Positions 1 to 32,000 of a stretch of 32,000 nt of DNA are shown in pieces. The position numbers and the translations under genes are program-made. Every line of letters starts with the position of its first letter. Position 1 is the stretch's first letter. This stretch comes from an uncultured bacterium. Its GTDB lineage: Bacteria; Margulisbacteria; WOR-1; CAVSGV01. The stretch covers positions 1,140,001 to 1,172,000 of the forward strand of contig OY969425.1 in assembly GCA_963699255.1 (NCBI GenBank), read 5' to 3'. The notes beneath the pieces were generated by a model, which was given only the letters and a program-made list of their open reading frames with translations, was not told the DNA's origin and did not search any database.

Positions 1-1528
1 CCGCGTCCGACACTTTATCCAGTTCGGCTCCGGTGACAACTCTTCCGTCGCCGGATAAAATGCCGACCTCCCTCGCAATATATTTTGCGGTTTCAGGATG
101 GTCGCCCGTTACCATGATGGTCCTTACTCCTGCGCCAGCCGCCCTGGCTATCGTTTCCCTTACGCCATTCCTAGGTGAATCTTCAAAACTGATCAAACCG
201 CAGAATTTCATGCTCTGCTCCAATTTCTCCCAGTCCGCATGCACATCTTCGCCGGATAGTTCCCTGCGGCAGACAGCTATCACTCTTCGCCCAACAGAAG
301 TCTGTTTTTTGAGCTCCATCATGACAGCGTTCTTATCAACGTTTTCGCAATGATCGATGATCTTTTCCGGCGCTCCCTTCAGGTAAAGCGCGAATTTACC
401 CCCCTCTCCCCTGATGACCGAGTTGGTCTTCTTCTCATTGGTAAAATTGCGCTGCCGGACGATATTGAGATTCGATATTTTTCCCGCGGTCTCTTTCATC
501 AGCACCTCATCAAGAGTGCTTGTGGACAAAGGCGTGGTCGCCATTGTCGCGCAATCCAGGACTTCCCGGCGCGCATTTCCAGGATAAATTTCCTTGATAT
601 GCATTTTCCCTTCCGTGATCGTGCCCGTTTTGTCCGTTACAATGACGGTCGCATTCCCCAGGGTTTCGGCGGCCTTTATCCTTTTCACAAGAAAATTATG
701 TTTCGACAAAGTATAAGCCCCCAGCCCTAGTACCATTGTAATGACTATCGGCAGTTCCTCGGGGATCGTAGCGAAAGAAAGCGACAATCCGGTCAATATC
801 ATCGTCTTAAGGTCCTGACCCCTGAACCACCCTATTACCGGTATGATGATCGACATGAACGCCGCCACATAGACAAGTTTTCCCGCAAGGGATTTCATCT
901 CGAGCTGAAGCGGGGTTCTCGGCGCCCTCGCCTGCTTTGCGGCGGCGGCTATCTTGCCGAGTTTTGTGTTCTGCCCCGTGGAATATATTTTTGCCGTCCC
1001 CTCCCCTGAGGTAACAACCGTGCCGGCAAACACGGCGGCGCCGTTCATTTTTTCCTGCGGGAAAGACTCTCCAGTCAATGAAGATTCGTCGATCTGCATA
1101 TCTATCGATCTGAGGATATTGGCATCGGCGGGGATCTTCGTGCCCGGCGACAGAACGAGGATGTCCCCGGGAACGATGTCCTTTGAATCTACCGCGGTTA
1201 TCCTGCCGTCGCGCAAAACCTTTGCCTTCGGGGAAGCTATCTCCTCCAGCGCGGCTATCGCTTTTTTAGCCCTGAACTCGTTATACACCTCGGCAAAAAC
1301 AAGCAGTATTATTACCACAAATATCGTAATCGCGTCATCAAGCTTGCCCCAGATGCTGTAAACGATACCAACGAAGAACAGGAGAAGTATCATCGGCTCG
1401 GTGATCTCGTGTCCGGCGATGCCGAAGAAGCTTATCTTCTCCGGCTTGAAGATCTCGTTCGGGCCGAATTCCATTAATTTTATTTGAACCTCTGCTTCTG
1501 ATAAACCAATTTCTTCCATCTTATCCAT
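1..1528 (-). CDS. P-type cation-transporting ATPase, N-terminal ~509 aa; 3' end runs off the window
   Basis: Absent from the ORF track, presumably because it has no in-window stop. My reverse-strand translation from ATG at 1528 (GAGGTG SD 1535-1540) reads MDKMEEIGLSEAEVQIKLMEFGPNEIF. It continues through DESSLTGES (~1070-1095), the phosphorylation motif VTDKTGTIT (~620-650) and MVTGDHPETAKYIAREVGI near position 1. The + strand ORFs 33-353, 350-730 and 954-1361 are its antisense shadows. Confidence 0.9.
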   Translation of the reverse strand, partial: MDKMEEIGLSEAEVQIKLMEFGPNEIFKPEKISFFGIAGHEITEPMILLLFFVGIVYSIWGKLDDAITIFVVIILLVFAEVYNEFRAKKAIAALEEIASPKAKVLRDGRITAVDSKDIVPGDILVLSPGTKIPADANILRSIDMQIDESSLTGESFPQEKMNGAAVFAGTVVTSGEGTAKIYSTGQNTKLGKIAAAAKQARAPRTPLQLEMKSLAGKLVYVAAFMSIIIPVIGWFRGQDLKTMILTGLSLSFATIPEELPIVITMVLGLGAYTLSKHNFLVKRIKAAETLGNATVIVTDKTGTITEGKMHIKEIYPGNARREVLDCATMATTPLSTSTLDEVLMKETAGKISNLNIVRQRNFTNEKKTNSVIRGEGGKFALYLKGAPEKIIDHCENVDKNAVMMELKKQTSVGRRVIAVCRRELSGEDVHADWEKLEQSMKFCGLISFEDSPRNGVRETIARAAGAGVRTIMVTGDHPETAKYIAREVGILSGDGRVVTGAELDKVSDA

Positions 1529-1555
1529 ATTAATCACCTCGAAAATAATGTCAAA

Positions 1556-1639
1556 TGACCAATTATCAATGACAAATTAATTCCTAATTGGTCAATTACA
1601 AATTAGGAATTGAACATTGGTAATTTGTCATTATAATTT
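1556..1639. repeat. Nested AT-rich palindrome with 7-nt periodicity between the two ATPase genes
   Basis: Exact inverted pairs: AATGACAAATTA 1568-1579 with TAATTTGTCATT 1621-1632; AATTCCTAATT 1579-1589 with AATTAGGAATT 1601-1611; TGACCAATT 1556-1564 with AATTGGTCA 1586-1594. From 1591 the sequence reads as heptads ending in ATT: GTCAATT ACAAATT AGGAATT GAACATT GGTAATT TGTCATT. Confidence 0.8.
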
Positions 1640-4180
1640 CATGGCTTTTTTAACTTCCATAAACCATAGAGGCAAACTTGAGAGAGCGAACAGATAAAAA
1701 AGTTCCCACCCGGAAAGAGGAACGGTATAAAAGATCTTCTGCAGCATCGGGACATATATTACCATGAGCTGCAGAAGCACCGTCAAGGCAACGGACAGGA
1801 CAAGGTACATGTTCGAAAATATCCCGACCTTGAACACCGAGGCGGTTTCCGATTTGCAGTTGAAGACGTGGTACATCTCAAGAAGCGCGAGGGCAGAAAA
1901 AGCGAGCGTCCTGCCCTTCGCTACGCTGTCTCTCATTCCTACCGTGAACAGGAACAACGAAACCGCGGCGATTATCAGCCCGATAAATACCATGGAAACT
2001 ATTATGTTCTTATTGATTATCCCTTCTTCTTTCCTTCGGGGAGGCTTCCTCATGACATCCCCTTCGATCGGCTCCGCCGAAAGCGCAAGCGCGGGAAGGC
2101 CATCGGTCACAAGGTTCACCCAGAGGATCTGGATGGGAAGCAGAGGAAGGGGGAAATTTAGCAGTATCGCGAAAAGCATTGTAAGTATCTCCCCGACGTT
2201 AGCCGACAGAAGATACCAGACGAATTTCCTGATGTTCTCGAATATCCCTCTCCCTTCCTTTACGGCGGCGACTATCGTCGCGAAATTGTCGTCCGAGAGT
2301 ACCATGTCCGACGCTTCCTTGGCCACATCCGTTCCGGTGATACCCATCGATATACCTATGTCAGCTTTCTTCAGCGCCGGGGCGTCATTAACGCCGTCCC
2401 CGGTAACAGCCACTACTTTCCCTGAAGACTGATATTCCTCAACGATGCTCAGCTTTTGCTCGGGAGATATCCTCGCGAAGACTTCTTCAATGCCAAGCTC
2501 CCTCGCGACCGCCATTGCCGTTAATCTGTGATCGCCCGTGATCATTACGGGCTCTATGCCGGCTTGCTTGCAGGAAGCCACGGCGTCCTTTACTTCCGGC
2601 CTCGGCAGGTCCATCATCCCAACAAGTCCAATAAAGGTCAGGGCTTTTTCCGCCTCATCAAGGTTCACCTTGCCTTTGATCGTCTTATACGCGACACCGA
2701 GAGTTCTAAGCCCGCTTGAGGTCAGCTTTTCATTCTCTTTCAGGATCTCCGCTCTGTCAGCGCCAATGCATAAATCCAATATTTCCTCCGGAGCGCCCTT
2801 TACATATACTATGTGTTCATCCGCATCGGCCCTATGGATCGTGGCCATCAATTTACGCTTTGAATCGAATGGTATTTCATCCACCCTGGGGAAACTGCTT
2901 TCAAGTTTTTGCCTCGTCATTCCCGTTTTGCCGGCCAGGACCATTAGTGCTCCCTCCGTGGGATCCCCTATGACATCATAAGTATTTGATCCATTAAAAT
3001 GCTCGATATAGGCATCGTTACACAAGACAGAAGCAAAAAGCAATCTCTTGATCTTTTCATTTTCAAGCGGCGAGATCTCGTTCTTTCCGTCATAGAATTT
3101 TCCGGCTGGTTCATACCCGACACCCGTTACCGAGATCGATCTTCCATCGGCATATATCCTGCTGACGGTCATCCTGTTCTGCGTCAATGTGCCGGTCTTA
3201 TCAGAACATATGACGGAGACGCTTCCGAGCGTTTCGACTGCCGGAAGTTTTCTGATGATAGCACCCCTCCTGGACATCCTGTACGCGCCCAGCGCCAGCG
3301 ATATCATCGTGACAGCCGGAAGCCCCTCCGGTATCGCCGCTACCGCAAGGCTGACCGCGGTTAAAAAGGCGTCAAAGACCGCGCCGCCCCTCAGCACCGA
3401 TGCCGCAAAAACGATAAAACACACACCCAGACATATGACCCCGAGCCACTTGCCAAAAACATTGAGCTGCTTCTGAAGAGGAGTCTTGATCTCGCCTTCT
3501 TCCTGTACCATTTCAGCGATCTTGCCGATCTGTGTGTTCATTCCCGTTCCGGTCACGATCGCCTCTCCCCTGCCGTAAACAACGGCCGTCCCCATAAATA
3601 CCATGTTCTTCATATCCGCGATAGCGGCATCGGGAGATCTTATCGCGTCAGTGGATTTTTCAACCGGAGTTGACTCGCCCGTAAGGGAGGATTCGTTCAC
3701 CCTGAGATTCACCGATTCGATCAATCGCGCGTCCGCCCCTACAAACCCTCCCGCCTCAAGAAAAATGATATCGCCCGGAACAAGCTCCCTGGAAGATACT
3801 CTCCTGACCAGTCCCGCCCTTTTCACCATAACGCGCGGCACTGTCAATTTCTTAAGGGCCGCGATAGCCTGCCCCGCCCTCTCTTCCTGGACCACACCCA
3901 GGACCGCGTTCAAAAAAACTATGGCTAAAATGACCGCCGCATCCTTCGCCTCGCCGAGAAAGAAAGAGATGATCGCCGCAATAACAAGGATGACAACAAT
4001 AAAGTCGGAAATTTGGGCGAGTAGCATGGAGATGATGCCGCGTTTTCGTTTTTCCCTTAATTCGTTATGGCCATAGACCTTAACTCTTGACGCGGCTTCT
4101 TCTTCGCTGATCCCCAGTTCAAAATTTGCCCCCAAATTCCTTGCGGCATCGATGGTTTTTAGTGTGTGCCAGTTTGACAT
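1631..4180 (-). CDS. P-type (P2/Ca2+-ATPase-like) cation-transporting ATPase, 849 aa
   Basis: ORF track. Motifs: LTGES, phosphorylation site [15 protein letters not shown], hinge [22 protein letters not shown], and about 10 hydrophobic segments. All + strand ORFs from 1764 to 4076 are antisense shadows. Confidence 0.93.
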
Positions 4181-4205
4181 TTACTTCCCCCTGGATCTAA
4201 GTTAT

Positions 4206-4211
4206 TATAAA
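4206..4211 (+). promoter_or_regulatory. -10-like TATAAA 6 nt upstream of ATG 4218 (possible leaderless start)
   Basis: The sequence is TATAAA-atcgtt-ATG, with no purine-rich SD in the gap. Confidence 0.35.
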
Positions 4212-4217
4212 ATCGTT

Positions 4218-4718
4218 ATGAAGAAAATACTAGCAATAACTTTTGTCATCGCCCTGATGCATACAGGCGCTTTAGCCGCGGACCTCGATATCGGGACACA
4301 CGCATCGGTCTATTATCCTCCTGATGGCGGAGGAAATACTATGATGGTTGGAATTGACGCGACATACCGGATGGACCCTTATTTCAGCGCGAGGGGCGAT
4401 CTGGACAATTCCAGCTATCAGTCAGCTGACCATAAATATTCACTAACTTCCATGGCGGTCACATTGATCGGCCATCTGCTGGGTGATTCCAATTTTGATC
4501 CTTACGTTGGCGCCGGACTTGGTTATTATGATAAGAAAATTGACGGGATAGCCGATTCATCTACCGGCCTGAATTCTCTCGCGGGAATTGCCGTTCATTT
4601 CAAAACATTTAGTGCGGGCATTGAAGTCCAGTATGTCATCCCGGATACAAGATATATGGAAACCGGTTTTTATTCTTTTGGCGGGAACATGACAGGCGGG
4701 CTACACATAGAAATGTAG
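4218..4718 (+). CDS. Small secreted beta-barrel outer-membrane protein (OmpW/OmpA-TM-like), ~166 aa
   Basis: I trimmed the start to MKKILAITFVIALMHTGALA, a signal peptide with an ALA cleavage motif. The body is Gly/Tyr-rich with alternating beta-strand pattern (VGAGLGYY, GIEVQYVI). It looks like a paralog of 7502-8029. Confidence 0.6.
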   Translation: MKKILAITFVIALMHTGALAADLDIGTHASVYYPPDGGGNTMMVGIDATYRMDPYFSARGDLDNSSYQSADHKYSLTSMAVTLIGHLLGDSNFDPYVGAGLGYYDKKIDGIADSSTGLNSLAGIAVHFKTFSAGIEVQYVIPDTRYMETGFYSFGGNMTGGLHIEM

Positions 4719-4723
4719 GCTAT

Positions 4724-4828
4724 GGAATAAGGATGAGTGGTGAGTTTAGATCGGGGTGTTGGGATTAGGATTAACACATTCCAATCCTCATTCTCGACTC
4801 ACGTCCCATTCCCAATCTCATTCTTTGG
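4724..4828. repeat. Imperfect purine-arm / pyrimidine-arm inverted repeat between convergent genes
   Basis: Left arm GGAATAAGGATGAGTGGTGAG...GGGATTAGGATT (4724-4772). Right arm CCAATCCTCATTCTCGACTCAC...AATCTCATTCTTTGG (4781-4828). AGGATT pairs with AATCCT across the loop. AAGGATGAG pairs with CTCATTCTT if one G-U is allowed. I could not fold the full structure by hand. Confidence 0.5.
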
Positions 4829-4858
4829 CACGAAAGACAATGTGTCAGGAACCAAGAC

Positions 4859-5716
4859 CTACTTGGGGGACGGCTCTATATGCGTTATTACTTCCTTGAC
4901 CCCGGGAATCGCCTTCTTTAGCTGTTCCTCGATCTGGTGTGAGAGCTTGTGCGACTTGTCTAAACGCATATCGGGGCTGACCCAGATGTGAAGATCAACA
5001 CATATATTATCCTGCCTGCCTCTTGTCCTGATATTATGGCAATTTGACACTTCACCAAATCCCATGACGATGTTCTTTATCTTTTCGGGAGGCACAACAG
5101 CGGCATCGGATAATACCCTTGAGGTCTCCCATAAGATCTCAAAAGCGGAAAATCCTATAAAGACCGCGATAAATACGGCCATTACCGTGTCGATTATCGG
5201 CATGCCGATCTTTACCGCAATGAGGGTCGCGATAACGGAACAAGAAACCATGATGTCGCTTCTGGTGTGTAAAGAATCCGAAACAAGGAAGTCGCTTTGA
5301 AGTCTCTTCCCCTCGCGATTTTCATAGATCATCACGAATATGTTTATGGCGACAGTAACGAACATTACGATAAAACTTCCCAGGTTCACATAAGGGGCGA
5401 CAGGATTGCTGAACCTCTGGACTGCGCCTCTGATTATGTCAAAGGCAAGGAACAGAAGGAGGCCGCCTGTGCCAAGCGCCGTAAGGGTCTCATATTTTTC
5501 ATGGCCATAGGGATGTGTCTTATCGACAGGCTTCGCGGCGATATAAAAGCCCACCAACCCGACGATATTATTCGTTCCGTCTGCAAAAGAATGGAACCCG
5601 TCCGCCGTCATGCTCGCGCTTCTTGTCAAAACGCCGTATATCAGCTTCGCCAGCGCGACCAGCCAGTTCAATATCAACGCATATATCAATACTTTACGGG
5701 CTTGCCTGTATTCCAA
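4859..5716 (-). CDS. Cation diffusion facilitator (CDF) family metal efflux transporter, 285 aa, TTG start
   Basis: ORF track. Motifs: SASMTADGFHSFADG, HPYGHEKYE, SDSLHTRSD, six TM segments and a C-terminal cytoplasmic domain. The start codon is TTG (reverse complement of 5714-5716); the next Met lies inside TM1. Confidence 0.9.
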   Translation of the reverse strand: MEYRQARKVLIYALILNWLVALAKLIYGVLTRSASMTADGFHSFADGTNNIVGLVGFYIAAKPVDKTHPYGHEKYETLTALGTGGLLLFLAFDIIRGAVQRFSNPVAPYVNLGSFIVMFVTVAINIFVMIYENREGKRLQSDFLVSDSLHTRSDIMVSCSVIATLIAVKIGMPIIDTVMAVFIAVFIGFSAFEILWETSRVLSDAAVVPPEKIKNIVMGFGEVSNCHNIRTRGRQDNICVDLHIWVSPDMRLDKSHKLSHQIEEQLKKAIPGVKEVITHIEPSPK

Positions 5717-5717
5717 G

Positions 5718-5900
5718 CTACACCTTCTTCATTTCCAGAATGGCCTCTTCAGGGGACCTGCCTTCTCTTGCCGATTTTATCAAAGACAGAAAGATCTTTT
5801 TATCTTTTTCGGTCTTTCCGGCCAGGCTCTTGTCAATTTGGGCCAAAAAGTATACTTTCTCATCGCCCGTCAGCTTGTTGAAAGCTTCGAGGGAATTCCT
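5718..5900 (-). other. 60-codon stop-to-stop open frame abutting the CDF start; no ATG or GTG
   Basis: My translation: RNSLEAFNKLTGDEKVYFLAQIDKSLAGKTEKDKKIFLSLIKSAREGRSPEEAILEMKKV*. The stop TAG (5720-5718) lies 1 nt from the CDF TTG. The only candidate starts are CTG (5873) and TTG (5846). Confidence 0.2.
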
Positions 5901-6018
5901 TTATCTTATTTTCAGTTTTTGGCGTTTCTATCATAAAAATCCTTACTTGTTATCATTTTATCACATAACTTTGGCTGTCATCAAGGCCAAGTTGACAACC
6001 TCACCCCCTGACAAGTAA

Positions 6019-6090
6019 TGAGTGTGAGTTTGAGTACAGAGTCTTGAGCAAAACAGAAACCAAAAACTCAGGACTAATTACTCACACTCA
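6019..6090. repeat. Two-stem palindromic element with hexamer-repeat arms in a divergent intergenic region
   Basis: Outer stem TGAGTGTGAGT 6019-6029 pairs exactly with ACTCACACTCA 6080-6090 (11 bp). Inner stem AGTCTTGAG 6040-6048 pairs with CTCAGGACT 6067-6075 (9 bp with one U-G on the + strand). The loop is A-rich: CAAAACAGAAACCAAAAA. The arms are TGAGTN / ACTCAC tandem units. Confidence 0.75.
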
Positions 6091-6130
6091 CACTAAAGAC
6101 TGGAAGATCCACAAAAATTGACGTCTATGA

Positions 6131-6136
6131 TATAAT
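6131..6136 (+). promoter_or_regulatory. TATAAT -10 box 10 nt upstream of ATG 6147
   Basis: The sequence is TATAAT-agcttcactt-ATG, with no SD in the gap. Confidence 0.45.
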
Positions 6137-6146
6137 AGCTTCACTT

Positions 6147-7499
6147 ATGGCAAAAATATTCCCATTTAATGGGGTCACTTACAACAAGAAAAAAGTCGGG
6201 AATTTTTCAAAAGTGACCATACCACCCTACGACATAATATCAAAAGAGGATCAGGCAAGGTTTTACCAGCTCCATCCGTATAACTGCATAAGGCTGACCC
6301 TCGGAAAAGATTATCAGGGAGACACCGAATTCAACAACAAATATACAAGAGCCAACGGCTTTTTCAGGACCTGGCTTAATAACGAAATACTGAAGCAGGA
6401 TGAAGAAGAATCAATATACGCCTATGAACAGAGATTCAGCTATAAAGGCAAAAAATACGTCAGGCTCGGCTTTATAGCGCTGTTCAAGCTGGAGGAGCTG
6501 GAAGCCGGCCGTGTTTATCCGCACGAAAACACCCTGCCCAAACCAAAACTGGACAGGCTGTCCCTTCTCAAGGCGACGGCGGCGAATTTTGAGCCGATAT
6601 TCTCGATCTATCTAGATGAAGACGAAAAAATATCCAAAATGATCAAGAAATGCATAAAAAGAAAAACGATCGCTGAAGCGAAGGATATGTTCGGCATCCA
6701 TAACAGGCTCTGGAAGATTTCCGGCAAAGCGAACATAAATAAGATCACGAAGGAAATGATGAACAAACAGGTGTTCATTGCAGACGGGCATCACAGATAT
6801 GAAGCATCCCTTAAGTACAGGAATGAAATGAGGACAAAATCCCAGAAATCAACGGGCGACGAACCGTATAATTTCATTATGATGTATTTTGCCAATGCAT
6901 ACGATAAGGGACTTATAATCATGCCCATACACAGGCTTGTGTTGAACCTGAACCTGAAGGAAAAGATCAATCTTGAGAACAGGCTTGTTGATTACTTCGA
7001 CATTGAAGACATCAGGTTCGCAAAAAAAGATGAGCTGCCCGCAAGAAAAAAGCTAATAAGATGCATGTCAAAAGCCAAAGAAGGCGAGCATTTCTTCGGG
7101 ATGAGCCTACACGGAGAGAACAAATATTCCCTCCTGAAACTGAAGAATGAAAAGATAATCGAAAAATATATAAGCGCTGATAAGCCGAGGGAATGGAAAA
7201 AGCTGGATATAACAATACTCCATTCGCTTGTGATAAGAGACATACTGGGCATCACGGATAAAGATATCGAGGCGGAAAATGCCATCAGATACGTTCATAA
7301 TGATGATGAAGCTTTCACTCTGGTAGCCGAAGGCAAGTACCAGGTCGCTTTCTTCATGAATCCGACAAAGATAGAACAGGTAACGGCCTTAGCAAGCAAA
7401 TACGAAAAAATGCCCCAGAAGTCAACATTCTTCTTTCCGAAACTGCTGACAGGACTTGTGATGTATAAAATGTCCCACCTGGAAAGGATCATGTTCTAG
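6147..7499 (+). CDS. DUF1015 family protein, 450 aa
   Basis: ORF track. The N-terminus MAKIFPFNGVTY, the FIADGHHRYEASL motif and the C-terminal PQKSTFFFPKLLTGL match DUF1015 as I remember it. Confidence 0.75.
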   Translation: MAKIFPFNGVTYNKKKVGNFSKVTIPPYDIISKEDQARFYQLHPYNCIRLTLGKDYQGDTEFNNKYTRANGFFRTWLNNEILKQDEEESIYAYEQRFSYKGKKYVRLGFIALFKLEELEAGRVYPHENTLPKPKLDRLSLLKATAANFEPIFSIYLDEDEKISKMIKKCIKRKTIAEAKDMFGIHNRLWKISGKANINKITKEMMNKQVFIADGHHRYEASLKYRNEMRTKSQKSTGDEPYNFIMMYFANAYDKGLIIMPIHRLVLNLNLKEKINLENRLVDYFDIEDIRFAKKDELPARKKLIRCMSKAKEGEHFFGMSLHGENKYSLLKLKNEKIIEKYISADKPREWKKLDITILHSLVIRDILGITDKDIEAENAIRYVHNDDEAFTLVAEGKYQVAFFMNPTKIEQVTALASKYEKMPQKSTFFFPKLLTGLVMYKMSHLERIMF

Positions 7500-7501
7500 G
7501 T

Positions 7502-8029
7502 TCAGAATTTGTGCCCCAGGTTCAGGTCAAATTCGGCTATGGTCCCGCCATCCGCTATATTATTCAGGACTATTTTTGGCGTCAAAAAGAAATCGCCTAT
7601 ACGGAAGTTCGGGGCGATAGCCAGGTATGTGGCGCTCCCGTGCGTATCATCGTCTATTGAATATTGCGCTCCGGAGAAACTGTCATTGTAATCGACCGCT
7701 TTAGTGATGTAAAAGGAAGCCTTCCCGATGTGTATCGTTAAATAAAGGTCATCGGTAATGACATATTTAACGGCAAAGCCGTATTTCAATATATTTATGT
7801 TCTGTTCCATTTCGGCGTTGGTTACCTGCTGTTCAACCTCTCCCCCTAAATTAAATCCTCCAAACGGATAAAACATGTCAACGCCTATGCTCACCCCTGT
7901 GCCGGGACCGTTCACAAGTCCGAGATGAAAAGATGAGTCAAAGGGGACATTGGACCCGGAAAATACGGCGGCAGAAGCAGGAAGGCATGTGATCGTGAGG
8001 CATAAAAGAACAAGTATTTTTGTTTTCAT
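7502..8029 (-). CDS. Small secreted beta-barrel outer-membrane protein, ~175 aa
   Basis: I trimmed the start to MKTKILVLLCLTITCLPASAAVF (signal peptide). The protein is Gly/Tyr-rich with alternating strands and ends in a C-terminal Phe (LNLGHKF), typical of BAM substrates. Confidence 0.65.
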   Translation of the reverse strand: MKTKILVLLCLTITCLPASAAVFSGSNVPFDSSFHLGLVNGPGTGVSIGVDMFYPFGGFNLGGEVEQQVTNAEMEQNINILKYGFAVKYVITDDLYLTIHIGKASFYITKAVDYNDSFSGAQYSIDDDTHGSATYLAIAPNFRIGDFFLTPKIVLNNIADGGTIAEFDLNLGHKF

Positions 8030-8040
8030 AACGTTGAGCA

Positions 8041-8046
8041 ATTATA
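8041..8046 (-). promoter_or_regulatory. TATAAT -10 box (minus strand) 11 nt upstream of ATG 8029
   Basis: The minus strand reads TATAAT-tgctcaacgtt-ATG, with no SD. Confidence 0.4.
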
Positions 8047-8093
8047 TAACTTTATTCCGGCCGGGTAAACTCCGCATTTATCGGGAATTCCGT

Positions 8094-8987
8094 TCACAAA
8101 ACATTTTTACCCGTTAATTTTCTATATGCCTCCAGATATTTATCCCTTGTTTTCATGACAACTTCCGGAGTAAGCGGCGGAGCAGGCGGATTTTTATCCC
8201 ACTTAATGGAGATCAGATAATCCCTGACGAACTGCTTGTCAAAGCTCTTTTGAGGCCCGCCTTCCCTGTAGCCGTCCTTCGGCCAGAAGCGTGAAGAATC
8301 AGGCGTCAAGATCTCATCTATGAGTATTATCTTTCCGCCCGCCTCGCCGAACTCGAATTTTGTATCCGCTATTATTATGCCCTTCGACTCGGCGTGCCTG
8401 CATGCGGCTTTATATATCTCGAGCGTCTTGGATTTTAATATATCCGCAAGCTTATCTCCCACGATCTTTCTCATCTCGGCCTCGGTAATGTTCATGTCAT
8501 GGCCGGACACGGCTTTTGTCGACGGCGTAAAAATAGGCTCGGGCAGCCTGGATGATTCCTTAAGCCCGGCCGGAAGCTTGATGCCCGAAACCGATCCCTT
8601 TTCCTTATACTCCGCCCATGCCGAGCCGGACAGGTATCCTCTCACGACGCATTCCATCTCGATCAGATTCGCCTTTTTCCCTATAACCGACCTCTTATCC
8701 AGTATGCCGGCATATTTCTGAAGTTCTTTCGGATACTTTTTCACGTCCGCGGTGACAACATGGTTATCGATGATATTTTTTGTGCGGTCGAACCAGAAAA
8801 GTGAGAGCATATTGAGTATCTTGCCCTTGTCCGGGATCGGCGTCGGGATAACGGAATCGAACGCGGAGATGCGATCCGTCGCGACTATCAAAAGCCTGTC
8901 GCCGAGGTCAAAAACATCGCGGACCTTGCCTCTTTTGAACAGAGGGATTCCCGGAAGGTCAACTTTAATAACGGGATTATTACTCAT
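8094..8987 (-). CDS. purC: Phosphoribosylaminoimidazole-succinocarboxamide (SAICAR) synthase
   Basis: ORF track. Motifs: GKVRDVFDLGDRLLIVATDRISAFD, IIADTKFEFG, LTPDSSRFW. Confidence 0.93.
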   Translation of the reverse strand: MSNNPVIKVDLPGIPLFKRGKVRDVFDLGDRLLIVATDRISAFDSVIPTPIPDKGKILNMLSLFWFDRTKNIIDNHVVTADVKKYPKELQKYAGILDKRSVIGKKANLIEMECVVRGYLSGSAWAEYKEKGSVSGIKLPAGLKESSRLPEPIFTPSTKAVSGHDMNITEAEMRKIVGDKLADILKSKTLEIYKAACRHAESKGIIIADTKFEFGEAGGKIILIDEILTPDSSRFWPKDGYREGGPQKSFDKQFVRDYLISIKWDKNPPAPPLTPEVVMKTRDKYLEAYRKLTGKNVL

Positions 8988-8998
8988 CTAAAAGAAAT

Positions 8999-9004
8999 AT
9001 TATA
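8999..9004 (-). promoter_or_regulatory. TATAAT -10 box (minus strand) 11 nt upstream of purC ATG 8987
   Basis: The minus strand reads cTTGAAtatcctcgggaattctTATAATatttcttttagATG. There is a TTGAA-type -35 and no SD in the gap. Confidence 0.45.
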
Positions 9005-9064
9005 AGAATTCCCGAGGATATTCAAGAGGAATATTTTCGCATGAAATATTTTACTATTGAGTAA

Positions 9065-10507
9065 TTACTCTGTAATCCTCACGTTCGTCAGTTCAATATT
9101 TATGCTTCCTTGGCCGACCAGCATAATATTTATCTTATCCGTGCCTTGCGGTATTCCAATGGAAGCTTCCTTTGCAGCGCTGGAAGGAATTATTGATTTC
9201 TGTCCAAGCTGTACATCCTTTGTCCAGTCCGGCCCTTTCTTAATAAATATTACCGTGAAAGCTCTTCCATCTGAAACGGTCCCTTTATAATTGAACACTA
9301 AATGGCCTTTTACTGACGATTTAAGCTCAGCGGACAATCCCGGATCTGATGTGTTAATTGATTTTAAAGTTATGTTGCCGCCTGAAATGTTACCAACAGC
9401 GCCATTGAAGCCGCCCTGGTTGCTCACAACTTCATTGAACGGTTTTCCACCTGTTGTGTCATTAACGGATATATTTCTTGGAGTGATTTGAATGTTTTGT
9501 GCGGACAAGGAGTCCTTTGATGTTTTTACACCTATTGTGCCATTAACGGATAAGTTATTCGAAACCGGAGGGATTTCGTTCTCGACATCTGCGTTTGCAG
9601 TTTGAATGTCCTCCACGAACAACGCCTTATACTTTCCGATCGCTTCAGCATAGGCTTTTCGGGATTCGGGGCTTTCGATCGCCCAATCTTTTGGCGCCCC
9701 GCCTTCGAACTTATTGATATCAAAATAAATATAAGCCTTTACCCTTTTTTCCGCCGCTATTGCTTCCAATGAACCGGACAGAAACTGGGGTTTTCTCACT
9801 GTCTTATCAGTATTATTATTTTCATCACAGCCGAATTCACCGACCATTATAGGCTTGTTGAACTGTTGAAGCTCATCCAGGCTGGAGTCGAAAAGTTCTT
9901 TAAACGACCTCCACTGGCTGCCCCAATCTTCCGTGTTGTATCCGTCGGCCGCAACCCAATCCACATATTTATCTCCGGGATAATAATCATTGAACATACC
10001 CATATCAATATTCGGGTTCCATACCCACGTGATGTTGTCCGCCCCGTATGATTCTATCTTGTCGTGAACATACCTGTATGCCTGCTTATAATCCTCCGGA
10101 CTGCCAGCCCAAGGATACCAGCTGCCGTTCATTTCGTGGCCGAATGAAACAAATACCGGCTTCCCGAACTTCGCCACGCCATCCGCGAACCTTTTTAAAA
10201 GTAGGTCGTATTTGCCGCTAACAATATCTTTCAGCGAATATGATTGATCATCCTTGCCATTATAGCTCCAGGGCTCCAATTTAATGAAAATAGCGCCACC
10301 CCGGCTGGCCATAACGTTCGCTTCCTCTGTCGGAAAGTTCAATCCTGTGGAAAAAGCCAGGAACTTCAGCCCTATATCAAGCTTTTCGCCTGACATGGTC
10401 TCGAATCCTTTCACTTCTTCTTCGGAAATATCGTCGGAAACAAAAGCCCCTTGATAAACACCATTCTTGTCCGGAATTATCTTTTTATGTACGCCATCAA
10501 CTACCAT
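9065..10507 (-). CDS. Glycoside hydrolase, GH26-like catalytic domain plus C-terminal beta-rich (carbohydrate-binding-like) domain, 480 aa
   Basis: ORF track. FGHEMNGSWYPWAG (acid/base Glu context) and PIMVGEFG (nucleophile context) resemble GH26/clan GH-A. AAAGGAG SD lies upstream. I see no recognisable signal peptide. Confidence 0.6.
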   Translation of the reverse strand: MVVDGVHKKIIPDKNGVYQGAFVSDDISEEEVKGFETMSGEKLDIGLKFLAFSTGLNFPTEEANVMASRGGAIFIKLEPWSYNGKDDQSYSLKDIVSGKYDLLLKRFADGVAKFGKPVFVSFGHEMNGSWYPWAGSPEDYKQAYRYVHDKIESYGADNITWVWNPNIDMGMFNDYYPGDKYVDWVAADGYNTEDWGSQWRSFKELFDSSLDELQQFNKPIMVGEFGCDENNNTDKTVRKPQFLSGSLEAIAAEKRVKAYIYFDINKFEGGAPKDWAIESPESRKAYAEAIGKYKALFVEDIQTANADVENEIPPVSNNLSVNGTIGVKTSKDSLSAQNIQITPRNISVNDTTGGKPFNEVVSNQGGFNGAVGNISGGNITLKSINTSDPGLSAELKSSVKGHLVFNYKGTVSDGRAFTVIFIKKGPDWTKDVQLGQKSIIPSSAAKEASIGIPQGTDKINIMLVGQGSINIELTNVRITE

Positions 10508-10618
10508 TTTTATTACTCCTTTAACCGTCGATCATATGGAATTCAGGCCAAATTTCCCCTCATATATATATCGCCAAATGTAACCAAAAATTCCACTTTA
10601 TATAAATAGTTTCCTTGC

Positions 10619-10624
10619 TATAAT
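10619..10624 (+). promoter_or_regulatory. Extended -10 (TGcTATAAT) 10 nt upstream of ATG 10635
   Basis: The sequence is TGCTATAAT-atcatccgtt-ATG, with no SD. Confidence 0.45.
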
Positions 10625-10634
10625 ATCATCCGTT

Positions 10635-10868
10635 ATGATCCTTTCATGTAACATATGCGAATATAAGATCGAGCTTTCCGATAAAGCCAAGCCCGGCGAG
10701 CGCATCACCTGCCCCAACTGCTTCGCCCAGCTTGGCCTTTACAAATACAAAGGGAAATTCGTTCTCGGCTGCGCTATCTGCAAGGATGCGGTCTTCGATC
10801 CCAACTCATGCGCCGTGTGCGAGCGCAACCGTGAAAGAAAAACGATCCTCGAAGAAGGAAAACTTTAA
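10635..10868 (+). CDS. Small double zinc-ribbon protein, 77 aa
   Basis: ORF track. Cys pairs: CNIC...CPNC, then CAIC...CAVC. The N-terminal half resembles LysW-type ribbons. Confidence 0.5.
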   Translation: MILSCNICEYKIELSDKAKPGERITCPNCFAQLGLYKYKGKFVLGCAICKDAVFDPNSCAVCERNRERKTILEEGKL

Positions 10869-10871
10869 ATT

Positions 10872-11384
10872 ATGGGAGATCTACAGGAAGCTCTGGAAAC
10901 AGCTCTCGAAATGGAAAAGAACGGCTACGATCTTTATATTAAAGCCGCGCGAAAGACATCTAACAAACTTGGAAAAACCACGCTGGAAGCTATCGCGGCC
11001 AAGGAGCTGGATCATATCAGGGCTATCGAGGAATTCGCGGAAAACAACTTCGGCAAGGCGATCGAAAGCGTGAACCCTAAAAGCAAGATCGATTATGTCC
11101 GCTCCGTAATGGAAAAGCTGGAAAGATCCCTGGATGAGAATATCACAAAGGATTCCGACCTCGAGAAGGCATATAAGGTCGCCCTGGAGCTTGAAAAACA
11201 TTCATACGATTTTTACAAAAATCTTAATAAAGGATCCAAGAATCCTCAGGCAAAGAAATTCTTTGAATTCCTCATGGGCGAGGAGAACACCCACTACGAG
11301 CTTCTATCCGAAACCCTGGAATACCTGAACAGCCCCAAAGACTGGTTCAGGGAACAGGAAAAATGGATCGTTGACGGCGGGTAG
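10872..11384 (+). CDS. Ferritin-like / rubrerythrin-family diiron domain protein, 170 aa
   Basis: ORF track. Two E...ExxH half-sites: EMEKNGYDLY...KELDH and ELEKHSYDFY...EENTH. The start lies 3 nt after the preceding stop. Confidence 0.7.
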   Translation: MGDLQEALETALEMEKNGYDLYIKAARKTSNKLGKTTLEAIAAKELDHIRAIEEFAENNFGKAIESVNPKSKIDYVRSVMEKLERSLDENITKDSDLEKAYKVALELEKHSYDFYKNLNKGSKNPQAKKFFEFLMGEENTHYELLSETLEYLNSPKDWFREQEKWIVDGG

Positions 11385-11580
11385 CGCTGTCTGATCCCGA
11401 ATTTTCAAAAACCAACAAAAGACCAAGGCCGTTCCTTTACTGTGCTGATTATTCATCAATACTTCGTGCAATCCTTAAACACAGCCATTAAAAAACTTCT
11501 GTTTTCAAACTTTTTATACAGCTTTCCAACTTTACACTTTATGGCGACATTGATTGTCATGATAAACAAAAGATTTATGG

Positions 11581-11586
11581 TATAAT
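11581..11586 (+). promoter_or_regulatory. Extended -10 (TGgTATAAT) 6 nt upstream of GTG 11593
   Basis: The sequence is TGGTATAAT-ccatat-GTG, with no SD. The ATG at 11591 is followed at once by TGA. Confidence 0.45.
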
Positions 11587-11592
11587 CCATAT

Positions 11593-12090
11593 GTGATAAA
11601 AAAGATAATAGAAAAGGTGCACAACTGGCAGACAAGGTTCAGCTTCGGTTCAACTTCCGCGGTAATAACCAATCTGGCGCTGATGGCCGGTTTGCATTCT
11701 CAGGCCAACGCGAAGATAAGCATAATAGGTGGAATAATGGTGATCGCGCTTGCCGATAACGTCTCCGATTCCTTTGGCATACACATATATCAGGAGTCCG
11801 AAAAAATCGAAACACTGGAGGTTTGGACATCCACCATTTTCAATTTCATTTCAAGGATCCTCGTTTCTCTGAGCTTTGTGGCTCTGATGTTGATGCTGCC
11901 GCTTAATGTCGCCATAATCTCTTCGATGATCTGGGGGCTTCTTCTTCTGGCCGTTGTAAGTTATATGATCGCAAAAAATGAATCGGTAAACCCGTACCTG
12001 TCCATACTGACGCATGTTCTGATAGCGGTCGCCGTGATATTTGTCAGCAATCTGGTAGGCGATCTCCTGATACATCGGTTTGGCAGATAA
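11593..12090 (+). CDS. VIT1/CCC1-like membrane protein (putative Fe/Mn transporter domain), 165 aa
   Basis: ORF track. FGSTSAVITNLALMAGL and IALADNVSDSFGIH followed by hydrophobic helices resemble the VIT family. The call is from memory only. Confidence 0.55.
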   Translation: MIKKIIEKVHNWQTRFSFGSTSAVITNLALMAGLHSQANAKISIIGGIMVIALADNVSDSFGIHIYQESEKIETLEVWTSTIFNFISRILVSLSFVALMLMLPLNVAIISSMIWGLLLLAVVSYMIAKNESVNPYLSILTHVLIAVAVIFVSNLVGDLLIHRFGR

Positions 12091-12110
12091 ACACCGGAAC
12101 TATATCCAAC

Positions 12111-12632
12111 ATGAGTAATATGGGAAATAATAAAACCTTCAAGAGCTTCCCTTTATGGGTGATAGCTATAGCTGATGCTGTGGCGTTCGGCATATACTTC
12201 ATTGGCGCTTATATCATGTTCAGGTTTAACGCGATCTGTGGATGGCTTTACCTGCTTTATTGCCTTATTGTTGAAGTCAGGATAATGAGGATCTCATGCA
12301 TCCACTGTTATTATTATGGCAAGCTGTGCGGCCTTGGTAGAGGGAAACTTGCATCTCTATTTTTTAGGAAAGGCGACCCCAAAAAGTTCCTGGAAAAGAA
12401 GGTCACATGGAAAGACCTTATCCCCGATTTATTGGTTTCACTGGTGCCATTTTTTCTTGGCATTTACATCTTATTCAATGATTTCAGCTGGTCAATGCTG
12501 ATCTTGATCTTAATACTGCTGTTCCTGACCACTCTTGGGAACGGATTTGTCAGAAGTAATTTTGCCTGCAAATACTGCAAACAGAGAGAGCTCGGCTGCC
12601 CTGCAGAAAAACTGTTTGCGAAAGCTAAGTAA
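12111..12632 (+). CDS. Cys-rich integral membrane protein, unknown function, 173 aa
   Basis: ORF track. About four TM segments. Cys clusters: [12 protein letters not shown] and [12 protein letters not shown]. Confidence 0.5.
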
Positions 12633-12646
12633 GGATCATTCTTATC

Positions 12647-13753
12647 ATGTTCATTCTCTCCATTGAAACATCCTGTGACGAAACCTCTGCTGCCGTCGTT
12701 GAGAACGGCCGCAGGGTGCTTTCGAGCGTCGTGGCTTCCCAGGTGGAGTTCCACAAGAAATACGGCGGAATAGTCCCGGAAGTCGCTTCAAGAATGCATA
12801 TCGAGGTCATTGCCGCTGTCGTCAAACAGGCGCTGGATGACGCGAAGATCCCCAATAAAAAGATCGATGCCGTTGCCGCGACCTATGGCCCCGGACTTGT
12901 TGGTTCATTGATAGTCGGTCTGAATTATGCCAAAGCTATTGCATACGCTTTACATAAACCATTTATTCCGGTTAACCATATAGAGGGGCATATATACGCT
13001 AATTTTATTGCAGAGACGCGAGATGCGAGACGCGAGATGCGAAAAAATAAATCACATCTCACATCTCACACATCACATCTCACTTTTCCCTTTGTCTGCC
13101 TTGTCGTATCCGGCGGGCACACGCAGTTGATACTGGTCAAAGATCACGGGAAATATGAAACCCTCGGAAGAACGCGCGATGATGCCGCAGGGGAAGCTTT
13201 TGACAAAGTTGCCAGATTCCTCGGGATCGGCTACCCGGGAGGCCCTATCATCGATAAAATGTCAAAAAAAGGCGATCCGGAAGCTGTAGATTTCCCGCGC
13301 GCGATGATCGATGATGGATACGATTTCAGCTTTAGCGGCCTTAAGACCGCTGTTGTAAACTACGTAAGGCGTAGTACGGAATCGAAAAGCGCAACGTGCA
13401 TCGATACACATGCATCGATACGCACTTCCAAACCGCTTGACGCCGCTCGAATCCCCGACTTAGTCGCTTCATTCCAGCAGGCGGTCGTGGACATCCTGGT
13501 CGAAAAAACTATCAGGGCGGCAAAAGACAAAAAGGTCAAGTGGATCGCTCTCGCCGGCGGAGTTTCCGCGAACTCAAGGCTTCGTGAAGACCTTAAAAGC
13601 AGGGCGAAAGAAGAAGGATTTGAAATATCCATACCGCCGCTCCAGCTATGCACCGATAACGCCGCGATGATCGGAAGCGCAGGTTATTACTTGATAAAAA
13701 AGGGCAAAAAGAGTAATCTGGATACAGAAGCGGTCTCGACCCTGAGGATCTAA
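12647..13753 (+). CDS. tsaD: tRNA N6-adenosine threonylcarbamoyltransferase TsaD (368 aa, with extra inserted segments)
   Basis: ORF track. Motifs: [85 protein letters not shown]. Confidence 0.93.
13013..13083. repeat. Heptad-repeat palindromic element inserted in-frame in tsaD
   Basis: (GAGACGC GAGATGC)x2 at 13013-13040. Spacer GAAAAAATAAAT at 13041-13052. CATCTCA CATCTCA CACATCA CATCTCA at 13055-82. The arms are complementary apart from C/A positions, which become G-U on the antisense strand. It is translated as [24 protein letters not shown]. Confidence 0.85.
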
Positions 13754-14514
13754 TGAAGAAGAAAATATATATACTCCTTATCGTCGTCTTTTGCATTTCA
13801 AGCTTTGCTTTTCTTTTCGGCTGCGGCAAATACGCGGCTCAATATTCCGCTCCTGTCATCCTTGAAAGATTTCCGGCAGAGGGGACCGGGGGCATAGGGA
13901 CAACGGAAACACTGTGGATCAAGTTCAGCAAATCAATGGATACGACCGGCCTCAATTCGATCAATGCTATCGCAACCAACATTAAATTCGCGACCGATAA
14001 TACGGCTATGGTGACATTCGAACCCGGCGTTACGCCCGAAGTCGTTTGGTCCGAAGACAACTCAAAGCTCACTCTTGTCAATTTATTCTTCACCGCGGAT
14101 TCCGGCAACAGGATACACATTCAATCATCCAGAGAAGCCTTCCAGGACGTGAACGGCCTTTATCTGACAGAGAACGCGGACCTTTGGAGCTTCACTGTTT
14201 CGGGACTGAACATAGTGAGCAGGTACCCCACGATAGATGCTACGATCTCGAACATTCCAACGACGGCCGTTGCAACATTCGATAACTCCGTAGTAACAGC
14301 CTCATTCTTGATAAGTACGGGAGAGGGACACACAGCTGGAATGCCGATCCCATCTCCGCCGTCCTTCACCTGGTCAAACTCGGATAAGACTTTGAGCATT
14401 GAAAATGTTTCCTGGGAAGCGGCTTCGGGAACGGTCAATATCACGTATGAAGCAATCGATATTTACGGGAATGTCGTGACGAACGGCCAGCTATTCAATT
14501 ATAATCTTCCATAG
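13753..14514 (+). CDS. Lipoprotein with Ig-like (SbsA-type) domains, 253 aa
   Basis: ORF track. Signal peptide plus lipobox LFGC. The pattern P-x-dG...I-x-I-x-FSKSMD occurs twice. The start overlaps the tsaD stop (TAATG). Confidence 0.6.
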   Translation: MKKKIYILLIVVFCISSFAFLFGCGKYAAQYSAPVILERFPAEGTGGIGTTETLWIKFSKSMDTTGLNSINAIATNIKFATDNTAMVTFEPGVTPEVVWSEDNSKLTLVNLFFTADSGNRIHIQSSREAFQDVNGLYLTENADLWSFTVSGLNIVSRYPTIDATISNIPTTAVATFDNSVVTASFLISTGEGHTAGMPIPSPPSFTWSNSDKTLSIENVSWEAASGTVNITYEAIDIYGNVVTNGQLFNYNLP

Positions 14515-14538
14515 CCTGTCCAGAACGGAGCCGAAGGA

Positions 14539-15522
14539 CTATTTCATATCATCAAGGAGACCGGCCATTGCAGCTATAACGTCCTTTGTTTCCGGTTTCA
14601 TGAATTCTTCGTAGGTGAATATTTTCCTGCCGCTGTTGAACGCGGAGATCACGGTCGCCGAGTAATACCTGTCCAGCGTGTTCTTTATCGTGGTCGCGAG
14701 CTGTTTCTTAACGATAGCTTTCACCGAATCCATCTTATAAGTGTTGAAACACAGCGCAAACGTGACGTACTCGCCTGAAGAAGTATCAAGCTTTGAAAGG
14801 TGATCCTCAGCGCGGCCTTCCATCGCGCCGCGGCTTCCCCCGATGTCGGCATAATTGATGTCAAAAGCCTTAAGAGCCATGCCCAGATCATCCATGCTCT
14901 TGTCGACCATGGATATGGTGTCCGCGGGAGTATAGATCACGTATCTTTTCCATTCGCTGCCGTTGAGAAGCGCATACGCCCAGCCCAGCCTGTTGTAAGC
15001 CTTTGCGTAATAAAGGGGATAATACTGCGCCGGGGATATGTTCATGCTTTTTTCCGTTGTAAGGTTGGATATCGATGTCAGGACCTCGTTTAGCCAGGAA
15101 TCCGCTTCCTCATACATTTCAAGCTGTTTATACAGCTTCACGACCGAACCCTCGATCGACCTGTGCGTCAGGATCCCCTTCCTGAAAGCGGAAGCGATGG
15201 CATAAGGCAGGACTTCAGCGGCGAGGTCCGGGGTTGTGTCTTTCGCATTAAGTATCTCGACCGCCTTGGCGTTAACAGCGGACAGCGTCGAAAGGGCGTT
15301 ATCATACGCGCCGAGCCTCTCCCTTACGAGCGCCCTCTTGTACAGGTCCGCAAGGGACTTTGTCGGCCTGCTTGCCGTGGAGGAGATCACGTAATCCGTG
15401 ACGTTCTCGCCGAGCGACTTAGAATCCGACTGCGGCATATCCTCGAACGTGGTCGCCATTTCCTGGCAGAAGCAAGCCGTGGACATGAGTAATAGCGATA
15501 TTATCAATAAAATTTTGAGCAT
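14539..15522 (-). CDS. Secreted hypothetical protein, ~327 aa
   Basis: I trimmed the ORF-track frame to MLKILLIISLLLMSTACFCQE (signal peptide). I recognise no family. Confidence 0.55.
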   Translation of the reverse strand: MLKILLIISLLLMSTACFCQEMATTFEDMPQSDSKSLGENVTDYVISSTASRPTKSLADLYKRALVRERLGAYDNALSTLSAVNAKAVEILNAKDTTPDLAAEVLPYAIASAFRKGILTHRSIEGSVVKLYKQLEMYEEADSWLNEVLTSISNLTTEKSMNISPAQYYPLYYAKAYNRLGWAYALLNGSEWKRYVIYTPADTISMVDKSMDDLGMALKAFDINYADIGGSRGAMEGRAEDHLSKLDTSSGEYVTFALCFNTYKMDSVKAIVKKQLATTIKNTLDRYYSATVISAFNSGRKIFTYEEFMKPETKDVIAAMAGLLDDMK

Positions 15523-15635
15523 AATAAACTTTGTAATGTTATCACATAAAGATGGTGAAGGCAATTAAGGCCGATTTAAAGTGCCTATATTAAGATGGGT
15601 ATTCGATCGTTGAACATAATAAGATTTTTCGGGGT

Positions 15636-16247
15636 CTAATTTTGTGAGTATGGGGGGATAAATTTTTCAAGGCGGCATTTTTCAGAATAGAGAATATTTG
15701 CAAAATTTTTCATGTTCCACCCCAGACCTGTCATGCCGCTTCGAGCATCGATCTTGTCCATCTCATTCTTGTCAAAAGTTAGAGCTTTTGACTCTCGATA
15801 AGTATCCAGGCTGGACTTTCCATCTTTGCCACAGGAATAAAAATTAGTGACCCAATGCGCATAAGCATCAATGAATTGCTCCACGATCCGATCCATTACC
15901 CCCACCAATTCCGGGCAAAGTTCTTTGAACATTATGAAGTCTCTTTGTTCATTTGTTTTTTTATTTGAGATGTCAGCCGCGCTCCCCATTAGATTATTCC
16001 AAAGATCGAGCGCTCGAGGTATTTTCCCTGTGGTCAATGATTTGAGACCGTCTGAGATTATTTTGTCGGCCGCGTTCAAGCGTCTTTTAGCATACTTGCC
16101 GATCAACAACGCTTGGTCGTCAAAATCAAGGTCAAGGAATCGCTCTCTGATACCGCGACGGACAGGTGAATTCGGTGAATGCTGCAGTATTGCGCGGCTT
16201 AGCCACCTATTCATTCTGGGATCCGGTTTATAATCGCCTATTCTCAT
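15636..16247 (-). CDS. Hypothetical protein, paralog A of a tandem pair (203 aa)
   Basis: ORF track. It shares HWVTNFYSCGKDGKSS...MDKID...G with its neighbour. GGAG SD upstream. No family recognised. Confidence 0.6.
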   Translation of the reverse strand: MRIGDYKPDPRMNRWLSRAILQHSPNSPVRRGIRERFLDLDFDDQALLIGKYAKRRLNAADKIISDGLKSLTTGKIPRALDLWNNLMGSAADISNKKTNEQRDFIMFKELCPELVGVMDRIVEQFIDAYAHWVTNFYSCGKDGKSSLDTYRESKALTFDKNEMDKIDARSGMTGLGWNMKNFANILYSEKCRLEKFIPPYSQN

Positions 16248-16289
16248 AAGATCTCCTTATTTTGACCGGCAGTCCTTATCTTGACCCGT

Positions 16290-16311
16290 ATTTATATCGT
16301 CATATTCTTTC
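16290..16311 (-). promoter_or_regulatory. Conserved 22-nt upstream motif, copy A (ATTTATATCGTCATATTCTTTC on the + strand)
   Basis: 21 of 22 positions match 16980-17001. It begins 42 nt upstream of start 16247. The minus strand reads GAAAGAATATGACGATATAAAT, which contains a -10-like TATAAA. Confidence 0.5.
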
Positions 16312-16344
16312 GGGAATTTCGCTTGACCGTGGAATATTTCAGGC

Positions 16345-16935
16345 TTAGATCTTATAACTTTCGGGGAAATTCTTTAAGAGGAGATCGTCCGCATATTTTT
16401 TTATGTGTTGTCCCAGAAGATTCATGTCGCTTTTGTCATTGATCATTTGCATATCATCACTGCTTAAATCGCGAGCTGCTGAATTTTTACAGGCCGAAAA
16501 ACTGCGCTCTCCATCTCCGCCACAGGAATAAAAATTGTCCACCCAATACTTGAATGATCCCGTGAAAAGCCTCGTGATCTCACTGGATACATCCGCCAAT
16601 TGCGGGTAAAGCTTGTTGATCGTTTTGATCATCAGGTAATCGCTCTTTTTATCTGTTTTAATATTTTCACCAGGCTTTTCATAAGAATTCGCAAGTACCC
16701 TGAACCAGAGATAAACTGCAGTTGGTTTTGTTTTTCCTGAAATATGCTGTGATATTAATTTATTGACTTGATTCAACTGCAATTTAGCAACCGTACCGAT
16801 CTCCTTCGCCTGTTCGGCGGGGGAAAGCCGCCGAAATTTCAATCTGTCAGCAGGGGTAATAGCTGATGGGTCAGACATGGCGCGACGTGCAAGAGTATGC
16901 GCGTAAGGCAGCTTGTTTCCAATTATTGTTGTCAT
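16345..16935 (-). CDS. Hypothetical protein, paralog B of a tandem pair (196 aa)
   Basis: ORF track. Motif YWVDNFYSCGGDGERS...MQMIN...G. GGGGGA SD upstream. Confidence 0.6.
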   Translation of the reverse strand: MTTIIGNKLPYAHTLARRAMSDPSAITPADRLKFRRLSPAEQAKEIGTVAKLQLNQVNKLISQHISGKTKPTAVYLWFRVLANSYEKPGENIKTDKKSDYLMIKTINKLYPQLADVSSEITRLFTGSFKYWVDNFYSCGGDGERSFSACKNSAARDLSSDDMQMINDKSDMNLLGQHIKKYADDLLLKNFPESYKI

Positions 16936-16979
16936 AAAATCCCCCTGTATATTTCTGGTAACCTTAATCCTTTTCCGGC

Positions 16980-17001
16980 ATTTATATCGTCATGTTCTTT
17001 C
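16980..17001 (-). promoter_or_regulatory. Conserved 22-nt upstream motif, copy B (ATTTATATCGTCATGTTCTTTC)
   Basis: It begins 44 nt upstream of start 16935 and differs at 1 position from copy A. Confidence 0.5.
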
Positions 17002-17029
17002 AAAAATTTCAATATATTTATATTTTTCT

Positions 17030-17057
17030 CATCTCACATCTCTCATCTCGCATCTCT
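17030..17057. repeat. Solo (CATCTCN)x4 heptad array; matches the pyrimidine arm of the tsaD element
   Basis: CATCTCA CATCTCT CATCTCG CATCTCT, preceded by an A/T-rich tract (17005-17029). No complementary GAGAYGC arm lies nearby. Confidence 0.7.
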
Positions 17058-17061
17058 ATCC

Positions 17062-17090
17062 TTCACTTGCCTTATTTATTATTGTATAAT
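17062..17090 (+). promoter_or_regulatory. gatCAB promoter: TTCACT-N17-TGTATAAT, 7 nt from the gatC ATG
   Basis: -35 TTCACT at 17062-67, a 17-nt spacer ending in TG, and -10 TATAAT at 17085-90. Then caaaaac-ATG (17098), with no SD. Confidence 0.5.
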
Positions 17091-17097
17091 CAAAAAC

Positions 17098-17385
17098 ATG
17101 AAAGTGACCGTTAAGGATGTTGAACACGTCGCAAAACTGGCGAGATTAGGCCTCACGCAAGAAGAAAAAAAGCGCTTCACGCAGCAGCTGTCAGGCATAC
17201 TGGAATACGCGGAAACCATAAACAAGCTCGACACAAAGAATGTCATTCCTACCTCTCACGCGATCCCGATGAAGAACGTTTTCAGGGAAGACAAAGTATC
17301 GGAATTCGAAGATCAAAAATCGATAATCGGCAACGCCCCCAGAGAAGAGAACGGCATGTTCTCCGTCCCCAGGATAATGGAGTAA
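17098..17385 (+). CDS. gatC: Glu/Asp-tRNA amidotransferase subunit C
   Basis: Trimmed from ORF 16897-17385. Reads [27 protein letters not shown]...; 95 aa. Confidence 0.9.
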
Positions 17386-17387
17386 AA

Positions 17388-18845
17388 ATGGAACTCTTCG
17401 AGCTTACCGCCCACGAGCTGCACTCAAAGCTGGACAAGAGAGAGGCCTCCGCCGAGGAGATCGTCAGGTCGGTCCTTCGAAGGATAAGCAGGGTTGAGAA
17501 CAGCGTGTCCGCTTTTATGACCGTCAATATTGACGAGGCCATATCAAGGGCGAAGGAGATCGATGAGCAGATAGCTTCGGGAAAACAGATAACTCCTTTA
17601 ACCGGGATACCCGTTGCGATAAAGGATAACCTCTGCACAAGGGGGATGCTGACCACCGCTTCATCAAAGATACTTCAGAATTACGTTCCGCCTTACAACG
17701 CGACCGTGGTCGAAAAAATACTGCAGGCGGGCGCGATCCCGATAGGCAAGACGAACCTTGATGAATTCGCCATGGGTTCTTCCACCGAAAATTCAGCTTA
17801 CAAGGTGACAAAAAATCCCTGGGACGTGAGCACAGTCCCCGGCGGGTCATCGGGCGGGTCGGCAGCCAGCATTGCCGCGGATGAAGCAATACTCGCTTTC
17901 GGATCGGATACCGGCGGATCGATAAGGCAGCCCGCTTCATTCTGCGGGGTCGTGGGACTTAAGCCGACCTACGGCCGGGTCTCAAGATACGGACTCATCG
18001 CTTTTGCCTCCTCTCTGGACCAGATAGGACCGCTGACAAAGGACGTGACCGACGCCGCGATCTTCATGAACATTATGGCGGGCCACGATGTAAAAGATTC
18101 AACTTCAGTCGATATTCCTGTGCCGGATTACAGAAAGGCCCTCATTGATGATGTAAAAAAGCTTAAGATCGGCATCATAAAAGAGCTTGTAGGCCAGGGA
18201 ATTGACGACGGGGTAAAAAAAGCCGTTCTGGAAGCCGCGGATGTCCTGAAAAAGCTGGGAGCCAGCGTTGAGCAGGTCTCAATGCCGACCCTTGCATACG
18301 GCGTCCCGACCTATTACATTCTAGCGACGGCCGAGGCAAGCTCGAACCTTGAAAGATATGACGGGGTAAAATACGGCTTAAGGTCGAACGAAGCGGACGA
18401 CCTTCTTTCAATGTATTACAACACCAGGCGCGAAGGCTTCGGCCCCGAGGTAAAGAGAAGGATAATGCTGGGCACCTATGCCCTCTCCGCCGGATATTAC
18501 GACGCTTATTATCTGAAGGCCCAGAAAGTAAGGACCTTGATAAAGAACGATTTCGATAAGGCGTTCTCTAAATTCGACATCCTCCTCTCCCCCACCGCGC
18601 CGAGCGTCGCGTTCAAGATAGGCGAGAAGGTCAACGATCCGCTTTCAATGTACCTGTCCGATATCGCCACGATACCGATCAATCTCGCCGGCATTCCGGC
18701 GATATCGATCCCGTGCGGTTTTGTGAATGACCTGCCCGTTGGACTCCAGATAATGGGAAAAGCATTCAGCGAAGAGTTGCTGTTCAGGATCGCTTATACT
18801 TTTGAACAGAATACGCAGTGGCACAAGAAGAGGCCTAAGCTATGA
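17388..18845 (+). CDS. gatA: Glu/Asp-tRNA amidotransferase subunit A
   Basis: ORF track. Amidase signature [16 protein letters not shown] and [15 protein letters not shown]. Confidence 0.95.
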
Positions 18846-20287
18846 AATACGAAACAGTAATCGGGCTGGAAGTGCACGCACAGCTCCTGACAGAGTCGAA
18901 GATATTCTGCGGCTGCTCCGCAAAATTCGGCGCGGCTCCCAACACGAACATCTGCCCTGTCTGCACCGGACAGCCGGGAGTTCTTCCTGTTTTGAACAAA
19001 AAGGTCGTAGATTTTGCAATAAAGACAGGGCTTGCGCTCAAGGCCAAGATAGCAAAGCATTCGATATTCGCCAGAAAGAACTATTTCTATCCGGACATTC
19101 CGAAGGGTTACCAGGTATCGCAGTATGAACTTCCCATCGCGACGGCGGGGCAGCTTGACATAAACGTCGACGGAAAAGCGAAGGAGATCGGGATAACGCG
19201 TGTGCATCTGGAGGAGGACGCGGGAAAGCTGGTGCATCAGGGCGCGGCGGGACTGAAAGGTTCGACCGGAAGCCTCGTCGATTTCAACAGGACCGGAGTT
19301 CCTCTGATGGAGATAGTGAGCGAACCCGATATCCGCTCGCCGGAAGAAGCAAAAGTATACATGCAGGAGCTGAGGAACATCCTGATGTCATTGGGTGTCT
19401 GCGACGGGAACATGGAGGAAGGAAGCCTGCGGTGCGACGCGAACGTATCCCTGAGGCCGGTAGGGCAAAAAGAGTTCGGCGTTAAGACCGAAGTAAAGAA
19501 CATGAACTCGTTCAAGGCGGTCCAGAAAGCTCTGGCGGCGGAAGTGGTAAGGCAGACGCAGATACTTGAAGAAGGCGGGAAGCTCCTGCAGGAATCCAGA
19601 TTATATGATGACTCGACCGACACGACGGTCCCGATGAGGAGCAAGGAAGAAGCCCATGACTACCGATATTTCCCGGAGCCGGACCTTGTGCCGGTCGAAA
19701 TAGATGCCAAATGGATAGAAGATATCGGCAAAACGATTGGAGAACTTCCTCAGGCGAAAAAAGCCAGATACATGAAAGATCTCGGCCTGCCCGATCTCGA
19801 CGCAACGATACTTGTCGATGACAAGTCCCTGGCTGATTTCTTTGAAGAAAGCATCAAGCTTCTTAACGAGCCGAAAGAAATAAGCAAATGGCTGGTCGGC
19901 GATGTATTAGCTTACATGAATGAAAATAAAACGAACATCTCCCAGCTTGATCTTACGCCCTCAAATCTGATCGAGATGATCAAACTCATCGCCAAGGGCA
20001 CCATAAGCAGAAAAACGGCAAAGGAAGTGTTGATCAAGGTGCTTGATACGGGAAAGAGCGTGAATGATATCGTTGCCGAATCCGGCGCGACCCAGATATC
20101 GGATGAAGGCGAGATCATTAAGATAATAGCTGATATCATCAGGGATAATCCAAAATCTGTCGCTGATTATAAAGGCGGCAAGGAACAGGCGCTTTTCCAT
20201 CTTATGGGGCAGGTCATGAAGGCCACAAAAGGCAGGGCCAATCCGGAAACAACAAAAGCTATTCTGATCAAGGAGCTTAAGAAGTAA
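18842..20287 (+). CDS. gatB: Glu/Asp-tRNA amidotransferase subunit B
   Basis: ORF track. Reads [15 protein letters not shown]...[19 protein letters not shown] overlap with gatA. C-terminal YqeY/GatB domain. Confidence 0.95.
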
Positions 20288-20307
20288 GCTGAAAGGATCG
20301 TGAAGGT

Positions 20308-20832
20308 ATGGATCAATGGCTTATAGACGCGATCACCAAGCTGGATCCTGATGAGACCGCGAAGATAAAGTTGTTATATCCCCCTCTCCAAGTCAAAGCT
20401 TACAAACTAACTATTGATGTCCACAAGCACGGATTAAAGGGCGGTGTTTTCTGTTCTTATCGCAGTTTCCAGGAGCAGGCGGCGACGTACGCGAAAGGCA
20501 GGGATGCGAAGGGGAACATTGTGAACCCAAAGCTGGTGGTCTCGAACACGAAGCCGGGGTACAGCTGGCATCAATGGGGGCTTGCCATTGACTGGGTGTT
20601 CAAGGACGCGAAGGGTGCGTGGACGTGGGATAATTCGCAGCCATGGGCGGAGTTAGGAGCGATAGGAAGGCAATATATGTCGTGGGGCGGAGATTGGCCG
20701 AAGTTCCCCGACAGGCCGCACTTTGAGAAAACATATGATCTGGATATTGAGAAGATCAACCAGGTCTATATTAAGAACGGTAAAAGTCTCGCGGCGGTGT
20801 GGAAGTATATGGATAATGTCATAAAAGCATAA
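20308..20832 (+). CDS. M15-family (VanY / phage-endolysin-type) zinc peptidoglycan peptidase, 174 aa
   Basis: ORF track. SYRSFQEQ, SWHQWGLAID (H, D ligands) and DRPHFE (H ligand). No signal peptide. Confidence 0.85.
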   Translation: MDQWLIDAITKLDPDETAKIKLLYPPLQVKAYKLTIDVHKHGLKGGVFCSYRSFQEQAATYAKGRDAKGNIVNPKLVVSNTKPGYSWHQWGLAIDWVFKDAKGAWTWDNSQPWAELGAIGRQYMSWGGDWPKFPDRPHFEKTYDLDIEKINQVYIKNGKSLAAVWKYMDNVIKA

Positions 20833-20897
20833 GAAGGCGTGTAATAAAATAGATTTTTTAAGGCCTCCTGACAAATAACAATAAGTGAGGTGAAATA

Positions 20898-21506
20898 ATG
20901 CACGTATCTATATTAATATCAATAGTAGCCTTATTTCTATCAGGGTATACATTTTACTTTTCGTTTATAAGACCATGTAAAATTGATGTTTATGTAGGCG
21001 ACAAAATAGGCATAGTTAAATCGTCCGGTGGAGACTATTCGAAGGTTCACCTTAACTGCAACTTTGTTAACAATACCCCAAGTAATGGCGTGATCGATAA
21101 AATATTATTGGAAATTGAAGCTCCTGATAAAAAGAAATATCAATTTGACTGGGATGAATATTATAAATATGTGGGAAATCAAGGCGTCGAACCCGAATCT
21201 TTATCGTTTCCTATTGCCATTAATTCAAAGAATTCTGTTTATAAAGGCATTCAATTCAAAATGCGCGATCACTCAGAAATCATAGGTTCCAGAACTGTTT
21301 CGGAAACGAGCATATCATGGACAACCGGAAAATACACACTTACTATCAAGGGCTGGTCAAATAAATCCAGCATAAATGAAAAGCCAAATATTATTAAGCT
21401 TTTTCAAATAGATATTAATGCAATTAAATTAGATGAAATTACTCATATAAATGCAGGCGAGCACGCAATGGTTGTATTTATTCCTCTGTCAGGTTGGGAT
21501 GAATAA
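20898..21506 (+). CDS. Single-pass membrane protein with beta-rich extracytoplasmic domain, unknown function, 202 aa
   Basis: ORF track. GAGGTG SD upstream. N-terminal TM ILISIVALFLSGYTFYFSFI. AT-rich coding sequence. Confidence 0.6.
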   Translation: MHVSILISIVALFLSGYTFYFSFIRPCKIDVYVGDKIGIVKSSGGDYSKVHLNCNFVNNTPSNGVIDKILLEIEAPDKKKYQFDWDEYYKYVGNQGVEPESLSFPIAINSKNSVYKGIQFKMRDHSEIIGSRTVSETSISWTTGKYTLTIKGWSNKSSINEKPNIIKLFQIDINAIKLDEITHINAGEHAMVVFIPLSGWDE

Positions 21507-22431
21507 TAGATTACAAAAAGACAAACAGATAAATTCCATTGATGCCATCATCAATAAACTAGAAAAGATTATTGGGTCCTTTAGCGAACAGGAGATTAAT
21601 AAGCTTCACAGCTTCTCTTCAACCGCAGATGAAAGAGCAAAGGGGTTTTATGCTGGTTCAAAAGAATATTGTGATTATATTACGAACAACATTATAGGCA
21701 TTTTAAAGGGGATAATTAAACCAAACAAAAGAGAGACGCTATTAATCGGATTGTTTGGTCGATTTTATGGGAGGCTTAGAGATGCTGTTCAGCTAAATAA
21801 TTGGATATATTTCGAGTCTACTGCATCAGCAACTAGGACAATGTTTGAGATTCTTGTTGATATGATATTAATAAGTAAGGACACGTCCTCTGTTAGCATT
21901 GATAAATACTTCGAATATATAGATCTGAAGAAATATGATTACATGAAAAAGTATTATGAGTATATTGATGCGAAAAAGTGTAGCAAAAATGAATTTTATT
22001 ATAGCGCAAAAGAATATGTTGATAATATAAACAAATCAAAGGATGTTGCTAGCACTATTAAACAAGTATGGCGAGCGGAAAAACTCCCAAAAACTTGGAC
22101 AGGGAATGACCTTGCGACTAACGCAGAAAATGCCGAACTAAGTGAAATATATAGGTATCTATATGCAAGATTGTGTTGGCAAACCCATTCGGGCTTAACG
22201 CATGTTTTAGGGTTTAAACAAGACTACTTTATCAATACATATGGCGAAGCCCACCTTAACATTCAAGCATTTACTATGAGAATGTTGCGAATTTTTATTG
22301 GCGAATTTAAACTCGACAAAGCAATGCCTAATCTTATGAAATCAATAGAAACCGTTGAACAAGTCCCAGCAATTTCGTTTATCATACAAGATCTTAATAA
22401 AATGAATCAAGCTACAGTTAAACCAAAATAA
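21499..22431 (+). CDS. Alpha-helical protein with Rx5H motif; possible HEPN/DUF5677-like, ~310 aa
   Basis: I trimmed the ORF-track frame to MNNRLQKDK. Its ATG overlaps the upstream stop by 8 nt (ATGAATAA). It contains LFGRFYGRLRDAVQL...TMFEILVDMIL and YARLCWQTHSGL (R at 22168-70, H at 22186-88). The family assignment is from memory and unverified. Confidence 0.5.
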   Translation: MNNRLQKDKQINSIDAIINKLEKIIGSFSEQEINKLHSFSSTADERAKGFYAGSKEYCDYITNNIIGILKGIIKPNKRETLLIGLFGRFYGRLRDAVQLNNWIYFESTASATRTMFEILVDMILISKDTSSVSIDKYFEYIDLKKYDYMKKYYEYIDAKKCSKNEFYYSAKEYVDNINKSKDVASTIKQVWRAEKLPKTWTGNDLATNAENAELSEIYRYLYARLCWQTHSGLTHVLGFKQDYFINTYGEAHLNIQAFTMRMLRIFIGEFKLDKAMPNLMKSIETVEQVPAISFIIQDLNKMNQATVKPK

Positions 22432-22685
22432 TTCAATCTAACATTTATCTAATACTTCGTGTCATTTTTAACTGATTTCAACCGACTTACTCCGACTTTA
22501 CATAACCCAAAGGTTGGCTGGCACACCCTTTCCGCATTTGGCCCCAGAACATTGATCTCCCCTTCCCTTCGCCATCTTGGATTACCAGCAAAACTTTAAA
22601 AAATGTGAAATTTTCAACATAATTTGCCGAAATACCACAGTGAAGAGGAATTTGAGCCCGAATAATAAGTATAGGAGGAATTAAT

Positions 22686-23165
22686 GTGGTCAGCATAAAG
22701 CCTGTCTATGTAAGATTACGAGATCATAGTACATTTCCTAAGGCCGCCTATGGCAAAATAAGCCGGCAGCTGTTAAGCAGTGTTTCCTGCCTGCCCAAGG
22801 ACATCCTGGAAAAGATACACTTTCCCCCTACCGTCGTTCGATTGCCAATTACACTGCTGGAAAAAGCCTTAAAAGACATCAGGCCCGAAACCCCCGTAAA
22901 TTTCGGATATTATTCCGATAAGCCGTCAACAACCTTTAAGGCGGCTGTCGAACTAATGAATGCTCACTTAAAATTGTCGAACGCGGTGATTGCAGTAAAT
23001 ATTGATGGTAAGACAGCCGCACTCAATGAGAGATGGGTAGGCGCTCCAATGCAGCTGAATTTCTACAGACTATTCGATAATAACGGGAAGTTAGAGAATA
23101 CGAACGGTGAAGACACTATACACATCGACCTGACCAGCATGCGCATCGCAAAGTTAGGTGCGTGA
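22686..23165 (+). CDS. Hypothetical protein, paralog 1 of a tandem pair, 159 aa, GTG start
   Basis: ORF track. AGGAGG lies 7 nt upstream of GTG. Shared motif (V/I)SCLPxxILEKxxFP...SxAVIAV. Confidence 0.6.
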   Translation: MVSIKPVYVRLRDHSTFPKAAYGKISRQLLSSVSCLPKDILEKIHFPPTVVRLPITLLEKALKDIRPETPVNFGYYSDKPSTTFKAAVELMNAHLKLSNAVIAVNIDGKTAALNERWVGAPMQLNFYRLFDNNGKLENTNGEDTIHIDLTSMRIAKLGA

Positions 23166-23183
23166 AATTAATTCAAAAACTCG

Positions 23184-23197
23184 CCGATATATATCGG
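23184..23197. promoter_or_regulatory. Perfect 14-bp palindrome CCGATATATATCGG between the two paralogs
   Basis: It is exactly self-complementary and lies 5 nt upstream of the AAGGAGG SD of 23213. Confidence 0.4.
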
Positions 23198-23212
23198 TAA
23201 GGAGGGATCAAT

Positions 23213-23701
23213 GTGAAGATCGGAGCGGATCATGTATATTTTAAACTGCTCAATCAAACCGGTTTTCCTAAACAACCGTACTGCAATCTGACCTCCAGGC
23301 TGCTGGGACATATTTCCTGCCTGCCCGGGAACATCCTGGAAAAGATGCGTTTTCCCGACAGTAATTCCCGATTTCCATCAACGCCGCTGGAAAATGCCCT
23401 AAAAGCAATCACGCTTCATACGCCCATAACTTTCCCCGAAGATCCCAATAAAGCACAACATAGAACGTTCCTTTCGGCCATTAACCTGTTCAAAAAGCAC
23501 ATAGATCTGTCGAGCGCAGTTATCGCAGTTACGATAGGACCAAAGACGAACGAACTTGGCGAGACATGGAACGACGCTCCCCTCCAGCTGAAATTCTCCA
23601 GGACACATACTAATATTTACGGCGGCTTAAATGACAGTAGACGCAAGGAAACTATCTGCGTGGACCTGAACGGCCTGCGCATAGAAAATAAAAACAGGTA
23701 A
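23213..23701 (+). CDS. Hypothetical protein, paralog 2 of a tandem pair, 162 aa, GTG start
   Basis: ORF track. AAGGAGG SD upstream. Roughly 30% identical to paralog 1 by eye. Confidence 0.6.
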   Translation: MKIGADHVYFKLLNQTGFPKQPYCNLTSRLLGHISCLPGNILEKMRFPDSNSRFPSTPLENALKAITLHTPITFPEDPNKAQHRTFLSAINLFKKHIDLSSAVIAVTIGPKTNELGETWNDAPLQLKFSRTHTNIYGGLNDSRRKETICVDLNGLRIENKNR

Positions 23702-23841
23702 AGACCCTTCATTCCCCTATTTTGTCTCCCGTATCTTTGAAAACACTACAAATCAACTTTACAATGAACGCCGTATATAAAAAGAACGGCAACGGTCTTG
23801 CTGCTGTATGGAAATATATGGATAGCGTCATGAACGGCTGA
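23701..23841 (+). pseudogene. 3'-terminal remnant of a second, diverged M15 peptidase gene
   Basis: The frame ending at TGA 23839-41 reads ...NAVYKKNGNGLAAVWKYMDSVMNG*. The intact gene ends QVYIKNGKSLAAVWKYMDNVIKA*. By hand count, 15 of 22 aa and 51 of 69 nt are identical. No catalytic part is present. Confidence 0.6.
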
Positions 23842-23848
23842 GGGCTCC

Positions 23849-24952
23849 TCAGTCCGGAAAACCTAAAACATAGGGATACAATTGCCTTGCTAATTTCGAT
23901 TGAGCCAGCCTCAACGCGAAATTCTCCGACCATATTTCCTGCAATGATCTTTGTCCGTCTATACTGCCAAGGTTTACCGATGGAATTGACGCGAATGACG
24001 GGATCTTTTTCCTGAACTCATCACTAAAATGCACCATCTGGCTTATTCCTACGCTCCCGTCCGCGGTTATTCTCATTCCGGCGCCGCGGTAATATTCGGA
24101 AAATATAGTAATGGGCATGGCTGACGGCATTTTCGTCTTTTTCATGGACAATGGGCAGCTTATAAAAGGCAGGAAGCGGGGGGTTGTTATTGTTATGTCA
24201 TTCAGTTTCTCCTCCAGATCGGACAGGTCATCAGGGCCCACAAATCCTACTTTGGAATAAGCATTCGTTCCAAGAAGTTTGAACGGAGTGACATGATAAT
24301 GCCTCAAACCGCATCCCGCCAGATACGCCGCGAATTCCGGAATATATGTCAGATTGTTCTTGTATAAAGTGGAAAGGACGACCAGCTGGTTCCCTTTCTT
24401 AAGCAAAGAAGGCAGAAGCCAGTTCATGACTTTGCGGTATTGTATCGGATTCCTGTACTTTGCGTTGATGTCCTCAGGCCCGTCCAGGCTTACAATGATC
24501 TTAGACCTGGGATTGTCTAACATCGACAATACACGTTCTTCGTTCAGCCGCATGCCGTTCGTTATCAGATTCGCCGAGGTGAATTCCTTTTGTGTCGCGT
24601 AGTCCCACAATTCGTAGAAGTGAGGATGGAGCATGGCTTCCCCTCCCCTTATCGCCAGTTCAAAAGCCCGCAGCTCGTCAGCTTCATCGATGACCCCCTT
24701 TACCGCATCGTCCCGCATTATGATCCGCCCTTCCATGCCGCTCTGCGAACAATACGAACATTTTGAATCGCAGCCCCGGAATATCTCAAGCACTATGCGG
24801 ACCGGGAATTTCAGTTTTGCGGGATCAAATTTATTGTGCCGGCCTGCCAGGTCCTTTACGGACACCAGCCTGTCCAGGGGATCGAAGGTCAATTGGATAT
24901 TGCCGTCTCTCCTTGCACGAAGGTAATTATTATCTTTTATCCTAATGTCCAA
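23849..24952 (-). CDS. Radical SAM enzyme, 367 aa, unknown substrate
   Basis: ORF track. CX3CX2C cluster motif GCDSKCSYC and GGEAMLHP. No Cys-rich SPASM-type C-terminus. Confidence 0.85.
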   Translation of the reverse strand: MDIRIKDNNYLRARRDGNIQLTFDPLDRLVSVKDLAGRHNKFDPAKLKFPVRIVLEIFRGCDSKCSYCSQSGMEGRIIMRDDAVKGVIDEADELRAFELAIRGGEAMLHPHFYELWDYATQKEFTSANLITNGMRLNEERVLSMLDNPRSKIIVSLDGPEDINAKYRNPIQYRKVMNWLLPSLLKKGNQLVVLSTLYKNNLTYIPEFAAYLAGCGLRHYHVTPFKLLGTNAYSKVGFVGPDDLSDLEEKLNDITITTPRFLPFISCPLSMKKTKMPSAMPITIFSEYYRGAGMRITADGSVGISQMVHFSDEFRKKIPSFASIPSVNLGSIDGQRSLQEIWSENFALRLAQSKLARQLYPYVLGFPD

Positions 24953-26090
24953 CGTTCTGCTCCATCATGCGAAACAGTTTAATAAAATATCCCTGGGGGG
25001 TAAGCATGTCTTCCCACAACAAACGGTTGCTTTCCTGCATCTCCTTGAATCCATTGGATGAAATACCGCCATGAAAATCTGAAATGATCTTTGCGATGTT
25101 CTTTACGTCCCCGTGTTCGACCCAGACGCAGTGTTTGCGCCAGTCTATCTCCGTCGGCAATGGCAGAGGGGAATCGGTATTCACGAACACAGGAATACGG
25201 CCGGATGCCAGGACTTCGTAAAAACGGTAGGAATAATTGCCCTTGCCTCTTACGCACAGCACGTAATCGCTCCCGAAAATGCTGTCGTAGTATTCTTTTC
25301 GCACGCGCGCCAGTCCCCGTGCGTCGCTTTCCCTGTCTATACCCGCGCAGTAACCGCTTTTGTACGCGATGTCCGTGGATACGTTGCCCGCCGACTCCAA
25401 AAAGCCAAGGACCGTGCCTCTGAAAGAATAAATACGGTCGTATTTATCCTGCAGTCCCATGCCGGAGAAAGCGTTCTCCACCGACAGGTGGAAATCATCC
25501 AGCTGTCTTGCCGTCAGCGGCGTAGTGTTAGCCCCCCCACAGAAGCTTATATTTGGTGTTCTGCTCCATTTTCTTATCTGCGGCACTCCGTTGCTGTATA
25601 CAGCGAGAGGGTCTCCCACGAATCCTGGCATGGAATATTCATTCGGCATGCGTCTTGAGTCGTTGAACGAAGTACGGATTACCACGACACTGTCCATCCA
25701 TGGAGAACCGGCGTCAGAGAATATCGGGATCGGCGAATCGTCGTCGGAATTATACTGGACCATTATCTTTTTGTTCACTACTTTCATTTCGTTCAGGAAC
25801 CGCAAAGCCAGGCTGGTCGCATCCTCCCGCAGGTAATATTTCCAATCGGAAGGCAGGACAGCCCAGTCAGCATTTCGTTTGTCATCGGTATATTCAAAAT
25901 GTTTATTCCAGTTGGCGACAAGTCCGGCAAACCTGTCCATGTCACGGAACTCCGACTTGTCTTTGAAATCAAATTTGTTTTTATGGCGCATCTGCCACAA
26001 TGGATGCAGAATAAATGAAGGGGGCGTCGCCTTTTTGGGTTTGGCGGGCCAATAAGTGTAGAGCCGTATTTTGGAACTTTCTAAAGTCAT
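24942..26090 (-). CDS. Exostosin (GT47)-like glycosyltransferase, 382 aa
   Basis: ORF track. LCVRGKGNYSYRFYEVLASGRIPVFVNTDSPLPLPTEIDWRKHCVWV matches the exostosin-family C-terminal signature as I remember it. Its 3' end overlaps the radical SAM start by 11 nt. Confidence 0.6.
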   Translation of the reverse strand: MTLESSKIRLYTYWPAKPKKATPPSFILHPLWQMRHKNKFDFKDKSEFRDMDRFAGLVANWNKHFEYTDDKRNADWAVLPSDWKYYLREDATSLALRFLNEMKVVNKKIMVQYNSDDDSPIPIFSDAGSPWMDSVVVIRTSFNDSRRMPNEYSMPGFVGDPLAVYSNGVPQIRKWSRTPNISFCGGANTTPLTARQLDDFHLSVENAFSGMGLQDKYDRIYSFRGTVLGFLESAGNVSTDIAYKSGYCAGIDRESDARGLARVRKEYYDSIFGSDYVLCVRGKGNYSYRFYEVLASGRIPVFVNTDSPLPLPTEIDWRKHCVWVEHGDVKNIAKIISDFHGGISSNGFKEMQESNRLLWEDMLTPQGYFIKLFRMMEQNVGH

Positions 26091-26224
26091 TTTTTGATCA
26101 CCCTTATGTTATCGAAAATATCCGCACAAGATTTCAAATTAAGTGAAATTTCCGGATCATTCCTTCGATGACTACAGGTAATATCGCGTGCGTCTTGGCA
26201 CATAATTTTAAAGGGGGAATGAAC

Positions 26225-27376
26225 ATGAGCATGGCAGTAATCAGAGTTTCGGGTGCTTGTTCAAAGGTGGTCCTGCAGCAGCCGGAAGGAGCTGCCGAAA
26301 AATGCATCAATCAGGGCGTCGCCCTGTTCAATGCGGGAAAATTGGATGAGGCAGCCAAGCAATTCAAAAAAGCGATAAGCATCAACCCCGACCTCCCTCT
26401 CGCCCACAGAAATTTAGCCGTTGTTTACCAGGCGCAGGGCCGTCTTGATGATGCCGTTGAAGAATATAAAATTGTTGTAGATCTTGAACCGAACAGTTCC
26501 GACGCCCACAATGATCTGGGCATGGCTTACTATAACCAGACTTATTACAATTCCATTTATAACGCCACAGATGAATTCACGGCGGCTGTAACCCTTAATC
26601 AAAAGAATGCCAGCGCCCATGCTAATTTAGGCAGCTGTTATTTAAGAACGGGTGACATTAAAAAAGCCGTAGATGAATTGAAAATTGTCTTACGCATCAA
26701 ACCAAATGATGACAACACGCACGATTTGTTAGGCCTTGCTTACGATGCTCAGGGGGATAAAAAGCAGGCGGTCGATGAATTCAAAACTGCCGTGCGCATT
26801 AATCCGAAAAACGGCGAAGCCCACAATCATTTAGGCAGCGAATACATTGATCAGGACCTTCTCGCTGACGGCATCACAGAGGTAAAAAAGGCCATCAGCA
26901 TCAATAAGGACAATGACGGCGCCCACGATAATCTGGGCGTAGCCTACCTGAAACAGGGACTTACCAACGATGCCATTGACGAATTCAAAACGGCCATTCG
27001 CATCAATTCCAAGAACGGCGGCGCCCACTTTCATTTAGGCTTGATCTATCAGCAACAGCCTCTTAAATTAGATACCGCTATCGCGGAATTCGGATGGGCG
27101 GCCGAAGTTGCCCCGGAAAATGGCATGTACAGCAATTATTGGGGCAATGCGCTGCTGGAACAGGGTTATGGGTCGAACCTTATTCATGCCGAATACGCGT
27201 TCAAACTCACCCTCATATACAACTCTAATGATGACAAAGCCCATTACGGCCTGGGTATTGTATACATGAAACAGGGCCAAACAGACAAAGCCATAAATGA
27301 ATTTGAAAAGGCTTTCGGCATAAACCCCAATAATATTGAGGCGAAAAATAAATTGGATAGCCTGCGAAAACTTTAG
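26225..27376 (+). CDS. Tetratricopeptide-repeat (TPR) protein, ~383 aa
   Basis: ORF track. I chose ATG 26225, 7 nt after GGGGG; ATG 26219 and 26231 are alternatives. At least 8 repeats of the A..F...I.INP......H.NLG.AY type. Confidence 0.85.
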   Translation: MSMAVIRVSGACSKVVLQQPEGAAEKCINQGVALFNAGKLDEAAKQFKKAISINPDLPLAHRNLAVVYQAQGRLDDAVEEYKIVVDLEPNSSDAHNDLGMAYYNQTYYNSIYNATDEFTAAVTLNQKNASAHANLGSCYLRTGDIKKAVDELKIVLRIKPNDDNTHDLLGLAYDAQGDKKQAVDEFKTAVRINPKNGEAHNHLGSEYIDQDLLADGITEVKKAISINKDNDGAHDNLGVAYLKQGLTNDAIDEFKTAIRINSKNGGAHFHLGLIYQQQPLKLDTAIAEFGWAAEVAPENGMYSNYWGNALLEQGYGSNLIHAEYAFKLTLIYNSNDDKAHYGLGIVYMKQGQTDKAINEFEKAFGINPNNIEAKNKLDSLRKL

Positions 27377-27396
27377 CCTCCTTCACCTTAAGAGCG

Positions 27397-28419
27397 CTAC
27401 TTTTTACCTTTCATTTTCTTGAAATATTCCTGATGATATTCCTCCGCCTTATAAAATTCCGGCGCTGGAATTATCTGCGTAACGATCGGATTTTTGTATT
27501 TATGCGAAGCTTCGAGTTTTTTCTTCGAAGCTATCGCGGCGTTCTTCTGTTCATCGTTATGGTAGAAAATGACCGACCTGTACTGATCTCCCACATCGGC
27601 CCCCTGGCGGTTCGGCGTCGTGGGATCATGCATCCCCCAGAAAACATCAAGCAGCTTATTATACGTGATCTTTGACGGATCATATTCCACAAGGACGGTC
27701 TCGGCATGGCCCGTGTCTGCGCTGCAAACACGCTCATATGTCGGGTTTTTAACATTTCCGCCGGAATATCCTACTGTCGTGCTTGTCACGCCTTTTACTT
27801 TGTCGAATTCCTCCTGAACATGCCAGAAACACCCCGCAGCGAAAGACGCGAGTTCGTGCTGTGTCGTCGCCTTAGGAACGAACCTGAGAGCTACGCCGTT
27901 TATACAATATCGCTTATATGTCGGGGCCGGGCCGTCATCGAATACATGGCCGAGATGCGCGCCGCACCTCGCGCATAGGACCTCCGTCCTGGTCGTCCCA
28001 AAACTATAGTCAGGCTTTAGCACTATATTAAGAGGGGATACCGGATCGAAGAAGCTGGGCCAGCCCGTGCCGGAATGGAACTTCTTACCCGAAATGAACA
28101 GGTCCGTCCAGCAGCGGACGCATTTATAAAGGCCCGCTTTGGTCTCCGTCTCCAGGGGGCATGAATACGGCGGCTCAGTCCCCTTGCGCGTTGTAACATC
28201 ATATTGCTCCGGAGTAAGGATCTTCTTCCATTCCGCGTCGCTTTTAACGACCTTATCCACCTGGACGACCTTGCCCGATTGCGCGTCATATATCTCTATC
28301 TTCTGCGGCATGTTATTCCCTCCTTTTTCAATGGCAAATGACCCGGAAAATGTCAGCAGTAAAAGAACAGCAAGAAAGCCGGAAGACAAGATCGAGGCAG
28401 AAAGTTTAATGTTTCTCAT
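27397..28419 (-). CDS. msrBA: Secreted bifunctional peptide-methionine sulfoxide reductase MsrB-MsrA fusion, ~340 aa
   Basis: I trimmed the ORF-track frame to [29 protein letters not shown] (signal peptide). MsrB part: CVRC...[16 protein letters not shown]...RYCINGVAL. MsrA part: GCFWHVQ...GYSGG...GHAE...YHQEYF. Confidence 0.92.
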
Positions 28420-28641
28420 TGTAGCAGCCCTCCGTATATATTTGACGGATCTGAATCCCGACATAGAACAGAACCTGAGGCTAAAAGCCTCGGTTCCGTT
28501 GGGTGTTCTGATTGACGAAAGCTTTTTATTATTGGGACCGCGAATTTTATTTGCAGGTTCCAACCCTATATCGGTTCTCGGGACGGATTTCAACCTTGCA
28601 TTATATGATAACTAGCGTAAGATTTGCACTTAGATTTGCAT

Positions 28642-28800
28642 ATGGATAAATATTACTGCAAGGTATGCGGATATATTTACGACCCTGAAAAAGGCGATCC
28701 CAAATCGGGTGTATCGCCTAATACCCCCTTTGAGTCGCTTCCCGATAACTGGGTGTGCCCGGAATGCGGAGCGGAAAAGGATCAATTCGAAAAAGTATAG
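28642..28800 (+). CDS. Rubredoxin, 52 aa
   Basis: Below the ORF-track size cutoff. My translation: [52 protein letters not shown], which has the CxxCG...CPxCG motifs. Confidence 0.9.
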
Positions 28801-28829
28801 GACGGAATGATCTTTAAGCGGAAAGGCAT

Positions 28830-30533
28830 ATGAAAGAAGCCGTATCAATAGTACTTTGCGGTGAAGCCGGGCAGGGAATTCAGACGATAGAGAACGTCCT
28901 CGCAAAAGTCCTGAAGCTTGCCGGATACCACGTTTACGCCACAAAAGAATACATGTCCAGGGTGCGCGGCGGAGTAAATTCCACGACGATAATCGTTTCA
29001 TCGCGCAGAATTAACTCATACCGGGAATCCATCGACCTTCTTATCCCGCTCAGCAAGGGGCGCACGAAACATCTAAGCAGAAGAATATCCAAGGGTACAA
29101 TGATCTTGGGCGAGATGCAGAACATTTCAGAAGGCTGTGAGAACGATTCCTGCAGGAAAATAGACGTTCCTTATTCAAAGATCGCGACGGAGATCGGAAA
29201 CGCCGTTTACTCCAATATTGTCGCAGTCGGAGCCGTGTGCGGTATTCTGGGGATAGAAAATGAGGCTATCGAAGGATCAATAAAGAAATATTTTTCGGGA
29301 AAAGATGAAGCGACAGTAAACAACAATGTGGAAGCTTCGAAGCGCGGATCAAGTATCGGGAGATCGCTGGTATCATCAGGACAGATCAAGCTGAGCATAT
29401 CGAGGTCAAAAGGACTTGAAGACGAGATAATATTGAGCGGCGCAGAAGCTATCGCTCTGGGAGCCGTAGCGGGAGGCTGCAACTTCATCTCGGCATATCC
29501 CATGACGCCGTCAACGGGAATATTCACCTTCCTTTCCCAGCACGCTTTGGATTTCGGGATTGTCGCCGAACAGGCGGAAGACGAAATATCGGCCATGAAC
29601 ATGGCTCTTGGCGCGTGGTATATGGGCGCCAGAGCTCTGGTCACAACGTCAGGCGGAGGATATGATCTGATGCAGGAGGGTTTAAGCCTTTGCGGAATGA
29701 TCGAATCGCCTGTCGTGGTATCCCTCGGGATGCGTCCGGGCCCCGCGACCGGGCTTCCAACAAGGACGGAACAGGGTGACCTTAACCTGGCGCTGTATTC
29801 GGGGCACGGCGAATTTCCGCGCATAATACTTGCTCCTGGATCGCTGGAACAGGCTTTTTTTCTTACCCAGAAAGCGTTTAACCTGGCGGACAAATTCCAG
29901 GTGCCGGTATTCGTGCTTTTCGACCAGTACCTTGCCGATTCGTACTATAACATCGAACAGTTCGACCTCTCAAAAGTAAGAGTTGAAAAAAGCGTCGTGA
30001 AAACAGCCCCTGATTATATGAGATTCAAGTTTATGAAGAACGGCATATCCCCGAGGGGCATACCGGGTTACGGAGACAGCCTTGTGGTCGCGGACAGCGA
30101 CGAACATAATGAGGAAGGACACATAACCGAGGACCTTGAGATAAGGCGGAAAATGGTCGACAAGAGAATGGCGAAGCTGGAAGAGATAAAGAAAGAATGC
30201 TTCGATCCGGACCTTATCGGCGAAAATAATTATCAAACTCTCGTCGTTTGCTGGGGATCGAATCTGAACATGGTCAAAGACGCGGTGCGAGAACTGGGCG
30301 CCAAGGGCGTTTCGATACTTCATTTTACCCAGACATTCCCGCTGCACGCTGACACGTTGAAATACCTGGAAAAGGCAAAAAAGGTCGTGATGATCGAGAA
30401 TAACGCGACATCGCAGTTCGCGAACCTGATCAAGCTTTCAACAGGATATGATATTAAAGAAAGAATACTCAAATACGACGGGCTTCCCTTCAGCGTTGAA
30501 GAGCTGAAGGCGGAACTTGAAAGGATAGTTTAA
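28830..30533 (+). CDS. korA: 2-oxoacid:ferredoxin oxidoreductase, fused gamma-alpha subunit, 567 aa
   Basis: ORF track. N-terminal gamma-type GEAGQGIQT...RGG, then alpha-type GAEAIALGAVAGGCNFISAYPMTPST...AEDEISAMNMALGA. Confidence 0.88.
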   Translation: MKEAVSIVLCGEAGQGIQTIENVLAKVLKLAGYHVYATKEYMSRVRGGVNSTTIIVSSRRINSYRESIDLLIPLSKGRTKHLSRRISKGTMILGEMQNISEGCENDSCRKIDVPYSKIATEIGNAVYSNIVAVGAVCGILGIENEAIEGSIKKYFSGKDEATVNNNVEASKRGSSIGRSLVSSGQIKLSISRSKGLEDEIILSGAEAIALGAVAGGCNFISAYPMTPSTGIFTFLSQHALDFGIVAEQAEDEISAMNMALGAWYMGARALVTTSGGGYDLMQEGLSLCGMIESPVVVSLGMRPGPATGLPTRTEQGDLNLALYSGHGEFPRIILAPGSLEQAFFLTQKAFNLADKFQVPVFVLFDQYLADSYYNIEQFDLSKVRVEKSVVKTAPDYMRFKFMKNGISPRGIPGYGDSLVVADSDEHNEEGHITEDLEIRRKMVDKRMAKLEEIKKECFDPDLIGENNYQTLVVCWGSNLNMVKDAVRELGAKGVSILHFTQTFPLHADTLKYLEKAKKVVMIENNATSQFANLIKLSTGYDIKERILKYDGLPFSVEELKAELERIV

Positions 30534-31400
30534 GTGGCCGACAAGAAAATATATGATATGGGGGACATAGACATAGCCTGGTGCCCGGGCTGCGGCAATT
30601 TCGGGATCCTGAACGCGCTGAAAGAAGCGCTCGCCGAACTTGATATTGCGCCGCGCGATCTTGTGATCGCATCCGGCATAGGCCAGGCCGCCAAAATACC
30701 CCATTACATCAAGTGCAACGCGTTCAACGGTCTTCACGGGAGGGCGGTGTCCCCCGCCACGGCGATAAAAGCGGCGAATCCTTCGATGGTAGTTATAGCG
30801 GAATCGGGGGACGGCGACATGTATGGCGAAGGAGGGAACCATTTCATTCATGCGATAAGGAGGAACCCCGATATCGCATGCCTTATACATGATAATATGG
30901 TGTACGGCCTCACAAAGGGCCAGGCCTCGCCGACGAGCCAGAAAGGGTTCAAGACACCCATTCAGGTGGATGGGGTCGCGTCGGAGCCTTTCAATCCGCT
31001 GGCGGTCGCGATAGCGCTTGACGCCTCTTTCGTCGCAAGGACTTTCGTGGGTGAGCCCGCGAAGACAAAAGAGATAATAAAACAGGCGATATCCCACAGG
31101 GGATTCGCCGTGGTCGACATTTTCCAGCCGTGCGTTTCGTTCAATAAGGTCAATACATATCAATGGTTCAGGGACAACACATACTGGCTCCCCGAAGCTC
31201 ACGATCCTCAAGACAGGGTCGGCGCTTTCCGGAGGGCGATCGAATCCGAAAAGCTTGCGCTCGGCGTGTTCTACGTCAACAAGAACAAACCGGTCTTCGA
31301 AGAAACGCTCGCGGCATACAGGTCAATCAGGGACCCGCTATTCACGCGTGAGCTTAACAAGGAAAAACTAAAAGAAATAATAGCGTCTAAAAGGTGGTGA
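30534..31400 (+). CDS. korB: 2-oxoacid:ferredoxin oxidoreductase beta (TPP-binding) subunit, GTG start
   Basis: ORF track. [11 protein letters not shown] and [21 protein letters not shown]. It starts directly after the korA stop. Confidence 0.9.
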
Positions 31401-31403
31401 GAT

Positions 31404-31592
31404 ATGTCAATATCTGAAATTGTGATCGAAGATGGGTGCATTTCCTGTGAACTCTGCGAGCAGGTGTGCCCGGAAGTTTTTGAGGTCGAAGAGATCGCTG
31501 TCGTTAAGCCAGGGGTTGATCTTAACGCCTACGAGGATAAAATAAGGGAAGCGGCCGACAGCTGCCCCGTCTCGGTAATCTCGGTATCATAG
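31404..31592 (+). CDS. Small single-cluster ferredoxin, 62 aa
   Basis: ORF track. CISCELCEQVCP...DSCP. Confidence 0.8.
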   Translation: MSISEIVIEDGCISCELCEQVCPEVFEVEEIAVVKPGVDLNAYEDKIREAADSCPVSVISVS

Positions 31593-31723
31593 CGCAGTTC
31601 TTTTTTTGACGTTGAAGGACCGGCGCCTCAACAAACCGCGCACATCATCGACAGTGACCCCGAATAGAATTCATTGAAATTATTTCCAATAAATGACGAT
31701 TATATGGCATGGTAATGCCAGTA

Positions 31724-32000
31724 TCAGAGAACACTCATATCAACGGCATCGGCATGACCGCTCCAAGGAAATTCCGGGTGCGGACGGGGAAATACGGATT
31801 TGTCCTGAAGCAGGGTTTTGATATAGCGCGCGCCACATACTACCTTAACATAATGGGAAAAGAGCATGAAATATCGGACAGCAAATACGTTATCATATTC
31901 GCCCCATATAAGCGGATATACCTTGCGACGAACCATAATGCCGCCATTTTCTTCGCCTTCCTTGAAAAACAGAGCGGCCGCGTCAAAGGCAATGAGAACT
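31724..32000 (-). CDS. Hypothetical protein, C-terminal part; the frame stays open to the window edge
   Basis: My translation continues upstream of the listed Met (VLIAFDAAALFFKEGEENGGIMVRRK...) with no stop. No family recognised. Confidence 0.4.
   Translation of the reverse strand, partial: VLIAFDAAALFFKEGEENGGIMVRRKVYPLIWGEYDNVFAVRYFMLFSHYVKVVCGARYIKTLLQDKSVFPRPHPEFPWSGHADAVDMSVL

Follow-up and report, generated by a model that had tools for sequence, protein, structure and literature searches.

The tsaD gene in a 32,000-nt stretch of a Margulisbacteria genome (hereafter the window) contains, in frame, one copy of a repeat that is specific to this lineage, occurs at several loci and is assembled from 7-nt units. 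The copy occupies 71 bp at positions 13013-13083 and has the form (GAGAYNN)4, an A-rich loop GAAAAAAYAAAT and (NNRTCTC)4. It combines known kinds of sequence, heptamer SSRs and in-frame palindromes like the Rickettsia palindromic elements (RPEs), in a new form. Taking all the evidence together, we explain it as a selfish or near-neutral dispersed heptad-hairpin repeat that is tolerated in a disordered protein loop, whose cores and hairpin are preserved and whose function, if any, is putative. We assign this reading a probability of about 0.5. The main alternative is a direct function of the strong hairpin formed by the antisense strand.

The element consists of (GAGAYGC)x4, an A-rich spacer and four CATCTCA-type units, and the heptads and coordinates given in a preliminary description of this DNA proved correct to the base (Table 1). 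Tandem Repeats Finder recovered the left arm as two perfect copies of a 14-nt unit and assigned period 7 to both arrays, with 4.3 copies at 13013-13042 and 4.6 copies at 13052-13083. With head-to-tail 7-nt units in at least 3-4 copies, the element has the layout of a heptanucleotide SSR. Read on the minus strand, the right arm is (GAGATGT)n, and the two arrays form an inverted repeat with 30-nt arms that are 73% complementary. The spacer takes the forms GAAAAAACAAAT, GAAAAAACAGAT and similar ones in orthologs. When up to two mismatches are allowed, CATCTCACATCTCA has 6 matches in the window, where 0.23 are expected, a number reached in 0/100 shuffles; a GAGAYGC dimer has 8 matches compared to 0.72 expected. 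Among periods 4 to 15, only period 7 shows strong self-similarity at any point of the 32 kb.

Table 1. Positions in the window of the element, its host gene and related features
Feature	Positions	Strand	Details
tsaD ORF (host gene)	12647..13753	+	368 aa; Pfam PF00814 on identical protein P0001; PDB TsaD matches
Left arm	13013..13040	+	GAGACGC GAGATGC GAGACGC GAGATGC; encodes ETRDARREM(R)
A-rich spacer / hairpin loop	13041..13054	+	GAAAAAATAAAT (13041-13052) then CA; encodes (R)KNKS
Right arm	13055..13083	+	CATCTCA CATCTCA CACATCA CATCTCA (13055-82) then C; encodes 10 residues
Antisense-strand hairpin (predicted)	13011..13084	-	31 base pairs, 8 G-U; 9-nt U-rich loop
Second, partial family copy	17016..17056	-	(GAGATGC GAGATGA GAGATGT GAGATGA) then GAAAAATATAAAT
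Second lineage-specific TsaD insert	13382..13444	+	~21 aa, residues 246-266; 21-residue gap vs 6NAK

The element begins 366 nt into the gene (13013-12647), that is, at codon position 1, contains no stop codon and translates as 24 residues of the 368-residue protein, in agreement with the reading frame originally proposed. By inspection, its flanks hold no direct repeat resembling a target-site duplication, either in the window (ATTGCA before the element, CTTTTC after it) or in relatives (ATAAAA before, CCTTCC after). Of the 20 ORFs in the window, none was recognized as a transposase, reverse transcriptase or RAYT.

The host protein matches the TsaD/Kae1 family and has its conserved metal and nucleotide motifs. 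It aligns with the PDB TsaD chains 6NAK, 6N9A and 4YDU, the last of which is E. coli TsaD (phmmer, E 1e-100 to 1e-74), and the motifs H111, H115, SGGHT, GGV-AN and CTDNA-M are invariant in 36/36 TsaD sequences. The insert follows the metal-binding NHIEGH helix and precedes the FPF..SGGHT strand, where the preliminary description had placed it. That description had also set the 31 residues between these blocks against about 12 in E. coli TsaD. The insert is absent from distant orthologs: when Thermotoga maritima TsaD (6NAK/6N9A, E about 1e-100) is aligned, 19 residues of the query, precisely 125-143, have no counterpart in it, and the distance from NF to FPF is 31 residues here compared to 11-12 in insert-free relatives.

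Whether the insert forms a surface loop had been raised as a point for structural modeling. The AlphaFold model of the protein has a mean pLDDT of 85.9, with values below 50 at residues 124-142, in the insert, and above 90 elsewhere. As modeled, the insert appears to be a disordered extension of ~19 residues to a TsaD surface loop that otherwise has ~11-12. This loop is hypervariable among 120 TsaD homologs with 58-80% identity. The same element occupies it in P0002, P0003, P0004, P0006, P0008 and P0012, and L005 and L007 carry short forms with 4+1 units instead of the full 4+4. Remnants persist in P0013 ('ASHLS') and P0010 ('SQVSNLS'). In other homologs the loop is empty (11-12 aa) or contains unrelated palindromes or unrelated heptad arrays. 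Because the element is absent from relatives or replaced by quite different inserts, TsaD does not need it. The tsaD reading frame is intact in 57/57 relatives examined.

Seven orthologous copies were available from related metagenomic genomes (Margulisbacteria/Saganbacteria-like), representing at least 7 independent assemblies. In all of them, GAGA or TCTC cores recur every 7 nt, and the three intervening bases vary freely. The GAGA cores are invariant, synonymous third positions included, and so are the TCTC cores apart from the third unit of the window copy. To put this in terms of the gene as a whole, 10/12 core third positions inside the element are invariant in the seven orthologs, compared to 24/212 (11%) of the silent third positions outside it, and the cluster of silent-site invariance is confined to the element. 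Judged from these comparisons, what is conserved in the element is a pattern of DNA or RNA and not the encoded peptide.

The arms also appear to be conserved as a pair. Across the seven orthologs, pairing is retained in 90.7% of cells and both partners have changed at 10 pairs, whereas only 35-56% of cells are paired when the partners are slid. None of 500 shuffles reaches the paired percentage, and 1/500 reaches the covariation score. In line with slippage, agreement at the variable positions does not follow the similarity of the genes: the window and L002 have genes with 0.81 identity but agree at 2/12 of these positions, and the window and L005 have genes with 0.79 identity but agree at 10/12. 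Certain triplets keep their place in the array, with TGG found in h1 in three lineages and TCA in h3 in four. This positional homology suggests old arrays, not ones that are made anew all the time. Turnover of units cannot by itself account for a pattern in which four of the seven positions in each unit are fixed while three change freely.

The preliminary description had predicted a better hairpin on the minus strand, reasoning that C/A differences between the arms on the plus strand become G-U wobbles on the antisense strand. Both parts of this argument withstood analysis. RNA folding of the element gives -24.1 kcal/mol (z -4.7) for the plus strand and -47.9 (z -9.4) for the minus strand, and DNA folding gives -7.5 (z -0.55) and -17.9 (z -4.9), respectively. 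The minus-strand hairpin is much better because the arms differ by C/A on the plus strand. In a census over the orthologous copies, we counted 41 antisense G-U, 7 sense G-U and 13 other mismatches, cells that are not independent, since units within an arm are duplicated and some lineages are related; the excess of antisense over sense wobbles is present in 7/7 lineages. As the arm differences are mostly antisense G-U, the antisense strands of the orthologous copies fold at -40 to -48 kcal/mol, compared to -24 to -37 for the mRNA strands. The antisense strand is the better fold in 9/9 long elements. Rfam 15 returned 0 matches in the window at the gathering threshold. Below that threshold, the element resembles miRNA-precursor hairpins only.

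We considered whether this asymmetry might be a by-product of other constraints. Stop-codon avoidance can be rejected: in 41/41 antisense G-U cells a Watson-Crick pair would have been possible without creating a stop, and the sense-wobble alternatives are stop-free in 35/41. Mutational or compositional bias can likewise be rejected, for the 4-fold sites of the same genes, our base-composition baseline, predict an A-C:G-T ratio of 0.91, compared to the observed 41:7. Selection to disrupt the sense hairpin predicts an enrichment of transversion mismatches, yet these are not enriched (13, versus 7 sense wobbles). The mismatch pattern fits purifying selection for antisense pairing better than selected disruption of the sense hairpin. 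In addition, L004, L008, L009 and L018 carry perfect GC-rich palindromes at the identical tsaD site that fold at -45 to -56 kcal/mol on the sense strand. Strong sense hairpins are thus tolerated, which weakens the claim that the sense hairpin is kept weak.

The preliminary description had treated the insert as a repeat that should recur elsewhere in the genome and not as an ordinary TsaD loop. With distant orthologs lacking the loop and related copies present at other loci, this view stands. The copy at window positions 17016-17056 is intergenic, between divergent promoter-like sites at 17062-17090(+) and 16951-16922(-), and lies just upstream of the gatC -35; Tandem Repeats Finder gives 3.9 period-7 units at 17030-17056. 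It has no right arm and forms no hairpin (fold z about 0). At the equivalent position, L002 has decayed TCTC heptads. A complete mini copy with T6 lies at L011 6205-6251, in the spacer between co-transcribed genes, and after its left-type arm the motif GAAAAA(Y)A(T)AAAT recurs, as it does at window 17016-17056(-). The arrays at L011 17659-17690 and L180 17138-17169 are in 5'UTRs, immediately upstream of start codons.

In a census based on about 20-30 kb per genome, GAGA-core arrays number 27, compared to 0-4 in shuffles, and 650 kb contain only one complete copy outside tsaD. The copies outside tsaD are non-coding or partial, and they share nucleotide cores but no peptide. When we looked for the type B and type C palindromes as dispersed elements, we found just one extra 28-nt match, at L011 1915-1942.

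Period 7 prevails among the tandem repeats of these genomes more generally, as it does in other heptamer-rich bacteria. In 620 kb from relatives and the window, tandem arrays number 46 with period 7, 7 with period 14, 1 with period 6, 10 with period 8 and 12 with period 9. As in heptamer SSRs, unit number varies by slippage, and the perfect 14-nt duplications of the left arm in the window and L002 are signs of this process. Heptamer SSRs are mainly intergenic. Here, the element sits in an ORF, and 29/53 period-7/14 arrays fall inside tsaD, which makes up 9.3% of the sequence (p about 1e-16). Within TsaD, period-7 repeats are concentrated in two loops, the second insert being a second hot spot, and in other housekeeping genes, too, heptad arrays are found in frame at loops that are orthologous between relatives.

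Knowledge of tandem heptanucleotide repeats, in Cyanobacteria as well as in other bacteria, goes back to about 1990, and they are not known to have an agreed function or propagation mechanism. Examples include the cyanobacterial STRR, GGGAATC of Xanthomonas and GGGGAYT of Nostoc (PMC4692102), as well as the TAACTGA heptamer of Beggiatoaceae, Cyanobacteria and Bacteroidetes (PMC4679880). Both papers cite Mrazek 2007, who ascribed the excess of 7-nt units to polymerase slippage (PMC4679880, PMC4692102). Like these repeats, the element is made of imperfect tandem 7-nt units in 3-5 copies, its unit is lineage-specific and found at many loci, and its host lineage is a sibling of Cyanobacteria. Family copies directly precede start codons in L011 and L180 and also occur in promoter regions, and inverted array pairs occur occasionally.

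However, the element differs from heptanucleotide SSRs in several respects. It belongs to the coding sequence of a conserved enzyme, with all three frames read, whereas the literature places ORF-internal heptamers mostly at the ends of proteins or in hypothetical ones (PMC4679880). Its two arms and conserved A-rich loop form one compact hairpin unit. Furthermore, four fixed and three free positions can be distinguished against a silent-site baseline, and its wobble is strand-specific. The preliminary description had not recognized a two-arm architecture of 7-nt units, but it is not unique: inverted heptamer arrays have been noted for the Xanthomonas GGGAATC repeats (PMC4692102), and other phyla contain at least 120 (GAGAYNN)>=4 arrays, with an inverted partner array adjoining 16 among the 120 matches listed.

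A resemblance to RPEs had also been suggested. RPEs are palindromic, about 100-150 bp long and inserted in frame into housekeeping genes at fold-compatible sites (PMC10969869). The analogy of an in-frame palindrome holds, in that the element is palindromic, multi-copy and stop-free at a structurally permissive site in a conserved gene. Membership does not. RPE families have a conserved encoded peptide and no simple-sequence units and are confined to Rickettsia, whereas the element is about half their size, is made of simple-sequence units, shares no peptide among its copies, has partial single-arm copies and comes with no visible target-site duplication and no transposase among the window ORFs. 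The lack of a visible target-site duplication likewise sets it apart from MITEs. In being short, multi-copy and hairpin-forming, with one copy between co-transcribed genes (L011 6205-6251), the element is similar to REP/BIME, ERIC and REPIN sequences, and by analogy it may act on mRNA stability or termination. Unlike them, it shows no RAYT or GTAG-type foot motif, its arms are tandem heptads and one copy is coding.

In our preferred explanation, a dispersed repeat tolerated in a disordered loop, slipped-strand mispairing over 7 or 14 nt would add and remove units, and deletions would leave only the last right-arm units. The two arms would be kept alike by inter-arm copying and possibly also by exchange with other family copies. 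A process of this kind was described for quasi-palindromes in E. coli work of Ripley and of Lovett, in which template switching lets one arm of an imperfect inverted repeat serve as the template for its partner. Acting on DNA, it would keep the arms complementary without selection. Template switching is, however, a mechanism and not an element family, and it predicts no preference for antisense over sense wobbles. The host presumably tolerates the element because it is stop-free, has a length that is a multiple of three and sits in a permissive loop. With cores fixed at silent positions too, selection would act on the nucleic acid and not the peptide. The arm differences, almost all of which are A-C mismatches in the mRNA and G-U wobbles in its antisense counterpart, may keep the sense hairpin weak (-24 versus about -48 kcal/mol) so that tsaD transcription and translation proceed.

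Alternatively, the antisense-strand hairpin could itself be the selected product, in an antisense RNA or in minus-strand single-stranded DNA, and be weak in tsaD mRNA; we regard this as a tentative possibility. It would fit the tolerance of wobble-compatible transitions (41) and the rarity of sense-wobble transitions (7) and transversions (13), the covariation and slid-partner controls, the restriction of silent-site core invariance to the element and the preference of DNA and RNA folding alike for the minus strand. The genomic setting is also suggestive. In the window, L001, L011 and L180, a convergent minus-strand operon adjoins the tsaD unit with gaps of 0-24 nt, and none of the four has a terminator-like hairpin between them. 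The hairpin might then act on one strand only, to terminate, pause or process transcripts that read through from this operon, or it might be a binding site for a putative factor that reads GAGA every 7 nt. In the sole complete intergenic copy, L011 6205-6251, the transcribed strand is the better-folding one, a rule that rests on this single case. On the 3' side of the element hairpin, the sense strand reads CUUUUCCCUUU, and the antisense strand reads UUUUAU in 3/7 orthologs but UGCAAU in the window; both the window copy and L011 lack the antisense U-tract. A terminator scan made no call on either strand of the element, whose loop of 9 exceeds the limit of the scan. The hairpin would also lie 0.6-1.5 kb inside the antisense path, away from the gene end, and it has no Rfam family match. 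We rejected a conserved antisense promoter inside tsaD, as there is no second cluster of silent-site conservation; a weak promoter-like match at 13206-13179(-) coincides with codons constrained by the protein. Moreover, the element is often lost or replaced in close relatives and is thus dispensable, and simple selection for a hairpin leaves cores free of wobble and covariation unexplained. In its broadest form, the proposal would make GAGA-heptad hairpins a functional element of Margulisbacteria/Saganbacteria-type genomes, read by a putative factor for 7-nt-spaced GAGA, with the tsaD copy kept as an antisense, strand-selective signal. This is conceivable but doubtful, and such a function would perhaps extend to other phyla with inverted GAGAYNN arrays.

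Function at the protein level is an unlikely explanation. Diversifying selection on both TsaD loops, driven by inhibitor escape or by contacts with partners or tRNA, could draw its variants from slippage, and it would suit two loops that are such extreme hot spots (29/53 heptad arrays in 9.3% of the sequence) and that show dozens of sequences among 120 homologs, with differences even between sister taxa. In the orthologous set, however, silent-site cores are conserved while the residues between them change, the loop is predicted to be disordered and empty loops are common. Other housekeeping genes behave alike at their own loops, which argues for general tolerance rather than an arms race specific to TsaD. 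Still less probable is a classical miniature element of MITE or RPE type that jumped once into tsaD. Such an element would be palindromic with inverted arms, in several copies per genome and in frame, as RPEs are (PMC10969869), but here each arm is a simple-sequence array whose number of units varies, the partial copies are single-armed, and there is neither a visible target-site duplication nor a transposase nearby. Relatives carry unrelated heptads at the identical site, and local generation fits this better than targeted insertion. We consider it very improbable that the array is a contingency locus in which gain or loss of a single 7-nt unit shifts the frame and switches tsaD off or on. 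The synthesis of t6A is essential or nearly so in most bacteria, 57/57 relatives are in frame, the arrays have only 4 units, and the units are imperfect, a feature that suppresses slippage. What makes the idea attractive is that 7 is not a multiple of three, that the left arm is a perfect 14-nt duplication and that heptanucleotide repeats drive phase variation in Haemophilus influenzae (PMC8262952, PMC12721329). Finally, it is hardly credible that the array arose in assembly or sequencing, or that it is low-complexity sequence produced by chance. Repeats pose a general risk in metagenome assemblies, but 7 or more assemblies, made independently from different samples, show the same architecture, so the element is not an assembly artefact, and its shuffle statistics are strong.

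Heptamer repeats usually lie in non-coding DNA, which provides no neutral yardstick. In tsaD, silent positions supply an internal baseline (11% versus 10/12), so that selection on the nucleic acid, and the strand on which it acts, become testable. Sequence data combined with strand-specific transcriptomes could establish whether, and on which strand, heptamer repeats are selected. If the functional reading is true, this would be the first heptanucleotide repeat shown to be under purifying selection at the nucleotide level. Independently of that reading, in a phylum that is sibling to Cyanobacteria, 7-nt slippage is a routine means of building and remodeling surface loops of housekeeping enzymes, a parallel to the in-frame palindromes of Rickettsia reached by a different route. 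Heptad inserts also inflate variation in protein length and, in uncultured lineages, can lead pipelines for alignment, orthology and structure prediction astray.

In the second TsaD insert, positions 13397-13424 form a 14-nt direct repeat (TGCATCGATACACA/TGCATCGATACGCA), and pLDDT is below 50 at residues 248-262. We rejected it as a structured element, since it folds only marginally better than shuffles (z -1.6/-2.3). Relatives have other heptad arrays at this site, for example GCGACCC, GGTACCA, GTAACCC and CTCAGAT. As a separate observation, heptad-remodeled loops were also seen in radical-SAM and RsmH-like proteins and in a dihydrolipoyl-dehydrogenase-like protein, the last named by inspection.

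The heptad-repeat hairpin inside tsaD (window 13013-13083) is real, and the interpretation offered in the preliminary description is supported, with qualifications. As described there, four heptads face four of opposite polarity across an A-rich spacer, and Tandem Repeats Finder called both arm arrays, the left as two copies of a perfect 14-nt unit. Unit matches numbered 6 and 8, compared with 0.23 and 0.72 expected from shuffles, and a repeat finder returned inverted arms of 30 nt with 73% complementarity. Among periods 4-15, only period 7 gives strong self-similarity within the 32-kb window. The element indeed starts at codon position 1 of the open reading frame (ORF) at 12647..13753, where it is read as a 24-letter peptide.

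Coordinates of the tsaD element, related arrays and other features (L, DNA loci of relatives; P, TsaD homolog proteins; A1, TsaD alignment)
Feature	Location	Strand	Sequence or remark
Left arm, four heptads	window 13013-13040	+	GAGACGC GAGATGC GAGACGC GAGATGC
A-rich spacer	window 13041-13052	+	GAAAAAATAAAT, then CA
Right arm, four heptads	window 13055-13082	+	CATCTCA CATCTCA CACATCA CATCTCA
Second TsaD insert	window 13382-13444		direct repeat at 13397-13424
Other in-frame TsaD inserts	A1 columns 285-298 and 381-387		P0018, P0035, P0040; P0013, P0014
Variant element	L040 1490-1564		same site
G+C-rich palindromes in tsaD	L004 10361-10438; L009 2654-2716; L008 10358-10412		also L013/L014/L018
Palindrome core of one type	L011 1915-1942
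Second heptad array	window 17029-17056	-	GAGATGC GAGATGA GAGATGT GAGATGA, then GAAAAATATAAAT
Conserved box before gatC	window 17062-17100		L001-L053, nearly all relatives
Complete miniature copy	L011 6205-6251		ends in T6; 85-nt spacer between two co-directional ORFs
Arrays reaching start codon	L011 17659-17690; L180 17138-17169		dihydrolipoyl-dehydrogenase-like gene
Dihydrolipoyl-dehydrogenase-like arrays	L028 19545-19577; L037 14578-14615		same loop
Radical-SAM arrays	L020 15196-15226; L008 17755-17783		one loop
RsmH-like array	L053 16837-16868		single, in frame
LipA-like array	L018 19163-19188		single, in frame
tsaD unit/convergent minus-strand operon junctions	window 14514-14539; L001 11107-11115; L011 11502-11503; L180 11499-11503
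Tandem paralogous ORFs	window 15636-16247 and 16345-16935	-	203 and 196 aa
Low-G+C segment	window 21000-23000

The ORF encodes TsaD: the identical database protein carries PF00814, and Thermotoga TsaD structures are matched at E about 1e-100. Alignment with 6NAK and 6N9A leaves exactly two gaps, of 19 residues (query 125-143) and 21 residues (query 246-266). The first is the heptad element, and the proposed lineage specificity held against these Thermotoga proteins, which are without those 19 residues; in relatives without the insert, the corresponding loop has 11-12 residues. An AlphaFold model built from an input alignment of 36 homologs (mean pLDDT 85.9) falls below a pLDDT of 50 in two segments only, residues 124-142 and 248-262. 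Because of the structure gap and the low values at residues 124-142, the element is predicted to encode a disordered extension of a TsaD loop. Modelling had been proposed as a check for a surface loop; the loop modelled as disordered here is probably on the surface.

The second insert, about 21 residues long, is also lineage-specific and modelled as disordered, and it holds a 14-nt direct repeat, TGCATCGATACACA/TGCATCGATACGCA. Relatives carry differing heptads at this site (GCGACCC, GGTACCA, GTAACCC and CTCAGAT). They also contain other small in-frame TsaD inserts, LARRSSGNWRNGGG and LPAGRHG, the latter similar to a G+C-rich palindrome upstream of gatC in L014/L015.

Across 120 TsaD homologs (58-100% identity), the HIYANF-to-FPF loop is hypervariable. 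It contains the full element in P0002, P0003, P0004, P0006, P0008 and P0012; a short form that has a single right unit after its four left units in L005 and L007; right-arm remnants only in P0013 (ASHLS) and P0010 (SQVSNLS); unrelated G+C-rich perfect palindromes in L004/L009 and L008/L013/L018; or other heptad arrays, such as AAATCCC and CCCAATC. In some homologs it is empty. Because full copies are scattered among clades with other loop states on a rough neighbour-joining tree, the element is old in its subclade, yet frequently lost or replaced, and TsaD has no need of it. The identical database protein is encoded on a contig of 1.77 Mb from an uncultured organism, whose assignment comes from the best named matches of a single neighbouring protein, a rubrerythrin; these belong to Candidatus Margulisbacteria/Margulisiibacteriota and Saganbacteria. 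The phylum Margulisiibacteriota is grouped with Cyanobacteriota/Melainabacteria, and a circular WOR-1 genome of 1.67 Mb has been described (PMC8172020).

The G+C-rich palindromes in this loop are in frame, nearly perfect, and fold at -45 to -56 kcal/mol on either strand; they encode, for example, NSPPFSPSLIKRGGRGVS, and the core of one type is present again at L011 1915-1942. At the same site in a close relative (L040), a variant element has GTAA/TTAC in place of GAGA/TCTC in some units of both arms, and folds at -25.1 kcal/mol antisense versus -13.5 sense.

Seven full orthologous copies with DNA (window, L001, L002, L003, L011, L180 and L181) all share the form (GAGAYNN)4-GAAAAAAYARAT-(NNRTCTC)4, with an NF-to-FPF length of 93 nt in six and 90 nt in one. 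DNA identity among their tsaD genes is 73-81%. Of 212 silent third positions outside the element, 24 (11%) are invariant, compared with 10 of the 12 third positions that fall on GAGA/TCTC cores within it, and the cluster of silent-site invariance is restricted to the element. The residues encoded between conserved core positions differ among the orthologs. Because core silent sites are fixed so much more often than those elsewhere while the intervening residues vary, conservation tracks the 7-nt register instead of the codon. Whatever constrains or generates the pattern acts on nucleic acid.

The hairpin had been proposed to be better on the minus strand, and folding both strands agreed. RNA folding energies are -24.1 kcal/mol for the sense (mRNA) strand (z -4.7) and -47.9 kcal/mol for the antisense strand (z -9.4), whose stem has 31 bp, 8 of them G-U. 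Under DNA parameters, the sense strand reaches -7.5 kcal/mol (z -0.55) and the antisense strand -17.9 kcal/mol (z -4.9). In the antisense alignment, standard pairs fill 90.7% of pair cells, compared with 35-56% for slid partners, and 10 pairs have changes on both sides. The paired percentage was reached in 0 of 500 shuffles and the covariation score in 1 of 500. Non-Watson-Crick cells comprise 41 antisense G-U (A-C in the mRNA), 7 of the reverse kind and 13 transversion mismatches. Wobble direction is identical in all seven lineages, and 9 of 9 long elements, including the L040 and L182 variants, favor the antisense fold by 5-24 kcal/mol. The nominal binomial p of 6e-7 for this asymmetry overstates the evidence, because the cells counted include duplicate units of the same arm and lineages related to one another; a lineage sign test is safer. 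Stop-codon avoidance was rejected as the cause, as a Watson-Crick alternative free of stops exists for each antisense G-U cell, and so was base composition, as 4-fold sites predict a ratio of 0.91. The element matched no Rfam family.

The tsaD element is a member of a multi-copy family. Searching for related copies, as the preliminary description had suggested, located them elsewhere in the window and at L011 and L180 loci in relatives. The second window array has the arm and A-rich loop of the tsaD copy but no right arm and no structure; it sits between divergent promoter-like sites, immediately upstream of the gatC -35. The same place in L002 holds decayed TCTC heptads. GAGA-core arrays number 27, compared with 0-4 in shuffles, and occur in carriers at roughly one locus per 10-15 kb, a density that we infer for the whole genome. 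Separately, a conserved box, TGTATAAT/TAGTATAAT, precedes gatC; its end, only about 8 nt from the ATG, points to an mRNA with a very short leader or none.

Heptads are common throughout this lineage. In 620 kb around its TsaD genes, the commonest tandem period is 7, with 46 arrays and a further 7 of period 14; periods 6 and 8 have 1 and 10. Making up 9.3% of that sequence, tsaD contains 29 of the 53 period-7/14 arrays (p about 1e-16), at two sites, the element loop and the second insert site. Multiple-of-three periods are not enriched there (6 inside, 60 outside). Among genes named by inspection, in-frame heptad arrays differ in unit sequence between two relatives at a shared loop of a dihydrolipoyl-dehydrogenase-like protein, and between two more at one loop of a radical-SAM protein; RsmH-like and LipA-like genes have one array each. 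When one genome per species was scanned, (GAGAYNN)3GAGAY matched at least 120 times, against about 17 expected by our own estimate; because the pattern fixed GAGAY, the scan does not show GAGA to be special among heptads. The matches listed span Chloroflexota, Bacteroidota, Planctomycetota, Verrucomicrobiota, Cyanobacteria and others, and 16 of 120 have an inverted partner array at most 70 nt away. Among these listed matches (L060-L179), the 16 hairpin-forming partners are mostly from Chloroflexota, and arrays of other heptads often adjoin.

Among longer simple repeats, units of 7 nt are already recorded as the most over-represented class in many bacteria, and polymerase slippage has been proposed to explain this (Mrazek 2007, as described in PMC4679880 and PMC4692102). 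TAACTGA arrays cluster directly upstream of start codons (PMC4679880), GGGAATC arrays sometimes form inverted pairs (PMC4692102), and section 15 of PMC4679880 describes heptamers within ORFs chiefly from protein termini or from hypothetical proteins. The tsaD element resembles such repeats in its 7-nt tandem array, the period-7 excess of its lineage and its changing unit number, but it is coding. The likeness to Rickettsia palindromic elements holds for a palindromic repeat in frame within a housekeeping gene and fails for size, shared peptide and occurrence, which is outside Rickettsia. New here are a compact arm-loop-arm unit of heptads retained inside an essential-type gene, a 4-fixed/3-free conservation pattern gauged against a silent-site baseline, strand-specific wobble, and two heptad hot spots in TsaD loops throughout a phylum that is sibling to Cyanobacteria.

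The element is frame-compatible, lies in a disordered, dispensable loop and has related copies at other places in its carrier genomes. Units have been duplicated recently, and separately in the window and L002, as their perfect 14-nt repeats show. Variable positions are decoupled from the gene tree: L002, the window's nearest gene relative, shares 2 of 12 of them with the window and L005 shares 10 of 12. Units would be gained and lost by slippage. Arm likeness would be kept by arm-to-arm copying through quasi-palindrome template switching, an established mechanism, and exchange with other family copies may add to it. The host would tolerate the tsaD copy because it is stop-free, a multiple of three in length and on the surface.

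Fixed cores and wobble asymmetry together indicate that something selects the nucleic acid. We assign a probability of about 0.5 to the reading that the family imposes sequence requirements of its own and that, in tsaD, selection keeps the sense hairpin weak for expression. The general behaviour of small palindromic repeats fits this reading, and two findings are consistent with it: the element is frequently lost, and no U-tract follows the window's antisense hairpin. Both count against the alternative that the strong hairpin on the antisense strand is what selection maintains, which we consider possible but rather unlikely. The mismatch spectrum nevertheless favors an antisense product over a weakened sense hairpin, because transversions are not enriched, and relatives tolerate perfect sense hairpins of -45 to -56 kcal/mol at this very site. 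Circumstantially, a convergent operon adjoins the tsaD unit in four genomes (window, L001, L011 and L180). Since the gaps are 0-24 nt and no terminator-like hairpin was found there on either strand, antisense read-through into tsaD is plausible.

With the core silent sites fixed while the residues between them change, we regard diversifying selection on the protein as improbable. No transposase, reverse transcriptase or RAYT-like domain was found among the 20 window ORFs, nor a target-site duplication at the element's flanks, and a classical MITE insertion seems very improbable. Phase variation is a still poorer candidate, and an artefact recurring in seven orthologs is scarcely credible.

Elsewhere, cumulative GC skew over window 1-32000 declines to a shallow low at about 17-18.5 kb before rising, a signal too weak for a replication-origin call. 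The two tandem paralogous ORFs have no Pfam match and share a motif of the form YWVxNFYSCGxDG. Finally, a segment with a G+C content of 0.33-0.39, versus about 0.47 elsewhere, contains a DUF5677 ORF and several ORFs without a family match, and may be a horizontally acquired island.

Follow-up and report, generated by a model that had tools for sequence, protein, structure and literature searches.

A diverged 3' fragment of an M15 peptidase gene at a variable locus beside gatCAB in an uncultured bacterium

Described systems and the gene order of the locus

In Escherichia coli K-12, the cryptic prophage e14 is integrated into the 3' end of a protein-coding gene, as is phage 21, and the element itself brings a surrogate 3' end for that gene; by analogy, the resulting icd / e14 / icdC arrangement (PMC13626634) appears to be the closest counterpart of the locus that we describe here, yet the present locus has neither its integrase nor its identical core. 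We have re-measured the pair of icd and icdC: 153 of the 165 nt are identical, the differences comprise 10 synonymous and 2 non-synonymous changes, and the identical runs are 29, 26 and 21 nt long, with an additional 11-nt core at the edge.

Flexible genomic islets, or hotspots, that are swapped by homologous recombination between conserved flanks are known from the population genomics of many bacteria; to our knowledge, such hotspots normally leave no truncated duplicate of the flanking gene, and the truncated duplicate at the present locus therefore needs an additional, non-homologous event. Homology-facilitated illegitimate recombination has been described for natural transformation in Acinetobacter and in Streptococcus pneumoniae.

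The locus is located in a window of 32,000 nt (i.e. the whole stretch of DNA that was analysed), and its genes follow the order gatCAB, M15 peptidase gene, low-GC cassette, pair of paralogs, relic of an M15 gene and convergent radical-SAM gene. The gatB gene (18842–20287, + strand) is the last gene of the synteny that is common to all relatives (L002, L108 and L101), and more distant relatives lose synteny exactly at its stop codon. The intact M15 gene (20308–20832, + strand) starts 20 nt after gatB in three genomes, with orthologs at 83% (P0001) and 86% identity (P0133); its predicted product of 174 aa matches PF13539 (39.3 bits) and PF02557 (36.7 bits), both over the gathering cut-off of 25 and with the catalytic region included, and is assigned by these matches to Peptidase_M15_4/VanY (CwlK-like LAS metallopeptidases). 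The product also matches PHROG endolysin families. Its designation as an endolysin in the original prediction agrees with its nearest non-orthologous homologs (44–60% identity), which sit in lysis-like cassettes, where a YvrJ/holin-like gene and a 93-aa gene precede them, but not with the plain chromosomal context of the present gene, directly after gatB. The locus resembles the phage lysis cassettes in which an M15 endolysin is followed by morons, both in its PHROG match and in the setting of these homologs, whereas no holin, structural, integrase or repressor genes occur in the window; on viral contigs, M15 homologs are found at 40% identity or less.

Four open reading frames lie between the two M15 copies, as had been predicted. 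The first two occupy the variable low-GC cassette (20860–22503, + strand), which has 33.5% GC versus 47% for the window: a gene for a 202-aa protein with an N-terminal transmembrane helix (20898–21506, + strand) is overlapped by a DUF5677 gene (21451/21499–22431, + strand). They are followed by a conserved intergenic region (22504–22685, + strand), where a promoter-like site and the motif GTGAAATTTTCAACA are located, and by two members of an orphan family that are 42% identical to each other, both with an ortholog in L002: paralog A (22686–23165, + strand; 159 aa), which has no match in the Pfam, NCBIfam, PADLOC or PHROG families, and paralog B (23213–23701, + strand; 162 aa), 58% identical to its L002 ortholog, whose AF2 model (pLDDT 82) has no match in the PDB comparison. 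Beyond the relic, a radical-SAM gene (23849–24952, − strand) converges on it, and a GT47 glycosyltransferase gene comes next; a close ortholog of this pair has not been found (best identity 52%), and in other lineages the pair lies elsewhere.

Scans of the four cargo proteins (Pfam, PADLOC, PHROGs, NCBIfam) have revealed no integrase, excisionase or other recombinase in the bracket that is formed by the two M15 copies, and Pfam scans of the other ORFs of at least 150 aa have revealed no integrase, transposase or phage structural domains in the 32 kb, where no tRNA gene and no Rfam family were found either. The locus is ordinary chromosome, not prophage: a prophage or prophage remnant has been rejected, with no structural, lysis-partner, repressor or integrase domains in the 32 kb and no homologs of the cargo in phage and viral collections. 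An integron-like cassette array has also been rejected, with no integrase in the Pfam scans and no repeated palindromic element at the cassette boundaries in the repeat search.

The repeated 3' end and its divergence

The 3' end of the intact M15 gene recurs on the same strand, approximately 3 kb downstream, with the stop codons aligned. Between 20764–20832 and 23773–23841, 51 of the 69 nt and 15 of the 22 aa are identical, precisely the counts that had been given in the original prediction; the repeat reaches 9 nt further in the 5' direction (ATCAAC/ATGAAC), where 56 of 78 nt (72%) are identical, while the repeat search of the region has returned a 71-nt repeat at 75%. The arm in the intact gene, as delimited by BLAST, repeat search and pairwise alignment, is located at 20755–20832 (+ strand; INQVYIKNGKSLAAVWKYMDNVIKA, followed by the stop codon), and the relic, as delimited by BLAST, HMM and codon comparison, is located at 23764–23841 (+ strand; MNAVYKKNGNGLAAVWKYMDSVMNG, followed by the stop codon), corresponding to the last 26 codons of an M15 gene. 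The longest identical runs between the two copies, of 10 nt and 8 nt, are both situated in the middle of the repeat.

The similarity is significant: with the intact gene masked, the relic is found in the window by tblastn of the M15 protein with E=1.7e-6, the next best match having E=0.59, and by blastn with E=1.7e-8. It is also the only match in the six-frame translation (E=1.2e-4, profile positions 168–190 of 191) of an HMM that was made only from the distant homologs P0002–P0006, leaving out the neighbouring intact copy and the close relatives. That the similarity is due to chance, or that 23701–23841 is part of an unrelated conserved gene, as the original prediction had itself considered, can for all practical purposes be dismissed; nothing has been found in favour of this explanation, and it is ruled out by the above E values, by a profile match at the exact C-terminus, by the aligned stop codons and by the sole ORF in this interval, which has 39 aa and a TTG start. 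Judged by its sequence, the relic covers none of the catalytic motifs of the subfamily; it lacks the catalytic part and cannot be counted as a functional member of the peptidase M15_4/VanY group.

The differences between the copies fall at codon positions 1, 2 and 3 in the numbers 1, 4 and 13 (chi-square p=0.0015). Seven codons differ and yet encode the same residue (V1, G6, L9, A10, A11, V12 and K14), where the original prediction had counted six, and all seven, as it had correctly stated, differ at the third base only. The value of pS between the relic and the intact tail is 0.76, that of pN is 0.14, and the synonymous excess has a p of about 0.002; given this skew, the fragment has diverged within a working gene and is therefore not a decayed recent duplicate, which upholds the earlier view of a once-functional, diverged homolog. 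The fragment is real, M15-derived and diverged under coding constraint. It branches outside the three intact M15 tails, and its residues K3, N7 and G22 are common to the outgroup clade P0002/P0003.

The divergence of the relic from the intact tail equals that between the 5' parts of the M15 genes of the window and of L002 (pS 0.70, pN 0.11), and these values would be expected between alleles of sister lineages, rather than at the deeper distance of paralogs. This distance argues against a past arrangement of two full M15 paralogs, one after gatB and one before the radical-SAM gene, with a deletion or replacement that took the 5' 85% of the latter; the coding constraint, the branching outside the three tails together with the outgroup residues, and a stop codon that shares a hairpin with the radical-SAM stop would all suit such a paralog, but no genome with two M15 genes occurs among the 332 homologs or their examined contexts, and L002 has no M15 start and no M15 similarity after its paralog pair. 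We consider the paralog arrangement distinctly improbable.

Upstream of the relic, a spacer (23712–23763, + strand) starts with TTCCCC, matching the M15 gene at 20704, and may continue the relic in a degenerate form with many indels. The global alignment of the spacer to M15 beats shuffled sequences (p=0.008) and random genomic 52-mers (p=0.023), with boundaries that were chosen post hoc; the anchored extension test in the 5' direction is not significant, and an extension of the relic to 23712 is a possibility that is weakly supported (p about 0.01–0.02, post hoc). The 3' 78 nt of the relic have no indels, and the 52 nt upstream, if homologous, have approximately seven; an M15-derived spacer would have decayed far more than the 3' 78 nt, and this unevenness is left unexplained by the model that we prefer below.

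Downstream of the relic, a perfect 6-bp hairpin (CTGAGG-GCT-CCTCAG, 23838–23852) holds the stop codon of the relic (23839–23841) in one arm and that of the radical-SAM gene (23849–23851, − strand) in the other, which is weak evidence that the two may be long-standing convergent neighbours. This hairpin, the indel-free 78 nt, the ATG that stands in place of ATC exactly at the boundary, a promoter-like site (23737–23765) and a weak minus-strand terminator-like hairpin (23804–23789) could also be read as signs that the fragment has been kept for a present role, either as a 25-aa micro-ORF from the ATG at 23764 or as the terminator or 3' UTR of the radical-SAM gene. Such a role is very improbable: the numbers of promoter-like sites (15 versus 10.5 expected) and terminator-like sites (3 versus 3.7) in the region correspond to chance, the -10 element and the ATG overlap, inspection by eye has revealed no Shine-Dalgarno-like sequence upstream of the relic, and the RNA folding is no better than that of shuffled sequences (z=-0.35). 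Retained function would, in any case, be an addition to any model of origin and not an alternative origin.

Gene turnover and the M15 tail

The homology with L002 covers 12046–20859 and 22504–23708, stopping 7 nt after the stop codon of paralog B and 56 nt before the relic. In L002, the cassette is replaced by an unrelated 0.63-kb cassette that encodes a 164-aa protein, and in a third genome, a 383-aa gene is located at the cassette position and the paralog pair is missing; in each of three related genomes, a different cargo directly follows M15. The locus is variable, with a gene content that keeps changing at this spot, and the original proposal of cassette exchange at the 3' end of the peptidase gene is supported in spirit, in that the M15 3' end borders a site of gene turnover, by the three cargos and by the mosaic tail of M15. 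The proposal that the two copies bracket the exchanged unit is not supported: in comparison with L002, only 20860–22503 varies, the paralog pair (22686–23701) is conserved and as diverged as the host genes (58% aa), and the 72 nt that follow it, up to the end of the L002 contig, have no M15 similarity (p=0.49). The search among relatives that had been suggested has yielded different cargos between the flanks, but neither an empty site (gatB, M15, radical-SAM) nor an intact second peptidase among the relatives examined.

The last 130 nt of M15, together with the 27 nt past its stop codon (20703–20859, + strand), form a homogenised tail that is 96% identical to L002, versus approximately 77% for the rest of the gene. 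Third-codon identity to L002 is 39/44 in the tail and 73/131 upstream (Fisher p=5e-5), and pS is 0.21 in the tail and 0.70 upstream, M15 outside the tail being saturated at synonymous sites; the P0133 allele is a mosaic, made of blocks of the other two M15 alleles (runs test p=0.016). These comparisons identify the tail as recombinant, the 3' end of the gene being exchanged independently of the 5' part. The locus resembles the flexible islets in that conserved flanks (the M15 tail and 22504–22685) surround cassettes that are unrelated, of foreign composition and different from one close relative to the next, and in that the flanking gene is a recombinant mosaic.

The likeness to icd / e14 / icdC is one of geometry: the left copy is an intact, complete ORF, the right copy is a 5'-truncated 3' end on the same strand beyond the insert, the similarity has a sharp left boundary and runs to the stop codon in both copies, and synonymous third-base changes dominate. 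By this analogy, a site-specific element with its own surrogate M15 3' end might have entered the resident M15 gene near codon 132 (TTCCCC, 20704), its tail completing M15 and the resident tail being pushed to the far end (23712–23841), with the integrase later lost or supplied in trans and the interior since remodelled; we regard such an origin as possible, though unlikely. It would agree with the movement of the M15 tail and its 27 nt apart from the 5' part, with the lengths of the candidate repeats (129 nt and 130 nt, both beginning with TTCCCC) and with the end of the L002 homology, 4 nt ahead of the candidate relic start. However, e14 carries intE and xisE, whereas neither the bracket nor the 32 kb has an integrase, excisionase or other recombinase; an identical attL/attR core, corresponding to the long identical runs and the 11-nt edge of icd/icdC, does not occur in the M15 pair, where only the 6-nt TTCCCC is found at the putative edge, although it could have been lost by decay if the event is old; e14 is a unit of presence and absence, whereas the variable unit here is the internal 1.6-kb cassette and not the bracket; the paralog pair within the bracket and the host genes are equally diverged from L002; the right flank of L002 has no relic; and the 5' extension of the relic is the weakly supported, post hoc one.

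Three boundaries coincide at this locus, namely the start of the homogenised tail (20703), the possible start of the relic (23712) and the end of the L002 homology (23708), and this coincidence would be more readily explained by a site-specific, e14-like geometry than by a random illegitimate joint.

Two proposed versions of one neighbourhood

With moderate confidence, we propose that the relic is what remains, as a dead fragment, of the 3' end of a second, diverged M15 allele, marking the seam between two versions of one neighbourhood, and that cassette swapping by homologous recombination followed; the order and the mechanism of these events are what we infer. Version A, common to L002, would comprise gatCAB, M15, the variable cassette and the paralog pair, while version B would comprise a gene M15' converging on the radical-SAM/GT47 pair, with only the last 26 codons of M15' left (perhaps about 43 in degenerate form). 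The two were most likely joined through a homology anchor on one side of the locus and an illegitimate joint on the other, i.e. by homology-facilitated illegitimate recombination or an equivalent replacement, which would have truncated M15' at about codon 149; foreign DNA would be inserted by such a one-sided event, and the resident gene would be left truncated, as it is at this locus. The left part of the bracket would have kept turning over since, by ordinary homologous recombination, with the M15 3' end (20703–20859) and the conserved intergenic region (22504–22685) as the left-hand and right-hand homology arms; turnover through these two arms would account for the low GC content of the cassette, for the different cargo in each of the three genomes and for the mosaic structure of the M15 alleles.

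The seam is supported by the end of the L002 homology ahead of the relic, by a radical-SAM/GT47 pair that has no ortholog above 52% and lies elsewhere in other genomes, by the synteny of distant relatives ending at the gatB stop codon and by the two stop codons in one hairpin, while turnover by homologous recombination is supported by the GC content of the cassette, the three cargos, the contrast of 96% versus 77% within M15 and the P0133 mosaic. Against the seam, its ancestral states are reconstructed rather than observed, with no empty-site or two-M15 genome found.

The structure belongs to a familiar, well-known class of recombination scar, and its main value is that of a clean worked example: the locus presents what is probably a chimera of two locus versions, a peptidase gene in which the 3' end is exchanged apart from the 5' end, and one site with three unrelated cargos. 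The relic may be regarded as a dated, sequence-level record of the building of a hotspot beside the essential operon gatCAB, in a lineage that is known only from metagenomes. It is quite unlikely that the last ~130 nt of M15 and the following 27 nt are a dedicated attachment or anchor site for small integrase-less elements, which would be captured by recombination or mobilised in trans and would each bring a different cargo, possibly defence-related (as in the DUF5677 cassette), together with a surrogate M15 tail of their own, the relic being the displaced native tail. If this were true, the locus would be a cassette-capture hotspot with no linked recombinase in an uncultured lineage, and the tail would serve as a useful marker by which mobile cargo, with candidate defence genes such as those of the DUF5677 cassette among it, could be located in uncultured bacteria.

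The truncated M15 3' end at 23764-23841

The intact M15 peptidase gene (20308-20832, plus strand, 174 aa) has a truncated counterpart on the same strand, the relic (23764-23841), from which it is separated by about 2.9 kb of cargo. The identity of 51/69 nt and 15/22 aa that had been counted by hand between 20764-20832 and 23773-23841 has been reproduced, with the stop codons aligned, and an independent repeat finder places the start of the repeat 9 nt further upstream, at 20755/23764 (71 nt at 75%), so that 56 of the 78 nt through the stop codon are identical. When the 174-aa peptidase is searched against the window by tblastn, with the intact gene masked, the relic is significant (E=1.7e-6, with the runner-up match at E=0.59), which confirms the observation; the corresponding blastn search gives E=1.7e-8. 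A profile built from the distant M15 homologs P0002-P0006 only (44-59% identity), i.e. with the neighbouring copy and the close relatives left out, has the relic as its sole match in the six-frame translation (E=1.2e-4), aligned to profile positions 168-190 of 191, the exact C-terminus of the family. A chance similarity between the relic and M15 is thus excluded.

Metagenomes were also scanned with a degenerate DNA pattern that encodes AVWKYMD, a heptapeptide from the M15 tail; none of the 93 matches is an M15 tail, most of them belonging to the C-terminus of NadD (AVWKYMDEMNFYR type) and the remainder being sporadic chance matches. The family ending in AVWKYMDEMNFYR, which carries AVWKYMD near its C-terminus (metagenome matches L006-L098) and by eye resembles NadD, shares the heptapeptide with M15 coincidentally.

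The 18 nucleotide differences between the two tails are distributed over codon positions 1, 2 and 3 as 1, 4 and 13 (chi-square p=0.0015), with pS=0.76 and pN=0.14 (Nei-Gojobori, 22 codons), and synonymous changes exceed the neutral expectation (p ~0.002); therefore, both tails diverged while coding, in agreement with the original prediction that the relic derives from a once-functional, diverged homolog. The codons that differ with the residue kept do so at the third base only, as had been claimed, their number being seven rather than six. The distance of the relic from the intact tail matches that between the window and L002, a contig of a close relative from a JGI metagenome (JGI 3300049914, contig Ga0494770_0000046, with its end at 149,326), over the 131 5' codons of M15 (pS 0.70, pN 0.11); furthermore, the relic carries K3, N7 and a final G, as does the outgroup clade P0002/P0003, at the positions where the intact tails of the close relatives (n=3) have I, K and A. 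That these residues and this divergence were left by an ancestral second M15 paralog, mostly deleted since, is a reading that we consider improbable next to a distance that is also found between versions of one and the same gene.

Gene turnover after gatB and the mosaic M15 tail

The M15 gene (PF13539 and PF02557 above threshold) follows gatA (17388-18845) and gatB (18842-20287); it is followed by 20898-21506, which encodes 202 aa with a TM helix at the N-terminus, an overlapping gene for a DUF5677 protein (ending at 22431), paralogs A and B (22686-23165 and 23213-23701, 42% identical to each other) and the relic. A radical-SAM gene (23849-24952, minus strand) converges on the relic, its stop following after 7 nt, and beyond it lies a GT47 gene. 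The remaining ORFs of at least 150 aa in the window encode, by Pfam, transporters, purC, tsaD, msrAB, POR and similar proteins, and none is an integrase, a transposase or a structural protein of a phage; the tRNA and Rfam searches have found no tRNA gene and no Rfam family. Readings of the locus as a prophage or as an integron have been rejected, the defining genes of either being absent. The GatB protein of this uncultured organism, which is present at 99.98% identity in the reads of ERR10755942, shares 77% identity with that of a MAG and about 55% with sequences from Nitrospinota and Bacillota. The radical-SAM ORF comprises 367 aa from a TTG start, against a 295-aa product in the public annotation of this genome (P0121; 100% identity, 80% coverage), so its start codon is uncertain. 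Elsewhere in the window, the stretch that separates gatC from the tsaD/Big_5 genes contains two paralogous genes with no Pfam match (15636-16935, minus strand); in L002 there are three such genes at 4811-6501 (143, 193 and 211 aa, with crossing blast matches), L108, a contig of a more distant relative, lacks the block, and the block looks like a second copy-number-variable spot within the window.

Two close relatives only have been found, L002 and the genome that encodes protein P0133 (on a 3.8-kb contig of JGI 3300075153). The M15 of L002 is 83% identical to that of the window, and the contig is collinear with 12046-20859 at 82.6% nt; in place of the cassette at 20860-22503 (GC 33.5%, against 47%), L002 has an unrelated cassette of 0.63 kb, and collinearity resumes over 22504-23708, i.e. 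the intergenic region and the paralog pair, each paralog having its own ortholog in L002 (58% aa for paralog B). What distinguishes the two loci is thus this low-GC cassette rather than the 2.9-kb bracket as a whole. The last 72 nt of L002, right of the paralog collinearity up to the contig end, have no similarity to any M15 tail (p=0.49). In the P0133 genome, gatB and M15 are followed by a 383-aa gene and, 20 nt on, by a convergent gene; in the more distant L108 and L101, synteny is kept to the gatB stop and the sequence is wholly different beyond, with M15 absent. From these comparisons, synteny breaks 3' of gatB, in what is a gene-turnover hotspot. The radical-SAM gene, used as bait on genome and metagenome contigs, has retrieved no relatives; the best non-self match of its protein has 52% identity, and in that lineage the GT47/radical-SAM pair adjoins mreBCD, which is of no aid for synteny. 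In L108 (MFD01476.bin.2.44, the closest named MAG), gatB is split into two overlapping ORFs (L108 6001-7459), which is a frameshift or an assembly error.

The intact M15 gene is itself heterogeneous. Third-codon-position identity between the window and L002 is 73/131 in 20308-20700 and 39/44 in 20701-20832 (Fisher p=5e-5), and pS is 0.21 in the last 42 codons against 0.70 upstream, the 5' parts being synonymously saturated (Nei-Gojobori). The 27 nt past the M15 stop are also nearly identical, so that 20703-20852 has 96% identity to L002, compared with 82% for the locus overall; the figure is likewise 96% for 20703-20859, the last 130 nt of M15 and these 27 nt, against L002 10393-10549. Moreover, the P0133 M15 allele is a block mosaic of the window and L002 alleles (runs test p=0.016). 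As the contrast between tail and upstream part and this mosaic show, the M15 tail moves horizontally, independently of the remainder of the gene, beside the swapped cassette. The RNA folding of the conserved tail is unremarkable (z=-0.43).

The conserved intergenic region upstream of paralog A (22504-22685; L002 11181-11362) contains a promoter-like site and the motif GTGAAATTTTCAACA; two copies that by eye are similar to it, AGTGAAATTTTTCAAC and AGTGAAATTTTTCGAT, occur upstream of paralog B of L002 (L002 12040-12075), and the motif region may be an operator.

Cargo proteins and affinities of M15

The four cargo proteins of the window and the cassette protein of L002 have no PADLOC or NCBIfam match, the four from the window have no significant PHROG match either, and these scans assign none of the cargo to defence or phage functions. 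The one named domain in the cargo is DUF5677, which a preprint includes with the domains enriched beside recombinase-linked defence loci and picked for testing (PMC12632615), an indirect link to defence; the DUF5677 protein has no match in phage and viral searches. The L002 cassette protein (164 aa, L002 10582-11076), which no family model has matched, has a D...QVK pattern, DILCSNKNGDKFIHIQVKT, that by eye resembles a PD-(D/E)XK nuclease motif.

The paralogs belong to an orphan family of about 160 aa, whose genes occur in tandem in the window (22686-23165 and 23213-23701), in L002 (11363-11881 and 12061-12597) and on contig L181 (6264-7733). The protein search with paralog B has returned itself only, and an exhaustive profile search of 1.8 billion representatives has found only five remote homologs of the family, which occur in another lineage as three tandem genes flanked by ymdB and valS, an unrelated chromosomal context. 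The family has no match in Pfam, NCBIfam, PADLOC or PHROGs, and Foldseek finds no counterpart in the PDB for its confident AlphaFold model (pLDDT 82, pTM 0.79).

The M15 protein matches PHROG endolysin families, and its nearest non-orthologous relatives are located behind YvrJ/holin-like genes; M15 may therefore be a domesticated lysin. Apart from M15, the window has no phage-like content, and viral contigs contain M15 homologs at 40% identity or less only.

Origin of the bracketed arrangement

A truncated copy of a protein gene at the far side of inserted DNA is known from Escherichia coli, where the 15-kb e14, with intE and xisE inside, lies between icd and icdC (PMC13626634). In the sequences that we took from E. 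coli MG1655, icd and icdC agree at 153 of 165 nt, and of the differences 10 are synonymous and 2 non-synonymous; the two copies are identical over runs of 29, 26 and 21 nt and over 11 nt at the left edge, where the boundary is sharp. The M15 pair is built in the same way and has likewise diverged mainly at synonymous sites, and a decayed e14-like integrative element would account for it. A longer relic would add to the likeness: the 52 nt before it (23712-23763) open with TTCCCC, like M15 at 20704, share the blocks CCG.A, CTTTGA and AAACA with 20704-20754, and align with it globally better than shuffles (p=0.008) and random genomic 52-mers (p=0.023), a marginal result with post hoc boundaries. 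If this extension is real, the repeats are 129 and 130 nt long and their left edges match the point where the homogenised tail begins (20703) and the one where the L002 homology ends (23708), which is the geometry of site-specific insertion. The anchored upstream extension of the relic at the nucleotide level is not significant, and the 52 nt, if derived from M15, have about seven indels, being far more decayed than the indel-free 3' 78 nt; we treat the possible extension to 23712 as a lead only. The M15 pair departs from the e14/icd type in three defining respects: the locus lacks a recombinase, the copies share no identical core, their identical runs being at most 10 nt long, and what is present or absent as a unit is not the bracket. 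Such an element is, in our view, a rather unlikely source.

Robustly, the locus is chimeric, joining two diverged versions of a single neighbourhood, the relic being the remnant of the M15 of the second version. By a modest preference, we favour a join that relied on homology at one side only, the joint at the other side being illegitimate; it would have been followed by ongoing exchange of cassettes, with the M15 tail and 22504-22685 as the sites of homologous recombination. A perfect 6-bp hairpin, CTGAGG-GCT-CCTCAG (23838-23852), contains the TGA of the relic in one arm and the radical-SAM stop (TCA on the plus strand) in the other; because both stops share one hairpin, a long-standing position of the relic beside the radical-SAM gene is hinted at. 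The fragment could also have been kept because it became a terminator or a micro-ORF, a new role that may be added to any model of its origin; the support for this is at the level of chance. In the conserved tail and the relic, nothing has been found by Rfam, tRNA or RNA-folding searches.

That the relic is a real gene-fragment scar at a recombination hotspot is statistically solid; with no evidence of a new mechanism, it adds a fresh example to an already known kind of structure.

Follow-up and report, generated by a model that had tools for sequence, protein, structure and literature searches.

A two-gene AT-rich cassette coding for a membrane protein with a predicted beta-sandwich and a divergent DUF5677 protein, a candidate conflict module of an uncultured bacterium

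The locus and its bracketing repeats

In this work, we are describing a pair of overlapping genes located in an AT-rich cassette of an uncultured bacterium. The window, i.e. the whole stretch of DNA analysed (32,000 nt of contig OY969425.1), carries the cassette between gatCAB on one side and radical SAM and GT47 genes on the other. Features of the locus are as follows (plus strand, except for the repeat copies and the cargo, to which no strand is assigned):

20308..20832, +, M15/VanY-type peptidase gene, the 3' end of which is the left bracketing repeat copy (Pfam Peptidase_M15_4 9.9e-10, VanY 4.3e-9; PHROG endolysin families down to 5.7e-19)
20755..20825, left copy of a 71-nt direct repeat, corresponding to the final ~24 codons of the M15 gene (repeat search, 75% identity, spacing 3009 nt)
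20836..23763, bracketed cargo of ~2.9 kb with gene 1, gene 2 and two paralogous ORFs of ~160 aa (repeat bracket; Pfam scans of all four ORFs)
20887..20892, +, Shine-Dalgarno-like GAGGTG, 5 nt before the gene 1 ATG (read from the sequence)
20898..21506, +, gene 1, 202 aa, a single-pass membrane protein carrying an Ig-like beta-sandwich, its family being unnamed (ORF, profile search, AlphaFold2)
20901..20969, +, gene 1 residues 2-24, N-terminal transmembrane helix, predicted N-out/C-in (AlphaFold2 helix; K+R count)
20982..21491, +, gene 1 residues 29-198, beta-sandwich domain, predicted cytoplasmic (AlphaFold2; family alignment)
21499..22431, +, gene 2, 310 aa, divergent DUF5677 protein, cytoplasmic, with a start that overlaps the gene 1 stop by 8 nt (ORF; Pfam)
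21739..22203, +, DUF5677 (PF18928) match, gene 2 residues 81-235 (profile positions 3-154 of 166)
22168..22188, +, R-x5-H of the initial annotation, R224 to H230 (H230 invariant, R224 peculiar to gene 2)
22686..23165, +, cargo ORF of 159 aa, paralogue of the 162-aa ORF, of no family (43% identity, E = 1e-37)
23213..23701, +, cargo ORF of 162 aa, paralogue of the 159-aa ORF, of no family (43% identity, E = 1e-37)
23764..23834, right repeat copy, orphan remnant of the M15 3' end with its own stop codon (repeat search and alignment)

The low G+C content, which the initial annotation took for a foreign composition, is confirmed by counting. Segment 20880-22480 has 33.2% G+C (33.7% in gene 1 and 33.3% in gene 2), compared with 47.3 +/- 2.9% in the remaining 1.6-kb windows, the minimum of which is 40.4%, giving z = -4.9. 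Neighbouring M15 and gatB genes have 49.9% and 50.3%, respectively. Beyond the cassette the value rises gradually, from 38% in the spacer (22432-22685) to 46-47% in the next two ORFs, and composition of the cargo, 38.3% overall, is a composite one.

The cassette had also been placed inside a bracketed cargo beside a phage-type endolysin gene; the 71-nt repeat and the matches of the M15/VanY peptidase to phage endolysin families agree with this. In the right repeat copy the reading frame is kept, its translation ending in MNAVYKKNGNGLAAVWKYMDSVMNG before the stop versus INQVYIKNGKSLAAVWKYMDNVIKA before the stop of the intact M15 gene, and homology between both copies ends just beyond the M15 stop codon. 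Direct repeats that duplicate the 3' end of a target gene, as expected of an integrative island at a gene 3' end, were found here. No integrase or recombinase family matched any of the four cargo ORFs in a Pfam scan covering these ORFs, and the two cargo paralogues found no match in Pfam, PADLOC or NCBIfam; with PHROGs, the 159-aa ORF had none and the 162-aa ORF reached only E = 0.3. Scanning for promoters and terminators gave nothing over the shuffled expectation, and Rfam had no match in the window.

The pair is not conserved as a core gene pair of the lineage: in the nearest relative available (GatB 77% identical) gatCAB is accompanied neither by the M15 gene nor by the pair nor by any of the genes downstream. 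Close homologues of the two proteins are nearly absent as well. Among 5.8 billion proteins gene 1 has one close homologue only, and word-indexed searches with gene 2 returned gene 2 itself alone, both at E <= 1e-3 and at E <= 10. Because of the low G+C, the bracket formed by the M15 3' end, the absence in the nearest relative and this scarcity of close homologues, the cassette looks like a horizontally acquired accessory module.

Gene 1 and its family

Gene 1 had been described as a membrane-anchored protein with a beta-domain, and the AlphaFold2 model, built on a 47-sequence alignment (pLDDT 94.4, pTM 0.86), bears this out with a helix at residues 2-24 and a sandwich at 29-198. Lysines and arginines flanking the helix, counted over 47 family members, number 17 on the N-terminal versus 126 on the C-terminal side, and in one homologue fused to a TIR domain (P0081) this domain stands in place of the membrane helix. 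Since both the positive-inside rule and the fusion devoid of a membrane helix point to a C-in topology, the beta-sandwich is predicted to face the cytoplasm, tethered to the inner membrane.

Sequence and profile searches of PDB returned no match for gene 1 or gene 2. With Foldseek, the top PDB matches of the gene 1 model were generic Ig-like/E-set sandwiches, namely TMEM106B (8b7d), a proteinase inhibitor of B. subtilis (3isy) and ApaG, at E of about 1e-3, while the top structural matches in BFVD were uncharacterised phage proteins of 150-200 aa (E = 4e-5, TM 0.4-0.5).

A profile search brought at least 174 clusters (50% identity) at E <= 1e-3 and 63 at E <= 1e-10, almost all members coming from uncultured lineages. 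The window ORF belongs to this family by a full-length profile match (216.8 bits with the family HMM), by the N-terminal transmembrane helix and by the family residues, of which N58 and W85 are invariant and F88, F120, W141, G144 and W153 near-invariant. None of the 47 members is assigned to a Pfam family, and the family is likewise absent from NCBIfam, PADLOC and PHROGs. Searching with tblastn gave no relative in 50,697 phage genomes and a single match among plasmids, on one of Gloeothece; P0015 and P0021 used as queries against plasmids added no further relatives. None was found in IMG/VR viral contigs either, and a search for related loci with a three-sequence gene 1 alignment found none in genome, metagenome or viral contigs.

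The genomic context of the family was judged over 13 independent loci, partner families being assigned by Pfam, with some matches weak and some partners recognised only by motifs read by eye. One homologue lies directly 3' of a Type ISP restriction enzyme, and another is flanked by a 499-aa protein bearing an RNKLLVH motif and by Type I HsdR/HsdM, AbiEii, MNT/HEPN and ParE being close by. A TIR_2 protein directly precedes a third one (L012), which is followed by a protein with an RNRVWH motif, and P0081 is itself fused to TIR. Elsewhere, homologues have a DUF1156 methylase, a reverse transcriptase and PNP_UDP_1 in their vicinity, adjoin Fic together with a 495-aa protein whose TIR-like match is weak, or come after a protein with borderline DUF1287/CHAP matches; some others are solitary, within metabolic operons. 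Such repeated association with TIR, with restriction-modification and with proteins carrying HEPN motifs suggests that the family serves as a reusable membrane module. Two downstream partners (495 aa in L001 and 499 aa in L006) were considered as hidden DUF5677 relatives and ruled out on checking.

Gene 2, its DUF5677 signature and its proposed coupling to gene 1

The likeness of gene 2 to DUF5677, pointed out in the initial annotation, is a significant one: PF18928 matches with E = 1.3e-13 and 51.8 bits, almost double the gathering threshold of 27.1. Identity to other aligned members is only 11-18%; all residues of the family signature (S107, R113, E117, W191, W200, Y222 and H230, 90-sequence alignment) are nevertheless present. 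Conservation reaches 90/90 for E117, Y222 and H230 and 89/90 for R113 and W200, and the polar set R113, E117, Y222 and H230 looks, from the alignment, like an active or ligand-binding site of DUF5677. A single-sequence AlphaFold2 model of gene 2 is all-helical, with low confidence (pLDDT 36.4). No relative was found with tblastn on plasmids and the 50,697 phage genomes. DUF5677 members, gene 2 included, reside in variable, island-like DNA: others on plasmids have integrases, a restriction endonuclease and an ABC three-component system as neighbours, and in IMG/VR viral contigs the neighbour is a protein that resembles, by eye only, a phage baseplate protein. In the only published test of a DUF5677 ORF, done in E. 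faecalis, reduced plaquing is reported for five of nine candidates, and the DUF5677 ORF is not one of these (PMC12632615).

In the initial annotation gene 2 was taken for a HEPN-type RNase with R224-x5-H230 as its catalytic motif. The spacing is present (YARLCWQTHSG, with R224 at 22168-70 and H230 at 22186-88), H230 is invariant across DUF5677, the low-confidence model is helical, and other gene 1 homologues adjoin proteins with canonical RNxxxH motifs, all of which would fit such an enzyme. R224, however, is found in one of the 90 aligned DUF5677 proteins, the others having Y (56), H (20), F (9) or V (2) at this position, and in pairwise alignment with DUF5677 of an Elusimicrobiota genome LYAYLSSYAHSG stands against LYARLCWQTHSG. 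An Rx4-6H on one helix is not conserved in DUF5677, the conserved R113 being 117 residues away from H230 and on another helix. Moreover, the residue after the arginine of HEPN motifs is usually polar, and in gene 2 it is L. HEPN Pfam families and PADLOC models did not match any of six DUF5677 proteins at E <= 10, and hhalign against two HEPN-like proteins, a low-power comparison, gave a probability below 1%. By the alignment, the R-x5-H spacing is a coincidence and not a family feature; judged by the motif criterion, gene 2 is not a HEPN nuclease. The claim of a HEPN active site is not supported, and we consider a HEPN-type RNase highly improbable.

The overlap of start and stop codons reported previously was found again. 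It lies in ATGAATAA; the gene 2 ATG at 21499, inside GATGAATAA, overlaps the gene 1 stop codon (21504-21506) by 8 nt in total, which suggests co-translation of both genes. An alternative ATG at 21451 would yield the 326-aa form given in public annotation. No Shine-Dalgarno-like sequence accompanies this ATG, and the one at 21499 is preceded by AGGTTGGG. The same gene order occurs in an Elusimicrobiota MAG, where a gene 1 homologue (30% identical) is followed after 13 nt by DUF5677 and then by a second DUF5677-like paralogue. We infer that the two proteins are physically coupled. Pairing is sporadic, with 2/13 loci of the gene 1 family, and none of the 90 additional DUF5677 loci showed a gene 1-type partner, the upstream DNA being long enough to judge (700 nt or more) at 57; a 202-aa ORF upstream of DUF5677 in Ralstonia was examined as a gene 1 homologue and ruled out on checking. 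That no described system has such a pairing still holds: gene 1, gene 2 and the cargo paralogues match no component in PADLOC-DB v2 at E <= 1, and neither NCBIfam nor PHROG models match gene 1 or gene 2.

Proposed function and comparison with known systems

We propose, at a little under even chances, that the pair was acquired horizontally, forms a two-gene module of conflict or abortive infection and is an anti-phage candidate. A role in defence or abortive infection is plausible from the neighbourhoods of the homologues. The 2.9-kb cargo would have arrived by insertion at the 3' end of an M15 peptidase gene or by recombination into it. The gene 1 protein would be held by its one N-terminal helix at the inner face of the cytoplasmic membrane, with the sandwich in the cytoplasm; having no conserved catalytic-looking residues, the sandwich is most likely a binding or oligomerising module, and the protein could be a membrane effector or else an anchor and adaptor. 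Gene 2 would supply the soluble helical DUF5677 protein with its invariant polar set. Infection may be sensed by one partner, with the other harming the cell either at the membrane or by way of the activity of DUF5677.

A chance pair of unrelated passengers in an AT-rich island, without joint function and adjacent and overlapping only incidentally, appears unlikely. The families do live mostly apart (at 11/13 gene 1 loci and at 90/90 further DUF5677 loci), and solitary gene 1 homologues in metabolic operons fit this explanation too. However, a distant phylum shows the same closely spaced order in strongly diverged sequences, co-translation is suggested by the 8-nt overlap, and chance adjacency is unlikely because DUF5677 is rare, yet directly 3' of two of the 13 sampled gene 1 homologues. 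An addiction module, in which one product is toxic and the other neutralising, stabilising the island with no response to phage, would also account for an overlapping pair in mobile AT-rich cargo and for homologues located among ParE, MNT/HEPN and AbiEii. We hold it to be quite unlikely, since 202 and 310 aa and a membrane beta-sandwich are atypical of classical type II pairs and no toxin or antitoxin family of Pfam, PADLOC or NCBIfam is matched; it overlaps with the conflict module proposed above, because the boundary between toxin-antitoxin and abortive-infection systems is blurred.

The position directly 3' of a peptidase matching PHROG endolysin families raises another explanation, a phage-derived cassette tied to the M15 endolysin-like gene, with gene 1 similar to a holin, a spanin or a superinfection-exclusion protein and gene 2 as a phage accessory. 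The gene 1 homologue that follows the borderline DUF1287/CHAP protein, the phage proteins among the top BFVD matches and the presence of DUF5677 in viral contigs are in its favour. On the other hand, neither gene has a tblastn relative in the phage genomes searched, gene 1 has none in IMG/VR, and no other phage genes are present at the flanks, which are gatCAB and radical SAM with GT47. A spanin would not be oriented towards the cytoplasm as gene 1 is predicted to be, and a 202-aa protein with a folded domain is unlike holins. Such an origin is therefore very unlikely in our opinion.

A broader version of the conflict module proposed here can be formulated, though we rate it as rather unlikely. 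The gene 1 family would be a new, widespread membrane module, made of one helix and a cytoplasmic Ig-like sandwich, plugging into interchangeable partners (TIR, HEPN-motif proteins, DUF5677, restriction enzymes) for modular abortive infection, DUF5677 a new class of effector or sensor enzymes with an R-E-Y-H site, and the window would contain the founding example of a new two-gene defence system. If functional, the pair adds a defence or conflict system made of two families without assigned function; if not, the cassette is an ordinary AT-rich accessory island. DUF5677 gains a candidate active site (R113, E117, Y222, H230), replacing a mistaken HEPN motif, and gene 1 a confident fold model and a predicted topology. 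A reusable membrane module, if it is one, would be of interest to those cataloguing building blocks of immune systems.

Among known systems, Cap15 of CBASS combines N-terminal transmembrane helices with a cytoplasmic beta domain, binds the signal, oligomerises and breaks the membrane (PMC10419184). Gene 1 resembles it in having an N-terminal membrane helix and a compact all-beta domain, predicted to be cytoplasmic and with no catalytic residues, and in relatives placed beside, or fused to, domains of a signal-producing type (TIR); the architecture is analogous only. It differs by one helix instead of two and by an Ig-like sandwich instead of the Cap15 barrel; 7N35 is not among its top 50 PDB Foldseek matches, and at the sequence level a similarity was not detected. 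The ORFs lying between gatA and the gene for GT47 include none for a CD-NTase, a cyclase or a TIR protein. TMEM106B, with its luminal LEA-2-like domain, shares with gene 1 a single-pass anchor and a sandwich, but TM-scores on the gene 1 query for TMEM106B, 3isy and ApaG are 0.33-0.38 at 8-12% identity, so that, as far as the model goes, the likeness to these three is at the level of fold class only and permits no functional transfer.

The HEPN superfamily (Rx4-6H RNases of Abi and toxin-antitoxin systems) is similar to gene 2 in predicted helical content, one invariant His and island context, and differs in that DUF5677 lacks a conserved motif arginine and gave no profile similarity. In Thoeris-type systems a TIR protein is accompanied by a transmembrane ThsA. 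The window has DUF5677 instead of TIR, and the PADLOC Thoeris models do not match gene 1; some of its relatives, however, adjoin TIR_2 (L012) or fuse TIR (P0081), and in these the arrangement of a TIR signal producer with a membrane effector is seen. The 'Rst_2TM_1TM_TIR' system of P2/P4 hotspots has the same kind of arrangement. With DUF5677 (PF18928) itself, a family of unknown function, gene 2 shares all conserved residues, and it is distinguished from 90 other DUF5677 loci, which have no such partner, by its coupling to a membrane protein.

An AT-rich gene pair within a bracketed cargo

Across 20880-22480 the G+C content is 33.2%, compared with 49.9% in the flanking M15/VanY-type peptidase gene (20308-20832) and 50.3% in gatB. 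The other 1.6-kb windows of the 32 kb have a mean of 47.3 ± 2.9% and a minimum of 40.4% (z = -4.9), which bears out the drop described in the initial annotation. The stretch is occupied by two ORFs on one strand, gene 1 and gene 2 of the list below. One start option of gene 2, ATG 21499, sits in GATGAATAA and gives an 8-nt overlap with the TAA of gene 1, as already read from the sequence. The public annotation begins at ATG 21451 (326 aa); this codon lacks a Shine-Dalgarno-like sequence, and therefore we also favour 21499.

Genes of the cargo (20836-23763)
20898-21506: gene 1, 202 aa, single-pass membrane beta-sandwich protein; GAGGTG upstream at 20887-20892
21499-22431: gene 2, DUF5677 protein, same strand as gene 1
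22686-23165: paralogous ORF, 159 aa, GTG start
23213-23701: paralogous ORF, 162 aa, GTG start, in tandem with and 43% identical to the preceding one

The cassette had been placed inside a bracketed cargo beside a phage-type endolysin gene, and a 71-nt direct repeat (75% identical; 20755-20825 and 23764-23834) indeed lies on both sides of a 2.9-kb segment with the two genes and the two ORFs of ~160 aa. What is repeated is the 3' end of the M15 gene (~24 codons plus the stop), and on the right it survives as an orphan remnant that keeps the reading frame and a stop codon, reading ...MNAVYKKNGNGLAAVWKYMDSVMNG*. For the paralogues, Pfam, PADLOC, NCBIfam and PHROGs yielded nothing significant, and no recombinase family of Pfam matched any of the four cargo ORFs. 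Cargo G+C is composite (33% for the pair, 46-47% for the paralogues), which suggests more than one acquisition.

In the nearest genome found (L023; GatB 77% identical) gatCAB and one upstream gene are kept, and within 10 kb there is no M15 gene, no pair and none of the downstream genes. A conserved core pair, syntenic across the lineage, is thereby excluded; at such a distance the comparison cannot reveal an empty site. A search of the species-representative genome collection did not recover gene 1 of the window.

Other features of the region were recorded. A conserved 341-aa gene is separated from gatC by two minus-strand ORFs, 15636-16247 (203 aa) and 16345-16935 (196 aa), which belong to no Pfam family. 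In L023 both ORFs are missing at this position and the 341-aa gene directly adjoins gatC; 15636-16935 may be a second variable spot. On the minus strand at 23849-26090, the genes for a radical SAM protein (367 aa) and a GT47/exostosin-like glycosyltransferase (382 aa) overlap, an unusual pairing that converges on the M15 remnant. A gene for a 402-aa TPR-repeat protein (26168-27376) carries a 102-nt (34-codon) periodic DNA repeat, with a 25-nt core present five times, four at 102-nt spacing.

The gene-1 family and its neighbourhoods

Gene 1 is a member of a sizeable undescribed family. It has one close homologue (56% identical). When a profile of the two was run against 1.84 billion cluster representatives, 174 proteins passed E <= 1e-3, 63 of them also E <= 1e-10; the majority are ~200 aa and align end to end. 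No Pfam family matched any of 47 aligned members, and gene 1 had no match in PADLOC, NCBIfam or PHROGs.

The AlphaFold2 model built with the family alignment (pLDDT 94.4, pTM 0.86) has a helix at 2-24, a four-residue linker and a beta-sandwich at 29-198 including one short helix, in agreement with the single N-terminal transmembrane (TM) helix and beta-rich body noticed earlier. Foldseek matched it in the PDB to generic Ig-like sandwiches alone (E ~1e-3, TM 0.33-0.38; Bacillus proteinase inhibitor, TMEM106B luminal domain, ApaG), and among viral models to uncharacterised phage proteins of similar size (E = 4e-5, TM 0.4-0.5). Judged from the alignment, the conserved residues (N58, W85, F88, F120, W141, G144, W153) are mainly aromatic residues of the core and do not look like a catalytic set. 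Summed over the 47 members, K+R number 17 in the 15 residues before the helix versus 126 in the 15 after it, and in P0081, a member fused to TIR, a cytoplasmic TIR domain stands in place of the helix; both would put the sandwich in the cytoplasm. Longer members carry further TM helices and domains: P0013 is extended at its N terminus by ~280 aa that include two TM helices, P0030 has a second TM helix followed by a C-terminal Cys-containing domain, and P0098 has a helical domain at its C terminus, all without a Pfam match.

Neighbourhoods were read at 13 independent family members, the window included, where DUF5677 lies directly 3' of gene 1.

Neighbours of gene-1 homologues elsewhere (conflict-type unless marked otherwise)
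L009 (Elusimicrobiota MAG): tandem DUF5677-type genes, 6613-7482 and 7479-8357, 4-nt overlap
L005: directly after a Type ISP restriction enzyme
L006: between a 499-aa protein and Type I HsdR/HsdM; AbiEii, MNT/HEPN and ParE nearby
L012: TIR_2 protein before, 393-aa protein after; adjoins IS200-type transposases
P0081: TIR fusion, conflict-type locus; neighbours are a plain metabolic operon
L010: TIR_2 gene ~4 kb off
P0013: DUF1156 methylase, PNP_UDP_1, reverse transcriptase
L001: Fic-HTH upstream; 495-aa protein downstream with a weak CAP12/TIR-like match
Gloeothece plasmid: after an FHA protein; kinase and integrase nearby
L096: borderline DUF1287/CHAP protein and XRE regulator; weaker or no conflict signal
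L097: IS3 transposase; weaker or no conflict signal
L007, L008: plain metabolic operons; weaker or no conflict signal

Read by eye only, the 499-aa protein of L006 (4249-5748) ends in a HEPN-type motif, RNKLLVH, and the 393-aa protein of L012 has the canonical RNxxxH form (RNRVWH). A 221-aa protein of L012 (region 267-3789) contains RNALVH and matches RiboL-PSP-HEPN weakly (E = 0.0028).

At L009 the first DUF5677 gene follows the gene-1 homologue by 13 nt, and a second, DUF5677-like paralogue comes next. The latter is sub-threshold in Pfam (E = 0.022), and its 187 bits against our purpose-built DUF5677 HMM are circular, because the HMM contained that sequence. The gene-1 proteins of the window and L009 are 30% identical and their DUF5677 proteins barely alignable, so the arrangement is either old or was assembled twice. 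A NucS_C nuclease, a 767-aa weakly GHKL-ATPase-like protein and an HTH_3/Peptidase_M78 protein are encoded near the L009 pair.

Gene 2 and the DUF5677 family

Residues 81-235 of gene 2 match DUF5677 (PF18928; E = 1.3e-13, 51.8 bits where the cut-off is 27.1), a likeness that the initial annotation had named correctly; PADLOC, NCBIfam and PHROGs gave no match. The protein is extremely isolated in sequence, as a word-indexed search of 5.8 billion proteins returned gene 2 alone. The relatives gathered comprise the one beside the gene-1 homologue in L009, three on plasmids (Pantoea, Comamonas, Ralstonia) and 90 further loci from IMG/VR and metagenomes. E117, W191, Y222 and H230 are invariant in a 90-sequence alignment, R113 and W200 each occur in 89/90, and S107 is found in 99%. 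Conservation of the R, E, Y and H residues suggests a putative enzyme or ligand site. The single-sequence AlphaFold model of gene 2 had low confidence (pLDDT 36).

Gene 2 had been proposed as a HEPN nuclease from the R-x5-H spacing in YARLCWQTHSG. The peptide is present (R224, H230), but position 224 is Y in 56 of the 90 sequences, H in 20, F in 9 and V in 2, with R in the window protein alone; the pairwise alignment with the L009 protein sets LYAYLSSYAHSG against LYARLCWQTHSG. The spacing is thus a coincidence of one sequence. Six DUF5677 proteins were matched by no HEPN Pfam family and no PADLOC model, with the threshold relaxed to E <= 10. Gene 2 is a DUF5677 protein and, by its motif, no HEPN protein; we consider a HEPN RNase very improbable.

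No gene-1 relative was found in any of the 90 further DUF5677 loci (57 with at least 700 nt upstream), which have no dominant neighbour in common. The largest neighbour cluster covers 8 loci, mostly viral contigs, and its conserved protein of ~330-350 aa on the opposite strand (L098, L101, L102, other IMG/VR loci) is phage baseplate-like, of baseplate-V/gp45 type, by eye only; this suggests a moron position of the viral-contig DUF5677 genes within prophage tail modules. On the Comamonas plasmid (NZ_CP106883.1, 1204-5828) an annotated ABC three-component system (middle component and DUF3732 ATPase) is followed after 288 nt by DUF5677; the surroundings also encode a HEPN/Toprim-associated protein and an AAA-ATPase/HNH pair. 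Taken with the gene-1 neighbourhoods, these counts show that both families are mobile and usually apart, and that the pair is recurrent but rare.

Proposed function and known systems

Our leading, still tentative reading is a conflict module of abortive-infection type, made up of two genes and gained by horizontal transfer. Gene 1 would provide a domain for binding or oligomerisation that is tethered to the membrane and faces the cytoplasm, acting as a membrane-damaging effector or else as anchor and adaptor, and gene 2 would be a soluble protein with enzymatic or sensing activity via R113, E117, Y222 and H230. Low G+C, the bracket and the lack of core synteny uphold the horizontal acquisition claimed initially. 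Two results speak against a defence role: neither protein matches a known defence model, and the sole DUF5677 ORF tested experimentally is not among the candidates reported protective (PMC12632615). That the two are unrelated passenger genes we regard as unlikely; in favour of this, their families usually travel apart, and against it, the arrangement recurs at L009. An addiction or toxin-antitoxin pair, with overlapping genes in the window and ParE near one gene-1 homologue, is somewhat less probable again. Less credible still is a phage cassette for lysis or exclusion, linked to the M15 gene that directly precedes the cargo here.

The initial statement that no described system has this pairing stands, as none was found in Pfam, PADLOC, NCBIfam, PHROGs or the full-text literature on DUF5677/PF18928. 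DUF5677 is a catalogued family without assigned function, and none of the four libraries lists the gene-1 family. The pair offers a solid, testable lead, joining a corrected, putative active site for DUF5677 to a confidently predicted gene 1 fold. Modules of this general kind, with two genes on an island and a membrane component, are familiar. In architecture only, the closest working analogy to gene 1 is Cap15, a CBASS effector in which TM helices carry a cytoplasmic beta domain that binds the signal, oligomerises and breaks the membrane (PMC10419184); Cap15 is not among the top PDB Foldseek matches of the gene 1 model, and no signal synthase occurs among the window's ORFs between gatA and the GT47 gene. 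Transmembrane ThsA variants provide a second analogy, likewise at the level of architecture.
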